DNA of 64,000 nt from an uncultured bacterium. Lineage in GTDB: Bacteria > Bacillota > Clostridia > Peptostreptococcales > Anaerovoracaceae. The position numbers and the translations under genes were made by a program. This document shows, one piece after another, positions 1 to 64,000 of the stretch. Location: positions 315 to 64,314 of the forward strand of contig CAJMLH010000005.1 in assembly GCA_905214195.1 (NCBI GenBank), given 5' to 3'. Positions within the stretch are counted from its first letter, which is position 1. Each line of letters starts with the position of its first letter. Under the pieces are notes generated by a model. It was not told the DNA's origin. It made no database searches and was given only the letters and a program-made list of their open reading frames with translations.

Positions 1-1196
1 TTTTGGAGTTACAAGGGCAAAAAGCTCCGGCGGGAAAGTAGGCAGAGGTTCAAAGAACAGTGGCTCTTTTCTGGTGGAAAGAGTATCGCCTATCTGGTAA
101 TTTCCCGTATCATATATTCCTATGATATCGCCGGCTATGGCTGTTTCTACATTTTCACGCTGATTCGCCATAAGCATTGTAGACTGAGCCAGCTTCATTT
201 CTTTACCTGTTCTTGACAGCTTGACGCTCATTCCACGCTCAAAAGTTCCGGAACATATTCTGAAAAATGCCAATCTGTCTCTGTGGGCCGGATTCATATT
301 GGCTTGTATTTTAAATATAAATCCACTGAAAAAGTCGTCGTCGGGAGCAACCTGTCCGTCGGTTGTTTTTCTTACTCCGGGAGCAGGAGATATCTCAAGA
401 AAGTGCTCTAAAAACTGAGTCGTTCCAAAATCAGCAAGAGCCGAGCCGAAAAATACAGGAGACAGTTTGCCGCAGCTTATGGCTTCAATATCAAATTCGT
501 TGCCGGCGCCTTGTATAAGTTCTATCTCATCTCTAAGTGACGATAAGTTGAATCCTGATATTTCGTTTTCCAGTTCAGGACCGAAAACCCCGTCAGGACC
601 AAGTTTAATCTTTTTATTTGCTTTGTATAATACTGCCTCGTTCTTTTGAATATCATAAATTCCCTGAAAGTTAAGACCGCAGCCTATCGGCCATGTTACA
701 GGTACAGACGGAAGACCTAAAACATCTTCCAGTTCCTGAATCAAGTCAAAAGGATCTTTCGTTTCTCTATCCAGCTTATTTATAAATGTAAAAACAGGTA
801 TATGACGCATAGCGCAAACTTTAAAAAGCTTTCGTGTCTGTGTTTCTATACCTTTAGCTCCGTCTATCACCATTACGGCGCTGTCAACTGAAGTAAGTAT
901 TCTGTATGTGTCCTCGCCGAAATCGTTATGTCCGGGGGTATCCATGATGGAAATAACTTTATCATCGTACTCAAACTGCATTACAGATGAAGTTACGGAT
1001 ATACCTCTTTGTTTTTCGATTTCCATCCAGTCGGATGTTGCAAATTTGTCGTTTCTGCGTGCTTTAACAGTTCCTGCCTGTCTTATTGCTCCTCCATGAA
1101 GAAGAAGTTTTTCTGTTAATGTTGTTTTTCCGGCATCCGGGTGGGATATAATGCCGAAAATTCGTCTTTTGTTTATTTCTTCCTGTCTTGTGGTCA
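1..1196 (-). CDS. prfC: peptide chain release factor 3 (partial; C-terminal part runs off window start)
   Basis: Reverse-complement translation from ATG at 1196 reads [50 protein letters not shown]..., with a GTPase P-loop and RF3-like N-terminus. The ORF continues to the window edge, so it is missing from the ORF track. Confidence 0.85.
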
Positions 1197-1309
1197 TTTT
1201 AATTCCTCTCTCTAAAAACTCACTTTGAATATAATACCATAATTGTTGAATTTGTAAATAATTTGTTGTATAATATTTCTTTGGCTAATAGGAGGTACAG
1301 AGAAAGAGT

Positions 1310-2695
1310 ATGAACAAATCAGCAGAAAACAATACACTAAATCAAATGACTCATGAAAACAAGATGGGAACAATGCCTGTAAGAAAACTTCTTATGAGTA
1401 TGGCTTGGCCTGCTATTCTGTCGATGACTATCAATGCCATGTACAATGTAGTTGACAGCATTTTCGTTTCAAGAATAGGTGAAGACGCATTGACTGCCGT
1501 ATCACTTGTAAATCCTATACAGATGATGATAATTGCTATTTCTGTGGGAAGCGGAGTAGGTATTAACTCGCTGATTGCAAGAAGGCTTGGAGCCAAAAAT
1601 CAAGATGCAGCCGACAAGGCCGCAAGCACAAGTATCAGGATAGGGCTTTTTAATTATCTGATATTTTTCATAATAGGCGTATTTTTTGCAAAACCATTTA
1701 TTTCAGGATATGCAGATGAGGGTACGATTATATATGATTCAGCATGTCAATATCTTCAGATAATATGCATAGGCTCATTGTTTTTGAATATACAAGTGGT
1801 GCTTGAAAAAGTTCTGCAATCTACAGGTAATATGGTTGCTCCTATGAAATGCAGTCTCACAGGTGCTGTCGTAAATATAGTTCTCGACCCGATTTTGATA
1901 TTCGGAATGTTCGGACTGCCTAAAATGGGTGTGGCAGGAGCCGCAATAGCCACAATCACAGGGCAGATGTGCGGAATGATAATGGGAATAACTATAGTTA
2001 TCAGAGGCGAACATCTTGTGAAAATTAAATTAAAGGGTTTCAAAATGGATTGGAGAATAGTAGGAGACATTTATAAAGTAGGATTACCTTCCATTGTTAT
2101 GCAGTCTATAGGTTCATTTATGATAATCTTCTACAACATGATACTGGTTGCTTATTCAACAACCGCTGTGGCAGTGCTTGGAATATATTTTAGAATACAG
2201 TCGTTTGTATTCATGCCGGTGTTCGGTCTTAATCAAGGCGCAATGCCTATTATGGGCTATAATTACGGAGCAAAAAACAAAGAAAGACTGATGAGCACTT
2301 ATAAAGAAGCTTTCAAGGTGGCTCTTATAGTAATGGCGGTAGGAACAGTTCTGTTCCAGGCAATTCCTGCTCAGCTTCTTATGATATTCGACGCTTCTGA
2401 AGAAATGCTGCGAATAGGTGTGCCTGCCTTAAGACTTATAAGTATTTGCTTTATACCTGCGGCATTCGGTATAATAACCGGAACGCTCTTTCAAGGAACG
2501 GGGCACGGTGTACTCAGCTTGTATGCGTCTGTAATAAGACAGCTTATAGGTATTTTGCCACTGGCATTTATACTTATCAGAATAGGCGGAGTAACACTTT
2601 CGTGGTTGTCATTCCCTCTTGCGGAAATCTTAGGTCTTGTTTACAGCGCTGTAATGCTTAAATGGCTTTACAAAAATGAAATATCAAAGCTGTAA
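1310..2695 (+). CDS. MATE family efflux transporter
   Basis: 461 aa, 12 predicted TM segments, with the typical MatE N-terminus (VRKLLMSMAWPAILSMTINAMYNVVDSIFVSRIGEDALTAVSL). Confidence 0.85.
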   Translation: MNKSAENNTLNQMTHENKMGTMPVRKLLMSMAWPAILSMTINAMYNVVDSIFVSRIGEDALTAVSLVNPIQMMIIAISVGSGVGINSLIARRLGAKNQDAADKAASTSIRIGLFNYLIFFIIGVFFAKPFISGYADEGTIIYDSACQYLQIICIGSLFLNIQVVLEKVLQSTGNMVAPMKCSLTGAVVNIVLDPILIFGMFGLPKMGVAGAAIATITGQMCGMIMGITIVIRGEHLVKIKLKGFKMDWRIVGDIYKVGLPSIVMQSIGSFMIIFYNMILVAYSTTAVAVLGIYFRIQSFVFMPVFGLNQGAMPIMGYNYGAKNKERLMSTYKEAFKVALIVMAVGTVLFQAIPAQLLMIFDASEEMLRIGVPALRLISICFIPAAFGIITGTLFQGTGHGVLSLYASVIRQLIGILPLAFILIRIGGVTLSWLSFPLAEILGLVYSAVMLKWLYKNEISKL

Positions 2696-2703
2696 TTAAA
2701 AAA

Positions 2704-2730
2704 GAGACATCATTAATTTAAATATGTCTC
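2704..2730 (-). terminator. hairpin (gagacat/atgtctc) preceded on + strand by an A-tract; candidate intrinsic terminator of the convergent EamA gene
   Basis: 7-bp inverted repeat with an A run on its left, which is a U-tract on the - strand transcript. Confidence 0.35.
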
Positions 2731-2750
2731 AAAAAAGTCGTATTTTTTAA

Positions 2751-2782
2751 GCGTAGCAGTTTTTATAGCTGCTGCGTTTTTT
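2751..2782 (+). terminator. intrinsic terminator downstream of MATE gene
   Basis: cgtagcag-N9-ctgctgcg stem with one G-U pair, followed by TTTTTT. Confidence 0.5.
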
Positions 2783-2827
2783 GTTATCAGAAAATCCCAT
2801 GTTTTTGATTATGTTTTATAGAAATTA

Positions 2828-3706
2828 TCAAAGGAGCATTCCGAGCGTACCTACGGTTATGAGGACAAGCCCAAAAAGTGATTTTGCTGTCAACTTTTCC
2901 TTAAAAACAAGATAAGAGAATGCTACTGTAATTATTATACTTAATTTATCAATCGGAACGACTACACTAGCCGGACCTATTTGCAGAGCCTTGTAGTAGC
3001 ATAGCCATGAACATCCTGTTGCAAGTCCTGAAAAACATATGAAAGCGAGTTCATTTTTTGAGATTTTTTTAATTTCAGAACCTTTTTTTGTTATTCCTAC
3101 CATGAGCCATGCCATTATAAGTACAACAAAGGTTCGTATAGCAGTTCCAAGATTAGAATCTATATTTTCAATACCGATTTTACCTAAAATAGAAGTCAGC
3201 GCTGCAAATATTGCTGACATAAATGCAAAGGGAAGATAGCTGTTTTTTGAAGAACAACCTATTGATGGTGTTTTATTTTCGATCATCATAAGAGTTCCCG
3301 TTCCGATAAAAAACATGCAAATCACTTTGAGCAATGTGATATCTTCTTTTAAGAATATAAAAGCCATAATCATTGCAAGTACTGTGCTTGATTTATCTAT
3401 AGGAACAACCTTGTTTATATCTCCAATCTGCAAGGCTTTGAAATAGCAGAGCCATGAACCTCCCGTTGCAAGTCCCGAAAGTATGAGAAAGACCCATGTT
3501 CTGATAGAAATTTCAGATATATGAGTTTGTGTGCCGGCTATTATAACCATGATAACAGCCATCAGAAAAACGACAATTGTTCGTATAGCTGTTGCAACAG
3601 AAGAATCGGTTGTCCTTATACCACATTTGGCTAATATAGAAGTTATACCTGCAAAAAAGGCAGAGCCAAAAGCAAATATTAGCCATATTATATCACTTTT
3701 CATCAC
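2828..3706 (-). CDS. EamA/DMT-superfamily transporter (two EamA repeats)
   Basis: 292 aa, 10 TM segments, internally duplicated halves typical of the drug/metabolite transporter family. Confidence 0.8.
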   Translation of the reverse strand: MMKSDIIWLIFAFGSAFFAGITSILAKCGIRTTDSSVATAIRTIVVFLMAVIMVIIAGTQTHISEISIRTWVFLILSGLATGGSWLCYFKALQIGDINKVVPIDKSSTVLAMIMAFIFLKEDITLLKVICMFFIGTGTLMMIENKTPSIGCSSKNSYLPFAFMSAIFAALTSILGKIGIENIDSNLGTAIRTFVVLIMAWLMVGITKKGSEIKKISKNELAFICFSGLATGCSWLCYYKALQIGPASVVVPIDKLSIIITVAFSYLVFKEKLTAKSLFGLVLITVGTLGMLL

Positions 3707-4301
3707 TTACCTCATACCTTGCTTTGGAATCCATCTCCACAAGGTTATAAATCAGAGGGTCTCTTATAAGATGAGCCCATACGGTGTAAGTTGCTTTTAT
3801 AAAATCTTCATTAAGCGTTATGTTGCCGTCCAAAAGAGGACATTTGTACGGCAGCTCTTCATCATTCATAATCAAAGATAGAATTCCGTTTTCATCAATA
3901 TGCGGCGTCAGCGGAAAAGTCCGGCACTGCAAAGGTCTCATTTTGCGCGGACATTTGGGAGGGGTGTTGCAGCGCACGAAATAAACATCCCCATGCCATG
4001 AATCGGGGAATTCAAAGTCTTCGGCTTGCTGAACGGTCCATTGCAGCCAGTCACTTTCTCTGTCATGTATCTTATCTTCACCCGGATATAAATATATTCC
4101 AAGGTCTTCTTCCGCCATATCGCCGCTGTATGTACAGCATGCCGCACCGCACAGCTTGCCGCAGTCATAGCTGACAGGGGAAACTTTGTCCAAAAGCCTG
4201 TAAATGGCTTTCCATGTTCTTTTCTTAATTATGCTTTTCATATTTGACATTTTATCATATTTTGCTGCTGTGTGCTTAAAAAAATAAAATTTTATAAACA
4301 A
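3693..4301 (-). CDS. YkgJ-family cysteine-cluster protein (CxxxCxxCC zinc/iron-chelating domain)
   Basis: Contains the CGKLCGAACC motif of UPF0153/PF03692. Start codon uncertain, with alternative Met codons at 4250 and 4241. Confidence 0.6.
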   Translation of the reverse strand: MFIKFYFFKHTAAKYDKMSNMKSIIKKRTWKAIYRLLDKVSPVSYDCGKLCGAACCTYSGDMAEEDLGIYLYPGEDKIHDRESDWLQWTVQQAEDFEFPDSWHGDVYFVRCNTPPKCPRKMRPLQCRTFPLTPHIDENGILSLIMNDEELPYKCPLLDGNITLNEDFIKATYTVWAHLIRDPLIYNLVEMDSKARYEVSDEK

Positions 4302-4360
4302 TGAATTATTATATTTTTTTTCATAAATAATGGAGTAAAAGCAATAACCTTAACACTATC

Positions 4361-4396
4361 TTAGCGAAATTTTAGCGAAATGGTGGTAAAATATAA
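4361..4396 (+). promoter_or_regulatory. tandem 10-nt direct repeat TTAGCGAAAT x2 (11-bp register) abutting an extended -10 (TGgTAAAAT)
   Basis: Direct repeats at 4361-4370 and 4372-4381, then tggtaaaat at 4387-4396, about 30 nt upstream of the 4424 start. Confidence 0.3.
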
Positions 4397-4423
4397 TGCG
4401 AAGAGAAAGGTGAAAGGGATATT

Positions 4424-7400
4424 ATGAGACTTGGAATTGATGTCGGTTCAACAACCGTAAAAATAATTTTAATAGATGAAAATGAAAAGGTGATTTATCA
4501 GAGATACGAAAGACATATGTCAAGTGTATTTGATAAAGTCAAAGAGTGTCTTAAAGATTTGATAGCTGAAGTCGGAGACATAAATGTAAAATGTGTCATA
4601 ACAGGTTCAGGCGGATTGGCTCTGGCCGAAAAAACAGGAACCTTATTTGAACAGGAAGTTGTTACATGTTCCCTTGCAGTTGAAAAACTTATTCCGCAGA
4701 CAGATGTAGCAATAGAGCTTGGAGGAGAAGATGCTAAGATAACTTACTTTGGCAGCACTGTTGAGCAGCGTATGAACGGCACATGTGCAGGAGGTACAGG
4801 TGCATTTATAGACCAGATGGCAATACTTCTGAATACAGACGGCGAGGGTCTTAACGAGGCAGCAAAAAATTACAAAGTGATTTATCCAATAGCCGCAAGG
4901 TGTGGAGTGTTTGCAAAAACTGACATACAGCCACTGATAAACGAAGGTGCTCCTTTGGAGAATTTGGCTGCATCCATATTTCAGGCAGTAGTTAATCAGA
5001 CCATAAGCGGACTTGCATGCGGACATAAGATAAAGGGCAATGTTGCTTTCCTTGGCGGACCGCTTACATATATGTCCGAGCTTAGAAAAAGGTTTATAGA
5101 AACATTGGAGTTAAAGCCGGAAGAGGTTATATTCCCGGAAAACTCCAAGTATTTTGTTGCCCTTGGTGCAGCATTTATGGCTGAAAAATCTGAAACTTTA
5201 AAATTAAGTGATATTTTAGGAAAAATAAATAATCTTGATTCAAATCAAACAGAGGGAGCTAAGAGAATAGAACCTCTGTTTAAAGATAAGAAGGAATATG
5301 ATGAATTCAGAGAGCGTCATGACAAGGCAAAAATAAAGAGAAAAGATATAAAAGAAGCAAAAGGTCCGCTTTTTTTAGGAATAGATGCCGGTTCTACCAC
5401 AACAAAAGCGGCTTTGATAGACAAAGATAAAAATCTTCTGTACAGTTTTTACAGCGGAAACGAAGGAAACCCTCTTACAACTACGAAACAAATGCTTAAA
5501 GAGGTATACAGTATTCTGCCGTCAGAATCATACATAGCAAATACCACAGTAACAGGATACGGAGAAGGGCTTATAAAGGCTGGATTTAATGCTGACTACG
5601 GTATTATAGAGACTATGGCCCATTATAAAGCTGCTGAAGAATTTCTTCCGGGAGTTGATTTTATCCTCGACATAGGTGGTCAGGATATGAAATGCATGAA
5701 AATAAAAGATCATGCCATATACAGCATAATGCTTAACGAAGCTTGCTCTTCAGGCTGCGGCTCTTTCATAGAAACATATGCAAAATCTGTAAATATGTCT
5801 GTGGAAGACTTTGCCCAAGTAGGTCTTCATGCAAAGAACCCTGTAGATCTTGGAACGAGATGTACTGTGTTTATGAATTCAATGGTTAAGCAAGCTCAAA
5901 AAGAGGGTGCTGAAATTTCGGATATTGCGGCAGGCCTTTCATATTCTGTAATAAAAAACGCTTTATATAAAGTTATAAAACTCAGAAATCCTGAGGAAGC
6001 CGGAAATAATATTGTTGTTCAAGGAGGTACTTTTCTCAATGAATCTGTACTAAGAGCCATAGAAAAGGTTTTAGGAAAAGAAGTAGTCCGCCCCGATATA
6101 GCAGGAATAATGGGAGCATATGGCTGCGCTTTGAATTCACTGGAAAACTTTGAGGAAAGACACATATCATTTGTGACTCCGGCAGACAGCCTTGATGATT
6201 TTAAGGCCGCAACATCGAATACAAGATGTAAGGGCTGTGAAAATAATTGTATGCTTACTGTTACAAAATTTGCGGACGGTGCAAAATATATAACAGGAAA
6301 CAGATGTGAAAAAGGAGCCGGTAAGGCAGACGAACATAGCGACCTGCCGGATTTGTACGAATATAAGCTTAAAAGAGTATTTGATTACGAACCTCTTTCC
6401 GATGATGAAGCTGAACGGGGCAGAATTGCTATTCCCAGAGTTCTTAATATGTACGAAAATTATCCGTTCTGGTTTACATTTTTTACGCAGCTGAAGTTTA
6501 AAGTGGTTTTGTCACCTAATTCTTCCAAAGAACTCTATGAAAAGGGGATAGACACCATTTCTTCAGATACTGCATGTTATCCTGCCAAGATGGTTCATGG
6601 CCATATTAAAACTCTTGTGGAAATGGGAGAAAAGAGGATATTCTATCCATGCATTAACTATGAACAAAAGGAAGATTCCTACTCGCAAAATCACTACAAT
6701 TGTCCGATTGTGGCAACTTATCCTGAAGTTATAGCAAACAATATGGATGAAATTTTTAAAGATGCAGGAGTTGAATTTTTGCATCCGTTTGTCCCATATG
6801 ATGACGATAAGCGTCTTATAAAAAGGATGACTAAGCTTCTTTCCGGCAAAAATGTAGGCACAGCAGAAATAAAAGAAGCGGTTCTAAAGGCTCGTGAAGC
6901 TGAACTGAAATTTAAAGATGATGTCAGAAAAGAAGGCGAAGCTGCATTAAGATATATAGAAAAACATGGTAAGAAAGGCATAATTCTTTCCGGAAGACCA
7001 TACCATCTTGACAAAGAAATAAATCATAGCATAAATAAGATGATAACATCTTTTGATATGGCAGTCCTTTCGGAAGACTCCATTTGCCATTTAAGTTCTC
7101 TTAAAAGACCTATAAGAGTTCTTGACCAGTGGACATACCATTCAAGACTGTACAAGGCTGCTGATTTTGCAGGAACAAGAGATGATGTTGAACTTATACA
7201 GCTCAATTCTTTTGGATGCGGAGTAGATGCTGTGACTACCGATCAAGTAGAAGAAATTCTGGAACACAACAATAAACTTTATACGGTACTTAAAATAGAC
7301 GAAGGCACCAATATGGGAGCCGCCAGAATACGCATACGCTCCCTCAAAGCGGCTATAGACGAAAGAAGCAAGAACGGCATCAAGCATGAGCACTACGAAA

Positions 7401-8662
7401 AACCATATAAACGCAGGATTTTCACTAAAGAGATGAAAGAGGATTACACGGTTATAATTCCGCAGATGTCTCCGATTCATTTTCAATATTTTGAAGCAGT
7501 GCTGAATTCAAGCGGATACAAAGCTGTGTTAATGCCTACCGTTGATAAAAATGCTGTAGATGAGGGTCTTAAATATATAAACAATGACGCATGTTATCCT
7601 ACCCTTGTTACTTTAGGTAAGATGATAAGTGCCCTTAAGTCAGGCGAATATGATTTGGACAGAACTGCCCTGATTATGTCTCAGACAGGGGGAGGATGCA
7701 GAGCCAGCAACTATATTGCGCTCCTTAGAAAAGCTCTTAAGGATTTGGGAATGGAGCAAGTTCCGGTAATATCATTTAATACAGCCGGACTTGAATCAAA
7801 TCCGGGATTTAAGATAGGCATTTCCATGGGTAAAAAGCTTATCATAGGAGCATTGTACGGAGATTTGTTCCAGAGACTTTTATATGCTACAAGACCTTAC
7901 GAGAAAGTCAAAGGAAGCGCCGTAGGCATAATGAAAAAGTATGAGCCTGAAATTTTCCAAAATTGCAGAGATGGCAAAATATCCACATATAAAAGACTGG
8001 CGAAGAAGATTGTAGAAGAATATGATAATCTTCCTCTGACCGGTGAGAAGAAACCGAGAGTAGGTGTAGTAGGTGAGATTCTTGTAAAGTATCATCCCGA
8101 CGCCAATAACAACATAGTGGGCATAATAGAAAAAGAGGGCGGAGAAGCCGTAGTCCTCGATTTGATAGACTTCTTTTTGTACGGAATGTACAGCAAGAAG
8201 TTCAACTATGAAAAGCTTTCCGGCTCTTATCTTAAGTACAAAGAAAACAAGGTTGCTATAAAATTGGTGGAGTGGTTCAGAAAACCTATGAGAAAGGCTC
8301 TTAGAGAGAGCAAGCGCTTCGATGAGCCATCATACATAGAAGAAACGGCGGCAGCTGCATCAGAGATAGCTTCCATCGGAAATCAATGCGGAGAGGGATG
8401 GCTTCTTACAGGCGAGATGCTGGAACTTATCAAGAACGGAGTTGATAATATTGCATGTTTGCAGCCTTTTGCTTGCCTGCCTAACCATGTTACCGGTAAG
8501 GGAATGATGAAAGCCATAAGAGAACGATACCCTAAGGCCAATATAGTAGCTATCGACTATGATCCGGGCGCCAGCAACACCAATCAGCTTAACCGTATTA
8601 AGCTGATGATGGCTACTGCCCACAAGAATTTTAATAAGGAAGATATAAAGAGAAAGGAATAG
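4424..8662 (+). CDS. CoA-substrate-specific enzyme activase / 2-hydroxyacyl-CoA dehydratase-like fusion protein (two BadF/BadG/BcrA/BcrD-type ATPase domains plus HgdB-like C-terminal domains)
   Basis: 1412 aa. Acetate/sugar-kinase-fold activase motifs appear twice (MRLGIDVGSTTVKIILIDE... and LFLGIDAGSTTTKAALID...). The Cys-rich dehydratase-component-like C-terminal half is about 850 aa. Confidence 0.85.
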   Translation: MRLGIDVGSTTVKIILIDENEKVIYQRYERHMSSVFDKVKECLKDLIAEVGDINVKCVITGSGGLALAEKTGTLFEQEVVTCSLAVEKLIPQTDVAIELGGEDAKITYFGSTVEQRMNGTCAGGTGAFIDQMAILLNTDGEGLNEAAKNYKVIYPIAARCGVFAKTDIQPLINEGAPLENLAASIFQAVVNQTISGLACGHKIKGNVAFLGGPLTYMSELRKRFIETLELKPEEVIFPENSKYFVALGAAFMAEKSETLKLSDILGKINNLDSNQTEGAKRIEPLFKDKKEYDEFRERHDKAKIKRKDIKEAKGPLFLGIDAGSTTTKAALIDKDKNLLYSFYSGNEGNPLTTTKQMLKEVYSILPSESYIANTTVTGYGEGLIKAGFNADYGIIETMAHYKAAEEFLPGVDFILDIGGQDMKCMKIKDHAIYSIMLNEACSSGCGSFIETYAKSVNMSVEDFAQVGLHAKNPVDLGTRCTVFMNSMVKQAQKEGAEISDIAAGLSYSVIKNALYKVIKLRNPEEAGNNIVVQGGTFLNESVLRAIEKVLGKEVVRPDIAGIMGAYGCALNSLENFEERHISFVTPADSLDDFKAATSNTRCKGCENNCMLTVTKFADGAKYITGNRCEKGAGKADEHSDLPDLYEYKLKRVFDYEPLSDDEAERGRIAIPRVLNMYENYPFWFTFFTQLKFKVVLSPNSSKELYEKGIDTISSDTACYPAKMVHGHIKTLVEMGEKRIFYPCINYEQKEDSYSQNHYNCPIVATYPEVIANNMDEIFKDAGVEFLHPFVPYDDDKRLIKRMTKLLSGKNVGTAEIKEAVLKAREAELKFKDDVRKEGEAALRYIEKHGKKGIILSGRPYHLDKEINHSINKMITSFDMAVLSEDSICHLSSLKRPIRVLDQWTYHSRLYKAADFAGTRDDVELIQLNSFGCGVDAVTTDQVEEILEHNNKLYTVLKIDEGTNMGAARIRIRSLKAAIDERSKNGIKHEHYEKPYKRRIFTKEMKEDYTVIIPQMSPIHFQYFEAVLNSSGYKAVLMPTVDKNAVDEGLKYINNDACYPTLVTLGKMISALKSGEYDLDRTALIMSQTGGGCRASNYIALLRKALKDLGMEQVPVISFNTAGLESNPGFKIGISMGKKLIIGALYGDLFQRLLYATRPYEKVKGSAVGIMKKYEPEIFQNCRDGKISTYKRLAKKIVEEYDNLPLTGEKKPRVGVVGEILVKYHPDANNNIVGIIEKEGGEAVVLDLIDFFLYGMYSKKFNYEKLSGSYLKYKENKVAIKLVEWFRKPMRKALRESKRFDEPSYIEETAAAASEIASIGNQCGEGWLLTGEMLELIKNGVDNIACLQPFACLPNHVTGKGMMKAIRERYPKANIVAIDYDPGASNTNQLNRIKLMMATAHKNFNKEDIKRKE

Positions 8663-8699
8663 GCAATATGGACTGTATTGAACTGTGCCTCGTGTTGTT

Positions 8700-8990
8700 G
8701 AACCGTACCCTATGTCGTGGGGAGGTTGGCTGAATTTGTGATTTTCGGCGAAAAAGCCAACAAATGACTGCCTGTGGCGGTCGAAATTTGTCGCAAAATG
8801 TCGCCCATTGGCTGATTTTAAAATTATTAAGCAGCAGGCCAATGTTTTTTCAAAAAAATGTTGTCCTCATAGCTGCAAGCAGAATAAATAGCCAATATCG
8901 ACAAATCCGCCACGCAGCAATGCTGCCCAAGCCATAATTTTGTGGTCACACACGGCCGTTGCCGGATGACAGGCCAACAACTTACTGTTA
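8700..8990. other. relatively GC-rich noncoding island with repeated TTGGC/GCCAA half-sites and an imperfect long-range inverted repeat; candidate structured RNA or decayed element
   Basis: No credible ORF. There are at least 6 GCCAA/TTGGC motifs. Inverted repeat arms lie at 8771-8794 and 8896-8917. Composition differs from the flanking AT-rich intergenic DNA. Confidence 0.25.
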
Positions 8991-8994
8991 ATAG

Positions 8995-9035
8995 TCGGTA
9001 GAATAAGAATGGTTATATCTTATTCTACCGATTTT
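8995..9035 (+). terminator. strong intrinsic terminator (perfect 14-bp stem tcggtagaataaga / tcttattctaccga, 9-nt loop, TTTT)
   Basis: Read directly from sequence. It lies 330 nt downstream of the 4424-8662 stop codon. Confidence 0.55.
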
Positions 9036-9095
9036 ATTGTAACTCACGGCACCTTATGGTATATTAAAATCAAAAGCAGCCATAGGAGAAAAATT

Positions 9096-9815
9096 ATGAA
9101 AAATATTACTCGGCAGCAGCTATTTGAAACGGATAAGCGTCCCGTCACATGTCCCGACGAATATTTAAAGCATTACGGAGATGATTGCTTTGCCGCAGAG
9201 CCGGAAATGAAAAAGCTGATTTTCCAAAATTTCCGCCTGCAAAAAGCTCTTATCGAAGAATATGCTTGCATGAAAGAAGCACTGCTTCAAGATGAAAGTT
9301 TGCTGCCTGAAAATTTTGGATTTAATGCATTATTCTTCACCTGCAATAAGGGTGAAAATAAGGATATTGCAAACAATATCAAAAAAATATACGGAACAAT
9401 TCTCAATGTCAGAGACGAAAGGGGAAACCTTATAGGCTATCAGACATCGGACACCTTACCTATGGCTCGCAGCATAATCAAGGAGTTATGGGATGAGGGG
9501 AAAATAGATAAACACCTGACTCACTTCCTGTCCTCTGAGGCTACAGGAGGCAGCATAAGTCCTTATATGACTGTCGTAATCCTTGAAAAGAAAGAACCTG
9601 CTGTTTCGGCGGCAGCGGACTTAAAGGAAAGTGAATTTTACAAGACTCTTATCTGTGATATTGTAAACTGCGGACTGGGAGGATTTTTCAGCAATAAATT
9701 TTCAACGGAAGAACTGGAAAGCGATTTATATATCAGAGCGCTAATGGAACTTGGTCATGATGTATATGTTTTCGGCGAGGAAAACAGTTCGTTATACCAT
9801 ATAATAGTTAAATGA
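9096..9815 (+). CDS. hypothetical protein (no family recognised)
   Basis: ATG at 9096 with an AGGAG RBS 8 nt upstream and an extended -10 (tggtatatt) at about 9056. The ORF-track start at 9009 lies inside the terminator hairpin and is unlikely to be used. Confidence 0.5.
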   Translation: MKNITRQQLFETDKRPVTCPDEYLKHYGDDCFAAEPEMKKLIFQNFRLQKALIEEYACMKEALLQDESLLPENFGFNALFFTCNKGENKDIANNIKKIYGTILNVRDERGNLIGYQTSDTLPMARSIIKELWDEGKIDKHLTHFLSSEATGGSISPYMTVVILEKKEPAVSAAADLKESEFYKTLICDIVNCGLGGFFSNKFSTEELESDLYIRALMELGHDVYVFGEENSSLYHIIVK

Positions 9816-10014
9816 ACGAATTAAAATCACGGTAAGCCGGCTTTGCATGCTGCCGTGATTTTGCTTTGTAAAAGACTTTTGGAGTCAATTTGCAATTCCT
9901 TTTTGCAATAAGGAATGCACATTTTTTACAAATAATAAAATCAAAACTTGAAAGGAACTTTAGACGGTGATATAATAATCATGACGAAAATATATCACTT
10001 AAGGAGGTGTCTCC

Positions 10015-10743
10015 ATGGGAAGACACGGTACAATAGCCGGAAGAAAAGCAGCGCAAGACTCAAAAAGAGCTGCGATGTTTACTAAATATGCAAGAGCAAT
10101 TACAGTTGCAGCCAAGGACGGCGGCGACCCTGAATATAATGCTTCGTTAAGATTGGCAATAGAAAAAGCCAAAGCCATTTCCATGCCTAACGATAACATC
10201 AACAGAGCAATAAAAAAGGGAACAGGCGAAATGGCCGGTGAAACTTACGAAGAACTTAAATTTGAAGGTTACGGAGTAGCCGGAGTAGCCGTTATAGTAG
10301 AAGCTCTTACTGACAACAATAACAGAACCACTTCATCAGTAAGATCAACCTTTGACAAATACGGCGGCAATCTGGGAGCACCCGGATGTGTATCGTATAT
10401 GTTCTCAAGAAAAGGTATTATTCTTATAGAAAAAACAGATGATATAGATGAGGACACTTTACTTGAGGCAGCACTGGAAGCAGGTGCAGACGACATGATT
10501 GTTCACGATGACAGCTTTGAAATCGTAACAGACCCATCTGTACATACAGATGTCCATCATGCCCTTACAGATGCAGGATATGAAATAGCAGAATCCGATG
10601 TTGAGCAAGTTCCGTCAATGGAATCAACTCCGACAGACCCTGCTGATATCAAAAAATTAGCTAAGATGATAGAAGTTCTTGAAGATAATGATGATGTACA
10701 AAAAGTATATACAAATTGTGCCATAGATCTTTATGAGGAATAA
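10015..10743 (+). CDS. yebC: YebC/PmpR-family transcriptional regulator
   Basis: 242 aa; the YebC N-terminal region (MGRHGTIAGRKAAQDSKRAAMFTKYARAITVAAKDGGDPEYNASLRLAIEKAKAISMPNDNINRAIKKG) is conserved. Confidence 0.9.
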   Translation: MGRHGTIAGRKAAQDSKRAAMFTKYARAITVAAKDGGDPEYNASLRLAIEKAKAISMPNDNINRAIKKGTGEMAGETYEELKFEGYGVAGVAVIVEALTDNNNRTTSSVRSTFDKYGGNLGAPGCVSYMFSRKGIILIEKTDDIDEDTLLEAALEAGADDMIVHDDSFEIVTDPSVHTDVHHALTDAGYEIAESDVEQVPSMESTPTDPADIKKLAKMIEVLEDNDDVQKVYTNCAIDLYEE

Positions 10744-10759
10744 TTTATCTTCGATTTAC

Positions 10760-10952
10760 TTATAATTAAAATATTCCTGGGTTATGCGTTAGGGAATCAT
10801 AATTGAACCTACACTTTTGAATCGGGAATTCGGAGTTTTCAAAGCGTTATGTCAGGCCTCACTATCAGAGGAAGACAGAGGCAAGAAACAGAGTACCCAC
10901 CTATCTTTTGATAGGGCGTCAATTATCTCCCCGACGGTAACCCGGGTATTAA
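10760..10952 (+). promoter_or_regulatory. candidate structured leader / small RNA (unclassified) ending in terminator
   Basis: A 190-nt noncoding stretch with several local hairpins (cctatc-tttt-gatagg; taccc...gggta) and a purine-rich CAGAGG repeat. No RBS-supported ORF. Confidence 0.2.
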
Positions 10953-10984
10953 ATCCAACAGATTTCTGTTGGATTTTCTTTATT
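10953..10984 (+). terminator. intrinsic terminator (atccaacag-attt-ctgttggat + TTTTCTTTATT)
   Basis: 9-bp perfect stem followed by a T-rich tract. Confidence 0.6.
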
Positions 10985-11061
10985 AAGAAAAAATATATCA
11001 AGTTTATGAAAACCCAGGTAGAGCCACAGAAAAAATCAAACATAAATTACGGCAAATATTG

Positions 11062-11082
11062 TTTCACGCATACTTTGTGAAA
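11062..11082 (+). promoter_or_regulatory. palindromic candidate operator TTTCAC-N9-GTGAAA upstream of the FNT transporter gene
   Basis: Perfect 6-bp inverted half-sites, 100 nt upstream of the 11181 start, with a -10-like tattat/tagaat box nearby at about 11125-11140. Confidence 0.3.
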
Positions 11083-11180
11083 TATTTATAAATTTAACAA
11101 AAGGGGGTAGTCAAACACTCCCAAATATTATAGAATATAGCCGTTGATTAAACGCAAGGAAAAAGGTAAGGTAGAAAACA

Positions 11181-12023
11181 ATGAATCATTTAAAACCGGT
11201 AGAAATATTGGAACAAACAGTAAACAGCGGAATTGCAAAAGCAGGCGGTTCCTTTAGAAAACTTTTCATACTCGGAATATTAGCCGGAGCTTATATAGCA
11301 TTTGCGGGAGCAGCGGCAAATATGGGTGCTTTCAATCTCCTTCTTGAGGCCGGAACTTTTGGTCTGGGAAAGATATTATCAGGTACTATTTTTACAGGCG
11401 GAATAATAATGGTAACTTTGGCAGGGGCCGAACTCTTTACAGGCAACAGCCTTATGACTCTGTCGGTTTTAGAAAAGAAAGTAACAATATCTAAGCTTTT
11501 AAGAAACTGGATTATTGTTTACATAGCAAACTTTATAGGCAGCGTACTTATAGCATGGATGGTATGCAATACAGGAATACTTACATCAGGCAGCGATATG
11601 TTAGGTGCATTCACTGTAAAGGTGGCGGCAGGGAAAGTGAATATGACTTTCCTCCAATGCTTACTTTCCGGAATACTCTGCAACTGGCTTGTATGTCTTG
11701 CAGTATGGTCGGCAACGGGAGCTTCCACAACAGTAGGCAAAGTATTTGCGCTGTTTTTCCCTGTATGGCTTTTTGTAACAGGAGGATTTGAACACAGCGT
11801 AGCTAATATGTATTTTATACCGGCCGGAATATTCGCTTCACAAAATGAAGTCTTTGCAACACTTTCCGGTGCGGCACCTGAAGCTTTGGCAAATTTAACA
11901 TGGGAAGGCATGTTAGTAAATAACCTTCTTCCTGTAACCATAGGTAACATAATAGGCGGAGGCGTATTTGTAGCTACTGCATATTGGCTTGCACTAAAAG
12001 GAGGAAAAAACAATGTCAAGTAG
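11181..12023 (+). CDS. formate/nitrite transporter (FNT family channel)
   Basis: 280 aa, 6 TM FNT fold, N-terminus (KLFILGILAGAYIAFAGAAANMG) and a C-terminal half resembling FocA/NirC. Confidence 0.8.
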   Translation: MNHLKPVEILEQTVNSGIAKAGGSFRKLFILGILAGAYIAFAGAAANMGAFNLLLEAGTFGLGKILSGTIFTGGIIMVTLAGAELFTGNSLMTLSVLEKKVTISKLLRNWIIVYIANFIGSVLIAWMVCNTGILTSGSDMLGAFTVKVAAGKVNMTFLQCLLSGILCNWLVCLAVWSATGASTTVGKVFALFFPVWLFVTGGFEHSVANMYFIPAGIFASQNEVFATLSGAAPEALANLTWEGMLVNNLLPVTIGNIIGGGVFVATAYWLALKGGKNNVK

Positions 12024-13617
12024 GCAGCTTACTGTAAGGGGACTGATAATAGGAGCCATAGGAAGCGTAATACTTACTATGAGTTCAATGTTCATAGCAT
12101 TAAAGCTAAGCTCGGTGCCATGGCCGATAATGTTTGTAGTGCTTGTTTCAATGTTTGTTTTGAAGTTGTGCGGCAATACTAATCTTCAGGAAATAAATGT
12201 TACTCAGACAGCAATGTCGGCAGGAGCTATGGTTGCAGGAGGGCTGGCATTTACTATTCCGGGAATATGGATGTTAAATCCCGATGCAGATGTAAGTCTT
12301 GGGGAGCTGCTTGCAGTTACTCTTGGCGGAGTTGTTTTAGGTCTGATATTTACTGCTTTGTTCAGAAAATATTTTATTGAAACAAAAGAATTACCATTTG
12401 CCATGGGGCAGGCTGCCGCAGCAACTTTAGAAGTAAGCGATAAAGGCTCCAAAAAGGTGATAATGCTGTTCTCTTCAATGGCAGCTGCCGGAATATTTAC
12501 TTACCTGAGAGATTGGAAGATGAAAATTGCTTCCACGATTTTAAGTACAAAGACAGCAGTCTACGGCTCATTTATGGGAATATGGCTGTCTCCGATGTTG
12601 ATTTCCATAGGATATATAATTGGACCTGTAGTAATAGGTGTTTGGTTCTTAGGAGCACTGATAGGAGATTTCGGTATACTGATTGGCGGAGTTGAATTGG
12701 GACTATGGGATTCTGTAGTAGCGGCAAATATTAAGTCTTCCCTTGGAATCGGACTTATGGTAGGAACGGGAATAGGTATCCTGATAAAAGGAATTATCCC
12801 TAAAGCTAAGGACATATTCGGCTCTATGTTTGCAAAAGATCGACTTGGCGATAACTTTATAAATATGCGTTGGGCACCTTTGATAATGGCTTTGTTGGCA
12901 TTTGTATTTACAATCGTTACAGACATGGGCGTAATTGCATCTGTTGTTACCATACTTGGCGCATGGCTGACTACATCTATGGCAGCACAATGCGTAGGAC
13001 AGTCAGGAATAAATCCGATGGAAATTTTCGGAATAATCGTCCTTATAGCAACTAAGGCTGTATCTGATATCGGCGAGGTAGAAGCATTTTTTGTTGCGGC
13101 GGTTATAGCTGTTGCATGTGGCCTGGTCGGCGATGTAATGAATGATTTTAAAGCCGGACATATGCTTCACACAGATCCGAAATCTCAGTGGATAGCAGAA
13201 GTCGTTGGCGGTCTTATAGGCGGAGTAGTATCGGTTTTAATACTCTTTGTAATATTAAAAGCATACGGCCCTGAAGCTTTCGGAAGCGAAATGTTCCCGG
13301 CTGCTCAAGCATCTGCCGTGGCAGCTATGGTTGGAGGTATTTCAAACATGCCTGCATTTATAATAGGACTTATTGTTGCAACTTTACTTTATTGTATCAA
13401 TTTTCCTGTTATTACTTTGGGACTCGGCGTATATTTGCCGTTCTACCTTTCAGCTACGGCAACAATAGGCGGAGCAATAAGATTTGCAGTTGACAAGCTG
13501 GCACCTAAATTTGAAGAAGACGGTAAGGGAACTATAATAGCCTCCGGTCTTTTGGGAGGGGAATCAATAGTAGGCGTAATAATAGCAATGTATTATGCTT
13601 ATCAAATAATAGCATAA
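12013..13617 (+). CDS. polytopic membrane transporter, OPT (oligopeptide transporter) superfamily-like
   Basis: 534 aa, about 14 TM segments, Gly/Ala-rich helices. The 11-nt overlap with the FNT gene implies translational coupling. The family assignment rests on resemblance only. Confidence 0.45.
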   Translation: MSSRQLTVRGLIIGAIGSVILTMSSMFIALKLSSVPWPIMFVVLVSMFVLKLCGNTNLQEINVTQTAMSAGAMVAGGLAFTIPGIWMLNPDADVSLGELLAVTLGGVVLGLIFTALFRKYFIETKELPFAMGQAAAATLEVSDKGSKKVIMLFSSMAAAGIFTYLRDWKMKIASTILSTKTAVYGSFMGIWLSPMLISIGYIIGPVVIGVWFLGALIGDFGILIGGVELGLWDSVVAANIKSSLGIGLMVGTGIGILIKGIIPKAKDIFGSMFAKDRLGDNFINMRWAPLIMALLAFVFTIVTDMGVIASVVTILGAWLTTSMAAQCVGQSGINPMEIFGIIVLIATKAVSDIGEVEAFFVAAVIAVACGLVGDVMNDFKAGHMLHTDPKSQWIAEVVGGLIGGVVSVLILFVILKAYGPEAFGSEMFPAAQASAVAAMVGGISNMPAFIIGLIVATLLYCINFPVITLGLGVYLPFYLSATATIGGAIRFAVDKLAPKFEEDGKGTIIASGLLGGESIVGVIIAMYYAYQIIA

Positions 13618-13634
13618 AGAAAGACGGGTATTTT

Positions 13635-16295
13635 ATGGAAAGAAGGATTGTTATAATAGATGGAAACAGCCTTATAAACAGGGCTTTTTATGCAGTACAA
13701 AGACCGATGATAACCAAGGAGGGTATTTACACTCAAGGTGTTTACGGATTTTTGAACATGCTGCAAAAAATAGAAAATGACTACAAACCTGAGTATCTCA
13801 CTGTAGCATTCGACTTAAAAGCGCCCACTTTCCGACATATCGAATATAAAGAATATAAGGCAGGACGAAAAGCAATGCCTCCTGAACTTGTGATGCAGAT
13901 GCCTATAGTCAAAGATGTCCTTAGAGCGATGAATATAGAAATTTTAGAACTTGAAGGATATGAGGCTGATGACATTATAGGAACAGTCGCAAAAAAGGCT
14001 GAAGAAGCGAATATAAACGCACTTGTAATTACCGGAGATAAGGACGCTTTGCAGCTGGTTTCAGACAAGACTGAAGTTTTAATAACTAAAAAAGGCATAA
14101 CAGATTTCGAGCTTTATGATACAGATAAGATAAGAGAAAGATACAATCTTACTCCTCAGCAATTTATAGACTTAAAAGGACTTATGGGAGACTCATCCGA
14201 CAATATACCGGGAATCCCCGGTGTCGGCGAAAAGACAGGAATCAAGCTTTTGGAACAGTTTGGCTCAATAGAAAATATGCTTGCGCATACAGATGAAATT
14301 TCGGCGCAAAAGCTTAGAACAAAAGTGGAAGAAAACGCACAGCTTGCAATCCTCAGCAGAAGACTTGCCACCATAAATACAGCCGTTCCAATGGACATAG
14401 ATATAGAAATGTTCAAAATGAAAGAACCGGACTATGGTAAACTCATAGAGCTTTATACGAAACTTGAGTTTAACAGTTTTTTGAAAAAGCTGAAAATCAC
14501 TCCTGAACAAAGCGTTCCTGCATTTAAAGAACGAACTGTAAAAAAAGTAATCATAGATTCAAAGGAAAACCTTGAACTTTTGTCGCAGCTACAGGGAAAA
14601 GACAGAGTATATATCAAAGTTTTCGGAAATATCAGCCATATAGAAACCCCATTTATAGAAAGTGTATTTCTGATGGATAATGACAATGCCTTTCTTGTTG
14701 ACGCTGTTGCCGCAGGTTGTAATGCTTTGGCAGATAAGCTGAATTCTTTACAGCTGAATATCATGGGTTATGAAATTAAAAATGATATATATGCTCTTAA
14801 ATTTTACGGATTTAAAGAGTATAATATAGTTTTTGATAATTCGATAGCTGAATATGTTCTTGATCCGTCAAGAAACAAGTATGAACTCAAAAATATTGCT
14901 CTCGAACGGTTGCATTGTGACATAGACACAGACCAGAATCCTGTTTCACAGGGAAATCAAATAGATTTGTTTCACGACAGCAATAAAGATATGTTAGATT
15001 ACGGGCTTAAGATAGGTTCTGTTTCTATGGCTCTTATGGATATAGAAATGGAAGAGATAAAAGCCAACAATCTTAATCTTGTGTTCGAGGAAGCCGAACT
15101 TCCTCTTATTGAAGTTCTTGCATCCATGGAATTTGAAGGTGTTAAGGTTAACAGTTCTTTCATCGAAAACTTTGGAGAAGAACTAAAAGAGAAAATAAGC
15201 TTGCTTGAAAAAGATATATATATTAGAGCAGGTAAAGAATTTAATATAAATTCACCTATGCAGCTTGGAAATGTATTGTTTGGTGACATGGAACTTCCGT
15301 TTTTCGGTAAAAAGACCAAAAGAGGGTACAGCACAAGCGCAGAAGTCCTGGAAAAAATAAGAGATAAAGACCCTATAGTAAATATGGTTCTTGAATACAG
15401 AAATCTTACTAAGCTTAACTCTACATATGTAGAGGGAATGAAGCCACTTATTGGAAAAGACGGAAAGATAAGAGCGCATTTTCAGCAGACTGTAACTGCA
15501 ACCGGAAGAATCAGCTGTACCGAACCTAATCTTCAAAATATCCCCATAAGACAGGAGCTGGGAAGAAATTTAAGAAAGGCTTTTGTTGCAGATGATGAGG
15601 AACATATCTTAATAGGAGCAGATTACTCACAAATAGAATTGAGAGTGTTAGCCCATCTGTCAGGAGATGAAGAACTTATAGCTGCTTTTAACAGAGGCGA
15701 CGATATACACAAGCTTACAGCATCAAGAGTTCTTGGAATTCCGTTCGACGAGGTAACATCTCAGGAAAGAAGCAGAGCCAAGGCAGTAAATTTCGGCGTA
15801 ATATATGGAATGAGCGGTTTCGGACTTAGTGAAGAACTTCAAATTTCAAGAAAAGAAGCAGAAAATTATATAAACGACTATTTTGACAAACATAAAAAAG
15901 TAAAAGAATATATGGATAACCAGATTGCAAGCTGTAAAGAAAAGGGATATTCCGAGACAATATTAGGTCGGAAAAGACCTATTCACGAAATAAATGCCTC
16001 AGCCTATATGGTAAGGCAGCTTGGTGAAAGGCTTGCAATGAACAGTCCGATACAAGGCAGTGCAGCGGATATAATCAAAGTTGCCATGGTAAAGGTTCAC
16101 AACAGCCTTAGAGCCCGTTTCCCCGAAACAAAGCTTATATTGCAGGTACATGATGAACTGATACTTTGTGTACCTAAAAAGGACGAAGAAGCTGTGAGGG
16201 AATTATTGAAAAATGACATGCAAGAAGCCGTAAAGCTATCGGTAAAGTTGGTAGCAGATGTTAATGAAGGATACACATGGTACGATTTGAAATAA
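13635..16295 (+). CDS. polA: DNA polymerase I
   Basis: 886 aa. It has a 5'-3' exonuclease N-terminus (IIDGNSLINRAFYA) and C-terminal polymerase motifs A/B/C (DYSQIELRVLAHLS, QVHDELI). Confidence 0.95.
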   Translation: MERRIVIIDGNSLINRAFYAVQRPMITKEGIYTQGVYGFLNMLQKIENDYKPEYLTVAFDLKAPTFRHIEYKEYKAGRKAMPPELVMQMPIVKDVLRAMNIEILELEGYEADDIIGTVAKKAEEANINALVITGDKDALQLVSDKTEVLITKKGITDFELYDTDKIRERYNLTPQQFIDLKGLMGDSSDNIPGIPGVGEKTGIKLLEQFGSIENMLAHTDEISAQKLRTKVEENAQLAILSRRLATINTAVPMDIDIEMFKMKEPDYGKLIELYTKLEFNSFLKKLKITPEQSVPAFKERTVKKVIIDSKENLELLSQLQGKDRVYIKVFGNISHIETPFIESVFLMDNDNAFLVDAVAAGCNALADKLNSLQLNIMGYEIKNDIYALKFYGFKEYNIVFDNSIAEYVLDPSRNKYELKNIALERLHCDIDTDQNPVSQGNQIDLFHDSNKDMLDYGLKIGSVSMALMDIEMEEIKANNLNLVFEEAELPLIEVLASMEFEGVKVNSSFIENFGEELKEKISLLEKDIYIRAGKEFNINSPMQLGNVLFGDMELPFFGKKTKRGYSTSAEVLEKIRDKDPIVNMVLEYRNLTKLNSTYVEGMKPLIGKDGKIRAHFQQTVTATGRISCTEPNLQNIPIRQELGRNLRKAFVADDEEHILIGADYSQIELRVLAHLSGDEELIAAFNRGDDIHKLTASRVLGIPFDEVTSQERSRAKAVNFGVIYGMSGFGLSEELQISRKEAENYINDYFDKHKKVKEYMDNQIASCKEKGYSETILGRKRPIHEINASAYMVRQLGERLAMNSPIQGSAADIIKVAMVKVHNSLRARFPETKLILQVHDELILCVPKKDEEAVRELLKNDMQEAVKLSVKLVADVNEGYTWYDLK

Positions 16296-16299
16296 CGAT

Positions 16300-16902
16300 A
16301 TGAAGACAATAGGTTTAACAGGTGGTATAGGAACCGGAAAAACAACAGTTTCCGAATACTTAAAAGAAAAAGGATGCGTAATAATAGACGCAGATAAAAT
16401 TTCAAGAGAAATGACGGAAAAGGACTCTCCCGCTTTGGATGAGATAAAACAAAGTTTTGGAGAAAAATATATATCAAAAGAAGGTAATCTCGAAAGAAAA
16501 TTATTGGGAGATCTTGTCTTTAATGACCCAAAAGCTCTGGAAAAATTACAGGCCATCATAACAAAAAAGGTTGAACAAAAAATCGACTCTATGTTAAAAC
16601 AATTAAAGAAGAAAGATAATGACGATATAGTTGTAATTGATGCGCCGCTTCTGTTTGAATGCGGTATGGAATCGGTCGCCGATGAAAATTGGCTTGTTAC
16701 GGCAGATACAGACATTCGTATAGACAGAGTAAAAAGGCGTGACGGATTGTCGGAAAAACAAATTATTGACAGAATAAACAATCAGATGTCTGAAGCTGAA
16801 AAAAGGGGAAAGAGCCGGTATATTATTGATAATTCCGGAACTGTTGAAGAGCTTTACATGCAGATAGATAAGATACTCGAAAGGATAAGAGATGAATTTT
16901 AA
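16300..16902 (+). CDS. coaE: dephospho-CoA kinase
   Basis: 200 aa with the P-loop GLTGGIGTGKTTVS. Confidence 0.9.
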   Translation: MKTIGLTGGIGTGKTTVSEYLKEKGCVIIDADKISREMTEKDSPALDEIKQSFGEKYISKEGNLERKLLGDLVFNDPKALEKLQAIITKKVEQKIDSMLKQLKKKDNDDIVVIDAPLLFECGMESVADENWLVTADTDIRIDRVKRRDGLSEKQIIDRINNQMSEAEKRGKSRYIIDNSGTVEELYMQIDKILERIRDEF

Positions 16903-18550
16903 CAAGGATGAAATGTCTGAAAAAAAATGGTTTATATTTTTACAAAAATATTGGCTATATATTGTTGTAATTATTGCTGTGATAGTAGTCGCTTTATCCA
17001 GCGTCAAAATATACAGAGAAGAAATACTGGAAATAGATCCGGATATAAAGACTGAGCCTCAAACAACACTTTCGTTTGCATCGGCTCATTTAGACACATT
17101 AAATCCGATAACCTCAAAATCGGAAGACACTTATTACATTTCAAAACTGATTTACAATGGTCTGTTTGATTATACGGATAACTTGAATGTAGCAGGAGAT
17201 TTGGCGGAAAGTTATACTGTAGATACAGAAAATGCATATATCGACATCACCCTTAAACAAGGCATACTTTGGCACAGCGGAGATGCTTTGAATGCTAAGG
17301 ATGTCAGCTTTACTGTAAATGCTATAAAATCATACGGTTCCGACGGTCTTTATTATGAAAAGGCATCAAGAATAAAAAATGTAAATGTCAAGGATGACAA
17401 CAACCTTAGAATATATTTCAACAACGCAGAGGATTGTTCTCTCGATGCCCTTGTATTTCCCATACTCCCAAGAAACGAATATAAAAGCGCATCGGCTCTT
17501 ATAAAAGAAACAGATAATTTTATTCCTGTAGGTACGGGAATGTACAAATATTCGTCCTATGATTCACTGAAAGAACTTAAACTGGAAGCTAATGAATCCT
17601 TTTTTGACACGAGGGCACAAAACAGTATAAGTATAAAAATTATGCCTGAAAAGTCCATGGCTCCCAATATGCTGGAAATAGGTTCTGTAACATGTTATAC
17701 AGATATAGGCTCAGACAGAAAATCTCTCGTTGAAGATAAAGAACTTGTCATGTACGATATGGTTTCAAACGATGTGGATTTTATAGTGTTTAATACTGAT
17801 AACCCGCTTCTTGCCTCGAAAGGGGTAAGAAAAAGCATTTGCTATGCAATAGACGAAAACAGTATTTTAAGTGAAGGCTATATGGACGACGGAGTTTTGA
17901 CGGATACAATATATTATCCCGGTTTTTTGGGGGTGGCCGACTCTAAGCAAACATATGCTTTTGACAGAGATAAAGCTGCCGAAATTTTGGCAAAAGAAGG
18001 ATATGAAGACAAAGATTTAAATGGCAGACTTGAAGATGAAGAGGGAAAAGAAGTTCCTCTGACATTACTGGTCAACAACAATAATGCCAACAGAATTGCA
18101 GCAGCGAGAATAATGGAAAAAAATCTTCAACAAGCGGGCTTTAATGTATCTATAAATTCTGTGGGCTGGGAAGAATACAGTGAACTTATAGAAGAAAAGG
18201 AGTTTGATATTTTGCTTACAGGTTATGAGATGGAAGCATCATATGATTTGAGAACTTTCTTTGACGGAACAAACCCATGGTCTTATGAAAATCCCGAACT
18301 TCTTGAGAAAGTAAAGGAACTTGACAAACTTCATACTATAGAAGAATACACTTCTATATATTCAGATGTTAAAAAAAATCTGATAGATGAAGCTCAGTAT
18401 TATCCTTTGTGTTATAAAAAAATGGGATTGATAGGTGTAGATACATTTGAGGCCGTAAAATTGCCTATGTTTAACAACATATACAAAAATTGTAATACAT
18501 GGTCATGGAAGAAAAAAATAGCTGAAGAAAAAAATATTGAAAATTCTTAA
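16892..18550 (+). CDS. ABC-type substrate-binding protein, family 5 (peptide/nickel-binding fold), membrane-anchored orphan
   Basis: 552 aa with an N-terminal TM anchor and an SBP_bac_5-like body. No cognate permease or ATPase genes are adjacent. Confidence 0.65.
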   Translation: MNFNKDEMSEKKWFIFLQKYWLYIVVIIAVIVVALSSVKIYREEILEIDPDIKTEPQTTLSFASAHLDTLNPITSKSEDTYYISKLIYNGLFDYTDNLNVAGDLAESYTVDTENAYIDITLKQGILWHSGDALNAKDVSFTVNAIKSYGSDGLYYEKASRIKNVNVKDDNNLRIYFNNAEDCSLDALVFPILPRNEYKSASALIKETDNFIPVGTGMYKYSSYDSLKELKLEANESFFDTRAQNSISIKIMPEKSMAPNMLEIGSVTCYTDIGSDRKSLVEDKELVMYDMVSNDVDFIVFNTDNPLLASKGVRKSICYAIDENSILSEGYMDDGVLTDTIYYPGFLGVADSKQTYAFDRDKAAEILAKEGYEDKDLNGRLEDEEGKEVPLTLLVNNNNANRIAAARIMEKNLQQAGFNVSINSVGWEEYSELIEEKEFDILLTGYEMEASYDLRTFFDGTNPWSYENPELLEKVKELDKLHTIEEYTSIYSDVKKNLIDEAQYYPLCYKKMGLIGVDTFEAVKLPMFNNIYKNCNTWSWKKKIAEEKNIENS

Positions 18551-18603
18551 AATAAATGTTTGCAATATGACATAATGTATGGTACGATAGTATCATTGTG
18601 TGG

Positions 18604-18690
18604 GCCGGCGTGATGGAATTGGCAGACGTGCAGGACTCAAAATCCTGTGGTGGCAACACCGTATGGGTTCGACCCCCATCGCCGGCACCA
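18604..18690 (+). tRNA. tRNA-Leu (anticodon CAA), type II with long variable arm, CCA encoded
   Basis: Acceptor stem GCCGGCG/CGCCGGC, anticodon stem-loop CAGGA-CUCAAAA-UCCUG, variable hairpin TGGTG-GCAA-CACCG, T-loop TTCGACC, 3' ACCA. Confidence 0.9.
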
Positions 18691-18732
18691 ATAATATTGC
18701 GGTATTACATTCACTTAGGAGGATTTTATAGT

Positions 18733-19125
18733 ATGCAACAACTTATGAGCTTGGCACCATTACTGATACTTATTATTGCGATGTATTTCCTGATGATAAG
18801 ACCTCAGAGAAAAAAAGATAAACAGATTCAGGAGATGAGAAACAATCTTCAGGTAGGTGACGAAATCGTTACTATCGGAGGAATCTGCGGAAAGATTGTA
18901 AAGACCAAAGACGAAACAATAGTTATTCAGGTAGGCGCCGATAAACTGAAATTTGAAATGATGCGTTGGTCTGTTTCAACTGTTACCAATCCAAGCAACA
19001 GACCTGCTAAGGCTGAAGAATCCAGTGTTGATGAAGAAGTAAAAAAGGTTGTACCTAAGAAATTAAAAAAAGCTTCTGACATCGAAGAGAATACTGAAGA
19101 AAAAAAAGAAGCTGACGAACAGTAA
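18733..19125 (+). CDS. yajC: preprotein translocase subunit YajC
   Basis: MQQLMSLAPLLILIIAMYFLMIRPQRKKDKQ... with RBS AGGAGG upstream. The ORF-track start at 18598 overlaps the tRNA and is an artefact. Confidence 0.85.
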   Translation: MQQLMSLAPLLILIIAMYFLMIRPQRKKDKQIQEMRNNLQVGDEIVTIGGICGKIVKTKDETIVIQVGADKLKFEMMRWSVSTVTNPSNRPAKAEESSVDEEVKKVVPKKLKKASDIEENTEEKKEADEQ

Positions 19126-19150
19126 TAATATATTATAAACAATATTAACA

Positions 19151-19177
19151 AAACCTGCTTTTAAAAGCAGGTTTTTT
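19151..19177 (+). terminator. intrinsic terminator after yajC (aaacctgctt-ttaa-aagcaggttt + TTTTTT)
   Basis: 10-bp perfect stem plus a T-tract. Confidence 0.75.
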
Positions 19178-19402
19178 AGTTATGTGCTAAATATTTAGGG
19201 GCATATGTTAAATATTTATTTCAAGCAAAATTCGGACAAAAATCAGCATGGAAGAGGCTCATAAGTCACTCCTATATATATATATTGTGACATTTACAAG
19301 ATGTATTCTGTGAAATAATACAAAATACTGAGATACTTACCAATATTACAGGATTTATCAACAAAACTCACACATTGCTTTATGATAAAAAGAAGTATTT
19401 TT

Positions 19403-19432
19403 CTTGTAAAATAAGCCAAAAAGTAGTACAAT
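19403..19432 (+). promoter_or_regulatory. sigma-A-like promoter candidate for secDF (TTGTAA - 17 nt - TACAAT)
   Basis: Hexamers read directly from sequence, about 95 nt upstream of the secDF start. Confidence 0.35.
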
Positions 19433-19526
19433 ATAATGTAAAATAAAATGCCTATATTATGTACAAAAGGTATTAAAAATATAATGATAACCCAATAATA
19501 AAGGGAGAAGAGAGGTTTTAACAGTT

Positions 19527-21734
19527 ATGAGTCGGACAGTCAAACGAGTACTGGCAGCTTTGGTACTTGTAATTACAGTTTTTGCATGGTATGTCAGCAT
19601 ATTTGGCATAGGTTCGTTTAATTCTGCCAAGGACGCTTTAAAATACGGCCTTGACATCAATGGCGGCGTATATGTTGTAATGGAAGCTCAGACAGATCTT
19701 GAGGGTGAAGAACTTAAGAAGCTGATGGATCAGACAAGAGCAGTTCTGGATAATCGTGTAAACCAAATGGGTGTTGCCGAATCCTCAGTGACAATAGAAG
19801 GAGATAAGAGAATAAGAGTTGAGATACCGGGAGCAGAAGATGCCGAAGAAGCCATAAAAGCTGTCGGTAAAACAGCCCAGCTTAAGTTCGTGCTTGCTGA
19901 CGGCAGTCTTGTGCTTGACGGAAGTCATGTTAAAGATGCACAGATTGCAACAGACGGTTCTAACTACAAGATAGAGCTGGAATTTGACAAGCAGGGAACG
20001 ACTCTGTTTGAAGAAGGAACTAAAACAGCCATAAGCAAGACGGTAACGCCTACTATAGATGGTATGGCTTCAGACCAGATTGCAATCGTACTTGACGATG
20101 AAATCGTAGTTCATCCAAATGTAATGAATGTAATATCAGGCGGACAATGTGAAATTACAGGCGGTTACAGCAAAGAAGAGGCTTCAACCACAGCTGCACT
20201 TATAAGAGGCGGTGCGCTTCCTGTAGACTTGGTTGAAGTACAGTCGTCAGTTCAGGCGGCTTCAATTGGAGCAGACGCACTGGACAAGTCCATAATTGCA
20301 GGCGCTATAGGTATAGGACTCATCTTTATTATGATGATATTGTTCTACGGACTTTTGGGTCTTGTAGCAGATATAGCTCTCATGCTTTATGTTGCTATGT
20401 TTATATGGTCAATGTCATTGCTTGATGTAGTTCTTACACTTCCGGGAATAGCAGCTTTAATACTGTCAATAGGTATGGCAGTAGATGCCAATGTAATAAT
20501 ATTTGCAAGAATAAAAGAAGAAATATGTGCAGGAAAGAGTATAAGAGTTTCTGTTCAGGCAGGGTTTAAAAACGCTTTGACTACCGTTCTTGATGCACAG
20601 ATAACTACCCTTATAGCCGCAGTAGTTCTTTACGAAGTAGGTACTACTTCCGTAAAGGGATTTGCACTGACATTGATAATAGGTATAGTAATAAGTATAT
20701 TTACAGCCGTAATAATTACTCAGCTGTTTATATCTCTTCTTGCTGAAAGCAAAAAATTCTCTCAAAATAAATATTTCGGTGTTAATGATGACGGAACGCC
20801 TAAACAATTTCTGAACAAAACTTTCTGCTTTATAAAAAACAGAAAAGTATTTTATGCAATAAGTGCAGGAATAATAATATTGGGATTAGTCTTTACTTTC
20901 ATTAGAGGACTTAATTACGGAATAGACTTTACAGGCGGAACCATGATTCAGGTTGATTTGCATAAACAGGTGGAGATTTCCGATGTGGAAGATGCCATAG
21001 ACAAATATAAACTTAATCCGTCGATAATATATTCAGGAGAAAACAACGAACAGGTTGTTATCAAAACTATAGAATCCCTTGATAACGAAGAGCGTGCAGA
21101 GGTTATAGGTACACTTGAAGAAGAGTTTGGAATCAGCGATAAAGATGTTCTTGCTTCTGAACAGTTTGGCCCTTCCGTTGGAGACGAGCTTAAACTTAAC
21201 GCCATAAAGGCGGTATTGATAGCCTCAGTCGGAATGCTCATATACATTATTTTTAGGTTTAAGTCATGGAAGTATGGATTTTCTGCTATCGCAGGAGTAG
21301 TTCACGATGTACTTATTGTCATAGCATTTTATGGCATATTCGGCTTTACTGTAAATAATCCGTTCATAGCGGCAATTCTTACATTAGTTGGATATTCGAT
21401 AAATGATACGATAGTTATATTCGACAGAATAAGAGAAAACAAGCGTCTTTACAGAAAAGACGGAAGCGAGGTTAATATAGATCGCAGTATAAACAGCACT
21501 TTAAACAGAACTATAATGACTTCACTGACTACCCTGATAGTAATGGTGCCTCTGTGCATAATGGTTTCATCTTCCATAAGGGAATTTATAATTCCGCTGA
21601 TGATAGGTGTAATAGTGGGATGTTATTCTTCAATATTTATTTGCAGTCCTATATACTACGAATTATGTAAGGGCAGCGAAGAATCAAAGTATGTGAAACA
21701 AATAAAAAGCAAAAACAAGAAAAACAAGAAATAA
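19527..21734 (+). CDS. secDF: protein translocase subunit SecDF (fused SecD-SecF)
   Basis: 735 aa with a SecD periplasmic domain followed by two RND-like 6-TM bundles. Confidence 0.9.
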   Translation: MSRTVKRVLAALVLVITVFAWYVSIFGIGSFNSAKDALKYGLDINGGVYVVMEAQTDLEGEELKKLMDQTRAVLDNRVNQMGVAESSVTIEGDKRIRVEIPGAEDAEEAIKAVGKTAQLKFVLADGSLVLDGSHVKDAQIATDGSNYKIELEFDKQGTTLFEEGTKTAISKTVTPTIDGMASDQIAIVLDDEIVVHPNVMNVISGGQCEITGGYSKEEASTTAALIRGGALPVDLVEVQSSVQAASIGADALDKSIIAGAIGIGLIFIMMILFYGLLGLVADIALMLYVAMFIWSMSLLDVVLTLPGIAALILSIGMAVDANVIIFARIKEEICAGKSIRVSVQAGFKNALTTVLDAQITTLIAAVVLYEVGTTSVKGFALTLIIGIVISIFTAVIITQLFISLLAESKKFSQNKYFGVNDDGTPKQFLNKTFCFIKNRKVFYAISAGIIILGLVFTFIRGLNYGIDFTGGTMIQVDLHKQVEISDVEDAIDKYKLNPSIIYSGENNEQVVIKTIESLDNEERAEVIGTLEEEFGISDKDVLASEQFGPSVGDELKLNAIKAVLIASVGMLIYIIFRFKSWKYGFSAIAGVVHDVLIVIAFYGIFGFTVNNPFIAAILTLVGYSINDTIVIFDRIRENKRLYRKDGSEVNIDRSINSTLNRTIMTSLTTLIVMVPLCIMVSSSIREFIIPLMIGVIVGCYSSIFICSPIYYELCKGSEESKYVKQIKSKNKKNKK

Positions 21735-21749
21735 CTACAGGAGTTTTAT

Positions 21750-23957
21750 TTGATGGAAAGCAAAGCGGAATTTTTACAGGAAATACTGAACATAAATTCT
21801 AAATACAACACCGACTTGATTGGAAAGGCTTATGATAAGGGCAAAGATCTGCATGATGGACAGCTCAGAAAAAGCGGAGAGCCTTACTTTATTCATCCCA
21901 TAAATGTGGCAATAATACTTGCCCAGCTTGGAATGGATGAAGCTACAATTATCGGTGGGCTTTTGCATGATGTGGTAGAAGATACGGAATATACCAGGGA
22001 GCAGCTGGTTTCAGATTTTGGAGAAGAAATAGCCTTACTTGTGGATGGCGTTACAAAATTAGGTACCATAAAATTTGAATCTAAAGAAGAAATACAGGCA
22101 GAAAATTTCAGAAAAATGTTTCTTGCCATGTCCAAAGACATAAGAGTTTTAATAATTAAATTAGCCGACCGACTTCATAATATGCGAACCATAGAGTTTA
22201 TGAAGCCGTCCAAGATAGAAGAAAAGTGTAAAGAAACTCTTGAAATATATGCACCTTTGGCCAGCAGACTTGGTATTTCTACCGTTAAATTTGAACTTGA
22301 GGATATAGCTCTTAAATATCTTCATCCCGAAGAGTTCAGAGATCTCCAAGAAAAGGTAAGTCTAAGAAGGTCACAGCGTGAAGCTACCATAAATACCGTA
22401 ATTGGGGAAATCAAAGAATCTTTGGATGATATGGATCTCAAATATGAAATTTACGGCAGAGCAAAACATTTTTACAGCATATATAAGAAAATGAAATATC
22501 AAAAGAAACAGATAGATGAGATATTCGATTTGATAGCTGTAAGAATAATAGTGGATACAGTTAAGGACTGCTATGCGGTTCTTGGAATAGTACACACTAT
22601 GTGGAAGCCTATTCCGGGCAGATTTAAGGACTATATAGCCATGCCTAAGCCTAATATGTATCAATCACTGCATACAACAGTGATAGGCGACAGCGGCGAA
22701 CCTTTTGAAATTCAAATAAGAACTCATGAGATGCATGAAGTTGCGGAATATGGTATTGCGGCTCACTGGAAGTACAAAGAAGGCGACACTTCCGGCAATG
22801 CATCTACAGATGATATAAAATTAGCTTGGCTCAGACAATCCCTTGAGTGGCAAAAGGATATAAACGACCCTAAAGTATTCTTGGAAACTATGAAAATGGA
22901 CTTATTTGCTACCCAGGTGTTTGTATTTACGCCGAGAGGAGATGTTATAGAATTGCCTGCCGGTTCAACTCCTCTTGATTTTGCGTTTAAAATCCATTCT
23001 GCAATAGGTTGTAAATGCGTAGGGGCAAAAGTTAACGGTAAAATGGTTACCATAGACCACACTCTTCAAAACGGAGATATAGTCGAAATAGTGACTTCTG
23101 CAAACTCCAGCGGCCCGAGCGTAGACTGGCTCAAGATAGCCAAAAGTTCCAATGCAAGAAATAAGATAAGAGGATGGCTGAAAAAGGAGAACAAATCAGA
23201 TAACATAGATAAAGGTAAAGATTTGCTTGATAAGTCCATAAGAAAAAAAGGATACGATCCGGCCTTATGTGCTAAGTCATCTTATATAAACAAAGCTATG
23301 AAAGCAATGAATTTTGCCAATAATGACGAGGGCTTTGCCCAGCTTGCAGGCGGCGGCTCGTTGATGAGTAAATTCTGCAATCTTTTATTCTCTTATTATA
23401 ACGAGGATAACAAGATAGAAAACAAAACAGATGAAGCTGTTTTAGAGGACATTAAGGCTTCAGAAGCAAAGCGTCAAAAAGCAGCAGAGCATCGCAAAAA
23501 AGAAAGTCCCGGCGTAATAGTAAAAGGTACTGATAATCTTATGATAAAGCTGGCTCGCTGTTGTAATCCTGTTCCCGGTGATGATATAGTAGGCTTTATA
23601 ACTAAAGGGCGAGGCATTTCCGTTCACAGAAAGGATTGCTCCAATGTAACAAATTTGCCTGACCACGAAAAAGCGAGATTTATTGAGGTAGAGTGGGAAG
23701 ATTTAAAGGTAGGCAAATCTTACGATGCCGACATCTGTATTATAGGCAGCGACAGAAAAGGAATATTATCGGATATTTCAAGAGTCTGCGAAGATATGGA
23801 CATTCATCTTTCAGGTGTAAACGCAAAGACCGGCAGAGACGGCACTTTGACCATGACTATAACATTATCAATTTCCAGCACCCAGGAAATGCAAAAGGTT
23901 CTCAGAAACCTGAGAAATATAGAAGGAATATCTCAGGTATACAGAGCAAAAGCATAA
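21750..23957 (+). CDS. relA: bifunctional (p)ppGpp synthetase/hydrolase RelA/SpoT
   Basis: 735 aa with HD hydrolase, synthetase, TGS and ACT regions. It sits in the conserved relA-dtd context. Confidence 0.9.
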   Translation: MMESKAEFLQEILNINSKYNTDLIGKAYDKGKDLHDGQLRKSGEPYFIHPINVAIILAQLGMDEATIIGGLLHDVVEDTEYTREQLVSDFGEEIALLVDGVTKLGTIKFESKEEIQAENFRKMFLAMSKDIRVLIIKLADRLHNMRTIEFMKPSKIEEKCKETLEIYAPLASRLGISTVKFELEDIALKYLHPEEFRDLQEKVSLRRSQREATINTVIGEIKESLDDMDLKYEIYGRAKHFYSIYKKMKYQKKQIDEIFDLIAVRIIVDTVKDCYAVLGIVHTMWKPIPGRFKDYIAMPKPNMYQSLHTTVIGDSGEPFEIQIRTHEMHEVAEYGIAAHWKYKEGDTSGNASTDDIKLAWLRQSLEWQKDINDPKVFLETMKMDLFATQVFVFTPRGDVIELPAGSTPLDFAFKIHSAIGCKCVGAKVNGKMVTIDHTLQNGDIVEIVTSANSSGPSVDWLKIAKSSNARNKIRGWLKKENKSDNIDKGKDLLDKSIRKKGYDPALCAKSSYINKAMKAMNFANNDEGFAQLAGGGSLMSKFCNLLFSYYNEDNKIENKTDEAVLEDIKASEAKRQKAAEHRKKESPGVIVKGTDNLMIKLARCCNPVPGDDIVGFITKGRGISVHRKDCSNVTNLPDHEKARFIEVEWEDLKVGKSYDADICIIGSDRKGILSDISRVCEDMDIHLSGVNAKTGRDGTLTMTITLSISSTQEMQKVLRNLRNIEGISQVYRAKA

Positions 23958-23989
23958 TATAAGACAAAATAAGATAAGACAGGAGTAAT

Positions 23990-24439
23990 ATGCGAGCAGT
24001 AGTACAGAGAGTTACAGAAGCGGATGTAACAGTTGATAACAAAAAAACAGGTGCGATACAGCAGGGACTCGTAGTGTTTTTAGGAGTTGAAGATAACGAC
24101 ACTGAAGCCGATGCTGCTTATATGGCAGATAAAATATCGGGACTGAGAATTTTTGAGGACGAAAACGAAAAACTCAATCTTTCAGTCAAGGATGTCTCAG
24201 GAAAAATTCTTGCAGTATCTCAATTTACACTTTTGGGTGATGTAAGAAAAGGAAAAAGACCAAGCTTTTCTCATGCGGCACCTCCCGAAGAAGCAAATAG
24301 ATTGTACAGATATTTTATTGATTTGGTAAAAAAGGAAAATATAGAAGTAGAGGAAGGAATATTCCGTGCAGATATGATGGTGAGAATTTACAATGACGGA
24401 CCTGTAACCATACTGCTGGATAGCCGAAAATTGTTTTAG
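23990..24439 (+). CDS. dtd: D-aminoacyl-tRNA deacylase
   Basis: 149 aa starting MRAVVQRV..., with the SQFTL motif. Confidence 0.9.
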
Positions 24440-24453
24440 GAGAATACAAGAAA

Positions 24454-25074
24454 ATGAAAATCAAACATTATTTAACCGGGCCTTTACAGGTAAATACTTA
24501 TCTTGCCTATGATGAGACGACCAAAAAAGGTTTTATAGTTGACCCCGGCGGATATGAAAGCCGCCTTACCGATGATACAGAAAAAGAACACATAGAAGTG
24601 GAATATATAATATTAACCCATGGTCATGGTGACCATATAGGGGGAGTGGCAAGATTTAAGCAGGATTTCCCGGGAGCAAAGGTTATAGCATATCAAGATG
24701 AAATTGAAATGCTTCAAAACCCTAATTTGAATACTTCAGTTGAAATGTTTGGACATCCTGTTACAGTTGAACCCGACATCCTTGTCAGGGATAATCAGGA
24801 TCTCAAAATAGGAAATATGACTTTGACATTTCTTCACACACCGGGTCATACCAAAGGCGGAATGTGTATATATGCAGACGGTTGTCTGTTCAGCGGAGAT
24901 ACTCTTTTCCGCTATTCCATAGGACGCACCGACTTTTACGGCGGAGACTACAGAATAATTAAAAATTCAATCAGAGACAGGCTCTATGTGCTTCCGGATG
25001 ATACAGCAGTTTTTCCGGGACATATGGGGGCAACAACTATAGGAGAAGAAAAACGAGGAAATCCATTTGTATAA
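24454..25074 (+). CDS. MBL-fold metallo-hydrolase (glyoxalase II-like)
   Basis: Contains the THGHGDHIGG metal-binding motif. Confidence 0.8.
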   Translation: MKIKHYLTGPLQVNTYLAYDETTKKGFIVDPGGYESRLTDDTEKEHIEVEYIILTHGHGDHIGGVARFKQDFPGAKVIAYQDEIEMLQNPNLNTSVEMFGHPVTVEPDILVRDNQDLKIGNMTLTFLHTPGHTKGGMCIYADGCLFSGDTLFRYSIGRTDFYGGDYRIIKNSIRDRLYVLPDDTAVFPGHMGATTIGEEKRGNPFV

Positions 25075-26449
25075 TATCATTATAAATAACATAAACGATA
25101 AATACGATTATAATGAGCTGATAAAGATTTTTCTAAATCCCAATGAGTACAAACTTTTCATGAAAAACGAATATGAATGTTCTCATGATGAAAACGATAT
25201 CATAATTGAGTTTAATAATGAATGTTTTAATGAGAAAAATCAAATCAAAAGAGAAATTTATCAAGGACTTTGCAAGGTGACCGGGATAACACCTCCGTGG
25301 GGAATACTCACAGGAGTAAGACCGGTTAAACTGACAAGAGAATTATTTGAAAAATACAAGTCCTATGAAAAAGTAACTGAAAAATTAAAGCAATTTTATC
25401 TTCTAAGCGAAGAAAAAGCAAAGCTTCTGATGGACATATATAAATATCAGCAAGATTTTTTAGGTTCGGCGGACGAAAATTCAATAAGCATTTATATAGG
25501 CATACCGTTTTGTCCTACAAGATGTCTTTACTGTTCTTTTACATCCAATCAGCAAGGCCCGGAAGAAATAAAAAAATATTTAGATACTTTGATTGAGGAA
25601 ATCAAGTTTGCCGGAGATGCTTTGAAAAAATCAGGGAAATACATAGAATCGGTTTATATCGGAGGGGGAACACCCACCACGCTGAATGAAAAACAGCTTG
25701 ACATGCTGCTGCAAGAAATTGAAAAATCTTTTGACCTTTCAAAGATTAAAGAATTTACCGTTGAAGCGGGTCGTCCCGATACGATAACGGCCGAAAAATT
25801 AAAAGTAATATCAGGTCACGGAATAAAAAGAATAAGCATAAATCCTCAGACAATGAAAGATAAGACGCTTAAACTTATAGGTCGCTCACACAGTGTAGAT
25901 GATATAAGAAATGCATTTAATACGGCATTTAATACAGATAATTTTATAATAAATGCAGATGTAATAGCAGGTCTTCCTGAAGAAACACCCAAAGACTTTG
26001 AAAACACCCTTAAAGAGATTATATCTCTTAATCCTGCTAATATAACTGTTCATACACTTGCTGTCAAAAGAGCTTCAAGACTAATTGAAAGCGATGCCGA
26101 CTATCATTATAAACAAGCTGAAACAGTTAAAAAAATGCTTGATATTTCACGGGACGCAATGAAAGAGGCAGGGTACAGACCTTATTACCTCTATCGTCAA
26201 AAACACATGGCAGGAGCTATGGAAAATGTAGGGTACTGTAAAGACGATACGCCATGCATATACAACATACGCATAATGGATGAAAACCAAAGCATTTTAG
26301 CTCTTGGTGCAGGCGCTATAAGTAAGAAGTATTATCCAAAAGAAAACAGGTTGGAACGAGTTCCCAATGTTTCCAACTATCAGATTTATATAGAACGAAT
26401 CGAAGAAATGAAAGAGAGAAAAAACGAAAAATTTTTTAAGGAGGCATAA
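25067..26449 (+). CDS. radical SAM protein, HemN/HemZ-like coproporphyrinogen dehydrogenase family
   Basis: CPTRCLYCSF CxxxCxxC motif preceded by a roughly 120-aa N-terminal extension, as in HemZ. Confidence 0.7.
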   Translation: MYNIIINNINDKYDYNELIKIFLNPNEYKLFMKNEYECSHDENDIIIEFNNECFNEKNQIKREIYQGLCKVTGITPPWGILTGVRPVKLTRELFEKYKSYEKVTEKLKQFYLLSEEKAKLLMDIYKYQQDFLGSADENSISIYIGIPFCPTRCLYCSFTSNQQGPEEIKKYLDTLIEEIKFAGDALKKSGKYIESVYIGGGTPTTLNEKQLDMLLQEIEKSFDLSKIKEFTVEAGRPDTITAEKLKVISGHGIKRISINPQTMKDKTLKLIGRSHSVDDIRNAFNTAFNTDNFIINADVIAGLPEETPKDFENTLKEIISLNPANITVHTLAVKRASRLIESDADYHYKQAETVKKMLDISRDAMKEAGYRPYYLYRQKHMAGAMENVGYCKDDTPCIYNIRIMDENQSILALGAGAISKKYYPKENRLERVPNVSNYQIYIERIEEMKERKNEKFFKEA

Positions 26450-26451
26450 AA

Positions 26452-27705
26452 GTGTTAACTAACGCACCTAAAGGAACGAAAGATTTATTACCTTCACAAG
26501 CGTATAAATGGCACTATGTGGAGAAAAAATTTGCCGAAATATGCAAAAACTATGGATTCAAAGAAATAAGAACTCCGATGTTTGAACATACGGAAGTATT
26601 TGCAAGAGGAATAGGCGATACTACCGATGTTGTTCAAAAAGAGATGTATACCTTTAACGATCATGGTAACAGAAGTATTACACTTAAGCCGGAAGGCACC
26701 TCAGGTGCAGTAAGAGCTTTTATTGAACATAAACAATATGCGGAAGTTCAGCCTACAAAATATTATTATAATACCGACTGCTTCCGGTATGAAAAGCCTC
26801 AATCCGGAAGACTTAGACATTTTCATCAGTTTGGAATAGAAGTTTTCGGCACTCCTAATATGCTTGCCGACTCAGAAGTAATATGTCTTGCAAATGATTT
26901 TCTAAACGAGCTGGGGATAAAAGAAATCGAGCTTAGAATCAACAGCGTGGGATGTCCGGAATGCAGAAAGAATCATAGAGAGGCATTAAAGGCATTTCTT
27001 GAGCCTCACTATGACCAACTGTGCAATACCTGTAAGGACAGATACGGCAGAAATCCGATGAGAATCCTCGACTGCAAATCTGAAATATGTCAGAGCATAG
27101 TTAAAGATGCTCCAAGAATGATAGATTATCTTTGTGATGACTGCAAAAATGCCTTTGAAGAGCTTAAAAGCAACCTTACAGCTATGGGAATAGATTATAA
27201 AGTAGACCCCAACATAGTACGAGGCCTTGACTATTATACTAAGACTGCTTTTGAATTTGTAACCACAAGCATAGGTGCGCAAGGAACAGTATGCGGCGGG
27301 GGAAGATACGACCACCTTATTGAAGAATTGGGAGGTCCTCCGATTCCGGGAGTAGGTTTCGGCCTTGGAATAGAAAGGCTTCTTCTTCTTATGGAAGCAT
27401 GTAATGCTCCTTTCCCTGACGACGATAATGTAGATGTATTCATTGCAGTTATGGGAGACAGAGCCAAAGCTTTCGGGCTTAAACTTTGCAGAGAACTGAG
27501 ACAAAAGGGCATAGCCGCCGAAATGGATACCCTTGCAAGAAACATAAAAGGTCAGTTCAAATATGCAGACAGGCTTAATGCAAAATATACTCTTGTAATC
27601 GGTGAAAATGAACTTGAAAAGGGTGTGGTATCCCTTAAGGATATGAGGAAATCACAGCAGCGAGAAATAAAATTAGACGATATATTTGAAGAAATTGTTA
27701 AATAG
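26452..27705 (+). CDS. hisS: histidine--tRNA ligase
   Basis: GTG start, 417 aa, class II aaRS motifs (GTKDLLP, RYEKPQSGRLRHFHQ). Confidence 0.9.
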   Translation: MLTNAPKGTKDLLPSQAYKWHYVEKKFAEICKNYGFKEIRTPMFEHTEVFARGIGDTTDVVQKEMYTFNDHGNRSITLKPEGTSGAVRAFIEHKQYAEVQPTKYYYNTDCFRYEKPQSGRLRHFHQFGIEVFGTPNMLADSEVICLANDFLNELGIKEIELRINSVGCPECRKNHREALKAFLEPHYDQLCNTCKDRYGRNPMRILDCKSEICQSIVKDAPRMIDYLCDDCKNAFEELKSNLTAMGIDYKVDPNIVRGLDYYTKTAFEFVTTSIGAQGTVCGGGRYDHLIEELGGPPIPGVGFGLGIERLLLLMEACNAPFPDDDNVDVFIAVMGDRAKAFGLKLCRELRQKGIAAEMDTLARNIKGQFKYADRLNAKYTLVIGENELEKGVVSLKDMRKSQQREIKLDDIFEEIVK

Positions 27706-27720
27706 GAGAAGAATCAAAAG

Positions 27721-29484
27721 ATGAGCACTTTATTAAAAAGAACCCATATGTGTGGAGAACTTCGTATTTCCGATGAGGGGCAGCATGTAGTTTTAAACGG
27801 ATGGGTATCAAAACGCAGAAATCTGGGAGGCCTTATATTTGTAGACCTTAGAGATAAAACAGGAATAGTACAGGTAACTTTTGACGATAATATTCCGGCA
27901 GAACTGTTTGAAAAAGCTGACAGCCTCAGAAGCGAATATGTAATAGGTATAAGCGGAACTGTAAAAGAGCGTACTGCCAAGAATGGAAATATTGCAACAG
28001 GTGATATAGAAGTATTCGCAGACAATCTTATCATTTATTCAGAAGCTGATACACCTCCTATATATATTAAGGATGATGACAATGTAGACGATAATCTCAG
28101 ACTTAAATACAGATACCTTGATTTAAGAAAAATGAAGATGCAAAAAAACCTTACTTTCCGTCATAAAGTAACTAAACTTGTCAGAGACTATTTTGACGAA
28201 AATGGTTTTACTGAAGTGGAAACTCCTATGTTGATCAAATCCACACCTGAAGGAGCCAGAGACTATGTTGTTCCAAGCAGAGTATATCCGGGTTCTTTTT
28301 ATGCACTGCCACAGTCGCCTCAGTTATTCAAACAGCTTCTTATGGTTGGCGGAACCGACAGATATATGCAGATTGTCAAATGTTTCAGAGATGAAGACCT
28401 GCGTGCTGACAGACAGCCTGAGTTTACTCAAATCGACCTTGAGATGTCTTTTGTTGACATGGACGATGTAATTGAAATGCAAGAAGGCTTACTAAAAAAG
28501 CTTTTTAAAGAATTGATGAATGTAGACATCAAAACTCCACTCCCAAGGTTAACATGGCATGAAGCAATGGAACGATATGGCTCGGACAAGCCTGATACAA
28601 GATTTGGATTTGAACTGAAAAAGCTAAATGATGTTGTTTCAGGTTGTGAATTTAAAGTATTTACAGATGCTCTTGCCGCAGGAGGAGATGTAAGAGGAAT
28701 CTGCATAGACGGAGGAAGTGAACATTTCAGCAGAAAAGATATAGATAAGCTTACAGAAGCTGCTAAAAGTTATGGGGCAAAAGGTCTTGTATGGCTGAGA
28801 GTAGGGGATGGAGAATTCAACTCTTCAGTAAACAAATTCTTCAATCAGGAACAATTAAGAGAAATAGCGTCAGTATTTGAGGCAAAACAGGGAGACTTGA
28901 TTCTGATAGTATCAGACAAGAGTAAGGTAGTATTTGATACTCTTGGTTTCCTTAGAAGAGAAATAGCAAAGAGAATGGGACTTTTGGACGATAAAGTATT
29001 CAATCTCCTCTGGGTTGTGGATTTTCCGCTGTTTGAAAAGGATGATGAAACAGGTGAACTTAAAGCTATGCATCATCCATTTACTTCACCTAAGGAAGAG
29101 CAGCTTGATATGCTTGAAACCAATCCGGAAAAAGTTCTTGCCAACGCTTATGATATAGTTCTCAACGGTGTTGAGCTTGGCGGCGGTTCCATAAGAATAC
29201 ATGACAAAAATATACAAAACAGAATGTTTAAGGCCTTGGGACTTACACAAGAAGAGTGCGAAGAAAAATTCGGATTCCTTATAGAAGCCTTTAAGTACGG
29301 AGCTCCGCCTCACGGAGGACTGGCATACGGTCTTGACAGAATGGTAATGCTGCTTCTTGGAGAGTCTTCTATCAGAGAAGTTATGGCATTCCCTAAGAAC
29401 CAGAATGCACAATGTCTTGTAAGTGATGCACCTGCTCCAATAGACGAAGCCCAGCTTGAAGAATTAAGAATAAAAGCAGAATAA
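27721..29484 (+). CDS. aspS: aspartate--tRNA ligase
   Basis: 587 aa with an OB-fold N-terminus, FRDEDLRADRQPEFTQID and a GLDR C-terminal motif. Confidence 0.95.
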   Translation: MSTLLKRTHMCGELRISDEGQHVVLNGWVSKRRNLGGLIFVDLRDKTGIVQVTFDDNIPAELFEKADSLRSEYVIGISGTVKERTAKNGNIATGDIEVFADNLIIYSEADTPPIYIKDDDNVDDNLRLKYRYLDLRKMKMQKNLTFRHKVTKLVRDYFDENGFTEVETPMLIKSTPEGARDYVVPSRVYPGSFYALPQSPQLFKQLLMVGGTDRYMQIVKCFRDEDLRADRQPEFTQIDLEMSFVDMDDVIEMQEGLLKKLFKELMNVDIKTPLPRLTWHEAMERYGSDKPDTRFGFELKKLNDVVSGCEFKVFTDALAAGGDVRGICIDGGSEHFSRKDIDKLTEAAKSYGAKGLVWLRVGDGEFNSSVNKFFNQEQLREIASVFEAKQGDLILIVSDKSKVVFDTLGFLRREIAKRMGLLDDKVFNLLWVVDFPLFEKDDETGELKAMHHPFTSPKEEQLDMLETNPEKVLANAYDIVLNGVELGGGSIRIHDKNIQNRMFKALGLTQEECEEKFGFLIEAFKYGAPPHGGLAYGLDRMVMLLLGESSIREVMAFPKNQNAQCLVSDAPAPIDEAQLEELRIKAE

Positions 29485-29509
29485 CAAAGACTTCATCAGG
29501 AGGAGCAAA

Positions 29510-30787
29510 ATGGGAAATATATGCAGAAACTGCGGCAAAAAAATTTCTTTTATGGATAACTATTACACCATGAGTTATACCGGTACTGTTTTTTGTCAGC
29601 AATGCAGCAAAGAAATAATAGCTCTCTTACAACCGGTTCACTTGCTAAGCAGCAGTAAAAGTTCACATCAGATTGAAGATGAATTTCACCAAAACCTTGC
29701 AAAATCCGGTTTCGATAATTCAATAAAAACTCTGATAGAAGATGAATTCAAAAATATTTTCGCAGAAAAGAAAAAAGCTTTATATGGCTGCCGTCGCAGT
29801 TTTCGCATAGGTTTTGAAGAAGCTCTCAATCTTGTAAAAGAAGCCGGAGAACGGCTGGGAAAATTAAAAAAAGAGCCTGATGTAATGAATATGGGCGAAA
29901 TTCATATTGCAACTTGCATATTTGAAAAATTTTATTTACGAAACGGCTCTTGGACTGCATTGATAGTTACTATAGTCAGCAACAATCAAGTATCATCCTT
30001 AATTGCTTCCGGAACAGGGGGAGGAACAGGCTTAATAAATGATAGCTGGGGTACAGAAGATGAGATAGAAGATACATTTTGGAAAAATTTAGAATCATTT
30101 TCAAGAAAACTTATCGAAAGTGAAATACCCTATGACGACTATTCAGTAACAGATTCTCTGCCCAATAATGATGTAAGTAAACCTAAATGCAGAATAGGAG
30201 TTTTGGGCGGAACTTTTGACCCTGTTCATTCTGCTCATGTCGCATTGGGTAAAGCGGCAATAGATGAACTTGAACTTCGCAAGTTGATAGTTATGCCTGC
30301 AAGAGTCCAACCCTTTAAGCAAGGAAAAAAGACAGCTGATGACATTCACAGAAAAACCATGGTAAAACTTGCATTTGCAGACTGCGATAATGTTGAAGTA
30401 TCTGATTATGAAATGAACAGAAGTTCCCTTTCATATACTATAAACACTTTGATGCATTTGAAGCATGAGTATCCGGAAGATGAAATATTCTTCATATCGG
30501 GAACAGATTCGTTTATTGAAATGGAACGGTGGTATCGCGGTAGTGAAATATTGAGTGGATTTTCATTTGCTGTCAGCATAAGACCCGGCTACAGGGAAGA
30601 TGAACTTAACAAAAAAATAGCAGAATACAGACAAAAATACCAATCAACCATTATTAAAATAAATGCAGATATGCCTCCGATATCTTCAACAAAAGTTCGG
30701 GAATATATATCTGCCGGAAAAATTATCTCGGACATGGTTCCGTCACAAGTAGAAAGGTATATAAGAGAAAATGATCTCTATAAGTAA
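29510..30787 (+). CDS. nadD: nicotinate-nucleotide adenylyltransferase with ~215-aa N-terminal Zn-ribbon-containing extension
   Basis: The C-terminal 205 aa are NadD (RIGVLGGTFDPVHSAHV...ISSTKVREYI). The N-terminus has CRNCGKK...FCQQCSK. There is a strong AGGAGG RBS at 29510 and no internal in-frame start near the NadD module. Confidence 0.8.
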   Translation: MGNICRNCGKKISFMDNYYTMSYTGTVFCQQCSKEIIALLQPVHLLSSSKSSHQIEDEFHQNLAKSGFDNSIKTLIEDEFKNIFAEKKKALYGCRRSFRIGFEEALNLVKEAGERLGKLKKEPDVMNMGEIHIATCIFEKFYLRNGSWTALIVTIVSNNQVSSLIASGTGGGTGLINDSWGTEDEIEDTFWKNLESFSRKLIESEIPYDDYSVTDSLPNNDVSKPKCRIGVLGGTFDPVHSAHVALGKAAIDELELRKLIVMPARVQPFKQGKKTADDIHRKTMVKLAFADCDNVEVSDYEMNRSSLSYTINTLMHLKHEYPEDEIFFISGTDSFIEMERWYRGSEILSGFSFAVSIRPGYREDELNKKIAEYRQKYQSTIIKINADMPPISSTKVREYISAGKIISDMVPSQVERYIRENDLYK

Positions 30788-31358
30788 AATCGAAGAATAT
30801 ATAGATAGAAATTTTTCGGAAAAGAGAAAGGTTCATACATATGGTGTAAGAGATACTGCACTTAAACTTGCGGAGAAGTATGGCTGTAATTCGTATAAAA
30901 CCGAAGTTGCGGCTCTTCTTCACGACCTTTACAGAGGAGTAAGCGCAGATGTTCTTAATTACCATGTTAAGCACCTTGAGTTGGATAAAAAATATCTAAA
31001 CAATCCCAATCTTGCACACGGCCCGGTTGCGGCAGTAATGATACAGCGGGATTTTGGAGTTGACGACAGTGAAATAATAGATGCTGTAAGATACCATACT
31101 ACAGGAAGACCTGCAATGACTCTTCTTGATAAAATTATATATATTTCGGATGCTACAGAACCGGGAAGAAATTATCCGGGAGTCGACAATCTTAGAAAAG
31201 TTCTTGAAGAGGATCTTGATGAGGCATGTCTGTTATCATTAAAAAAAACCATAGACTTTGTTGTTTCCGAGGGACATTTCCTTGACCCTATGACAAAAGC
31301 GGCGGGAGATTACTTGGAAAATGAGATAAATAAAAAGGAGAAATCATATGACAAATAA
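30771..31358 (+). CDS. yqeK: bis(5'-nucleosyl)-tetraphosphatase (symmetrical), HD-domain protein YqeK
   Basis: HD motif (ALLHDLYR) in the conserved nadD-yqeK-rsfS order. Confidence 0.85.
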   Translation: MISISKIEEYIDRNFSEKRKVHTYGVRDTALKLAEKYGCNSYKTEVAALLHDLYRGVSADVLNYHVKHLELDKKYLNNPNLAHGPVAAVMIQRDFGVDDSEIIDAVRYHTTGRPAMTLLDKIIYISDATEPGRNYPGVDNLRKVLEEDLDEACLLSLKKTIDFVVSEGHFLDPMTKAAGDYLENEINKKEKSYDK

Positions 31359-31692
31359 GGAATATGCATTACTTGCAAGTAAAGTCCTGTCTGACAAAAA
31401 GGCTGAAGATATCGTAATTATAGATATCGGAGAAAAAGCTTCATTTGCTGATTTTTTCGTTATATGTTCGGGAAATTCAGAAAGACAGATTACAACTTTA
31501 GCCGATGAAGTAGAGGACCGTTTCGCACAGGAAGGACTTTTGGTCAAGTCAATAGAGGGAAGACACGGATCGGGATGGATCCTAATGGATTTTGGAGATA
31601 TTATAGTAAATCTGTTCACAAAGGAAATGAGAGAAAGATACAGCATAGAAAAAGTTTGGGGAGACTGTCAATTTATCGAAGTGGAGGAATAG
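31348..31692 (+). CDS. rsfS: ribosome silencing factor RsfS (Iojap family)
   Basis: 114 aa, with DFFVICSG...[15 protein letters not shown]. Confidence 0.9.
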
Positions 31693-31700
31693 ACTGGAAA

Positions 31701-34172
31701 ATGAACGAAAAATACAACTTCAAGGAAATTGAAAAAAAGTGGCAGAATTATTGGGAAGAAAATGATTGCTTTCATACGGAAGAAGACGAGTCAAAGAAAA
31801 AATATTACTGTTTGGAAATGTTCCCGTATCCTTCCGGAAAACTGCACATGGGACATGTAAGAAATTACTCTATCGGTGATGTAGTTGCAAGATTTAAGAA
31901 GATGGACGGTTACAATGTCCTTCATCCTATGGGCTGGGATTCTTTTGGTCTTCCTGCTGAGAATGCAGCTATCAAACACGGAATTCACCCTAATATCTGG
32001 ACATGGGACAACATAAAAGAAATGAGAAATCAGCTTAAAGAGCTTGGACTTTCTTACGATTGGAACAGAGAAGTTGCAACATGTCACCCTGATTATTATA
32101 AGTGGATGCAGTGGATATTCATTCAGTTCTATAAGAGAGGGCTTGCGTACAAAAAGGAAAATCCTGTAAACTGGTGTCCGAGCTGCCAGACTGTTTTGGC
32201 AAACGAACAGGTCGTTGACGGTTGCTGCGAAAGATGTAAAACTCCTGTAGGAAAGAAAAACCTTTCTCAGTGGTATCTTAAAATAACCGACTATGCAGAA
32301 AGACTTCTTGATAATTTGGATACTCTTGACGGATGGCCTAACAAAGTAAAGGTAATGCAAAAAAACTGGATAGGCAAATCCGTTGGTGCAGAGGTGGATT
32401 TTAAGATTAAAGACAGTGATGAAACTTTAACGGTATTCACAACAAGAGTAGACACAATTTACGGTACTACTTATATGGTACTTGCACCGGAATATCCAAC
32501 TGTACTTGAAATGGTAAACGGTACAGAATATGAAAAACCGGTAAAGGAATATATAGAAAAAGTTGAGCATATGAACGATATTGAAAGAACTTCAACTTCC
32601 AATGAAAAGACAGGAGTATTTATCGGGAAATATGCTGTAAATCCATTTACCAAAATGGAAATTCCTATCTACATCTCAGACTATGTACTGATGGGATACG
32701 GAACAGGAGCTGTAATGGGTGTTCCTGCACATGACCAGCGAGACTTTGATTTTGCAACGAAATTCGGAATAGATATAGTCCCTGTTGTAGATCCGGGCGA
32801 TCCTTCAATAGACCTAAACAATCTTAAAGAAGCATGTGCTGCCGAGGGAACGCTTATAAACTCAGGCGAGTTTAACGGTCTTAACAACAGAGTTGCTATA
32901 GATAAGTTTATAGACCTTATAGAAAAAGACAACATAGGCAAGAAAACAGTAAATTACAGACTTCGTGACTGGCTTATCTCAAGACAGCGATACTGGGGAA
33001 CTCCTATCCCAATGATTTATTGCGACGATTGCGGATGGGTACCTGAAAAAGAAGAAAATCTGCCTGTAATGCTTCCTACAGATATAGAATTTACAGGAAA
33101 GGGTGAATCTCCGCTTACCACCTCAAAGACATTTGCCGATGTAAAATGCCCTGTATGCGGAAAACCGGCAAGAAGAGAAATGGATACCATGGATACATTC
33201 CTTGATTCTTCATGGTACTTCCTCAGATATTGCGACCCTAAAAATGATAAGGCGCCGTTTGATCCAAAAAAAGCAGCATATTGGATGAATGTAGACCAAT
33301 ATATAGGCGGTGTTGAACATGCTATACTTCACCTTATGTATGCAAGATTCTTCCAAATGGCTTTCTATGACATGGGACTGGTAGAGGACGAGGAACCTTT
33401 CCGTAATCTTCTTACCCAGGGCATGGTAAATAAAGACGGCAAAAAAATGAGCAAATCCATAGGAAATGTAGTAAGCCCTGAAGAAATAATATCCAAATAC
33501 GGTGCAGATACTGCAAGATTGTTTATATTATTTGCAGCTCCGCCTGACAGAGAACTTGATTGGTCAGATAAGGGAGTAGCAGGATGTTACAGATTCCTTA
33601 ACAGAGTGTACCGCATGGTATATGAAATAAAAGCCAAATATCCGGATGTTCCGCAAGCTTTTGAAATAAAAACAGCAGCGGACAAATCATTGAATTATTC
33701 ACTTAACTACACAATTAAGAAAGTAAGTGAAGATGTAGGCGGCCGATTCAACTTTAATACTGCAATCAGCTCTCTTATGGAACTTGTAAACGAAATGTAC
33801 AAATACAAAGAACTTGATGATGTAAATATAGGGTTGCTCGGAAAAGCAACAAAAGATCTGATTTTGATGCTCTCACCATTCGTTCCTCATATATGCGAGG
33901 AAATGTGGGAACATATAGGTCAGAAAGAATCTGTTACTACTATGCGTTGGCCGGAATATGATAAAGACGCTCTCATCAAAGACGATGTGGAAATAATAGT
34001 GCAGATAAACGGAAAAGTAAAAGAAAAGCTTACGGTTGCAGCAACAGCCGACAAGCAGGAATTAGAAAAGATAGCTTTGGAGAATGAAAAAATCAAACTC
34101 TTACTGGACGGAAAATCAGTCGTAAAGGTTGTAGCTGTACCGGGCAGACTGATAAATATAGTAGTAAAATAA
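31701..34172 (+). CDS. leuS: leucine--tRNA ligase
   Basis: [18 protein letters not shown]... with HMGH and KMSKS motifs. The ORF-track start at 31575 lies inside rsfS, so the real start is ATG 31701. Confidence 0.95.
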
Positions 34173-34240
34173 CTTAACAACAGAATATTTACCAACAGTT
34201 GTCTTTTCATAAATTAAGAATAAAAAGGACGGAAAATTTT

Positions 34241-35926
34241 ATGAGAAGAAAAATAACTAAACCGAGAAAATCAATGCCGCATTTAAAGGTTATCCCCATA
34301 GGTGGACTGAACGAAATCGGAAAAAACATGACGGTACTTGAATGTAACGATCAGATATTGATAATCGATTGCGGACTTAGCTTCCCGGAAGACGAGATGT
34401 ATGGTATAGATATCGTAATCCCCGATTTTTCTTATCTGATAGAAAATCAAAGTAAAATAGTGGGAATGATAATAACGCACGGACATGAAGATCATATCGG
34501 AGCTATACCTTATCTTCTTAAAAAAGTCAAACTTCCAATTTACGGAACAAGACTCACTTTAGGGCTTGTTGAAAACAAACTCAAAGAACATAAAATAATC
34601 GGCGATTTGAGGACAATAGATGCAGGCGACAAAGTTAAAATGGGATGCTTTAATATTGAAACGATAAGGACCACCCATTCTATTGCAGACGCTATCTGTC
34701 TTGCCATAGATACGCCGGCAGGTATGGTGTTTCACTCGGGAGACTTTAAGATAGACTATACACCTATAGACGGAGAGCCTATAGATTTTTGCAGACTGGC
34801 AGAAATCGGTAAAAAAGGAGTTACTCTAATGCTGTGCGACAGCACAAATGCTCTTAGACCGGGATTTACAGCCTCTGAAAGAGTAGTCGGTGAAACAATA
34901 GAAAATATATTCAGAACGGCTGAAACGAGAATTATTATAGCCACTTTCTCATCTAATGTACACAGAGTTCAAAAAATAATCGAAAATGCTGTAAAGATGG
35001 GACGAAAGGTAGCTATATCCGGAAGAAGCATGGAAAATGTGGTAGCTCTTGCAATAGAACTTGGTTATCTTAATATACCTCCGGGAACTATCGTAGACCT
35101 TAAGATGATAAAAAATATTCCTGACGATAAATTAGTAATCATAACTACAGGAAGTCAGGGAGAACCTATGTCTGCATTGTCAAGAATAGCATCAGGCGAA
35201 CATCGCTCTGTAAAGCTAAAAAAAGGCGATATGGTTGTGCTTTCATCAACTCCTGTTCCCGGCAATGAAAAAACCGTTTCAAATGTAGTAAACAAGCTCT
35301 TTGAAAAAGGTGCCAATGTAATATATTCCGATATAGCGGATATTCATGTTTCCGGTCATGCATGCCAGGAAGAACTCAAACTTCTTCATTCACTGATAAA
35401 GCCTAAGTTTTTCATGCCGGTACATGGTGAATACAGGCATTTAATACGGCACGGTCAGTTGGCAGAAGGCTTGGGCATGAAAAAAGAGAATGTATTTATT
35501 CTTGATAACGGCGACATTTTAGATGTTACCAAGCGTAGCGCCCATATAGCCAAGGAAAAAATAGAAGCCGACGCAATCCTTGTAGACGGACTGGGTGTGG
35601 GAGATGTCGGAAATATAGTCTTAAGAGACAGGAAAATGCTTTCCGAATCAGGGCTTATAATTGTGGTAGCTGCTATAGAAAAGGAAAGTCATATGGTGGT
35701 GTCAGGACCTGACATAATTTCAAGGGGATTCGTATATGTAAGAGAAAACGAGACGCTTATGGACGAGGCGAGAAAAGTTGCAGAAGCTGCCCTTGAAAAA
35801 TGTCAGAACAAAAATATAAGGGATTGGAACAATATGAAATCGCAGGTTAGGGATTCCCTTGGCGCTTATATTTACGAAAAAACTAAGCGTTCCCCTATAA
35901 TCCTGCCTATATTCTTGGAGGTTTAA
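34241..35926 (+). CDS. rnj: ribonuclease J
   Basis: Beta-lactamase/beta-CASP fold (ITHGHEDHIGAIPYL). The start was chosen at the ATG rather than the upstream TTG used by the ORF track. Confidence 0.9.
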   Translation: MRRKITKPRKSMPHLKVIPIGGLNEIGKNMTVLECNDQILIIDCGLSFPEDEMYGIDIVIPDFSYLIENQSKIVGMIITHGHEDHIGAIPYLLKKVKLPIYGTRLTLGLVENKLKEHKIIGDLRTIDAGDKVKMGCFNIETIRTTHSIADAICLAIDTPAGMVFHSGDFKIDYTPIDGEPIDFCRLAEIGKKGVTLMLCDSTNALRPGFTASERVVGETIENIFRTAETRIIIATFSSNVHRVQKIIENAVKMGRKVAISGRSMENVVALAIELGYLNIPPGTIVDLKMIKNIPDDKLVIITTGSQGEPMSALSRIASGEHRSVKLKKGDMVVLSSTPVPGNEKTVSNVVNKLFEKGANVIYSDIADIHVSGHACQEELKLLHSLIKPKFFMPVHGEYRHLIRHGQLAEGLGMKKENVFILDNGDILDVTKRSAHIAKEKIEADAILVDGLGVGDVGNIVLRDRKMLSESGLIIVVAAIEKESHMVVSGPDIISRGFVYVRENETLMDEARKVAEAALEKCQNKNIRDWNNMKSQVRDSLGAYIYEKTKRSPIILPIFLEV

Positions 35927-35927
35927 T

Positions 35928-36269
35928 ATGAATGTATATGATCAGGCTCATGGACTGGCTCAGGCAATAAAAGCGTCAGAAGAATACAAACAGTATGACA
36001 TGGTGAGACAGCAAGTAAAAGCCAATGATGAACTTAATGCAATGATAAAGGATTTTCAGGCAAAGCAGTTTGAAATGCAGGCCAAACAAATGACAGGTCA
36101 GCAGATGACTCAAGAAGATGTCGAAAGTGTACAGCAACTCTACGGAATTATGCTTAAAGACCCTTTAACAGCTCATTATATTGAAGCGGAAATGCGTTTT
36201 TCTCTGATGATGAAAGATGTATACGAGATCCTCGGAGAAGCTACGGGAATGGGTGATATCCTTGGATAA
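35928..36269 (+). CDS. YlbF/YmcA-family regulatory protein (UPF0342)
   Basis: 113 aa, helical and Gln-rich, with a YlbF-like N-terminus (GLAQAIKASEEYKQY). Confidence 0.65.
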   Translation: MNVYDQAHGLAQAIKASEEYKQYDMVRQQVKANDELNAMIKDFQAKQFEMQAKQMTGQQMTQEDVESVQQLYGIMLKDPLTAHYIEAEMRFSLMMKDVYEILGEATGMGDILG

Positions 36270-36957
36270 TACAATAAAAACACCTGAAGAGCTTCTTTTG
36301 ATAATGAAAGCGGAGGCTATGGGCGATGCGGCATTTGAACATATGCTTGACTTCATCAAACCGGGGATGACAGAAATTCAAGTGGCTGATGAAATAGAAC
36401 GAGTTTTGAGAGCAATGGGTGCAGAGGGTCTTTCATTTGATACTATTGCCGTATCGGGAGTAAATTCCAACCAGCCTCACGGAGTACCTTCCGAAAAAAA
36501 ATTAAAGGAAGGTGAATTCCTTACAATGGATCTTGGTGCAGTGTACAAAGGATACTGCGGTGATATGACAAGAACTGTAGCAATAGGATATGCTACCGAC
36601 GAAATGAAAAACATCTACGATATTGTTCTTAAAGCCCAGTTAGCAGGACTGGCGGCAGTAAAGGCCGGAGTTTTATGCAGAGATGTTGACAATGCCTCAA
36701 GAAGCATAATCGAAGAAGCAGGTTACGGAGAGTTTTATATTCACGGTACAGGTCACGGAGTAGGTGTTTTGGTACATGAACCGCCTACATTAAACGGCAG
36801 AAGCGATGAAATTTTACAAGAAAACCAAGCTGTTACAGTAGAACCGGGCATATATCTTCCGGAAAAATTCGGTGTTCGCATAGAGGACTTGGCAATCGTA
36901 ACGAATTTTGGTATAATAAACTGTACTAAGTCAAAAAAAGACTTAATCATAATCTGA
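36217..36957 (+). CDS. M24-family (Xaa-Pro) peptidase, catalytic pita-bread domain only
   Basis: Contains HGTGHGVG metal ligands and sits immediately upstream of efp, as yqhT/papA does in Bacillus. The start is uncertain because this ORF overlaps ylbF by 52 nt. Confidence 0.7.
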   Translation: MYTRSSEKLREWVISLDNTIKTPEELLLIMKAEAMGDAAFEHMLDFIKPGMTEIQVADEIERVLRAMGAEGLSFDTIAVSGVNSNQPHGVPSEKKLKEGEFLTMDLGAVYKGYCGDMTRTVAIGYATDEMKNIYDIVLKAQLAGLAAVKAGVLCRDVDNASRSIIEEAGYGEFYIHGTGHGVGVLVHEPPTLNGRSDEILQENQAVTVEPGIYLPEKFGVRIEDLAIVTNFGIINCTKSKKDLIII

Positions 36958-36996
36958 TAATAATAAAAGCTATTTTGTTAAGAATGGAGAGATAGG

Positions 36997-37557
36997 ATGA
37001 TTTACGCAAGCGATTTTAGAAAAGGTATTACTTTTGAAATTAACGGAGAACCTCATGTAGTTTTGGATTTCCAACATGTTAAGCCCGGTAAAGGCGCTGC
37101 TTTTGTAAGAACAAAATACAGAAATATACTTACAGGGGCAACAAGAGAAGAAGCATTCAACCCTGATGACAAATTCCCTAAAGCTCACATAGATACAAAG
37201 GTTATGCAGTATCTTTACAATGACGGAGAGCTTTATTACTTCATGGATCAGGAAACTTATGAACAAGTACCTTTGATGTATGAGCAAGTTGAAGATGCAA
37301 TGAGATTCTTAAGAGAAAACGATGAAGCAACAATTAAATTCTATAAAGGAAACGCTTTCCTTGTAGAAGCACCTAACTTTGTAGACCTTAAAGTAATAGA
37401 AACAGAGCCGGGAGTTAAAGGAAACACCGCAACGAATGTTACAAAGGCTGCCACAGTTGAAACAGGTGCCGTGATTCAGGTTCCTATCTTTATTGAAGAA
37501 GGTGAAGTTATTCAGATTGATACAAGAACCGGAGAATATCTCGGCCGTTCCAAATAA
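36997..37557 (+). CDS. efp: elongation factor P
   Basis: 186 aa with the [12 protein letters not shown] loop. Confidence 0.95.
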
Positions 37558-37636
37558 GAATATCATATGACAAGCGGGGCGATTCTTCGTCCCGCATTCG
37601 TTGATTTTAACCTAAGCATAAACGACGAGGTAACAG

Positions 37637-38707
37637 ATGATAAATTCGGAATTCATAAAAAACAACAAAAAAGCTGCAATAGCAATCATAGCAGCAGCAA
37701 TTGCAATACTTATTCTTGCAGTGGGATTTACTGCATACAGCAGTGGCCTTGGTCCTGCAGATAAGACGGATGATGAGCCTATCACGGTAAATATTCCGCA
37801 AGGAAGCGGAGCCATGAATATAATAGATATTCTCGATGAAAACGGATTGATTAAAAATCTTACCATGGCTAAAATACATATGAAAATAGGCGGATATGAT
37901 TCCCTGCAGGCCAACACATACATATTTTCCAAAGATATGGGGCTGAAAGAAATCTTAAAGGCCATAGATACAGGGGATTTCAACTACCTTTCCAAAAACC
38001 AGTTTACGCTGGTAGAGGGTTCTACGCTGCCTCAGTATGCTGCTGCCATCGCAGAGAAACTTCCGTTTACTGAAGAAGAGATACTATCTGTATGGAACGA
38101 CAAGACTTATCTAAGCAATTTGATTGATAAATACTGGTTTTTAACTGACGAAATACTTCAAAACGGAATAATGTATCCTCTTGAAGGTTATCTTTACCCC
38201 GAAACATATATCATCACTGATGAAAATGCAACAATAGAAGAGATTACAGATATAATACTTACCATGACTGATTCCAAACTTTCAGAAAGAAGGAAAGACA
38301 TAGAAAAAAGCGGGAGAACTGTTCACGAATTTTTATCTCTTACCTCTGTAGTTGAAACGGAATCTCTGTTTAAAAAAGACAGACCGATAATTGCCGGAGT
38401 ATTTATAAACAGATTAAACGAGGATATGCCGCTGCAAAGTGATATTACTGTGCTTTACGCTCTTCAAGAAAAAAGAGTAGATGTCACTTATAAAGATATC
38501 GAGGTAGAATCCAAGTACAACACTTACAAATACACCGGTCTGCCGGTAGGTCCTGTATGTTCGCCTTCTGCACCGGCGATGGATGATGTGCTTAATTACG
38601 AAAAGTCCGACTATCTGTTTTTCTTTGCCAAAGAGGACGGAGAAGTAATATACTCCAAAACTTTTGAAGAACATCAGAAAGCCGTCGATGAAAACATGTG
38701 GTACTGA
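37637..38707 (+). CDS. mltG: endolytic murein transglycosylase MltG (YceG-like)
   Basis: N-terminal TM anchor plus a YceG domain, in the conserved mltG-O-methyltransferase-U32 order. Confidence 0.9.
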   Translation: MINSEFIKNNKKAAIAIIAAAIAILILAVGFTAYSSGLGPADKTDDEPITVNIPQGSGAMNIIDILDENGLIKNLTMAKIHMKIGGYDSLQANTYIFSKDMGLKEILKAIDTGDFNYLSKNQFTLVEGSTLPQYAAAIAEKLPFTEEEILSVWNDKTYLSNLIDKYWFLTDEILQNGIMYPLEGYLYPETYIITDENATIEEITDIILTMTDSKLSERRKDIEKSGRTVHEFLSLTSVVETESLFKKDRPIIAGVFINRLNEDMPLQSDITVLYALQEKRVDVTYKDIEVESKYNTYKYTGLPVGPVCSPSAPAMDDVLNYEKSDYLFFFAKEDGEVIYSKTFEEHQKAVDENMWY

Positions 38708-38708
38708 T

Positions 38709-39356
38709 ATGAATATTACAAATGACAGCGTTACTCAATATATAAACGGATTTTATACACCTCTTGACGACAGCCTTTCAGAACTGAGAGCCAAAGCAGA
38801 GGATGCGCATGTTCCTATTATTCTTAAAGAAACCGAAAGTTTTTTGGGATTTATTATCAGGCTTTTACAGCCGGCAAAAATCCTTGAAATAGGTACTGCT
38901 GTAGGGTATTCTTCATCGTTTTTCGCTAAACTTGGTGCAGATGTCATATCTGTAGAAAAAGATGAAACTGTTGCCAGGCAAGCAAAGTTCAACATAGAAT
39001 CCCTTGGTCTTTCAGGCAAAATACAGATATTTACCGGTGACGGTGAAGAAGTGATAAAAAGTTTATCAAAAGATTTATGTGATTTCGACATGGTATTTAT
39101 AGATGCGGCTAAAAGTCACTATAAGAGATTTCTTGACGCATCGCTTCCTCTCTGCAAAGACGGAGCCGTCATAATATCCGATAATGTTCTTTTAAAGGCT
39201 GCAACAGCCTCAGATGAATTCGACCCTAACGGCCGATTCAAAACAAATATAAAAAAAATGCGCCAATATCTCAATTATATTTCAGAACATCCCGATTTGG
39301 ATACTGTAGTTCTGTCATGTGGAGACGGATTGGCGCTGAGCAGGTACAGAAAATGA
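38709..39356 (+). CDS. class I SAM-dependent O-methyltransferase (YrrM-like)
   Basis: Contains the LEIGTAVGYS SAM-binding motif. Confidence 0.8.
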   Translation: MNITNDSVTQYINGFYTPLDDSLSELRAKAEDAHVPIILKETESFLGFIIRLLQPAKILEIGTAVGYSSSFFAKLGADVISVEKDETVARQAKFNIESLGLSGKIQIFTGDGEEVIKSLSKDLCDFDMVFIDAAKSHYKRFLDASLPLCKDGAVIISDNVLLKAATASDEFDPNGRFKTNIKKMRQYLNYISEHPDLDTVVLSCGDGLALSRYRK

Positions 39357-40585
39357 TAAAACCCGAATTATTAGCCCCGGCAGGGGATTTGGAAAAACTA
39401 AAAATTGCCGTAATGTACGGAGCAGATGCCGTATATTTCGGCGGAGAAAGCTTTTCGCTCCGTGCAGGAGCCGGAAACTTCACGCTTGAAGAGATGAAAG
39501 AGGGCATAGCCTTTGCCCACGAGCACAATGTCAAATGTCATATGACTTTGAATATTTTTGCACATAATGAAGATATTGGTCCGTTTACGGAATATCTCAA
39601 AAGTGTAAAAGATATAGGTATAGACGCATTTATTGCAGCAGACCCGGGAGTCATATCCATGATACAGGAAATAATCCCCGATGCAGAAATTCACTTAAGT
39701 ACGCAGGCGAATATGACAAACTACAGAACTGCAAAATTCTGGTACGATCAAGGAATTCGCCGTCTTGTTCTTGCAAGAGAACTGACTCTTGATGAAATAA
39801 AAGAAGTGAGAAACAACATTCCAAAAGATATGGAAGTAGAGACATTTGTACACGGCGCTATGTGTATCTCATATTCAGGAAGATGTCTTTTAAGCAACTT
39901 TATGATAGAACGAGATGCAAACAGAGGAATGTGCGCCCACCCTTGCAGGTGGAAGTATGCCTTAGTTGAGCAAAAACGCCCGGGAGAATATTTCCCTGTT
40001 GAAGAAGATGACAGAGGCACATATATAATGAATTCAAAAGATTTATGTATGCTCAGGCATATTCCCGAGCTTATAGACGCAGGTATATCCTCTTTCAAAA
40101 TAGAGGGCAGAATGAAGAGCGTATTTTATGTTGCTTCGGTAGTATCGGCTTACAGAAAAGCCATCGACGCTTATTGCAGCGACCCGGCTTCTTATGAATT
40201 TAACCCCCAGTGGTTTGAAGACATGTGCAAGGCAAGTCACCGTGAATTTACGACGGGATTTTATTTCCATAAACCGGACAATCTTGATCAAAATTACAGA
40301 ACCAGCGAGTATACAAGAGACTATTCCTTTGTCGGAATGGTCAAAAGCTATGACTCCGAAACAGGATATGCCATAGTTGAACAGAGAAACAAAATGGTTA
40401 TCGGAGATAAAATCGAAATCTTCGGTCCGGGCATCGATTCCTTTGAACAGGATCTTAGAGAAATGTATGATGAAGAGGGAAACCCGATAGAGTCAGCGCC
40501 TCATCCGCAACAAATACTTAAAATAAAGGTGGATAAGCCCGTAAAACCATTCTTTATGTTCAGAAAGAGAAAGGAAACAAAATAA
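39353..40585 (+). CDS. peptidase U32 family protein (YrrN/YrrO-like)
   Basis: U32 signature region (E..KIEGR, Cys-rich C-terminus). Its ATG overlaps the upstream stop codon (ATGA). Confidence 0.85.
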   Translation: MIKPELLAPAGDLEKLKIAVMYGADAVYFGGESFSLRAGAGNFTLEEMKEGIAFAHEHNVKCHMTLNIFAHNEDIGPFTEYLKSVKDIGIDAFIAADPGVISMIQEIIPDAEIHLSTQANMTNYRTAKFWYDQGIRRLVLARELTLDEIKEVRNNIPKDMEVETFVHGAMCISYSGRCLLSNFMIERDANRGMCAHPCRWKYALVEQKRPGEYFPVEEDDRGTYIMNSKDLCMLRHIPELIDAGISSFKIEGRMKSVFYVASVVSAYRKAIDAYCSDPASYEFNPQWFEDMCKASHREFTTGFYFHKPDNLDQNYRTSEYTRDYSFVGMVKSYDSETGYAIVEQRNKMVIGDKIEIFGPGIDSFEQDLREMYDEEGNPIESAPHPQQILKIKVDKPVKPFFMFRKRKETK

Positions 40586-40586
40586 T

Positions 40587-41780
40587 ATGTTAACAGAGCC
40601 CGATAGTTTACCTGTGCGATTATGTATAATAATAATTTTTATAGCAATACACGGATTTTTTACAGCAGTAAATACAGCTATGATTTCATCAAGCCGTATT
40701 ATAGAAAAAGATCAGGCTGCAATAAGACTAATACAGGTTGTTTCATGTATAGCCGGAGCATGGTTGTCCTTATATGATTGGAAAATCGCTGTAATGTATG
40801 TAATCTTTTTCACGATATTCGCTCAGTATTTTCCTCACAAAATAGGACTTCAGCACGATGAGGGTATAACAAATAAACTCTCCGGATTTATTGAAACATT
40901 ATCAACGATATTGAGGCCGATTACTGCAATACTTATGCTTATCGCGAATGCTTTTTTGAAACTGTTTAAGCAAAAGACCCATGTAGAAGATGAGGCCTTT
41001 TCAGAAGAAGATGTTATGTCAATGCTTAAGGTGGGTCGTGAATCCGGAGTGCTTAAAGAAGAGGGCACCAAGATGATAAATTCAATCTTTGCCTTTGATG
41101 ATAAGCTGGCATACGAAATAATGACGCCGAGAACAGATGTATTTCTGATAGATATAGAAGATTCACCGGAAGAATATCTTGACGAACTGATGAAACTCCG
41201 ATATTCCAGAATACCTGTGTGCAAAGGCGACAGCGATAACATAATAGGAATACTGCATATAAAAGACTATTTGATAAAGGCTCGTGAGACAAGTTTTGAA
41301 AATGTGGATATAGAGGGGATCCTCAGAAAGGCTTACTTTGTTCCCGATACTAAGAATATAGATTCACTTTTCTTTGAATTGCAGATGTCAAAACAGCAAA
41401 TAGCCGTACTCATAGACGAATACGGCGGATTCAGCGGTATAGTTACCATGGAAGACATAATAGAACAGGTCATGGGTGATATAGACGACGAATATGATGA
41501 AGAAGAGGAAATCATAGATAAGATTGACGATAACACTTATCTGGTAGACGGTGATGTGGATTTAGATGACCTTGATGAAGAAATAGGTATAGATTTAAAA
41601 TCAGATACCAGTGAAACAATCGGTGGATTTTTGATTGATATTTTGGGAGAAATTCCTGACGAAAGAGATATGGGCAGAATAATTGAATTTGAAGATTACA
41701 AGTTCAAGATAATGTCCGTCAAAGAAAGAAGAATAGAGCGTGTTAAAATCTATATGCTTGATAAAAAAAAGATTAATTGA
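40587..41780 (+). CDS. hemolysin/CNNM family protein (DUF21 membrane domain + CBS pair + CorC_HlyC)
   Basis: 397 aa with a 4-TM N-terminus followed by a CBS pair and a CorC C-terminal domain. Confidence 0.85.
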   Translation: MLTEPDSLPVRLCIIIIFIAIHGFFTAVNTAMISSSRIIEKDQAAIRLIQVVSCIAGAWLSLYDWKIAVMYVIFFTIFAQYFPHKIGLQHDEGITNKLSGFIETLSTILRPITAILMLIANAFLKLFKQKTHVEDEAFSEEDVMSMLKVGRESGVLKEEGTKMINSIFAFDDKLAYEIMTPRTDVFLIDIEDSPEEYLDELMKLRYSRIPVCKGDSDNIIGILHIKDYLIKARETSFENVDIEGILRKAYFVPDTKNIDSLFFELQMSKQQIAVLIDEYGGFSGIVTMEDIIEQVMGDIDDEYDEEEEIIDKIDDNTYLVDGDVDLDDLDEEIGIDLKSDTSETIGGFLIDILGEIPDERDMGRIIEFEDYKFKIMSVKERRIERVKIYMLDKKKIN

Positions 41781-41875
41781 TTTTCAATGCCCTGTTTGAT
41801 AAAATTATACTAATGTACTTGAGTGTCCTTACATAGGACAAAATGGATGTATTTTATTTTTTGAGAGGTACTAAT

Positions 41876-42394
41876 ATGAGTGAAAAAGTATGTAACTGCA
41901 ATTGTGCCGAAAACAGAAAGGAACAGTTTAAAGAACTGCAGCCTGTTTTAGACCAGTATGCAAAGGTGCCGGGTAGCTTGATAACTATCCTGCAAAAAGC
42001 TCAGGATATTTACGGTTATCTTTCCATAGATACCATAAATTACATATCCGATGCTACAGGTATCAAACCTGCTAAAATTTACGGTGTAGCCACTTTCTAT
42101 GCACAGTTCAGATTGCAGCCTATAGGCAAATATCTTGTAATGCTTTGCCAGGGTACTGCATGTCATGTAAACGGTTCTGAAATGATAGAAGAAGCCGTAT
42201 GTGAACACCTGAACATAAAAGACGGAGAAACTACAGAAGACGGACTCTTTACTCTTAACAATGTTGCTTGTCTGGGTTGTTGCTCACTGGCTCCTGTTAT
42301 GATGATCAAGAGCGCTGACGGGGATGAAACTTACGGAAGCCTGACAAAGGACAAGGTTAAGCAGATCCTTGATGAAATAAGAGAAAGAGCATAG
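41876..42394 (+). CDS. NuoE/HydC-like [2Fe-2S] thioredoxin-fold subunit
   Basis: Cys ligands CQGTACHV...CLGCCSLAP, with a GAGAGG RBS. Confidence 0.85.
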   Translation: MSEKVCNCNCAENRKEQFKELQPVLDQYAKVPGSLITILQKAQDIYGYLSIDTINYISDATGIKPAKIYGVATFYAQFRLQPIGKYLVMLCQGTACHVNGSEMIEEAVCEHLNIKDGETTEDGLFTLNNVACLGCCSLAPVMMIKSADGDETYGSLTKDKVKQILDEIRERA

Positions 42395-42406
42395 GAGGTA
42401 AGAAGC

Positions 42407-44155
42407 ATGAGAGTAGTAGTAGGACAAGGCAGCTGCGGTATAGCATCAGGCGCTAAAAAGACCGCTGCCGAATTTGAAAAACAGATTGCGGACAAAAACC
42501 TCGGCATAAATGTTGAGACTACAGGATGTGTAGGAACTTGCTATTTAGAACCTATCGTTGATGTATATGACGACGACGGTAAGATGACAAGATATGTCAA
42601 AGTACAGCCTGCCGATGTAGAAGAAATAGTTGAAAGCCATCTGATAAACAAGACAGTTGCGGAAGACAAGTCCATTTCAAAAGAAGATGAACAGTTCGTA
42701 GCTAAGCAGCAGAGAGTAGTTTTGAGAAACTGCGGAGTTATAAATCCGGAAGATATTAACGACTACATCGCTGTAGACGGATATAAGGCAATTGAAAAGG
42801 TTCTTACATCCATGAAGCCTGAAGATGTAATAGAAGAAATTAAGGTTTCCGGCCTCAGAGGAAGAGGTGGTGCGGGATTCCCGACTTGGTTCAAATGGAA
42901 TGCCGCAAAGCAGAGTCCCGGAACTGAAAAATATCTGGTATGTAATGCCGACGAAGGAGACCCGGGTGCTTTCATGGACCGTTCCGTTCTTGAAGGAGAC
43001 CCTCATTCTCTAATCGAAGGTATGATAATCGGCGGATACGCAATGGGAGCTTCTCAGGGCGTTATATACTGCCGTGCCGAATATCCTCTTGCTATCAAGA
43101 GACTTGAAATAGCTATGGCTCAAGCAAGAGAAAAAGGATATCTGGGAAAAAATATATTCAACAGCGGATTTGATTTTGATATCTATATCAAGGCAGGTGC
43201 AGGAGCATTCGTATGCGGTGAAGAAACTGCTCTTATCGCTTCACTTGAGGGTGAAAGAGGTATGCCGAGACTTAAACCTCCTTTCCCTGCTGCAAAAGGA
43301 TTCTGGCAGAAGCCTACAGATATCAACAATGTTGAAACACTGGCAAATGTACCTTGGATCATATATAACGGCGGTGAAGCTTTCGGTTCAATGGGAACTG
43401 AAAAGAGTAAGGGTACAAAAGTATTCGCTTTAGCAGGTAAGATTAAGAAAGGCGGACTTGTTGAAGTTCCGATGGGTCTTACTCTTAAAGATGTAATCTT
43501 CGGTATCGGCGGCGGTATTAAGAATGACAGAAAATTCAAAGCCGTACAGATGGGAGGACCTTCCGGCGGATGTATTCCGGCAGAACTTATAGATACTCCT
43601 GTAACTTATGAAGATATAAATAAGACAGGCGCCATCGTAGGTTCCGGCGGTATGATAGTTATGGACGAAGACACTTGCATGGTAGACATGGCAAGATACT
43701 TCCTCAACTTTACTCGTGATGAATCATGCGGTAAATGTAACTACTGCCGTATAGGTACCAAGAGAATGCTTGAGATATTAGAAAGAATAACAAGAGGAGA
43801 AGGACAGGACGGCGACATAGAAAAGCTTGAAGAACTGGCTATGAAAATAAAAGACGGTTCTCTCTGCGGTCTGGGACAGACTGCTCCTAACCCTGTTCTG
43901 ACTACTCTGAAATACTTCAGAAACGAATATGAAGACCATATCTACAATCATAAGTGTACTGCCGGTTCATGTAAAGCCCTGGTTACTTACACCATCACAG
44001 ATAAGTGTACAGGATGTACAGCTTGTTCCAGAAAGTGCCCTGTAGGCGCAATTACAGGAACAGTAAAGAATCAGCATGTAATCGACAAAGATAAGTGTAT
44101 CAAGTGCGGTAAGTGTCTTGAAACATGTAGATTTGGCGCAATAGAAAAGAAATAG
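42407..44155 (+). CDS. NuoF/HydB-like NADH-binding FMN/[4Fe-4S] subunit with N-terminal [2Fe-2S] and C-terminal 2x[4Fe-4S] domains
   Basis: Contains an FMN/NADH-binding region (GRGGAGFPTWFKW), the SLBB and CGKCNYC cluster-N3 region, and a C-terminal ferredoxin pair CTGCTAC...CIKCGKC. Confidence 0.85.
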   Translation: MRVVVGQGSCGIASGAKKTAAEFEKQIADKNLGINVETTGCVGTCYLEPIVDVYDDDGKMTRYVKVQPADVEEIVESHLINKTVAEDKSISKEDEQFVAKQQRVVLRNCGVINPEDINDYIAVDGYKAIEKVLTSMKPEDVIEEIKVSGLRGRGGAGFPTWFKWNAAKQSPGTEKYLVCNADEGDPGAFMDRSVLEGDPHSLIEGMIIGGYAMGASQGVIYCRAEYPLAIKRLEIAMAQAREKGYLGKNIFNSGFDFDIYIKAGAGAFVCGEETALIASLEGERGMPRLKPPFPAAKGFWQKPTDINNVETLANVPWIIYNGGEAFGSMGTEKSKGTKVFALAGKIKKGGLVEVPMGLTLKDVIFGIGGGIKNDRKFKAVQMGGPSGGCIPAELIDTPVTYEDINKTGAIVGSGGMIVMDEDTCMVDMARYFLNFTRDESCGKCNYCRIGTKRMLEILERITRGEGQDGDIEKLEELAMKIKDGSLCGLGQTAPNPVLTTLKYFRNEYEDHIYNHKCTAGSCKALVTYTITDKCTGCTACSRKCPVGAITGTVKNQHVIDKDKCIKCGKCLETCRFGAIEKK

Positions 44156-44171
44156 GGGAGGAGGAAAAAAT

Positions 44172-47100
44172 ATGAACAAGTTCAGACTTAATATAAACGG
44201 CAAAGAAGTAACAGGCGTTGCCGGTCAGACCATTCTGGAAGTTGCAAGAGAAAACGACATTTTTATTCCTACTCTGTGCTATGACGAAAGAACCAAAATT
44301 TACGGTTCCTGCGGACTGTGTATGTGCGAAGTTGAAGGAAATCCTAAACTTTGCAAAGCTTGTGCAACAGAAATCGCACCGGGAATGGTTATCAGAACAA
44401 ATACAGAAAGAGTAATCGAGTCCAGAAAAACCAATCTGGAACTGCTTCTTTCAAATCATACGGGAGATTGCAGACCTCCTTGCGTACTGGCTTGTCCGGG
44501 ACAGACAGACTGTCAGGGATATGTTGGATTGATTGCCAACGGAGAATACGAAAAAGCTTTAGAATTGATAAAGGATAAAATTCCGCTTCCTGCATCACTG
44601 GGAAGAGTTTGTCCTCATCCATGTGAAGAAGCATGCAGAAGAGGTCTTGTAGACGAACCTGTTTCAATTCAGCAGCTCAAGAGATTTGCAGCAGATGTGG
44701 ACCTTGAGGGAGATGTATTTGTTCCTGAATGTGAAGAAGCAACAGGCAAGAGCGTTGCTGTCATCGGCGGCGGTCCTATGGGATTATCAGCTGCTTACTT
44801 CTTAAGACAGATGGGACATGATGTTACTATATTTGAATCAATGCCTAATGCAGGAGGTATGCTCAGATACGGAATTCCTGAATACAGACTTCCTAAAGCT
44901 GTTTTAGATGAAGAAATTGCAACTATCGAAAGCATGGGTGTTGAAATAATCACCAATACTAAAGTAGGGGCAGACATACCTTTTGAAACTATCAGAAGCG
45001 ATTACGACGCTGTTCTCCTTGGTATCGGAGCTTGGGTATCCACAGGTGTGGGATGCAAGGGTGAAGATGCAGAAGGCGTTATCGGCGGTATTGATTTCCT
45101 CAGAAGAGTAGTAAGAAATGAAGAAATCGGAATGGGCAAAAAAGTTGCCATAGTCGGCGGAGGAAACACCGCTATGGACGCATGCAGAACTGCTGTAAGA
45201 CTGGGTGCAGACAAGGTTTACAACATCTACAGAAGAACTAAGGATGAAATGCCTGCCGACATGGTGGAAATCGAAGAAGCCGAGGAAGAAGGCGTAATCT
45301 TCAAAAACCTTACAAATCCTATAGAAGTAATCAAAGATGAAAACGGTCATGTAAAACAAGTTGTTCTTCAAGTTATGGAGCTTGGCGAACCTGATGCCTC
45401 CGGCAGAAGAAAACCTGTTCCTGTTGAAGGAAAAACTGAAACTCTTGACATAGATACCATGATTCTTGCCATAGGTCAGGCAGTAGACGCTACAATGTTT
45501 GACTGCGATAAGACAAGAAAGAATGCTATAGCATATGACCCTGACACATTTATGACCAGCATTCCGGGTGTATTTGCAGGCGGAGACTGCGGTAATGATA
45601 AAATTTCAATTGCTATCGAAGCTATCTCTGATGCAAGAAAAGCAGCTGACAGCATAGACGCATACCTTTACGGAGAAATTCTCAAATACGAAAAGCCTTA
45701 TGTAGTAGAAAGAGATGATATTACAGAAAAGACTTTTGAAGACAGAGAAAGAATGTGCAGACCTGAAATCCCGCAGCTTTCTCCTGAAGAAAGAAAAGAT
45801 AATTTCAGCGAAGTTATTCCTTGCGGATTCACAGAAGAACAGGCTGTTGCAGAAGCCTCAAGATGTCTTGAATGCGGATGCCACGACTACTTTGAATGTA
45901 AACTGATTGATTTTGCAAACCAGTATGATGTTCATCCTGAAAGATTCGCAGGCGAAAAGAATGCTATAGAATTTGAAGATAATCATCCGTTCATCGTTCG
46001 TGACCCTAACAAGTGTATACTCTGCGGACTTTGCGTAAGAGTCTGCGACGAAGTTATGGGAGTAGGTGCTTTAGGTCTTGTACACAGAGGTTTCGATACT
46101 GTAGTTAAGCCTAATATGGAAAAACCTCTTATCGAATCGGGATGTATATCCTGCGGTCAGTGCGTAAGCGTATGTCCTACAGGAGCTCTTCAGGAAAGAA
46201 CTACAATGATAAAGGAAACTCCTGTGGAAACAGAAGTAACCGATACAACATGCTCTTACTGTTCAGTAGGATGCAGCCTCAAGCTGGAATCATGCGGAGA
46301 TATGCTTATCAAGGCTAACCCTGACAAAGAAGGTGCAGTAAATAAAGGTCTCATTTGCGGTAAGGGTAAGTGGGGATTTGACTGCTCAATGTTAGAAGAT
46401 AAACTTGAAGATCCGCTTGTTAAGGAAGACGGAAACTTCAGAGAAGCTGATTATCATGAGGTACTCGTTCTGATTGCCAAGAGATGTCAGTCCATCGCTG
46501 CCAAATACGGAAAAGACTCCGTTGCTGTAGCGGTTTCCGACAGATACACAAACGAAGAAGCTTACGCTGTTAAGATGATGGCGGAAGCTATGGGAGCAAA
46601 GGTTCTCTGTATGAACAACAGAGAAAGCGGTCTCAAGGCTGTAACAGGTCTTGACGCTTCACCTAACACTATAGATGAACTGCTTTCAACCAACTTAATT
46701 CTTAAAGTAGGCTTTGAAGATGCAAAATCAAGAGTAATAGCGCTCAAGATTAAGCAGGCAGAAGAAGCAGGAGCTAAAGTAGTAACTCTTTGCAACGGTG
46801 AAAACAGCCTCGGTTTCCTCAAAGAAATCGCAAAAGCTATTATAGACAGCGGAAAGGCTAAGAAAGTTTCAGGATACGACGAATTTGCAGCATCTCTTGA
46901 CAATGTTAAGGTAAGCGATGAAGCTAAGGCTATCGCAGACCAGTATCTGGCAGCCAAAAAGGCTATGATAGTTTACCAGCAGAACTTCCTGACTGTAGAC
47001 GGCGCTAAATTAGTTGCAGATATCGCAATGCTTTCCGGTCATATCGGAACTCCAAGAGACGGTATACTGCAAGTTAAGGCAAAGAACAATTCACAAGGTC

Positions 47101-47633
47101 TCATCGACATGGGAATCACCGCAGGCAGTGAAGCTCTTGAAGGAGTCAAGGCTCTCGTAGTATTCGGTGAAAACGCAGACATCGACACTGAGTCTCTTGA
47201 ATTCTTAGCAGTATGTGATACTCACATGACTGAACTTGGTGCTAAGGCTAATGTAGTAATTCCGGGAACAGGTTTTGCTTCAGTTAACGGTACTTTCACC
47301 AATACAGAAAGAAGAATGCAGCTTGTACAGGCAGCTATCGACGAAGATATCCTGTTCAGCAACTGGGAAGTTGCAGCTGAAATCGCTCATATATTTGAAG
47401 TTGATTTTGCATGGGACGGAACAGACGACATATCTGACGAAATGTGCGACACTGTAGACGCATATAAATATGCTCAGATAGGTGAAGTTTTGGGCGGAGT
47501 GCTCAAACCTTCAGAAGATGCTGCATTAGTTGCAGTAGCTGATGGTTCTGTAGTAGACGAACTACCTTGCACAGACAGCCTGATGCAGGTTATCTCAATG
47601 AGATTGCCTAAACCGGCTAATCCAACAGCATAA
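44172..47633 (+). CDS. multidomain Fe-S flavoprotein: [2Fe-2S] - GltD-like NAD(P)H/FAD oxidoreductase - 2x[4Fe-4S] - truncated molybdopterin-oxidoreductase-like domain (NuoG/HydA-like without H-cluster)
   Basis: 1153 aa. It has GGGPMGLSAAYFLRQMGHDVTIFE and VAIVGGGNTAMDA dinucleotide folds, CILCGLCVRVC/CISCGQCVSVCP ferredoxin motifs, and a TTCSYCSVGCSL MopB-type Fe4S4 motif. No TSCCP/MPCxxK H-cluster motifs are present. Confidence 0.8.
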   Translation: MNKFRLNINGKEVTGVAGQTILEVARENDIFIPTLCYDERTKIYGSCGLCMCEVEGNPKLCKACATEIAPGMVIRTNTERVIESRKTNLELLLSNHTGDCRPPCVLACPGQTDCQGYVGLIANGEYEKALELIKDKIPLPASLGRVCPHPCEEACRRGLVDEPVSIQQLKRFAADVDLEGDVFVPECEEATGKSVAVIGGGPMGLSAAYFLRQMGHDVTIFESMPNAGGMLRYGIPEYRLPKAVLDEEIATIESMGVEIITNTKVGADIPFETIRSDYDAVLLGIGAWVSTGVGCKGEDAEGVIGGIDFLRRVVRNEEIGMGKKVAIVGGGNTAMDACRTAVRLGADKVYNIYRRTKDEMPADMVEIEEAEEEGVIFKNLTNPIEVIKDENGHVKQVVLQVMELGEPDASGRRKPVPVEGKTETLDIDTMILAIGQAVDATMFDCDKTRKNAIAYDPDTFMTSIPGVFAGGDCGNDKISIAIEAISDARKAADSIDAYLYGEILKYEKPYVVERDDITEKTFEDRERMCRPEIPQLSPEERKDNFSEVIPCGFTEEQAVAEASRCLECGCHDYFECKLIDFANQYDVHPERFAGEKNAIEFEDNHPFIVRDPNKCILCGLCVRVCDEVMGVGALGLVHRGFDTVVKPNMEKPLIESGCISCGQCVSVCPTGALQERTTMIKETPVETEVTDTTCSYCSVGCSLKLESCGDMLIKANPDKEGAVNKGLICGKGKWGFDCSMLEDKLEDPLVKEDGNFREADYHEVLVLIAKRCQSIAAKYGKDSVAVAVSDRYTNEEAYAVKMMAEAMGAKVLCMNNRESGLKAVTGLDASPNTIDELLSTNLILKVGFEDAKSRVIALKIKQAEEAGAKVVTLCNGENSLGFLKEIAKAIIDSGKAKKVSGYDEFAASLDNVKVSDEAKAIADQYLAAKKAMIVYQQNFLTVDGAKLVADIAMLSGHIGTPRDGILQVKAKNNSQGLIDMGITAGSEALEGVKALVVFGENADIDTESLEFLAVCDTHMTELGAKANVVIPGTGFASVNGTFTNTERRMQLVQAAIDEDILFSNWEVAAEIAHIFEVDFAWDGTDDISDEMCDTVDAYKYAQIGEVLGGVLKPSEDAALVAVADGSVVDELPCTDSLMQVISMRLPKPANPTA

Positions 47634-47650
47634 ATTTTAAAAACACATAT

Positions 47651-47684
47651 AAAGCGCCTCTTATCTACAGGAGGCGCTTTTATC
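47651..47684 (+). terminator. intrinsic terminator (aaagcgcctc / gaggcgcttt, T-tract)
   Basis: 10-bp perfect stem followed by TTTTAT. Confidence 0.8.
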
Positions 47685-47719
47685 TATTTAATTATACAAG
47701 GTGAGAAAGGAAGCGTATT

Positions 47720-48289
47720 ATGAAGCCGAGAAATTTATTGGATATACTTGCTGTAGCCGAAAGACTTAAGGATACTCTGCGCCATTGTTATACATCTAAA
47801 GGAAGACACGAAAGCGTCGCCGAGCATAGCTGGATGATGACTTTAATGGCTTTTTTCATGAGAGACCAATTTCCCGAAGCCGATATGGATAAAGTAATAC
47901 GAATGTGTATTATACACGATTTGGGAGAGTGCTTCACAGGCGACATACCAACCTTTGACAAAAATAAAGAGGACGAAAAAACAGAAGAACAGCTTCTTAA
48001 ACAGTGGGTAGATTCTCTTCCGGAAGAATACAGCCAAGAGTTAAGACAGCTTTACAGCGAAATGGAGCTTAGGGAAAGCAGAGAAGCCAAGATATACAAA
48101 GCCATAGACTCTCTGGAGGCTCTTATACAGCATAACTTTTCGGATATTTCAACATGGATTCCAAAAGAATACAGCCTCAATATGACTTATGCCGATGACA
48201 AGGTGGAATTTTCAGATTATCTCAAGGAGCTTCGCAGCGAAATAAGAGAGGATACAATCTTAAAGATAGAGGAGGAAAAAGAAAGATAA
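47720..48289 (+). CDS. HD-domain phosphohydrolase (YfbR-like 5'-deoxynucleotidase family)
   Basis: HD motif (SVAEHSWMMT...IIHDLGE). Confidence 0.8.
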   Translation: MKPRNLLDILAVAERLKDTLRHCYTSKGRHESVAEHSWMMTLMAFFMRDQFPEADMDKVIRMCIIHDLGECFTGDIPTFDKNKEDEKTEEQLLKQWVDSLPEEYSQELRQLYSEMELRESREAKIYKAIDSLEALIQHNFSDISTWIPKEYSLNMTYADDKVEFSDYLKELRSEIREDTILKIEEEKER

Positions 48290-48306
48290 ATTTTTATCAA
48301 TTTAGC

Positions 48307-48335
48307 TTGACTTAATATAAAATTTTACATATAGT
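48307..48335 (+). promoter_or_regulatory. sigma-A-like promoter candidate (TTGACT - 17 nt - TATAGT)
   Basis: Hexamers read from sequence in the AT-rich gap upstream of the lipoprotein/ABC block. Confidence 0.35.
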
Positions 48336-48510
48336 TATATTAAAGATATTGTTAGAAACACTTAAGAGTGTATGATATGAGGGTAATTATAATAACTTAC
48401 TATACAAAAATTCCGGCAATATGCTTATTACTAATTATTGTCATAGACTTATACAACTTCCTATATTAAAAAACTCATGAAAATAACACCTTGAATTACA
48501 GAAAGAGTTA

Positions 48511-48540
48511 CAAAAGGAGACGGCCAATGACTACCAATAA
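48511..48540 (+). repeat. copy 1 of a 30-nt exact repeat (RBS plus first 5 codons MTTNK)
   Basis: caaaaggagacggccaatgactaccaataa, identical to 49592-49621. Confidence 0.9.
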
Positions 48541-49585
48541 AAAGATGGCAGTACTCATTTTCTTAATGTTTATTTTGCTGGCAACAGTAGGATGTGCCAC
48601 TAAGACAGAGTCGGATAAAATCCATGAAATAAGTCTCCCCAATGAGGATATTGTGGTAATGCAGATGAAATTCGATGAAAATCAAAGGCTTTTGATAGCC
48701 GGCTTTGAAAGAAACGAAGACAACTCAGCAGTCACGGCATCTGTTTGGAGAACGGATAATCATGGGGAATCATGGGAATCTCTCTATGAAAAGGCATTCC
48801 ACTCTGAAAAACCCGGAGAGACTTTAGTAGATACAGAGGTGTATTTTACCGACGACGGTTTGCTGATGAGTGAAGTAACTTTTACCTTGGAAAATATCTC
48901 TGATATGTCCAGAAAGATGTATTATGTAAAAAGCTTTGAAACGGGAGATACTGAGGAGATATTAACCTCAATAAATGTTAATTCTGTAAGCGATATTAAA
49001 TTTATCTCAGAAGAAGCAGTATATGCACTTGACTATAGAAGCAGAGATTTTCTGAAAATAAATATTTTGACAGAAGAGGTAGAAAAGATTGAGCTGCCGC
49101 AAATTAAAAGCATAATATATGATTTTTATAACGACACCTGTGTACATTTTGCATATTATATCGACGAAGAATATTTGAACGAACAAGAACTTCAAGCCGA
49201 AAACATAGATTCCGATGATACGAAAGAAATTTATGAAAATTGTACGGCGGGAATCAGATACGATCTTCAAAAAGAGCAGATAGTTAACTCTCCTGTAATG
49301 AAAGATTTTGGCACATATATGTTCATTAAAAATGCTGAGACAGACTATGAACACAGTATATCTTTGGCTGCGGCATCGGAAGAAGATAAGTACTACTTTT
49401 TATACGATGAGGGTCTTTTTAAATTTGATGAAAACGGAGAAAGCCTGCTCTATAAAGATGATCAATGGAAAAAAAGATATGGTGAGTTGGAAATTCTGTA
49501 CATAGATGATAACGATATATATATACAAGCTTTTGAAAAGAAGGGGAATTCCCGGAACCACCTTTTTAAAATAAGTATAGCATAG
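48527..49585 (+). CDS. lipoprotein of unknown function (paralog A; Asp-box-like motif)
   Basis: Signal peptide with an LLATVGC lipobox and a WRTDNHGESWESLY motif. Paralogous to the 52639-53709 gene. Confidence 0.6.
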   Translation: MTTNKKMAVLIFLMFILLATVGCATKTESDKIHEISLPNEDIVVMQMKFDENQRLLIAGFERNEDNSAVTASVWRTDNHGESWESLYEKAFHSEKPGETLVDTEVYFTDDGLLMSEVTFTLENISDMSRKMYYVKSFETGDTEEILTSINVNSVSDIKFISEEAVYALDYRSRDFLKINILTEEVEKIELPQIKSIIYDFYNDTCVHFAYYIDEEYLNEQELQAENIDSDDTKEIYENCTAGIRYDLQKEQIVNSPVMKDFGTYMFIKNAETDYEHSISLAAASEEDKYYFLYDEGLFKFDENGESLLYKDDQWKKRYGELEILYIDDNDIYIQAFEKKGNSRNHLFKISIA

Positions 49586-49591
49586 AATTAA

Positions 49592-49621
49592 CAAAAGGAG
49601 ACGGCCAATGACTACCAATAA
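49592..49621 (+). repeat. copy 2 of the 30-nt exact repeat at the 5' end of the ABC permease gene
   Basis: Identical to 48511-48540. Confidence 0.9.
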
Positions 49622-50453
49622 GACGGCAAAATATTTTATAGCGGCAAGCCTCATAGGAACCGGTGTTTTTCTACTGCTTCCGTATGCTTATGTCGTCGTA
49701 AACTCCTTTATAAAAACGGGAAGCGGCAGCTTTGCGGGCCTTGATAATTATACAGCGGTTCTTAGCAGTGAGGCTTTTATGACCGCCATGGGCAACACGG
49801 CGCTATTCATGGCAGTCAGCGTACCAGTCATTCTTGTACTGTCACTCCTGATTTCAGTATACATCTATGAGAATCCGCGTCTGGCAGGCTGCCTAAAAAC
49901 AAGTTTTCTGATTCCTATGGCTATCCCTGTCACTTCCATAGTCCTGATGTGGCGGTTTCTGTTCGACGATAACGGCATAATAAACGGTATTCTCAATGGC
50001 TGCGGTATGGATACGGTAAACTGGATGAACACCGAAGCGGCTTTCTGGATATTGGTTCTCAGCTATGTCTGGAAAAACCTTGGGTACAACATAATCCTAT
50101 GGCTGGCTGCTCTTTCGGCCATAGATCCCGGCATAGGCGAGGCAGCCAGAATAGACGGAGCCGGCGGATGGCAGCGGCTGACGAGAGTAACATTACCTGC
50201 CGCTAAAAACGGAGCTTTCGTCATAATCGTGCTGGCGGCGCTTAGCTCTTTCAAGGTGTTCAGAGAAGCATATCTCGTGGCAGGAGAATATCCTCACGAC
50301 AGCATTTACATGGTACAGCACATATTCAACAACTGGTTCAGAAACCTCGAAATAGATAAGCTGGCAGCAGGAGCGGTGATAAATTCGCTTATCTTGATTG
50401 TTCTCGTGTTGCTTTTGCAAAGATTTTGGGAAAGGCAGGGTGATGACAGGTGA
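49608..50453 (+). CDS. ABC transporter permease (MalF/UgpA-type, carbohydrate uptake family)
   Basis: 281 aa, 6 TM segments, with the EAA loop EAARIDGAGGWQRLTRVTLP. Confidence 0.85.
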   Translation: MTTNKTAKYFIAASLIGTGVFLLLPYAYVVVNSFIKTGSGSFAGLDNYTAVLSSEAFMTAMGNTALFMAVSVPVILVLSLLISVYIYENPRLAGCLKTSFLIPMAIPVTSIVLMWRFLFDDNGIINGILNGCGMDTVNWMNTEAAFWILVLSYVWKNLGYNIILWLAALSAIDPGIGEAARIDGAGGWQRLTRVTLPAAKNGAFVIIVLAALSSFKVFREAYLVAGEYPHDSIYMVQHIFNNWFRNLEIDKLAAGAVINSLILIVLVLLLQRFWERQGDDR

Positions 50454-51291
50454 AAAAGAAAATTATATTCACTCTGCTTGCTGTTTTAGGTTTTGCGGTA
50501 TGCTATCCGGCACTGTTTATCTTGATAGGCTCGCTGATGAGCGAGGGGGAGCTTCAGAATAATCTTTCGGCCATAATAAATGACCGTGCCGGCATATATG
50601 CCCGGTGGGCGCTTCTGCCGGAAGACATGACATTGGAGGGCTATAAAGATTTGTTTCTGTATGAGCCGGGATTTTTTGTTCTGTTCTGGAATTCCATCAA
50701 GATATGCACAGGAGTCCTTGCAGGACATGCAATATTCGCAGTACCCTGTGCCTACGGCTTTGCCATGTACGAATTCAGATTCAAAAAACATTATTTACAA
50801 TATACATCATATTCATGATGATGCCGTTTCAGGTGCTGATGCTGCCCGAATATATGGTTCTAAAAAACCTCGGTCTCATAAACACGCTGTGGGCTATCAT
50901 ATTGCCGGGAGCATTTTCGACCTTTCCGGTGTTCATAATGTATAACTTTTTCAAGGGAATTCCCAAATCCGTAATTGAAGCCGCAAGAATGGACGGGGCA
51001 GGAGAATTTACCGTATTCTTGAAAATAGGAGTTCCTGCCGGAGCTTCCGGCATAGCAGCTTCTATGGTCTTGCAGTTTCTGGAGTATTGGAATGCAGTGG
51101 AACAACCCATGGTTTTTCTCGCCAAAGAAGAAACATGGCCGCTGTCTTTGTATCTTCCGTCTGCCGACATGGAAAGCCTGTCCGTATCTCTGGCGGCCGC
51201 ATTCATATCGCTTGTGCCGTCACTTCTGATATTCAGGCTTGGGCAAGACTCGCTGGAAGCAGGGATTTCGGCTACAACTTTCAAGAGATAG
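50450..51291 (+). pseudogene. ABC transporter permease (MalG/UgpE-type) interrupted by a frameshift at an A6 homopolymer (50783-50788)
   Basis: Two overlapping ORFs (50450-50818 and 50704-51291) together make one permease with the EAA loop EAARMDGAGEFTVF. Inserting one A restores ...EFRFKKTLFTIYIIFMMMPFQV... Confidence 0.7.
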
Positions 51292-51301
51292 GAGACGCAT
51301 C

Positions 51302-51685
51302 ATGGAAAAGAAAATACTAACCGTCATAACGATTGTCTTCTTCATCGTGATGCTGGCCTTTACATTTATATCACGCAAGACTGCTGTCGAACTGCTTCCA
51401 CAAGTAGAAGCGGTTTACGCAGAAGACGGCGTTACCTTTCCGGCGACTGCCGTCTACACAGACCAGTGGGGCAACAGCTTCGTATATGCTATTATGGAAG
51501 AAAAAAGCATACTCGGTACGGTAGAGGTCGCCCATAAAATCAATGTAGAAATACGAGAAGAACGGGGAGAGGAAATTACATGCGATGGAGCCGAGAACAT
51601 GTCTCATCTGCCGTATATAAAAGATGTGTCTGTCGGTATAAACGATGGAGACAGGGTAAGGAGGGCAGACGATGGCAGAGCTTAA
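51302..51685 (+). CDS. small membrane-anchored hypothetical protein
   Basis: 127 aa with an N-terminal TM helix, lying between the permease and ATPase genes. No family recognised. Confidence 0.4.
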   Translation: MEKKILTVITIVFFIVMLAFTFISRKTAVELLPQVEAVYAEDGVTFPATAVYTDQWGNSFVYAIMEEKSILGTVEVAHKINVEIREERGEEITCDGAENMSHLPYIKDVSVGINDGDRVRRADDGRA

Positions 51686-52634
51686 AATATTGAATCTGAG
51701 AAAAGAATACGAAAAGGGTAAAACAGCGGTAGAGGACTTCACTCTTACTATACCGGATGGAGAACTGGCGGTCATAGTAGGACCGTCAGGCTGTGGAAAG
51801 TCTACCACCCTAAGAATGATAGCCGGGCTAATCCCGACGACTTCCGGCAGTATAATACTGGACGGCAGGGAGATAAGCAAGGTAAGCACAAGAGACAGAG
51901 ACATTGCGATGGTTTTTCAGAACTACGCTCTCTATGAAAATATGACCGTCTTTGGAAACATTGCCTTTCCCCTTAAAATACGCAAGGAAGAAAAGGAACA
52001 GATAATAGAAAAGGTAACCGGTATATCTAAAATACTCAAAATAGAAGATTTGCTGGACAGAAGACCCAAAACTCTTTCGGGAGGTGAAAAGCAGCGTGTC
52101 GCCATGGGTAGAGCGCTGGTGAGAAACCCAAAGCTGTTTCTGATGGACGAACCGCTTTCAAATCTGGACGCTCGACTTAAGACGGAGCTTAGGGAAGAAA
52201 TAAAGAGGATACAAAGAAAACTGGGAACGACTACGATTTATGTAACCCACGATCAGGAAGAGGCCATGAGCATTGCCGATACGATAATCGTCATGGCTGA
52301 TGGAAGAATAAAGCAAGTAGGAACACCGACAGAAATATACGAGAATCCTGTAGAACCGTCGGTGGCAGGTTTCTTCGGACAACCGGCAATGAATATCTGG
52401 AGCGAGTCCGGGCAAACGCTGGGTATAAGGCCTGAGGATATTATAATTTCAGATTACGAAAAAGACGGAGTCCCCGGAATAGTGAATGAACAGTATTACA
52501 GCGGAGACCACTGGATAATAAAGGTTGAGACGGAGAAAACGCTGATGACTGCCTTTAGCCCGTCGCCTTTACAGGAAAAAAGCAAGCTTTGGCTCAAATT
52601 ACCCGATGATAAGCTTCACCGATGGGAGGTGTAA
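51672..52634 (+). CDS. ABC transporter ATP-binding protein (MalK/UgpC-like)
   Basis: Walker A GPSGCGKST, signature LSGGEKQRV, Walker B LFLMDEPLSNLD, and a C-terminal TOBE-like domain. Confidence 0.9.
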   Translation: MAELKILNLRKEYEKGKTAVEDFTLTIPDGELAVIVGPSGCGKSTTLRMIAGLIPTTSGSIILDGREISKVSTRDRDIAMVFQNYALYENMTVFGNIAFPLKIRKEEKEQIIEKVTGISKILKIEDLLDRRPKTLSGGEKQRVAMGRALVRNPKLFLMDEPLSNLDARLKTELREEIKRIQRKLGTTTIYVTHDQEEAMSIADTIIVMADGRIKQVGTPTEIYENPVEPSVAGFFGQPAMNIWSESGQTLGIRPEDIIISDYEKDGVPGIVNEQYYSGDHWIIKVETEKTLMTAFSPSPLQEKSKLWLKLPDDKLHRWEV

Positions 52635-52638
52635 TATA

Positions 52639-52709
52639 ATGAAGAAAATACTCACATTGTTTATGACATTCATTCTTATTACAGGGCTTACAGGCTGCGG
52701 ACAAGATGA
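52639..52709 (+). repeat. copy 1 of a 71-nt near-exact repeat (2 mismatches) encoding the signal peptide MKKILTLFMTFILITGLTGCGQD
   Basis: Matches 53737-53807. Identity begins exactly at the ATG. Confidence 0.9.
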
Positions 52710-53709
52710 CTCTGAAACCGGGAGTTCCGGCAGAGAAGCGTCGGAAGTAAAGCTGCCGAAAGAAATCGACTACATTACCGATATGAAAGTGGATGAGAAC
52801 GGCTATATCACGCTGGCAGCATATGAGAGAAAGGGAGATTACAATTGTGTAATCAGCATTTCAAAAACTAAGGACGATGGAGAGTCGTGGGAGACTCTGT
52901 ACCAACGAGAAGTCTCGATTAAAGAAAGAGAAAATCACTTTACTGAAGCACATTTGTACTTTGGAGATTCAGGAATTTTCTTTGATGTGTGTGACTGGGA
53001 CAGTGAAGATTTGAGAAATTCCGTTAGAAAGCGTTATTATCTGAGAGACTTTGATAGCGAACCCGAAGAGTTCGATTTCAGCTGGACAGATTTTAGTATA
53101 GATGATGTAAATTACATAGACTTTGAAAATTCCTACGGTATGAAACTTTGGGGTGATTATGCGGAGAAAACCGAACTCTACCGCATGAATATAAAAGACA
53201 GACAAATTGAACAGGTACAGCTGCCCGAGGTCACCGGTCCGGATACCATGGAAAATGACGGCAAATATGTATATGTGCTGTATTATCCGGAAATTGAGGA
53301 AGAAGCCGCCACATTTTCAGCAGGACTAAAGCTGATGGAAAAAGAAATAAAAGAGAATGGCCACGGAATAAGATACGATATGAGAGAGAATAAGGTTCAT
53401 CAGTCAGATATCCTTGACAAGCTGGCAAAGAAAGCAATGCTCTGGGACAATATTGAGAATAATGACGACCAAAACTACTCAATGTATGCGGCAGATACTT
53501 ACTCGGAAGAAGAGAGATATTACATCATTAACGATTCCGGGCTTTGGCGTATAGATAAAGACGGCGAAACTTTAATCTATAAAGAAGAAAATTGGTTGAA
53601 AGAAAAATATTATTTAAACAATCTGACGGTTGGAAACGGCGCCGTATATTTTGCCGCTACTCCGGAGGGTGGTGAAATGAAGCTTTTCAAAGTTGCCGAC
53701 AATCAATAA
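52639..53709 (+). CDS. lipoprotein of unknown function (paralog B; Asp-box TKDDGESW)
   Basis: LTGC lipobox. Several blocks align with paralog A (GESWE(T/S)LY, IRYD..., and a C-terminal YY...D.G(L/W)...D..GE.L(L/I)YK). Confidence 0.65.
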   Translation: MKKILTLFMTFILITGLTGCGQDDSETGSSGREASEVKLPKEIDYITDMKVDENGYITLAAYERKGDYNCVISISKTKDDGESWETLYQREVSIKERENHFTEAHLYFGDSGIFFDVCDWDSEDLRNSVRKRYYLRDFDSEPEEFDFSWTDFSIDDVNYIDFENSYGMKLWGDYAEKTELYRMNIKDRQIEQVQLPEVTGPDTMENDGKYVYVLYYPEIEEEAATFSAGLKLMEKEIKENGHGIRYDMRENKVHQSDILDKLAKKAMLWDNIENNDDQNYSMYAADTYSEEERYYIINDSGLWRIDKDGETLIYKEENWLKEKYYLNNLTVGNGAVYFAATPEGGEMKLFKVADNQ

Positions 53710-53736
53710 TCAAAGGGGAAAGGACGGGTAACGGCT

Positions 53737-53807
53737 ATGAAGAAAATACTCACATTGTTTATGACATTCATTCTTATTACAGGGCTGACAGGCTGCGGCC
53801 AAGATGG
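53737..53807 (+). repeat. copy 2 of the 71-nt signal-peptide repeat at the 5' end of the substrate-binding protein gene
   Basis: Matches 52639-52709. Confidence 0.9.
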
Positions 53808-54996
53808 ATCGGGCGGCAATGAAGAAACGGAACTCAATGTGTTTATGATGAATCCCGATATGTACATGGAGAGCTTTTTATCTTCCTACAGCGGAGAGGA
53901 GGGGCTCGTCACCACTAATGTAGAGATGGGATTGACTAACCCTAATATGGAGGTCGGCGATGTGCTTAAATTGCTGAACACACGGCTCATGAGTGACGAT
54001 GGGCCTGACATCATAGTAATGGACGACATAAATGCTGACGGATACATAGAATCGGGACAGCTTGCGGATCTCAGCGACATAATCAACAAAAGCAACGACC
54101 TTATAAATCCTTTGAAAGAGCAGGACGACGAGATATATTATGTTCCTCTCTCTTTCGGCGTAATAGCAGACTCAAAAAGCACCGGAACTGCGGTGGATTT
54201 TGAAGATATGGAAAAGTATGTATCTTCATTAAAAGCACAAGGCCTTAAGTCGGGAAACTTTGAAAACACTGCGGTTCTCTGGTACAAGACTGAAATAGAG
54301 CCGATAATAAAAGAGGAAAACAACCTGAGCAAAGAAGAACTTACCGGCTTTTACGAAAATGTCAAGGAACTAATGACCGTGACAGAATGGTACGGAAGAA
54401 ACCCGGCAAGGGCTTCTCTGTATCCCGGAACCTTTATGGTAAACCCTCTCATCGAATATTGGGATATATACGCAGATAAGATTGGTGCAGCAAGAAGCTA
54501 TATAACAAATATAAGTGATTTACATCAGCTATATCACGCCAAAAACGAGGGAAAACTGGAATTCAGCTACGGTAAAGCCGATGGCAAGACTGTATATATT
54601 CCTACATGCATAATTGCAGTGAATAACAACAGCAAGAACAAGGATGCCGCTTTTGAAATGGTAGAATACATGTTATCTGAGGAAGGTCAGAAAGATGTGG
54701 CTCAAAACGGTGGTTATCTGCCTGTCAACTATAAGGTTCTCAGAGACGAACTTGAAAACTGTCCGGAAACGAATGTCAGCATAAACGGAGTCGGAGCTGT
54801 TCTCAAACCTTTTGCAGCAAATGACATAGACGAGATTATGGAAGTGATAAAAAATCCGGAGTACGAGGCCTACAGTGACTCTTACCTCATGGAGATAATT
54901 CTCACCGGAGCTGCGGACTACGGCAACGGCGACGAAACTCTTGATTCCGCCGTGGAAAAGGCCATGAACAAGCTGAAAATCTATCTGACGGAATAA
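53737..54996 (+). CDS. ABC transporter substrate-binding lipoprotein (family 1, carbohydrate-type)
   Basis: 419 aa with a lipobox, an SBP_bac_1-like body, and the position typical of a sugar ABC operon. Confidence 0.8.
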   Translation: MKKILTLFMTFILITGLTGCGQDGSGGNEETELNVFMMNPDMYMESFLSSYSGEEGLVTTNVEMGLTNPNMEVGDVLKLLNTRLMSDDGPDIIVMDDINADGYIESGQLADLSDIINKSNDLINPLKEQDDEIYYVPLSFGVIADSKSTGTAVDFEDMEKYVSSLKAQGLKSGNFENTAVLWYKTEIEPIIKEENNLSKEELTGFYENVKELMTVTEWYGRNPARASLYPGTFMVNPLIEYWDIYADKIGAARSYITNISDLHQLYHAKNEGKLEFSYGKADGKTVYIPTCIIAVNNNSKNKDAAFEMVEYMLSEEGQKDVAQNGGYLPVNYKVLRDELENCPETNVSINGVGAVLKPFAANDIDEIMEVIKNPEYEAYSDSYLMEIILTGAADYGNGDETLDSAVEKAMNKLKIYLTE

Positions 54997-55077
54997 AATA
55001 AATATTCCGGCACAACAAAAATTGTGCAAAACAATAATCAACATCACAAAAAAATTGTAAAAATTCACAAAAAACTA

Positions 55078-55106
55078 TTGACAGAGCTGCCAATGAGCAG
55101 TAATAT
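55078..55106 (+). promoter_or_regulatory. sigma-A-like promoter candidate of the leu/ilv operon (TTGACA - 17 nt - TAATAT)
   Basis: Consensus -35 and near-consensus -10, about 40 nt upstream of the leader peptide. Confidence 0.5.
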
Positions 55107-55144
55107 ATGTGTATACAAAATCAAAGGAGAAGAATATCAGTACA

Positions 55145-55210
55145 ATGATGAACATTATTATTATACTCGGTCTAGAAATTATCATCGCAAATAAAATAAT
55201 TCAAAACTGA
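55145..55210 (+). CDS. candidate attenuation leader peptide MMNIIIILGLEIIIANKIIQN (9 Ile + 2 Leu of 21 residues)
   Basis: AAAGGAGAA RBS-like motif 17 nt upstream. The ORF ends 47 nt before a terminator hairpin and 127 nt before leuA. Confidence 0.5.
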   Translation: MMNIIIILGLEIIIANKIIQN

Positions 55211-55257
55211 TATTCTGCCTATAGCCGAGTAAGCAATTTTTATATAGTGTCAAATTA

Positions 55258-55296
55258 GACCTTGCTTCTTATTTCAGGTAGAAGCAGGGTCTTTTT
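55258..55296 (+). terminator. intrinsic terminator / attenuator (gaccttgcttct ... agaagcagggtc + TTTTT) upstream of leuA
   Basis: 12-bp stem with one G-U pair, 10-nt loop and U5. The upstream segment gtaagcaa (55229-55236) can pair with ttgcttct as an alternative anti-terminator. Confidence 0.6.
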
Positions 55297-55336
55297 AATA
55301 CTTAAACAGTTAATGCCAAAAGAAAGGAAATCTAAA

Positions 55337-57064
55337 ATGACAACAGAAATCAAAACCAAAGTTGCAGGTATGAAGAACCACACAAAATACAGTATAGGAT
55401 ACTTCATGCCGCCGACAGAATCCACAGATTGGGTAAAAAAAGACCATATCGACAAAGCTCCTTCATGGTGCAGCGTAGACCTGAGAGACGGAAACCAAGC
55501 ACTCGTTGTACCTATGAGCCTAAACGAAAAACTGGATTTCTTCAAGCTCCTATGCAACATCGGATTCAAGGAAATAGAAGTAGGCTTCCCGGCCGCTTCA
55601 GAAACCGAATATGAATTTCTGAGAAAACTCATAGAAGACGACCTTATACCTGAGGACGTAACCATACAGGTTCTTACTCAGTCAAGAGAACACATAATTC
55701 AAAAGACTTTTGAAGCGGTCAAAGGCGCCCGCAATGTCATAATACACCTTTACAACTCCACCTCTGTAGCTCAAAGACAGCAGGTGTTCAGAAAATCAAA
55801 ACAAGAAATAAAAGATATTGCAGTATTCGGTGCAAAGATGATAGATGAGTACGCAGAAAAAATGTCTGAAACCCACTTTACATTTGAATACTCACCGGAA
55901 AGCTTTACCGGCACGGAAATAGATTATGCCCTTGACATATGCAATGCAGTCATAGATATTTGGAAACCTCGAAAAGAGAGAAAAACCATAATCAATCTTC
56001 CTGCAACTGTATCCATGTCAATGCCTCATGTATACGCTTCCCAGATAGAATTCATGAGCAAGCATCTTAAATACAGAGAAAATGTAATACTTTCCCTTCA
56101 TCCTCACAACGACAGAGGAACAGCCGTTGCAGACTGTGAACTGGGAATTTTGGCAGGCGGAGACAGAATAGAGGGAACTTTGTTCGGCAACGGAGAAAGA
56201 ACAGGAAATGCCGATATAATCACGGTAGCTATGAATCTCTATTCCCATGGAGTAGACCCGGAGCTTGATTTTACCGATATGCCTTATATAGTTAAAAAAT
56301 ACGAAGAGTTTACCGATATGAAAGTTCCTCCAAGACAGCCTTACGGCGGAGAACTGGTATTTGCCGCTTTCTCAGGCTCACATCAGGACGCCATCGCCAA
56401 AGGTATGCACTATAGAGAAGAATTCGAGCCGGATAAATGGAATGTCCCTTATATTCCTATCGACCCGCATGATATCAGCAGAGAGTACGAAGCAGATGTA
56501 ATAAGGATAAACAGCCAGTCAGGCAAGGGCGGAGTCGCTTACATACTTGAAACAAACTACGGTTTCCATATTCCAAACGCCATGAGAGAAGAAATCGGTT
56601 ATATGATGAAACATGTTTCAGATGTAAACCACAAAGAACTTTCACCTGAAAAAATATATGAAATTTTCAGCAGCGAATATGTAAACAGGGCAGACAAATA
56701 TGTTCTTAAAGACGCAACCTTTAAGAGGCTGCCCCAGTCGGAAAGTCTTGGTGATAACGGAATAGAAGCCGATATCGTAACGGTAATAGACGGTAAGACA
56801 TACGCTCTTGCAGGAATCGGTAACGGGCGACTTGACGCAATAACAAACGCGCTCAGAAAAGGTCCTTACAAAATAGAATGTGATTTCGTGACTTATGCCG
56901 AACATGCCCTTGAATCAGAATCTAATTCAAGAGCGGCAGCCTATGTAGCTATATCCGATAAACAAGGTAACACTTACTGGGGAGTGGGCATCCACAACGA
57001 TATAATTTACGCATCGGTCAACGCACTGATGTCTGCCATAAACAGAGCATTTGCAAACAGATAA
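55337..57064 (+). CDS. leuA: 2-isopropylmalate synthase (long form)
   Basis: MTTEIKTK..., [13 protein letters not shown] and [11 protein letters not shown] motifs, and a C-terminal LeuA dimerisation/regulatory domain. Confidence 0.9.
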
Positions 57065-57078
57065 TAAGAGGTACTTAT

Positions 57079-58341
57079 ATGGGAATGACAATGACACAAA
57101 AAATCCTGGCAGACCATGCCGGACTCAAAGAAGTAAAACCGGGCCAGCTTATAGAAGCAAGGCTTGATATGGTTCTTGGGAATGATATAACTTCTCCCGT
57201 AGCCATAAACGAATTTGAGAAAGCAGGATTTGAGCAGGTATTCGATAAATCGAAGATTTCACTGGTTATGGATCACTTTACACCAAACAAGGATATAAAA
57301 GCTGCACAGCAGTGCAAACAAACCAGAACTTTTGCAAGAAAATTCGATATAGATAATTTTTTCGATGTAGGCAACATGGGAATAGAACATGCACTTCTTC
57401 CTGAACTTGGCCTTGTAGCGGCAGGTGAATGTATTATAGGTGCAGATTCTCACACATGTACTTACGGAGCATTGGGGGCATTTTCCACCGGTGTGGGAAG
57501 TACAGATATGGCCGCCGGAATGGCGACCGGAAAAGCATGGTTCAAAGTTCCGCCGGCAATTAAGGTCGAATTAAAAGGTGCGCCGCAAAAATTTGTCTCA
57601 GGAAAAGATGTAATACTTCACCTCATCGGTATGATAGGTGTAGACGGAGCCCTTTACAAATCTCTCGAATTCATGGGTGAGGGCATAAGCCACCTCTCAA
57701 TGGATGACAGACTTTGCATATCCAATATGGCTATAGAAGCCGGCGCCAAAAACGGAATCTTTGTGGTAGACGATATTACAAGAGAATACATGAAAGACAG
57801 AGTAAGCAGAGAATACAAAGTATTTACACCCGACGATGATGCTGAATACGATCAAACTATCGTCATAGATCTTTCAGAACTTAAGCCTACAGTAGCTTTC
57901 CCTCACTTACCTGAAAACACAAGAACAATAGATAAGGTTGGTGATGTGAAAATAGATCAAGTCGTGATAGGCTCATGCACCAACGGACGTCTTGAGGACA
58001 TGGAAGCCGCAGCAGAAGTTCTGAGAGGCAAAAAAGTTGCGCAGGATGTAAGATGTATAATAATACCTGCAACTCAATCAATCTATAAAGAATGTATCAA
58101 AAGAGGGTATATGGATATCTTTATAGACGCAGGCTGCGCCGTATCAACACCGACATGCGGACCTTGCCTCGGCGGATATATGGGTATTCTGGCAGAACAT
58201 GAAAGATGTATAGCAACCACAAATCGTAATTTTATAGGAAGAATGGGACATAACCTTTCAGAGGTATATCTGTCAAATCCTTTCGTAGCGGCAGCCTCTG
58301 CGGTTACAGGCAAAATAACAGATCCTAAGGAGGTAATGTAG
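57079..58341 (+). CDS. leuC: 3-isopropylmalate dehydratase large subunit (short aconitase-family LeuC)
   Basis: 420 aa with Cys ligands (SCTNGR, CGPCLG). Confidence 0.9.
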
Positions 58342-58821
58342 ATGAAAGCTCAAGGAACGGTTTTTAAATACGGAGACAATATCGATACGGATATAATCAT
58401 ACCGGCAAGATATCTAAACACCAGTGACAGCAAGGAGCTTGCGGTACATTGCATGGAACCGGTAGACGAAAACTTTTTCAAAAATGTAAAGGCCGGAGAT
58501 ATCATGGTAGGCGGACTTAATTTCGGATGCGGTTCATCCCGAGAGCATGCACCCATAGCAATTAAAGAATGTGGCATTTCCTGCGTTATAGCCAAATCCT
58601 TTGCCAGAATATTCTACAGAAATGCCATAAACATAGGACTTGCAATAATGGAATGTCCCGATGCGGCAGATGACATAGAAGCGGGAGATAAAGTATCTGT
58701 GGATTTTGAAACGGGAATTATAACAAACATTACTAAAAACAAAGAATACAAGGCCATGCCTTTTCCTGATTTCATAGATAATATAATCAAAAAGGGCGGA
58801 CTGCTCAATTCCATAAAATAA
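58342..58821 (+). CDS. leuD: 3-isopropylmalate dehydratase small subunit
   Basis: 159 aa with a swivel-domain motif ([10 protein letters not shown]). Confidence 0.9.
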
Positions 58822-58840
58822 AAAAGAAAGAGAGATAAAG

Positions 58841-60052
58841 ATGCTTACACTAAAAGCCTTTGAAGAAGCCGTTGAGGTAGTAAAAAAAGTAGCTATAGAA
58901 ACAGAACTTTTGTACAGCAGATTTCTAAGCGAGCAAACAGGAAACAAAGTATATCTGAAACCGGAAAACTTACAGATAACAGGTGCTTACAAACTAAGAG
59001 GAGCTTACTACAAGATAAGCACCCTTACTGAAGAGGAGCGTGCCAAAGGCCTTGTAACAGCCTCTGCCGGAAATCATGCACAAGGAGTCGCATACGCAGC
59101 TAAGGCTTACGGATGCAAGGCAATCATAGTAATGCCGACAACTACTCCTCTCATGAAAGTTGACAGAACCAAGAGCTATGGAGCAGAAGTTGTTCTTCAC
59201 GGAGATGTGTATGATGAGTCAGCGGCATATGCAGCCAAGCTTGCCGAAGAAAAAGGATATACATTTATCCATCCATTTGACGACCCGGCAGTAGCCACAG
59301 GTCAGGGAACAATAGCAATGGAAATTATAAAGGAACTTCCTCTTGTGGATTACATACTGGTTCCGGTCGGCGGCGGCGGACTTGCAACAGGAGTATCCAC
59401 TCTTGCAAAGCTTCTCAATCCAAAAATAAAAGTAATAGGAGTTGAGCCTGCAGGAGCAGCAAGCCTCAAAGCCTCTTTTGAAAAAGGCAAACCTGTAACT
59501 CTAAATCAAATCTCTACTATAGCAGACGGAACAGCAGTAAAAACTCCCGGACAAAAGATTTTCCCTTACCTTCAGCAAGGGCTTGATGATATAATAACTG
59601 TCGAAGACGATGAACTCATAGTATCATTTTTAGACATGGTGGAAAATCATAAACTCATAATAGAAAATTCGGGACTGCTTTCTGTAGCCGCCTTAAAGCA
59701 TCTTGATGTTAAAGACAAAAAAATCGTTTCTATCCTAAGCGGCGGCAATATGGACATAATTACAATGTCATCTGTAGTTCAGCTTGGTCTTATAATGAGA
59801 GACAGAATATTTACAGTTTCTGTACTTCTGCCTGATAAACCGGGAGAACTTGTAAGAGTAGCATCTACCATAGCAAAAGAGCAAGGCAATGTAGTAAAGC
59901 TTGAGCATAACCAGTTTGTAACGACCAACCGCACGGCTGCCGTGGAGTTAAAAATAACTATCGAAGCTTTTGGCAGTGAACATAAGAACAAAATATGTAA
60001 AGCTCTCAAAAACGCAGGCTATGACCCTAAACTGATAAGCGTTATAATGTAG
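58841..60052 (+). CDS. ilvA: threonine ammonia-lyase (biosynthetic-type with C-terminal ACT-like domain)
   Basis: PLP motifs ([14 protein letters not shown]) plus a roughly 80-aa regulatory C-terminal domain. Confidence 0.85.
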
Positions 60053-60077
60053 CCTGATTGAAAGGAGATATATCAGT

Positions 60078-61154
60078 ATGAGTTATAAAATAGCCGTAAT
60101 ACCGGGAGATGGTATCGGCCCTGAAGTTATAAAAGAAGCCGTAAAGGTTTTAGATACAGTCGGTCTGAAGTTCGGTCATGTATTTGAATACGAATATCTT
60201 GCCGCAGGAGGAGATGCTATTGACAAAACAGGCAAATGTCTACCTGAAGAAACCGTAAAATCAGCCAAAGAAGCAGATGCTGTACTGCTTGGAGCAGTGG
60301 GCGGTCCTAAATGGGATAATCTTCCCGGAGACCTGCGTCCCGAAAGAGCACTCTTAGGTCTTAGAAAAGCCTTGGGACTCTTTGCAAATCTCAGACCTGC
60401 AATTATGTTCGATCAGCTTAAAGACGCATGTCCTCTAAAAGAAGAAAAAGTCAGAGGTGGACTTGATATCTTAGTAGTAAGAGAACTTACAGGTGGTATA
60501 TATTTCGGAGAAAAAGGAATAAAAGACAGCGGCGATATGGGCAAATCAGCCTACGATATTGAGGCTTATTCGGAAAAAGAAGTGGAAAGAGTAGCAGAAA
60601 CAGCGTTTTCCATGGCAATGAAAAGGAATAAAAAAGTAACCAGCGTAGACAAGGCAAATGTACTTGAAAGCTCACGACTCTGGAGAAAAACGGTGGCAAA
60701 GGTTACGGAAAAATATCCTGAGGTTACGCTTGAAAACCTTTATGTGGATAATGCATCAATGCAGCTTGTGTATAATCCGAAACAATTCGATGTAATAGTT
60801 ACAAACAATATTTTCGGCGATATCCTTTCAGATGAAGCCAGTATGATAACAGGCTCCATAGGTATGCTGCCGTCTGCAAGTCTTGCCGAGGGGAATTTCG
60901 GAATGTATGAGCCGGTACACGGCTCAGCTCCCGACATTGCAGGAACCGGCAAAGCCAATCCAACAGCCACTGTACTTTCGGTGGCAATGATGTTAAAATA
61001 TACTTTTGGACTTGTAAACGAATCGAATGCTATTGAGAATGCTGTCAAATCAGTCCTTGAAGATGGTTACAGAACGCCCGATATAATGACGAACGGATGC
61101 AAGCAAGTAACAACTTCTGAAATGGGAGATTTATTCGCAGAAAAGCTGAGGTAA
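60078..61154 (+). CDS. leuB: 3-isopropylmalate dehydrogenase
   Basis: 358 aa with IPMDH motifs ([21 protein letters not shown]). Confidence 0.9.
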
Positions 61155-61162
61155 ATTGAAAT

Positions 61163-62428
61163 ATGTATAACTTACTTGAAAATCTTATTATATTTTCCGC
61201 CGGAGAAGGACGAACAATTCTTGATGAAATCGCATCTATATATCGCAAAGCCGAAAATGGTGAAGATGTAACATCAAGAGCATATCAAGCAGTGAGAAGT
61301 ATTCTTAAAACTGCTTCAAAATACGGATTCAGCGGTAATCTGTGGAAAAGTACAGTTGCACTATACATAGCATACAACGAAAACCCTTTTTCACTCTCTG
61401 CGGAAAGAAACGATTCAGTACATGAAAATATATTTGCAAAGCGTGACTGCAATATTCTTTCCGAAATATTCAATTTTGATCTTAGTGAACTTGACAAGGT
61501 ATTAAAAACAGATTGCTTTGAACTTCTTAAAAACTATGAATCAGATGAACCTGTCTCAGATGCGGGAAAAGTAATTAACAAGTTATGCAATCAGTTATCT
61601 TCATCTGAAAATTTCTACGAAGATATATCGCAATTCTATATGGAAAACGGCGTGGGCGTCTTAGGATTAAACAAAGCTTTTTCGGTAGATACAGAGCATG
61701 AGGAACCGTATTTTGTGCCTGTCAGAACACTTTCCCAAATAAAGCTTTCCGACCTTATCGGATATCAGGTGCAAAAGGAAAAGCTTACGGGCAATACTAC
61801 AGCTTTCCTTAAGAAAAAGCCTGCTAACAATGTTCTTTTGTTTGGAGACGGAGGAACCGGCAAAAGCACAAGCATAAGAGCCCTTGCCAATCAGTATTAT
61901 GACGACGGTCTGAGAATAATACAAGTCTACAGACATCAGATGCGATACTTAAACAAGATTATAACTGCTGTAAAAAGAAGAAATTATCGTTTTATTATAT
62001 ATATGGATGACCTTTCCTTTGAAGATTTTGAAACAGAGTACAAATATCTAAAGGCTGTAATAGAAGGAGGCCTTGAACAAAGACCTGAAAATGTGCTGAT
62101 ATATGCTACATCCAACCGAAGACATCTTATCAAAGAAACTTGGAAAGGCAGAGATGATATGGAACATGACGGTGACCTTCACAGGAGTGATTCCATAGAA
62201 GAAAAGCTAAGTCTTGCAGATAGATTCGGCGTACAGATATACTACGGAAAACCTACAAGGGAAGAATTTCATCATATAATTGAAGTTTTAGCTATTCGAG
62301 AAAAAATAATGATCGATTTTGATGTACTGCACAGTGAAGCCAACAAATGGGAAGTACGCCACGGCGGTGTTTCAGGGAGAAGCGCCCGTCAGTTTATCGA
62401 TTATATAAAGGGAACGGAGGAACATTAA
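61163..62428 (+). CDS. AAA+ ATPase of the DUF815/COG2607 family, embedded in the leu/ilv operon
   Basis: 421 aa with Walker A (LLFGDGGTGKST) and Walker B (IIYMDDLSF) motifs and an about 200-aa unrecognised N-terminal region. Confidence 0.7.
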   Translation: MYNLLENLIIFSAGEGRTILDEIASIYRKAENGEDVTSRAYQAVRSILKTASKYGFSGNLWKSTVALYIAYNENPFSLSAERNDSVHENIFAKRDCNILSEIFNFDLSELDKVLKTDCFELLKNYESDEPVSDAGKVINKLCNQLSSSENFYEDISQFYMENGVGVLGLNKAFSVDTEHEEPYFVPVRTLSQIKLSDLIGYQVQKEKLTGNTTAFLKKKPANNVLLFGDGGTGKSTSIRALANQYYDDGLRIIQVYRHQMRYLNKIITAVKRRNYRFIIYMDDLSFEDFETEYKYLKAVIEGGLEQRPENVLIYATSNRRHLIKETWKGRDDMEHDGDLHRSDSIEEKLSLADRFGVQIYYGKPTREEFHHIIEVLAIREKIMIDFDVLHSEANKWEVRHGGVSGRSARQFIDYIKGTEEH

Positions 62429-62429
62429 A

Positions 62430-64000
62430 ATGAAAATGACAGGTGCTGAACTGGTTATGAATGTATTGCTGGAACACGGAGTAGACACAGTATTCGGTTA
62501 TCCCGGAGGAACTGCATTATTTCTTTACGATGAGCTTTACAAATACAGTGACAAAATAAAACATATACTTGTAGCTCATGAACAGGGCGGAGCCCATGCC
62601 GCCGATGGTTATGCAAGAGCAACCGGAAAAACAGGAGTTGCTTTTTCTACCAGCGGACCGGGAGCGACAAACCTGGTTACAGGTATTGCCACAGCTTATA
62701 TGGACAGCATTCCTACTGTATTTATAACTGCCAATGTTGGTAACCATCTGATAGGAAGAGATGCTTTTCAGGAAATATGCATAACAGGTGTAACTTTCCC
62801 TATCACAAAACACAACTATTTTGTTAACGACATAAACGATCTTGCCGACGCATTAAGAAATGCTTTCAGAATTGCAAATGAGGGCAGAAAAGGTCCTGTT
62901 TTGGTGGATATAACAAAAGATGTAACAGATGCAATAGTAGATTACATACCGGCAGAACCGCTTCCTCTAAAAGAAATCCCTTCTAATATTGATGATGAGA
63001 AAGCCAAAAAGTTTGCAGAGTACATAAATGAATCAAAAAAACCTGTAATTCAAGTAGGGGGCGGAGTTATTGCTTCTGAAAGTTACAGAGAGGTTCTTGA
63101 ACTTGCAGAAAAAGCCGATATACCTATGGTAACCACTTTGATGGGTATGGGAGCTGTTCCTTCTTCAAACGAAAGATATTTCGGCATGCTTGGTATGCAT
63201 GGCTCTTATGCAGCAAACAAAAGCATTGCGGAAGCCGACTTGATTCTTACACTGGGATGTAGATTCAGCGACAGAGTAGCATTAAAGCCGGATCAGTTCG
63301 GTAAAAAAGCAAAGGTTCTTCAAATAGATATAGATAAGAGTGAAATAGGCAAAAATGTCGCAGTTACGGACTATATAATCGGCGACTGCAAAGAAGTTCT
63401 CAATATTCTCGAACCGCTGGTAAATAATGCCGATCACGGTGACTGGCTTGCGCAGATAAATGACTGGAACAATGAAAAACCTATGAAGCTCACCCAGGCC
63501 AACGGCAAGATGAATCCACAGGAAATAATTGAATACTTATGTGATAATACCGATAAAGAAACTATATATGTTACTGATGTAGGTCAGCATCAGATGTGGG
63601 CTGCTCAGTATGTAAAACAGACTGCTCCGGGTAACTTCCTCTCAAGCGGCGGTCTTGGAACCATGGGCTTCGGTTACGGAGCTGCAATAGGTGCACAAGT
63701 AGGAAATCCTGATAAGAGAGTTATTCATCTTACAGGAGACGGTTCTTTCCACATGAATCTTAACGAAGCATGTACGGCGGTTTCCAACGAGCTTCCTATA
63801 ATAACAGTTATCTTTAACAATCAGGTTCTGGGAATGGTTTATCAGTGGCAAACTGCTTTCTATGGCAAGCGTTATTCTAATACCGTACCTGAAAGGAAAA
63901 CTGATTTTGTGAAGCTTATTGAAGCTTTCGGAGGACATGGATTCAGAGTAAATAATATGGATGAGCTTAAAGAAGCCTATGAGAAAGCCAAGAATATAAA
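62430..64000 (+). CDS. ilvB: acetolactate synthase large subunit (partial, continues past window end)
   Basis: MKMTGAELVMNVLLEHGVDTVFGYPGG..., ThDP-enzyme N-terminus, and the GSSG.MG region near 63650. Confidence 0.85.
   Translation, partial: MKMTGAELVMNVLLEHGVDTVFGYPGGTALFLYDELYKYSDKIKHILVAHEQGGAHAADGYARATGKTGVAFSTSGPGATNLVTGIATAYMDSIPTVFITANVGNHLIGRDAFQEICITGVTFPITKHNYFVNDINDLADALRNAFRIANEGRKGPVLVDITKDVTDAIVDYIPAEPLPLKEIPSNIDDEKAKKFAEYINESKKPVIQVGGGVIASESYREVLELAEKADIPMVTTLMGMGAVPSSNERYFGMLGMHGSYAANKSIAEADLILTLGCRFSDRVALKPDQFGKKAKVLQIDIDKSEIGKNVAVTDYIIGDCKEVLNILEPLVNNADHGDWLAQINDWNNEKPMKLTQANGKMNPQEIIEYLCDNTDKETIYVTDVGQHQMWAAQYVKQTAPGNFLSSGGLGTMGFGYGAAIGAQVGNPDKRVIHLTGDGSFHMNLNEACTAVSNELPIITVIFNNQVLGMVYQWQTAFYGKRYSNTVPERKTDFVKLIEAFGGHGFRVNNMDELKEAYEKAKNI

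Follow-up and report, generated by a model that had tools for sequence, protein, structure and literature searches.

Which enzyme is encoded by a three-gene operon that combines NuoE- and NuoF-like subunits with a GltD-like module? We addressed this question for positions 41876-47633 of a 64,000-nucleotide stretch of DNA (the window) from an uncultured gut Anaerovoracaceae bacterium (MAG). The original prediction had named a candidate of the Stn type known from Sporomusa, and this identity was supported. With a probability of about 0.88, judged from sequence, the locus is a three-gene Stn/NfnABC-type (Nfn-Bfu, Type 1 BfuABC) flavin-based electron-bifurcating transhydrogenase operon. The best solved-structure matches of all three subunits, from end to end, were 9BOV (NfnABC of C. 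saccharolyticus, Csac) and 8OH5 (StnABC of S. ovata), with all ligands and hallmark residues conserved; the identities of the PDB entries were checked against their papers. Gene structure, domain content, full-length homology, cofactor-ligand conservation and conserved synteny are established here.

Gene organization and the two smaller subunits

The operon span was confirmed as three closely packed genes, all on the + strand. The small-subunit gene stnA/nfnC (BfuC; 41876..42394) encodes 172 aa (19.0 kDa), the NuoF-like gene stnB/nfnB (BfuB; 42407..44155) 582 aa (63.1 kDa), and the large-subunit gene stnC/nfnA (BfuA; 44172..47633) a GltD-NuoG fusion of 1153 aa (124.9 kDa). The sizes proposed earlier were about 19, 63 and, for the third subunit, 127 kDa; the S. 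ovata subunits have masses of 19, 63.5 and 126.4 kDa. The first ORF was listed as 41843..42394, but a start at the internal ATG at 41876, preceded by GAGAGGT, is backed by homologues beginning MSEK.... The genes are separated by 12 and 16 nt, and a strong Shine-Dalgarno sequence lies in each gap (TAGGAGGT and GGGGAGGAGG).

In the 95-nt gap downstream of a CNNM/CorC-type gene, a consensus scan located a promoter-like site (41777..41805, + strand; TTGATT-17-TAAAAT with a TG extension), which is a consensus match only, the number of such sites in the region being at chance level. An intrinsic-terminator-like hairpin graded as strong (47651..47690, + strand; a 12-bp stem with 6 G-C pairs, then a T-rich tail) starts 18 nt past the stnC stop codon. 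The operon is enclosed by these two elements, with housekeeping genes on both flanks. Neither an NfnA/S-like gene nor a second GltD-like gene was found within the 64-kb window, nor were signs of acetogenesis. Of 66 related genomic loci for which the upstream DNA was long enough, 60, spread over many phyla, showed the A-B-C order on a single strand.

The assignment of the first two genes as NuoE/HydC- and NuoF/HydB-like held. In the small subunit, an N-terminal four-helix domain is combined with a thioredoxin-like [2Fe-2S] domain (Cys91, 96, 132, 136; Pfam 2Fe-2S_thioredx, PF01257, 6e-51). Its best PDB matches were 9BOV_C of Csac (219 bits, 61% identity) and 8OH5_A of S. ovata (183 bits, 58% identity). 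The Cys ligands are conserved, and their spacing equals that of C74/79/115/119 in T. sibiricus NfnC.

The small subunit opens with a Cys-rich tail (CNCNC: Cys6-Asn-Cys8-Asn-Cys10; 41891..41905, + strand), and tails of this type were found widely among homologues. Csac NfnC likewise begins with a Cys pair (MSCPEC...), and T. kivui HydC has a Cys-rich start as well (MCNCCC). The 21 residues equivalent to the tail are the sole untraced part of the Csac cryo-EM structure, and a third Zn per protomer was measured in that enzyme and left unexplained. It is a tentative and rather unlikely idea that the conserved tail provides Bfu enzymes with a metal or redox-thiol site missing from the models so far. 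If it does, the third Zn would be one candidate for this site, and the tail would lie in the cleft that separates the FdhF-like domain from the NuoF-like Rossmann fold, from where it might influence assembly or gating.

The NuoF-like subunit matched Pfam Complex1_51K, SLBB, NADH_4Fe-4S and two copies of Fer4. An N-terminal thioredoxin-like domain (Cys10, 41, 45) is followed by the FMN/NADH Rossmann core (GLRGRGGAGFPT), the B1 [4Fe-4S] ligands (Cys441, 444, 447, 487), the Zn-linker region (Cys517/Cys522) and a predicted C-terminal 2x[4Fe-4S] ferredoxin-binding domain (Cys534-544, 564-574). Over residues 1-580 it scored 909 bits against 9BOV_B and 908 bits against 8OH5_B; identity was 67% to Csac and 68% to S. 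ovata, and the 21 shared Cys are all retained. At the B5 site, which holds a [2Fe-2S] cluster in S. ovata and was modelled as Zn in Csac, the protein has three Cys as in S. ovata, and the extra Cys22 of Csac is absent (Glu22 here). All elements of the bifurcating BfuBC core are intact, namely the FMN glycine loop, B1, the Zn-linker Cys/His, the C-terminal 2x[4Fe-4S] domain and the small-subunit [2Fe-2S].

Domains and cofactor ligands of the large subunit

The large subunit matched Pfam Fer2_4, Fer4_20, Pyr_redox_2, Fer4_Nqo3/Fer4, Molybdop_Fe4S4 and Molybdopterin. Poor database annotation of the family had been anticipated and was indeed encountered. No NCBIfam model reached its cut-off on this subunit, and identical or near-identical public proteins are called 'FAD-dependent oxidoreductase', 'molybdopterin oxidoreductase', 'formate dehydrogenase major subunit' or 'uncharacterized'.

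Residues 1-95 (44172..44456, + strand; Fer2_4) form a HydA/NuoG-type N-terminal [2Fe-2S] domain, whose ligands Cys36, 47, 50 and 64 are invariant in 111 of 113 diverse full-length relatives. Residues 96-505 (44457..45686, + strand; Fer4_20 and Pyr_redox_2) are a GltD/NfnB(L)-like FAD/NADPH module with two [4Fe-4S] sites, His96-x3-Cys100-x3-Cys104-x3-Cys108-Pro and Cys147/151/155 with Lys170. The module also contains the FAD motif GxGxxG (199-204), the glycine-rich NADPH motif GGGNTA (329-334), Tyr353-Arg354-Arg355 (YRR), Arg239 and Cys114. Residues 506-685 (45687..46226, + strand; Fer4_Nqo3/Fer4) comprise a linker, CxxCxCx5C (Cys565, 568, 570, 576) and a 2x[4Fe-4S] ferredoxin-like domain (Cys615-625, 658-668); the listed cysteines are invariant in 113/113. 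Using the StnC motif definitions of Kremp 2020 (PMC7483475), we found every one of them: HxxxCxxxCxxxCP, CxxCxCxxxxxC, GxGxxG and the NADPH glycine motif.

In Csac, the A7/C7 cluster is ligated by Cys108, Cys147, Cys151 and Lys170 (PMC11829005), and the same residue numbers apply here. Lys170, the fourth ligand of the FAD-proximal cluster, is strictly conserved in StnC, where NfnB has Glu. Together with Cys114 and Arg239 it was probed by mutagenesis in S. ovata, and all three position numbers are identical in our protein. Among the 113 relatives, Lys170 is present in 111, and Arg239 and the Tyr-Arg-Arg at 353-355 in all.

These motifs bear on a reading that we consider very unlikely, in which the operon supplies a BfuABC module whose third substrate is delivered by an extra catalytic partner encoded elsewhere, with the GltD-like module not used for NADP(H) turnover. 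Bfu enzymes are modular, with extra subunits recruited in Type 2/3 members, and the genome is visible here over 64 kb only. However, the FAD, NADPH and YRR motifs are intact and invariant, the stand-alone unit recurs at the related loci described above, and the operon is bounded on both sides and surrounded by housekeeping genes.

Residues 686-1153 (46227..47633, + strand; PF04879 and PF00384) form a truncated FdhF/NuoG-like domain with a Molybdop_Fe4S4 cluster site (Cys694, 697, 701, 729). The [2Fe-2S] N-terminus, the GltD-like module and the truncated molybdopterin part of the large subunit had been recognised correctly, but the 'two 4Fe-4S motifs' were an undercount: in total, the Cys motifs of the protein account for six [4Fe-4S] clusters and one [2Fe-2S] cluster. 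All 27 ligand Cys and His96 are conserved relative to 8OH5_C and 9BOV_A.

Some database names hint at an NAD(P)-linked formate dehydrogenase (FDH) or a bifurcating [FeFe]-hydrogenase, a reading that has practically no chance of being right. It could draw on the Molybdop_Fe4S4 and Molybdopterin domains, on NuoE/NuoF partners that are those of FdsBG and HydBC, and on Cys813, the counterpart in the alignment of the Sec/Cys Mo ligand in FDHs. The next residue, however, is Met814 and not His, Lys969 stands in place of the catalytic Arg, and no Sec/Cys-His-Arg site was found in the large subunit. Moreover, Cys813 is shared by just 5/113 relatives and is absent from both characterised enzymes, and the C-terminal pterin-binding domain (Molydop_binding, PF01568) is absent even at E<=1. 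S. ovata StnC has an FdhF-like domain without catalytic activity, and the domain described here is, by residues and domain content, predicted to be inactive as a catalyst as well. Membership in FdsABG / Fdh-Bfu was rejected on the missing Sec/Cys-His and Arg site and the missing C-terminal Molydop_binding. The hydrogenase variant meets with the absence, also foreseen, of the H-cluster motifs TSCCP, MPCxxK and CxxGGG and of a Fe_hyd_lg_C domain in Pfam, on which membership in HydABC was rejected. HydABC (T. kivui 8A6T, A. woodii, T. maritima) has a HydBC core that is homologous to our small and NuoF-like subunits (HydB scored 686-747 bits against the latter), but HydA carries the H-cluster domain where our large subunit has the GltD-like NADPH module and the FdhF-like domain. 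The original prediction had named beforehand what would speak against it, and neither an H-cluster, nor a full Mo-bisPGD domain, nor characterised FDHs as best homologues were found.

An AF2 model of the large subunit reached pLDDT 85-94 in the FdhF-like domain. Its global geometry was poor (pTM 0.49, TM 0.42 to solved chains) because the Fe-S linker region was predicted at low confidence. In Foldseek, 9BOV_A and 8OH5_C ranked first with this model (E = 0, ~1185 aligned columns). The tail diverges from about residue 1060 to the end, and the last ~90 residues are unaligned to characterised enzymes; in S. ovata NfnA, 83 aa of the C-terminus are disordered.

Comparison with characterised transhydrogenases

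The large subunit scored 1072 bits against 9BOV_A (47% identity to Csac) and 1063 bits against 8OH5_C. Identities to StnA/B/C in the proposed alignment were 58/68/48% (small/NuoF-like/large), in support of the predicted relationship. The Csac and S. ovata enzymes are themselves 52/75/70% identical (large/NuoF-like/small).

Csac NfnABC (9BOV/9BP5; Li et al. 2025, PMC11829005) agrees with our complex in its three subunits and their domain order, with lengths of 1178/584/176 aa compared to 1153/582/172 aa here. All Fe-S ligands, Lys170 and the FAD, NADPH and FMN motifs are shared, whereas the large subunits differ in their C-terminal ~90 residues. Like our host, as far as the window suggests, Csac is a non-acetogenic fermenter, although a thermophile and not a gut mesophile, and NfnABC was proposed to make biosynthetic NADPH there. 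StnABC of S. ovata (8OH5/8OH9; Kremp 2020, PMC7483475; Kumar 2023, PMC10482914) has the same architecture, but feeds the Wood-Ljungdahl pathway of an acetogen, of which the window gives no sign. Compared with S. ovata, our large subunit has extra non-conserved cysteines (Cys52, 61, 813 and others).

The next match was the archaeal T. sibiricus NfnABC (Nfn-BfuABC, 9N5U), which, like T. litoralis NsoABC, belongs to the same family and shares the reaction, the GltD-like module and the conserved BfuBC core. Scores against the archaeal type were 679 bits to NfnA and 812 bits to NfnB. The archaeal large subunit, ~200 residues shorter, has one cluster fewer and no long C-terminal region; ours belongs to the long bacterial type.

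NfnAB / NfnSL (Thermotoga maritima, Pyrococcus furiosus; 4YLF, 5JCA) catalyses the same overall reaction but represents an unrelated type of complex. It consists of a small FNR-like and a large subunit of ~470 aa, without a NuoE/NuoF core, and its own FAD bifurcates. Its large subunit is homologous only to residues ~100-505 of ours (310 bits, Foldseek TM 0.76 to the target). Membership in NfnAB was rejected on this limited homology, on Lys170 in place of the Glu that ligates the proximal cluster, and on the missing NfnA/S-like gene in the window.

A homologous but loosely coupled complex appears improbable. Such a complex would simply transfer electrons between ferredoxin and NADP+ or between NADPH and NAD+, or would use NADPH to reduce another acceptor, for instance sulfur/polysulfide or oxygen. 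T. litoralis NsoABC, a close architectural homologue (NsoC is 40.6% identical to StnC), was first described with another activity of this kind (PMC7483475), but Kremp et al. suggest that Nso, too, is an Nfn. Uncoupled downhill reactions are also catalysed, at low rates, by S. ovata Stn, and function is assigned here by homology alone. On the other hand, the three members that have been characterised, from S. ovata, C. saccharolyticus and T. sibiricus, all bifurcate, every BfuBC core element is intact, and the window proteins are far nearer to bacterial Stn/Nfn than to the archaeal type.

Proposed mechanism and physiological meaning

By analogy with the solved homologues, we infer the enzyme activity, reaction direction, oligomeric state and metal content of the complex. 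The GltD-like FAD of the large subunit would oxidize NADPH without bifurcating, and electrons would travel singly via the Lys170-ligated [4Fe-4S] and a chain of other clusters until they reach FMN in the NuoF-like subunit. Electron pairs would be split at FMN together with the adjacent B1 [4Fe-4S] and the small-subunit [2Fe-2S]. In the high-potential route, NAD+ would be reduced at FMN; in the low-potential route, the small subunit's mobile thioredoxin-like domain would hand electrons on to the C-terminal 2x[4Fe-4S] domain, where ferredoxin would be reduced. The FdhF-like C-terminal domain would serve as a non-catalytic scaffold, probably mediating tetramerisation of the heterotrimers.

The Stn/NfnABC family is already well characterised and abundant, and it is no longer obscure because three cryo-EM structures and a family-wide survey are available. 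The complex described here would be a further member and not a new type of system, and the locus provides a sound annotation where public databases carry generic names only. The overall reaction should be reversible, and the likely direction in vivo would be NADH + Fd(red) + 2 NADP+ -> NAD+ + Fd(ox) + 2 NADPH. In this NADP+-reducing direction, the enzyme would feed biosynthetic NADPH to a fermenter.

Organization and domain content of the operon

The original prediction placed three co-oriented genes at 41876-47633, and we located them there on the + strand: a small-subunit gene (41876-42394; 172 aa), a gene for a NuoF-like subunit (42407-44155; 582 aa) and one for a large subunit (44172-47633; 1153 aa). 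The ATG of the small-subunit gene lies behind GAGAGGT. A longer ORF begins at 41843; the start at 41876 is backed by homologous small subunits beginning with MSEK. The intergenic gaps are 12 and 16 nt long, and each contains a strong ribosome-binding site. A promoter-like site (41777-41805) was found in the 95-nt gap behind the upstream gene, and a G+C-rich 12-bp hairpin with a T-rich tail (47651-47690) is located 3' of the operon's last stop codon. The operon is flanked by housekeeping genes, which encode RNase J, a Xaa-Pro peptidase, EF-P, MltG, a methyltransferase, a U32 peptidase and a CNNM/CorC-type protein on the upstream side and an HD-domain protein and an ABC transporter on the downstream side. 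Given the tight packing, the bounding signals and the housekeeping flanks, the stnABC genes appear to form a stand-alone operon within a chromosomal region. Other genes in the window encode PolA, SecDF, RelA, tRNA ligases and leucine biosynthesis enzymes, and no second GltD-like, NuoF-like or FdhF-like gene was found within it. Four ORFs of 364-421 aa (48491-49585, 52606-53709, 53737-54996 and 61163-62428, all +) remained without an NCBIfam hit at the cut-offs applied; two of these lie inside an ABC-transporter cluster.

The G+C content of positions 42000-48000 is 0.42-0.43, compared to 0.37-0.39 in the immediate flanks. Since other parts of the window reach 0.43-0.46, the operon is not clearly anomalous. 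We also considered Rex-type redox regulation. When the Rex box TTGTTAANNNNTTAACAA was searched for with up to three mismatches, the region 5' of the operon gave no match, and the 8 matches in the whole window were at the level of chance (8.9 expected). Regulation of this type was therefore dropped.

A Pfam scan bore out the domain make-up first described for the three ORFs. Gene 1 encodes a thioredoxin-like [2Fe-2S] NuoE/HydC protein, and gene 2 a NuoF/HydB protein with a Nuo51 FMN domain, SLBB, NADH_4Fe-4S and two C-terminal Fer4 motifs. Gene 3 combines Fer2_4, Fer4_20 plus Pyr_redox_2 (a GltD/NfnB-type module), an Nqo3-type ferredoxin domain, Molybdop_Fe4S4 and Molybdopterin. The calculated masses of 19.0, 63.1 and 124.9 kDa fit, as had been proposed, those published for StnA, StnB and StnC of Sporomusa ovata (19, 63.5 and 126.4 kDa; PMC7483475).

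Comparison with the solved Stn/NfnABC enzymes

The operon had been suggested to be Stn-type. Indeed, for all three proteins the top two solved-structure entries were 9BOV/9BP5, which is NfnABC of Caldicellulosiruptor saccharolyticus (Csac; PMC11829005), and 8OH5/8OH9, which is S. ovata StnABC (PMC7483475, PMC10482914), matched over essentially the full length. Bit scores to 9BOV and 8OH5 were 1072 and 1063 for the large, 909 and 908 for the NuoF-like and 219 and 183 for the small subunit. The third-ranked match was 9N5U, Nfn-BfuABC of Thermococcus sibiricus. Formate dehydrogenases, complex I subunits, hydrogenases and NfnAB/GltD gave only partial matches with far lower scores; NfnAB is a different, two-subunit enzyme that has only the GltD-like module in common with the window proteins. 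For the alignments, PDB sequences were transcribed by hand from HMMER alignments, and the rebuilt lengths agreed with the alignment coordinates. Excluding untranscribed termini, identities to S. ovata and Csac were 48 and 47% (large), 68 and 67% (NuoF-like) and 58 and 61% (small), and the two reference enzymes are 52, 75 and 70% identical to each other. An AF2 model of the large subunit analyzed with Foldseek gave top matches in agreement with the sequence searches. Its global TM-score was low (0.42), since the Fe-S linker without its cofactors was modelled poorly, and this result was used as corroboration only.

In three-way alignments, every cysteine common to both solved enzymes was present in the window proteins. 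The large subunit carries Cys36/47/50/64 for a [2Fe-2S] cluster, His96-x3-Cys100-x3-Cys104-x3-Cys108-Pro and Cys147/151/155 for the clusters of the GltD module, and further sets at Cys565/568/570/576, Cys615/618/621/625, Cys658/661/664/668 and Cys694/697/701/729. Together these account for one [2Fe-2S] and six [4Fe-4S] clusters, the content seen in the large subunit of both cryo-EM structures. The FAD-proximal cluster of the Csac enzyme has an unusual ligand set of Cys108, Cys147, Cys151 and Lys170 (PMC11829005); this lysine is reported to be strictly conserved in StnC, and its mutation crippled the enzyme. In the window protein, Lys170, Cys114 and Arg239 occupy precisely the reference positions. 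Conservation was assessed in 113 sequences, made up of the window's own protein, both references and a diverse set of 110 representatives with 1000 aa or more. The cluster cysteines were essentially invariant, Lys170 was present in 111 sequences, and Arg239 and Tyr353-Arg354-Arg355 at the NADPH Rossmann fold were found in all 113. Cys114 occurred in only 18, among them the window protein and both characterized bacterial enzymes. The NuoF-like subunit keeps the FMN glycine loop, the B1 ligands Cys441/444/447/487, Cys517/522 of the Zn-linker region and both C-terminal ferredoxin motifs. In the small subunit, Cys91/96/132/136 have the spacing of the [2Fe-2S] ligands of T. sibiricus NfnC. Judged by sequence, the operon is thus predicted to encode a Stn/NfnABC enzyme: every defining feature that can be read at this level was found, and no feature of a rival family was.

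Alternative functions and differences from the characterized enzymes

The large subunit could be taken for a formate dehydrogenase (FDH), as its Cys813 (Cys813-Met814, window 46608-46613) aligns opposite the Sec/Cys molybdenum ligand of these enzymes. The next residue is Met where FDH has the catalytic His, the position of the catalytic Arg is occupied by Lys969, and Cys813 is found in only 5 of the 113 relatives and in neither characterized enzyme; the alignment of Cys813 is most likely coincidental. The C-terminal pterin-binding barrel, which is present in the non-bifurcating FdsA and Nqo3, is missing: when residues 680-1153 were scanned on their own at E<=1, only Molybdop_Fe4S4 and Molybdopterin were returned and no Molydop_binding domain. 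Moreover, the FdhF-like domain of S. ovata is catalytically inactive. An FDH function is therefore excluded, as far as sequence can tell, and the suggestion that a full FDH catalytic domain is lacking held, with neither Molydop_binding nor a Sec/Cys-His-Arg site present. The predicted lack of an H-cluster was likewise confirmed. None of the window proteins contains its motifs or any such domain, which excludes a hydrogenase.

The operon is an added member of a known, abundant family and differs from the characterized enzymes in minor points. In the large subunit, the last ~90 residues diverge; in S. ovata, this region is an 83-aa disordered stretch. The window proteins have a few extra cysteines. 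At the B5 site, which may bind [2Fe-2S] or Zn, there are three cysteines as in S. ovata, whereas the extra Cys22 of Csac is absent.

The small subunit starts with MSEKVCNCNCAEN, in which CNCNC forms residues 6-10 (window 41891-41905). N-terminal cysteines recur as CxC, CxxC or CCC in most homologues (also at loci L002-L015), with pairs or triples in 13 of 22 small-subunit genes beside StnC homologues. At least two cysteines lie within the first 25 residues in 105 of the 116 best homologues of Csac NfnC (P0271-P0390). Close Caldicellulosiruptor homologues (97-99% identical) start with MSCPECEN, and HydC of T. kivui (8A6T_C) with MCNCCC. The Csac complex was traced except for the first 21 residues of NfnC (PMC11829005), and ICP-MS gave 3.0 Zn per protomer versus two modelled. 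The main texts of PMC11829005 and PMC10021017 do not discuss this tail, for which a role in metal binding, as a thiol switch or in maturation is possible.

Distribution, variants and proposed metabolic role

The exact large-subunit protein and variants with 99-100% identity come from MAGs named Anaerovoracaceae bacterium, and Casaltella massiliensis and 'Firmicutes bacterium CAG:145' are among the relatives with 94% identity. From these source names, we infer that the host is an uncultured gut bacterium belonging to the former Family XIII. When 1.84 billion cluster representatives were searched exhaustively with HMMER, 6696 proteins matched at E<=1e-30, and the best 150 of these all scored above 585 bits. 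With one genome per species, at least 588 loci were found in Bacillota, Bacteroidales, Cloacimonadota, Dehalococcoidia, Terriglobia and others. Among the 66 loci with sufficient upstream DNA, 60 have co-oriented NuoE-like and NuoF-like genes 5' of the fusion gene. Published surveys likewise describe the family as widespread (Kremp 2020, PMC7483475; Schut 2022, BfuB clade 53).

In Ruminococcus, Oscillospiraceae and others, naturally short large subunits (L030 6001-8034, 677 aa; also L033, L038-L040, L049, L063, L065 and L075) stop directly behind the 2x[4Fe-4S] domain, and the entire FdhF-like domain is missing, with NuoE- and NuoF-like genes still upstream. Tetramer assembly in S. ovata needs this domain and its side-branch clusters, and its deletion abolished assembly; the short forms must therefore assemble differently. 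Upstream of some other GltD-NuoG-type fusions (34-46% identical; L067, Aeromonas sobria; L076, Vibrio tubiashii; L027; L078-L080), NuoE/NuoF genes are absent, and the fusion is probably put to another, non-Bfu use.

Judging from the solved structures, the non-bifurcating FAD of the GltD-like module would be reduced by NADPH, and single electrons would pass via the Lys-ligated cluster and the large-subunit cluster chain to the FMN of the NuoF-like subunit. Bifurcation would occur at the FMN/B1/[2Fe-2S] 'flavobicluster', with NAD+ reduced at the FMN, and the low-potential electron would reach ferredoxin through the mobile C-terminal domain of the small subunit and the two C-terminal clusters. 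For the fermenter C. saccharolyticus, formation of biosynthetic NADPH from NADH and reduced ferredoxin has been proposed (PMC11829005). By analogy, the same in vivo direction is plausible for a peptide-fermenting host, as genes for peptide transport, a peptidase and biosynthesis are located close by; no signs of acetogenesis were found within the window. According to Kremp et al. (PMC7483475), acetogens hardly ever have both Stn and Nfn. A 1412-aa ORF (4424-8662, +) with two acyl-CoA dehydratase activase (BcrAD/HgdC-type) ATPase domains codes for a large activator-like fusion protein of a kind typical of anaerobes that ferment amino acids. A leucine/isoleucine biosynthesis cluster (55262-61154, +; 2-isopropylmalate synthase, isopropylmalate dehydratase, threonine ammonia-lyase and 3-isopropylmalate dehydrogenase) marks the organism as biosynthetically active, with NAD(P)H-dependent anabolism.

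Because the family has been characterized biochemically, by mutation and by cryo-EM in three organisms, the operon raises no new mechanistic question. The annotation is of limited specialist interest and useful in metabolic models of gut microbes. As anticipated, the family is poorly annotated, with public labels such as 'FAD-dependent oxidoreductase', 'formate dehydrogenase' and 'NuoE/NuoF'. In gut Anaerovoracaceae and many other anaerobes, the operon has been mislabelled systematically, and the functional annotation puts this right; the generic labels obscure a route joining the NADH, NADPH and ferredoxin pools and skew metabolic models of gut fermenters.

Follow-up and report, generated by a model that had tools for sequence, protein, structure and literature searches.

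The leader preceding leuA in the window, the whole 64,000-nucleotide stretch of DNA that was analysed, is very probably a ribosome-mediated (leader-peptide) transcription attenuator of leuA-leuCD-ilvA-leuB that senses charged tRNA-Ile and probably also charged tRNA-Leu. The leader combines a short open reading frame (sORF) preceded by a ribosome-binding site (RBS), clustered Ile/Leu codons, an intrinsic terminator, and mutually exclusive antiterminator and anti-antiterminator structures. One anti-antiterminator arm, termed B, overlaps the regulatory codons, with Ile/Leu codons located immediately 5' of it and inside it. This assignment draws on the sequence features of the leader, their conservation, the covariation of four helices, and a link between leader codons and operon content.

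The leader has a length of about 170 nt and consists of the following elements:
55078-55106, plus strand: sigma-70-type promoter read from the sequence, comprising TTGACA (55078-55083), a 17-nt spacer, and TAATAT (55101-55106)
55124-55129, plus strand: Shine-Dalgarno (SD) sequence AAGGAG of the leader ORF, with A-A-G-G-A columns nearly invariant in the 13-sequence alignment
55131-55141, plus strand: arm A, AGAAUAUCAGU, which provides the 5' side of the outer anti-antiterminator helix and is located between SD and start codon
55145-55210, plus strand: leader ORF MMNIIIILGLEIIIANKIIQN, with ATG at 55145, 21 codons, and the stop codon UGA at 55208-55210
55164-55171, plus strand: arm B, UACUCGGU, inside the ORF and beginning within the final Ile codon of the run
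55206-55220, plus strand: arm A', ACUGAUAUUCU at 55206-55216 plus an extension to 55220, with the stop codon (55208-55210) inside it
55224-55236, plus strand: arm B', GCCGAGUA at 55224-55231 with the site continuing to 55236, overlapping the inner antiterminator 5' strand GAG-U-AAGCAA (55227-55236)
55257-55296, plus strand: intrinsic terminator, with 5' arm (55257-55269), loop (55270-55279), 3' arm (55280-55292), and U5 (55292-55296)

The promoter matches the consensus at 10 of 12 positions in a promoter scan, and most of the 16 aligned orthologous leaders carry a -35 TTGAC at the equivalent position, with TTGGC in L094. Conserved TTGT-N8-CACAA palindromes lie just 5' of the -35; elsewhere in the window, matches to this promoter-upstream palindrome occur at chance counts, so that no regulon can be inferred. 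The spacing between SD and ATG amounts to 15 nt in the window, which is long and suboptimal, compared with 9-13 nt in the relatives. Arm A occupies the region next to the SD, so initiation of leader translation would have to compete with folding. At the opposite end of the leader, 40 nt separate the terminator from the SD of leuA.

The leader ORF, known here from sequence and comparison in an uncultured host, contains 9 Ile and 2 Leu among its 21 codons. An Ile run of AUU AUU AUU AUA (55154-55165) is followed by the Leu codons CUC (55166-55168) and CUA (55172-55174). The Ile/Leu/Val (ILV) fraction is 0.55 in frame, compared to 0.26 in nucleotide shuffles (P = 0.0018), and the other two frames over the same span hold 4 and 1 stop codons. 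Both Leu codons are rare in the genome (CUC, 10%; CUA, 3%). Seven of the nine Ile positions are filled by the minor Ile codons AUU/AUC, with AUA accounting for 60% of Ile in the long ORFs of the window. The terminator stem is 12-13 bp long, with 13-nt arms that are 92% complementary, a 10-nt loop, and a stability of -20.1 kcal/mol; an automatic terminator scan missed this hairpin only because it accepts loops of 8 nt at most. The original prediction of a TTGACA-17-TAATAT promoter, an RBS-preceded 21-codon ORF with nine Ile codons and a run of four, and a terminator hairpin ending in U5 is thereby confirmed for all three elements at the positions listed above.

The genes downstream of the leader are arranged as follows:
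55337-61154, plus strand: regulated operon, assigned by Pfam
55337-57064, plus strand: leuA, long form (NCBIfam NF002991, 791 bits, above cut-off)
57079-58341, plus strand: leuC (Pfam)
58342-58821, plus strand: leuD (Pfam)
58841-60052, plus strand: ilvA (NCBIfam TIGR01127, 446 bits, above cut-off)
60078-61154, plus strand: leuB (NCBIfam TIGR00169, 522 bits, above cut-off)
61163-62428, plus strand: DUF815 AAA-ATPase gene (Pfam), the next gene after leuB

The products of the operon are Leu and, through ilvA, also Ile. The gene order had been proposed as leuA-leuCD-ilvA-leuB-ilvB, which is correct through leuB and includes ilvA, but the last gene is identified by Pfam as the DUF815 AAA-ATPase gene instead of ilvB.

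Homologous leaders were collected by a LeuA-based scan with one genome per species, together with LeuA homologues from a protein database and their contigs. LeuA places the window in an uncultured Clostridiales lineage, together with L001 (UMGS452), which is 99% identical, and otherwise with CAG:145 and UBA1702-like MAGs; one relative bears the name Candidatus Fimisoma, which denotes a Clostridia genus in Eubacteriales incertae sedis. The comparison comprises 12 distinct leaders from loci with LeuA identities of 78-99% (the window, L002, L003, L004, L005, L006, L027, L094, L095, L096, L097, and L101), which amount to only about 12 independent sequences that are mutually related phylogenetically. 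A pattern scan of metagenomes returned 12 stretches, mostly CAG:145 and UBA1702-like duplicates, and added little diversity.

Promoter, SD, sORF, A/A', B/B', and terminator are kept in all 12 distinct leaders. The leader peptides of the relatives are MMNVIIILGLELIVSNRIIKN, MQHNILLGLQVIIIMNDNK, MQQVIILGLELIISNKNN, MLHIILLGVVLVI, MMNSIIILLTLIIIINNSNPIFCRKASK, (V)LYIILLGLQIDSLKDNIH, MMNIIILLVLVIIIKSENLKLIFCRETE, (V)LYIILIGLQLDSLKNNMH, MFSIIILGLVLSIISKFDSYKHNLLDASKVN, MFNILLLGLVIIDNNCTSQVFSA, and MLAIILLGLNVNIPDKIIEH. They share a peptide core, I-I-(I/L)-L-G-L, which lies right at arm B (12/12), while peptide length (13-31 aa), the C-terminal half, and the stop position vary. Conservation of the sORF and its Ile codons in relatives had been named as a check on the original prediction, and the SD, the in-frame sORF, and this core are indeed found in 12/12 lineages. 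Between start codon and B lie 18, 21, or 24 nt, and the frame is maintained in every one of the 12 leaders; indels at the start codon are thus frame-preserving. Across the leaders, the mean ILV fraction reaches 0.50 in frame; the other two frames average 0.28 and 0.15 and contain stops in nearly every leader. The stop codon is situated a few nucleotides 5' of AUUCUGCC, or past it, in 9 of the 12 leaders, and the sORF is always found directly 5' of leuA in the same orientation. Gene calling picked up the 31-aa version in L096. In a comparison by hand of the window and L002, all ORF substitutions change the amino acid, many of them within Ile/Leu/Val; the substitutions therefore provide no classical evidence of coding-sequence conservation.

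Searching the 103 loci and the window with the leader alignment (nhmmer) revealed no second copy within the window. The leader motif was likewise not found by nhmmer 5' of 73 more distant LeuA genes (60-68% identity). At these 73 loci, an ORF scan whose detector recovers 14 of 16 positives found no SD-preceded BCAA-rich sORF, and a regex scan found no T-box core motif.

Two long-range helices characterize the OFF state together with the terminator. Arms A and A' constitute a perfect 11-bp inverted repeat (55131-55141 with 55206-55216) that encloses the whole ORF, and the B:B' inverted repeat joins UACUCGG(U) at 55164-55171 with (G)CCGAGUA at 55224-55231. As the arms follow one another along the RNA in the order A, B, A', B', the two helices cross in a pseudoknot-like manner. 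The B:B' helix is the one chosen by RNAalifold. In addition, AUUCUGCC is almost invariant across the leader family, and the GG in the terminator loop is invariant. The two conserved helices A:A' (55131-55141/55206-55216) and B:B' (55164-55171/55224-55231) had been missed in the earlier reading of this DNA.

On A2, a MAFFT alignment with 13 rows, 87% of cells are paired in the OFF state (A:A', B:B', and terminator), compared to 39-47% in slid controls. Pairs changed on both sides number 15, and 0 of 500 shuffles attain these values. The A:A' helix contributes 6 such pairs; B:B' has 92% of cells paired and 3 pairs with both sides changed, and the terminator helix is 90.5% paired with both-side changes in 6 pairs. 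Because L006, L094, and L097 are misaligned at the 5' end of A2, the pairing percentage of A:A' is lowered, and anchor-based duplexes were used alongside. The explicit A:A' arms show compensatory changes, with CAGU/ACUG, UAAU/AUUA, and CGGA/UCCG among the examples. In the anchor-based duplex test, each arm was combined with its own partner or with partners from other species. Cognate A:A' duplexes are more stable than non-cognate ones (-10.5 vs -6.6 kcal/mol, p<5e-5), as are those of B:B' (-9.8 vs -8.4 kcal/mol, p=0.006) and of the terminator (-18.3 vs -13.7 kcal/mol, p<5e-5). Arm combinations serving as negative controls yield only -1 to -3 kcal/mol.

The ON state is composed of two nested antiterminator helices with a combined stability of -17.0 kcal/mol in the window. 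The outer helix is formed by UUCUGCCU at 55213-55220, the A' extension, and AGGUAGAA at 55276-55283, which covers the terminator loop and the top of its 3' arm. The inner helix connects the B' extension (55227-55236) to UUGCUUCUU at 55262-55270 in the terminator 5' arm, with AAGCAA (55231-55236) paired to UUGCUU (55262-55267) and GAG (55227-55229) to CUU (55268-55270). A pairing between an upstream gtaagcaa segment and the terminator 5' arm had been noted before; this pairing exists, but it is an incomplete description of the antiterminator, being one of its two helices.

On A2, the ON state is 87.3% paired versus 41-54% in slid controls, with both-side changes in 5 pairs and 12 cells, a cell count reached by 0 of 500 shuffles. 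Moreover, the B' extension and both terminator arms, 5' and 3', covary three ways at columns 124/163/183, where five leaders have G-C-G and six have A-U-A or A-U-G. Such a three-way covariation is the signature expected of a strand that would be shared by two alternative helices. For the outer antiterminator helix alone, complementarity is conserved and no significant covariation was detected (cognate versus non-cognate, p=0.27). The loop GG and the CUGCC following A' are almost invariant because this outer helix uses them.

Full-length MFE folds kept the terminator every time, whether or not the footprint was masked. As full-length folding showed no thermodynamic switching, co-transcriptional truncation was used instead, in which the footprint of a stalled ribosome just before B was masked and the transcript ended 5 nt into the terminator 3' arm. 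Under these settings, the nested antiterminator is the MFE fold in 10 of the 12 leaders. Given that the full-length MFE retains the terminator, antitermination would have to be kinetic. Switching in the E. coli trp attenuator is likewise kinetic.

From this arrangement, we infer a mechanism in which translation of the ORF, ribosome stalling, the geometry of the ribosome footprint, and a kinetic order of folding act together. A:A' and B:B' would lock both antiterminator 5' strands, which are provided by the extensions of A' and B'. When no ribosome is present, or once it has been released, A:A' and B:B' would hold these strands, allowing the terminator to form and transcription to stop at about 55296. 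A ribosome positioned at the stop codon inside A' would cover the antiterminator strands and would also lead to terminator formation. Upon starvation for Ile-tRNA or Leu-tRNA, the ribosome would be expected to stall on AUU-AUU-AUU-AUA-CUC (55154-55168, within the region 55154-55171) and to mask B together with the adjacent part of A, its 3' half, especially in the species with 18-nt spacing; in the window, a ribosome stalled in the Ile run would cover arm A only in part. The A' extension (55213-55220) would then be free to pair with 55276-55283 in the terminator loop and upper 3' arm, and the freed B' extension (55227-55236) with the terminator 5' arm at 55262-55270. The resulting antiterminator (about -17 kcal/mol) would block the terminator, so that RNA polymerase could read into leuA. 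It is improbable that the crossing helices, AUAUUCUGCC, and the loop GG additionally form a pseudoknotted platform that binds a trans factor such as a protein, a tRNA, or a small molecule. If true, the leader would represent a hybrid attenuator responding to translation speed and to a second signal. The conserved TTGT-N8-CACAA palindromes 5' of the -35 hint at an additional regulator.

Sister lineages provide a comparison between codon content and operon content. L098, L099, L100, and L103 (LeuA 73-75% identical) share the promoter, SD, sORF, and terminator layout of the window. Their leaders are Leu-only and contain no Ile (MLLLPLLKLDNS..., MLLLLGLELLKL, MLLLLLCLTCDS, and MMLLLLGNLLGLYTGTA), with N-terminal stretches such as MLLLPLLKL... 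and MMLLLLGNLLGL..., and their operon is leuA-leuC-leuD-leuB, without ilvA. Among the 12 Ile-containing leaders, 11 precede an operon with ilvA between leuD and leuB; the exception is L096, which combines an Ile-rich leader with an operon that lacks ilvA. Across these loci, the predicted regulatory codons track operon content. LLLLGLELL and IIIILGLEII are plainly the same putative peptide with Leu and Ile exchanged. The match between leader codons and operon content argues that the codons are read, as a translation-independent RNA has no reason to follow the operon, and this tracking is the strongest single argument for it. Single-base changes from Leu to Ile codons appear to have altered which amino acid is sensed, with the RNA switch retained. 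The pair of MLLLLGLELL with leuACDB and IIIILGLEIII with ilvA inserted thus offers a natural experiment in attenuator evolution.

Several features of the leader could also be expected from a structured RNA that works independently of translation, either a riboswitch or a leader bound by a protein or tRNA. Sensing would then fall to the A:A'/B:B' pseudoknot and its invariant AUAUUCUGCC, and the ORF would be no more than a by-product of AU richness and of the constraints that the helices impose. The helices covary and stand in pseudoknot order, the UACUCGG part of the ORF is under pairing constraint, and the SD is poorly spaced in the window. The conservation of AUUCUGCC and of the terminator-loop GG beyond pairing needs points in the same direction, but the alternative antiterminator pairing accounts for these conserved nucleotides as well. 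A by-product ORF is difficult to reconcile with an SD and a reading frame kept in 12/12 leaders across three start-to-B length classes, with ILV enrichment confined to one frame, and with Leu-only and Ile-containing peptides that follow operon content. As no Rfam family matches either, at this leader or at those of 15 relatives, we consider a translation-independent RNA unlikely. A functional small hydrophobic peptide, with the hairpin as its terminator or as a constitutive partial terminator, would be compatible with a conserved, hydrophobic, SD-preceded ORF whose 31-aa version is called as a gene in L096. However, the peptide ranges from 13 to 31 aa, neither its C-terminal half nor its stop position is conserved, and conservation is limited to the I/L core overlapping arm B, which makes a functional micropeptide very unlikely. 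In addition, alternative helices that covary with the terminator would be needless for a plain terminator, and the ORF is invariably the immediate, co-oriented neighbour 5' of leuA.

A degenerate or atypical T-box leader sensing tRNA would fit a terminator/antiterminator pair in front of a Firmicute amino-acid operon, where T-boxes are frequent, as in B. subtilis ilv-leu (PMC5794164, PMC6123439). Rfam at the gathering threshold reported only 6S RNA and one tRNA in the whole window, both far from the leader, and no family at the leuA leaders of 15 orthologous loci. Even at E<=10, the region 54950-55400 gave best matches with E>0.3 to unrelated families and none to a leader-peptide or T-box family. 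The gathering-threshold search of the relatives detected a T-box elsewhere in L100, serving as a positive control. The T-box acceptor-binding bulge reads UGGN, with which the leaders are incompatible because the base 5' of their conserved loop GG varies (A/C/U/G), and at about 170 nt the leader is short for a T-box. The T-box candidate was rejected on the model searches, which gave no match in the window, in 54950-55400, or in the 15 relatives, and its probability is close to nil; the absence of T-box features stated in the original prediction is consistent with this outcome. A ribosome-mediated attenuator, favoured over a T-box from the outset, is supported by the conserved SD and sORF, by covarying alternative helices, and by Leu-only leaders where ilvA is missing.

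Ribosome-mediated attenuation of BCAA operons is not confined to Proteobacteria and has precedents in Gram-positive bacteria. Experimental support exists for the ilvD leader of S. aureus (PMC5794164) and for the ilv-leu leader of L. monocytogenes (PMC5864092). Attenuation has been predicted for Streptococcus leuA leaders, including that of S. sanguinis, for which term-seq data are displayed (PMC5314783), for the leu-ilv leader of L. lactis according to its citation in PMC5794164, and, in the form of BCAA leader-peptide attenuation, for Corynebacterium. A review regards ribosome-mediated attenuation as possibly common in Gram-positives (PMC6123439). In light of these reports, the description of the mechanism as uncommon for Firmicutes was overstated. 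Like the Firmicute BCAA attenuators, the window leader has an SD-preceded Ile/Leu-rich short ORF 5' of a BCAA operon and mutually exclusive anti-antiterminator, antiterminator, and terminator, with regulatory codons overlapping the anti-antiterminator; the S. aureus ilvD leader peptide likewise has Leu codons after a set of three Ile codons (PMC5794164). In contrast to these attenuators, the window leader has no sequence homology detectable in the Rfam searches, resides in an uncultured gut Clostridia host with a long-form leuA first and ilvA embedded, and carries two crossing helices that would lock two antiterminator strands, with the terminator loop used as well. The Firmicute counterparts are partly tested experimentally, whereas the window leader is predicted from sequence and comparison.

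The leader also resembles E. coli/Salmonella leuL (leu) and ilvL (ilvGMEDA), where stalling on Leu or Ile/Leu/Val codons selects between terminator and antiterminator (PMC6123439, PMC5314783). Unlike leuL and ilvL, which are unrelated to it in sequence, the window leader has its stop codon inside a masking arm. The classical 1:2 / 2:3 / 3:4 scheme includes a single antiterminator helix, whereas in the window the 5' strand is split in two, each part with its own masking helix. E. coli attenuators use the rare Leu codon CUA, and the window leader likewise uses rare Leu codons. The actinobacterial LEU element is similarly located 5' of a long (yeast/actinobacterial-type) 2-isopropylmalate synthase gene and pairs a candidate Leu-rich peptide with a pseudoknot-capable RNA (PMC1262725). 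Judging from PMC1262725, however, the LEU element acts by pairing its Leu-codon run to the leuA SD, and its description includes no terminator. The window, in contrast, has a clear one, and no sequence similarity was detected between the two. With T-box leaders (RF00230), the leader shares a terminator/antiterminator switch before Firmicute amino-acid genes, but it lacks Stem I, the specifier loop, and the T-box sequence, and its predicted sensing proceeds via translation, not through direct tRNA binding.

Since its logic is shared with these systems, sequence homology is undetected, and no Rfam family covers it, the window leader is an undescribed attenuator family of known mechanism, absent from Rfam. 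It does not overturn current understanding; rather, it would extend translation-sensing attenuators to uncultured gut Clostridia, in which the regulation of amino-acid biosynthesis is essentially unstudied. Compared to the known systems, it stands out by an antiterminator that is split and masked twice, by its recruitment of the terminator loop, and by the replacement of Leu with Ile that accompanies ilvA. Such a split antiterminator under a double lock represents a tidy design variant that may serve annotation tools and synthetic biology.

Codon usage in the window is unusual. Across its 27 long ORFs, Ile is encoded by AUA in 60% of cases; among Leu codons CUU accounts for 43% and CUA for only 3%.

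The promoter of the Ile-rich leader is preceded by two AT-rich palindromes, both located shortly 5' of the -35 element (TTGACA, 55078-55083):

Window 55010-55027: palindrome GCACAA-N6-TTGTGC
Window 55055-55070: palindrome TTGTAAAAATTCACAA, shortly 5' of the -35 element

In most orthologous promoters, including those of Leu-only leaders, a TTGT-N8/9-CACAA(AA) motif adjoins the -35 element. This motif may serve as a transcription-factor operator or an UP-like element. When the 64-kb window was searched for the palindrome pattern, matches elsewhere occurred at chance level only. At one related clostridial leu locus (L093), a close relative of L003, we also observed a transposase gene near the leader promoter:

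L093 1943-2410: Y1 (IS200-type) transposase gene, approximately 360 nt 5' of the leu leader promoter

The following RNA elements accompany the window and the leu loci of two sister lineages (L099 and L100):

Window 10771-10952: 6S RNA (Rfam, 70.7 bits)
Window 18604-18687: tRNA (Rfam gathering-level match)
L100 717-958: T-box leader, 5' of an AMP-binding (PaaK-like) gene and ACT-domain gene pair
L099 7600-7690: THF riboswitch, downstream of leuB

The 6S RNA and the single tRNA constitute the sole Rfam gathering-level matches in the 64-kb window, and the T-box leader of L100, together with its gene pair, adjoins the leu operon.

The gene following leuB, taken for ilvB in the original prediction, instead encodes a DUF815 AAA-ATPase:

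Window 61163-62428: DUF815 AAA-ATPase gene, directly 3' of leuB

Linkage of this gene to the leu operon recurs across the window, L096, L099 and L100. In L096, a locus with an orthologous leader, leuB is likewise followed by the DUF815 gene, which in L099 and L100 lies just upstream of the leu operon on the opposite strand.

The L096 operon lacks ilvA, yet it retains an Ile-rich leader:

L096 2759-2933: Ile-rich leader (MFSIIILGLVLS...)

LeuCD and LeuB may act in an Ile (citramalate) route as well; alternatively, ilvA may have been relocated elsewhere.
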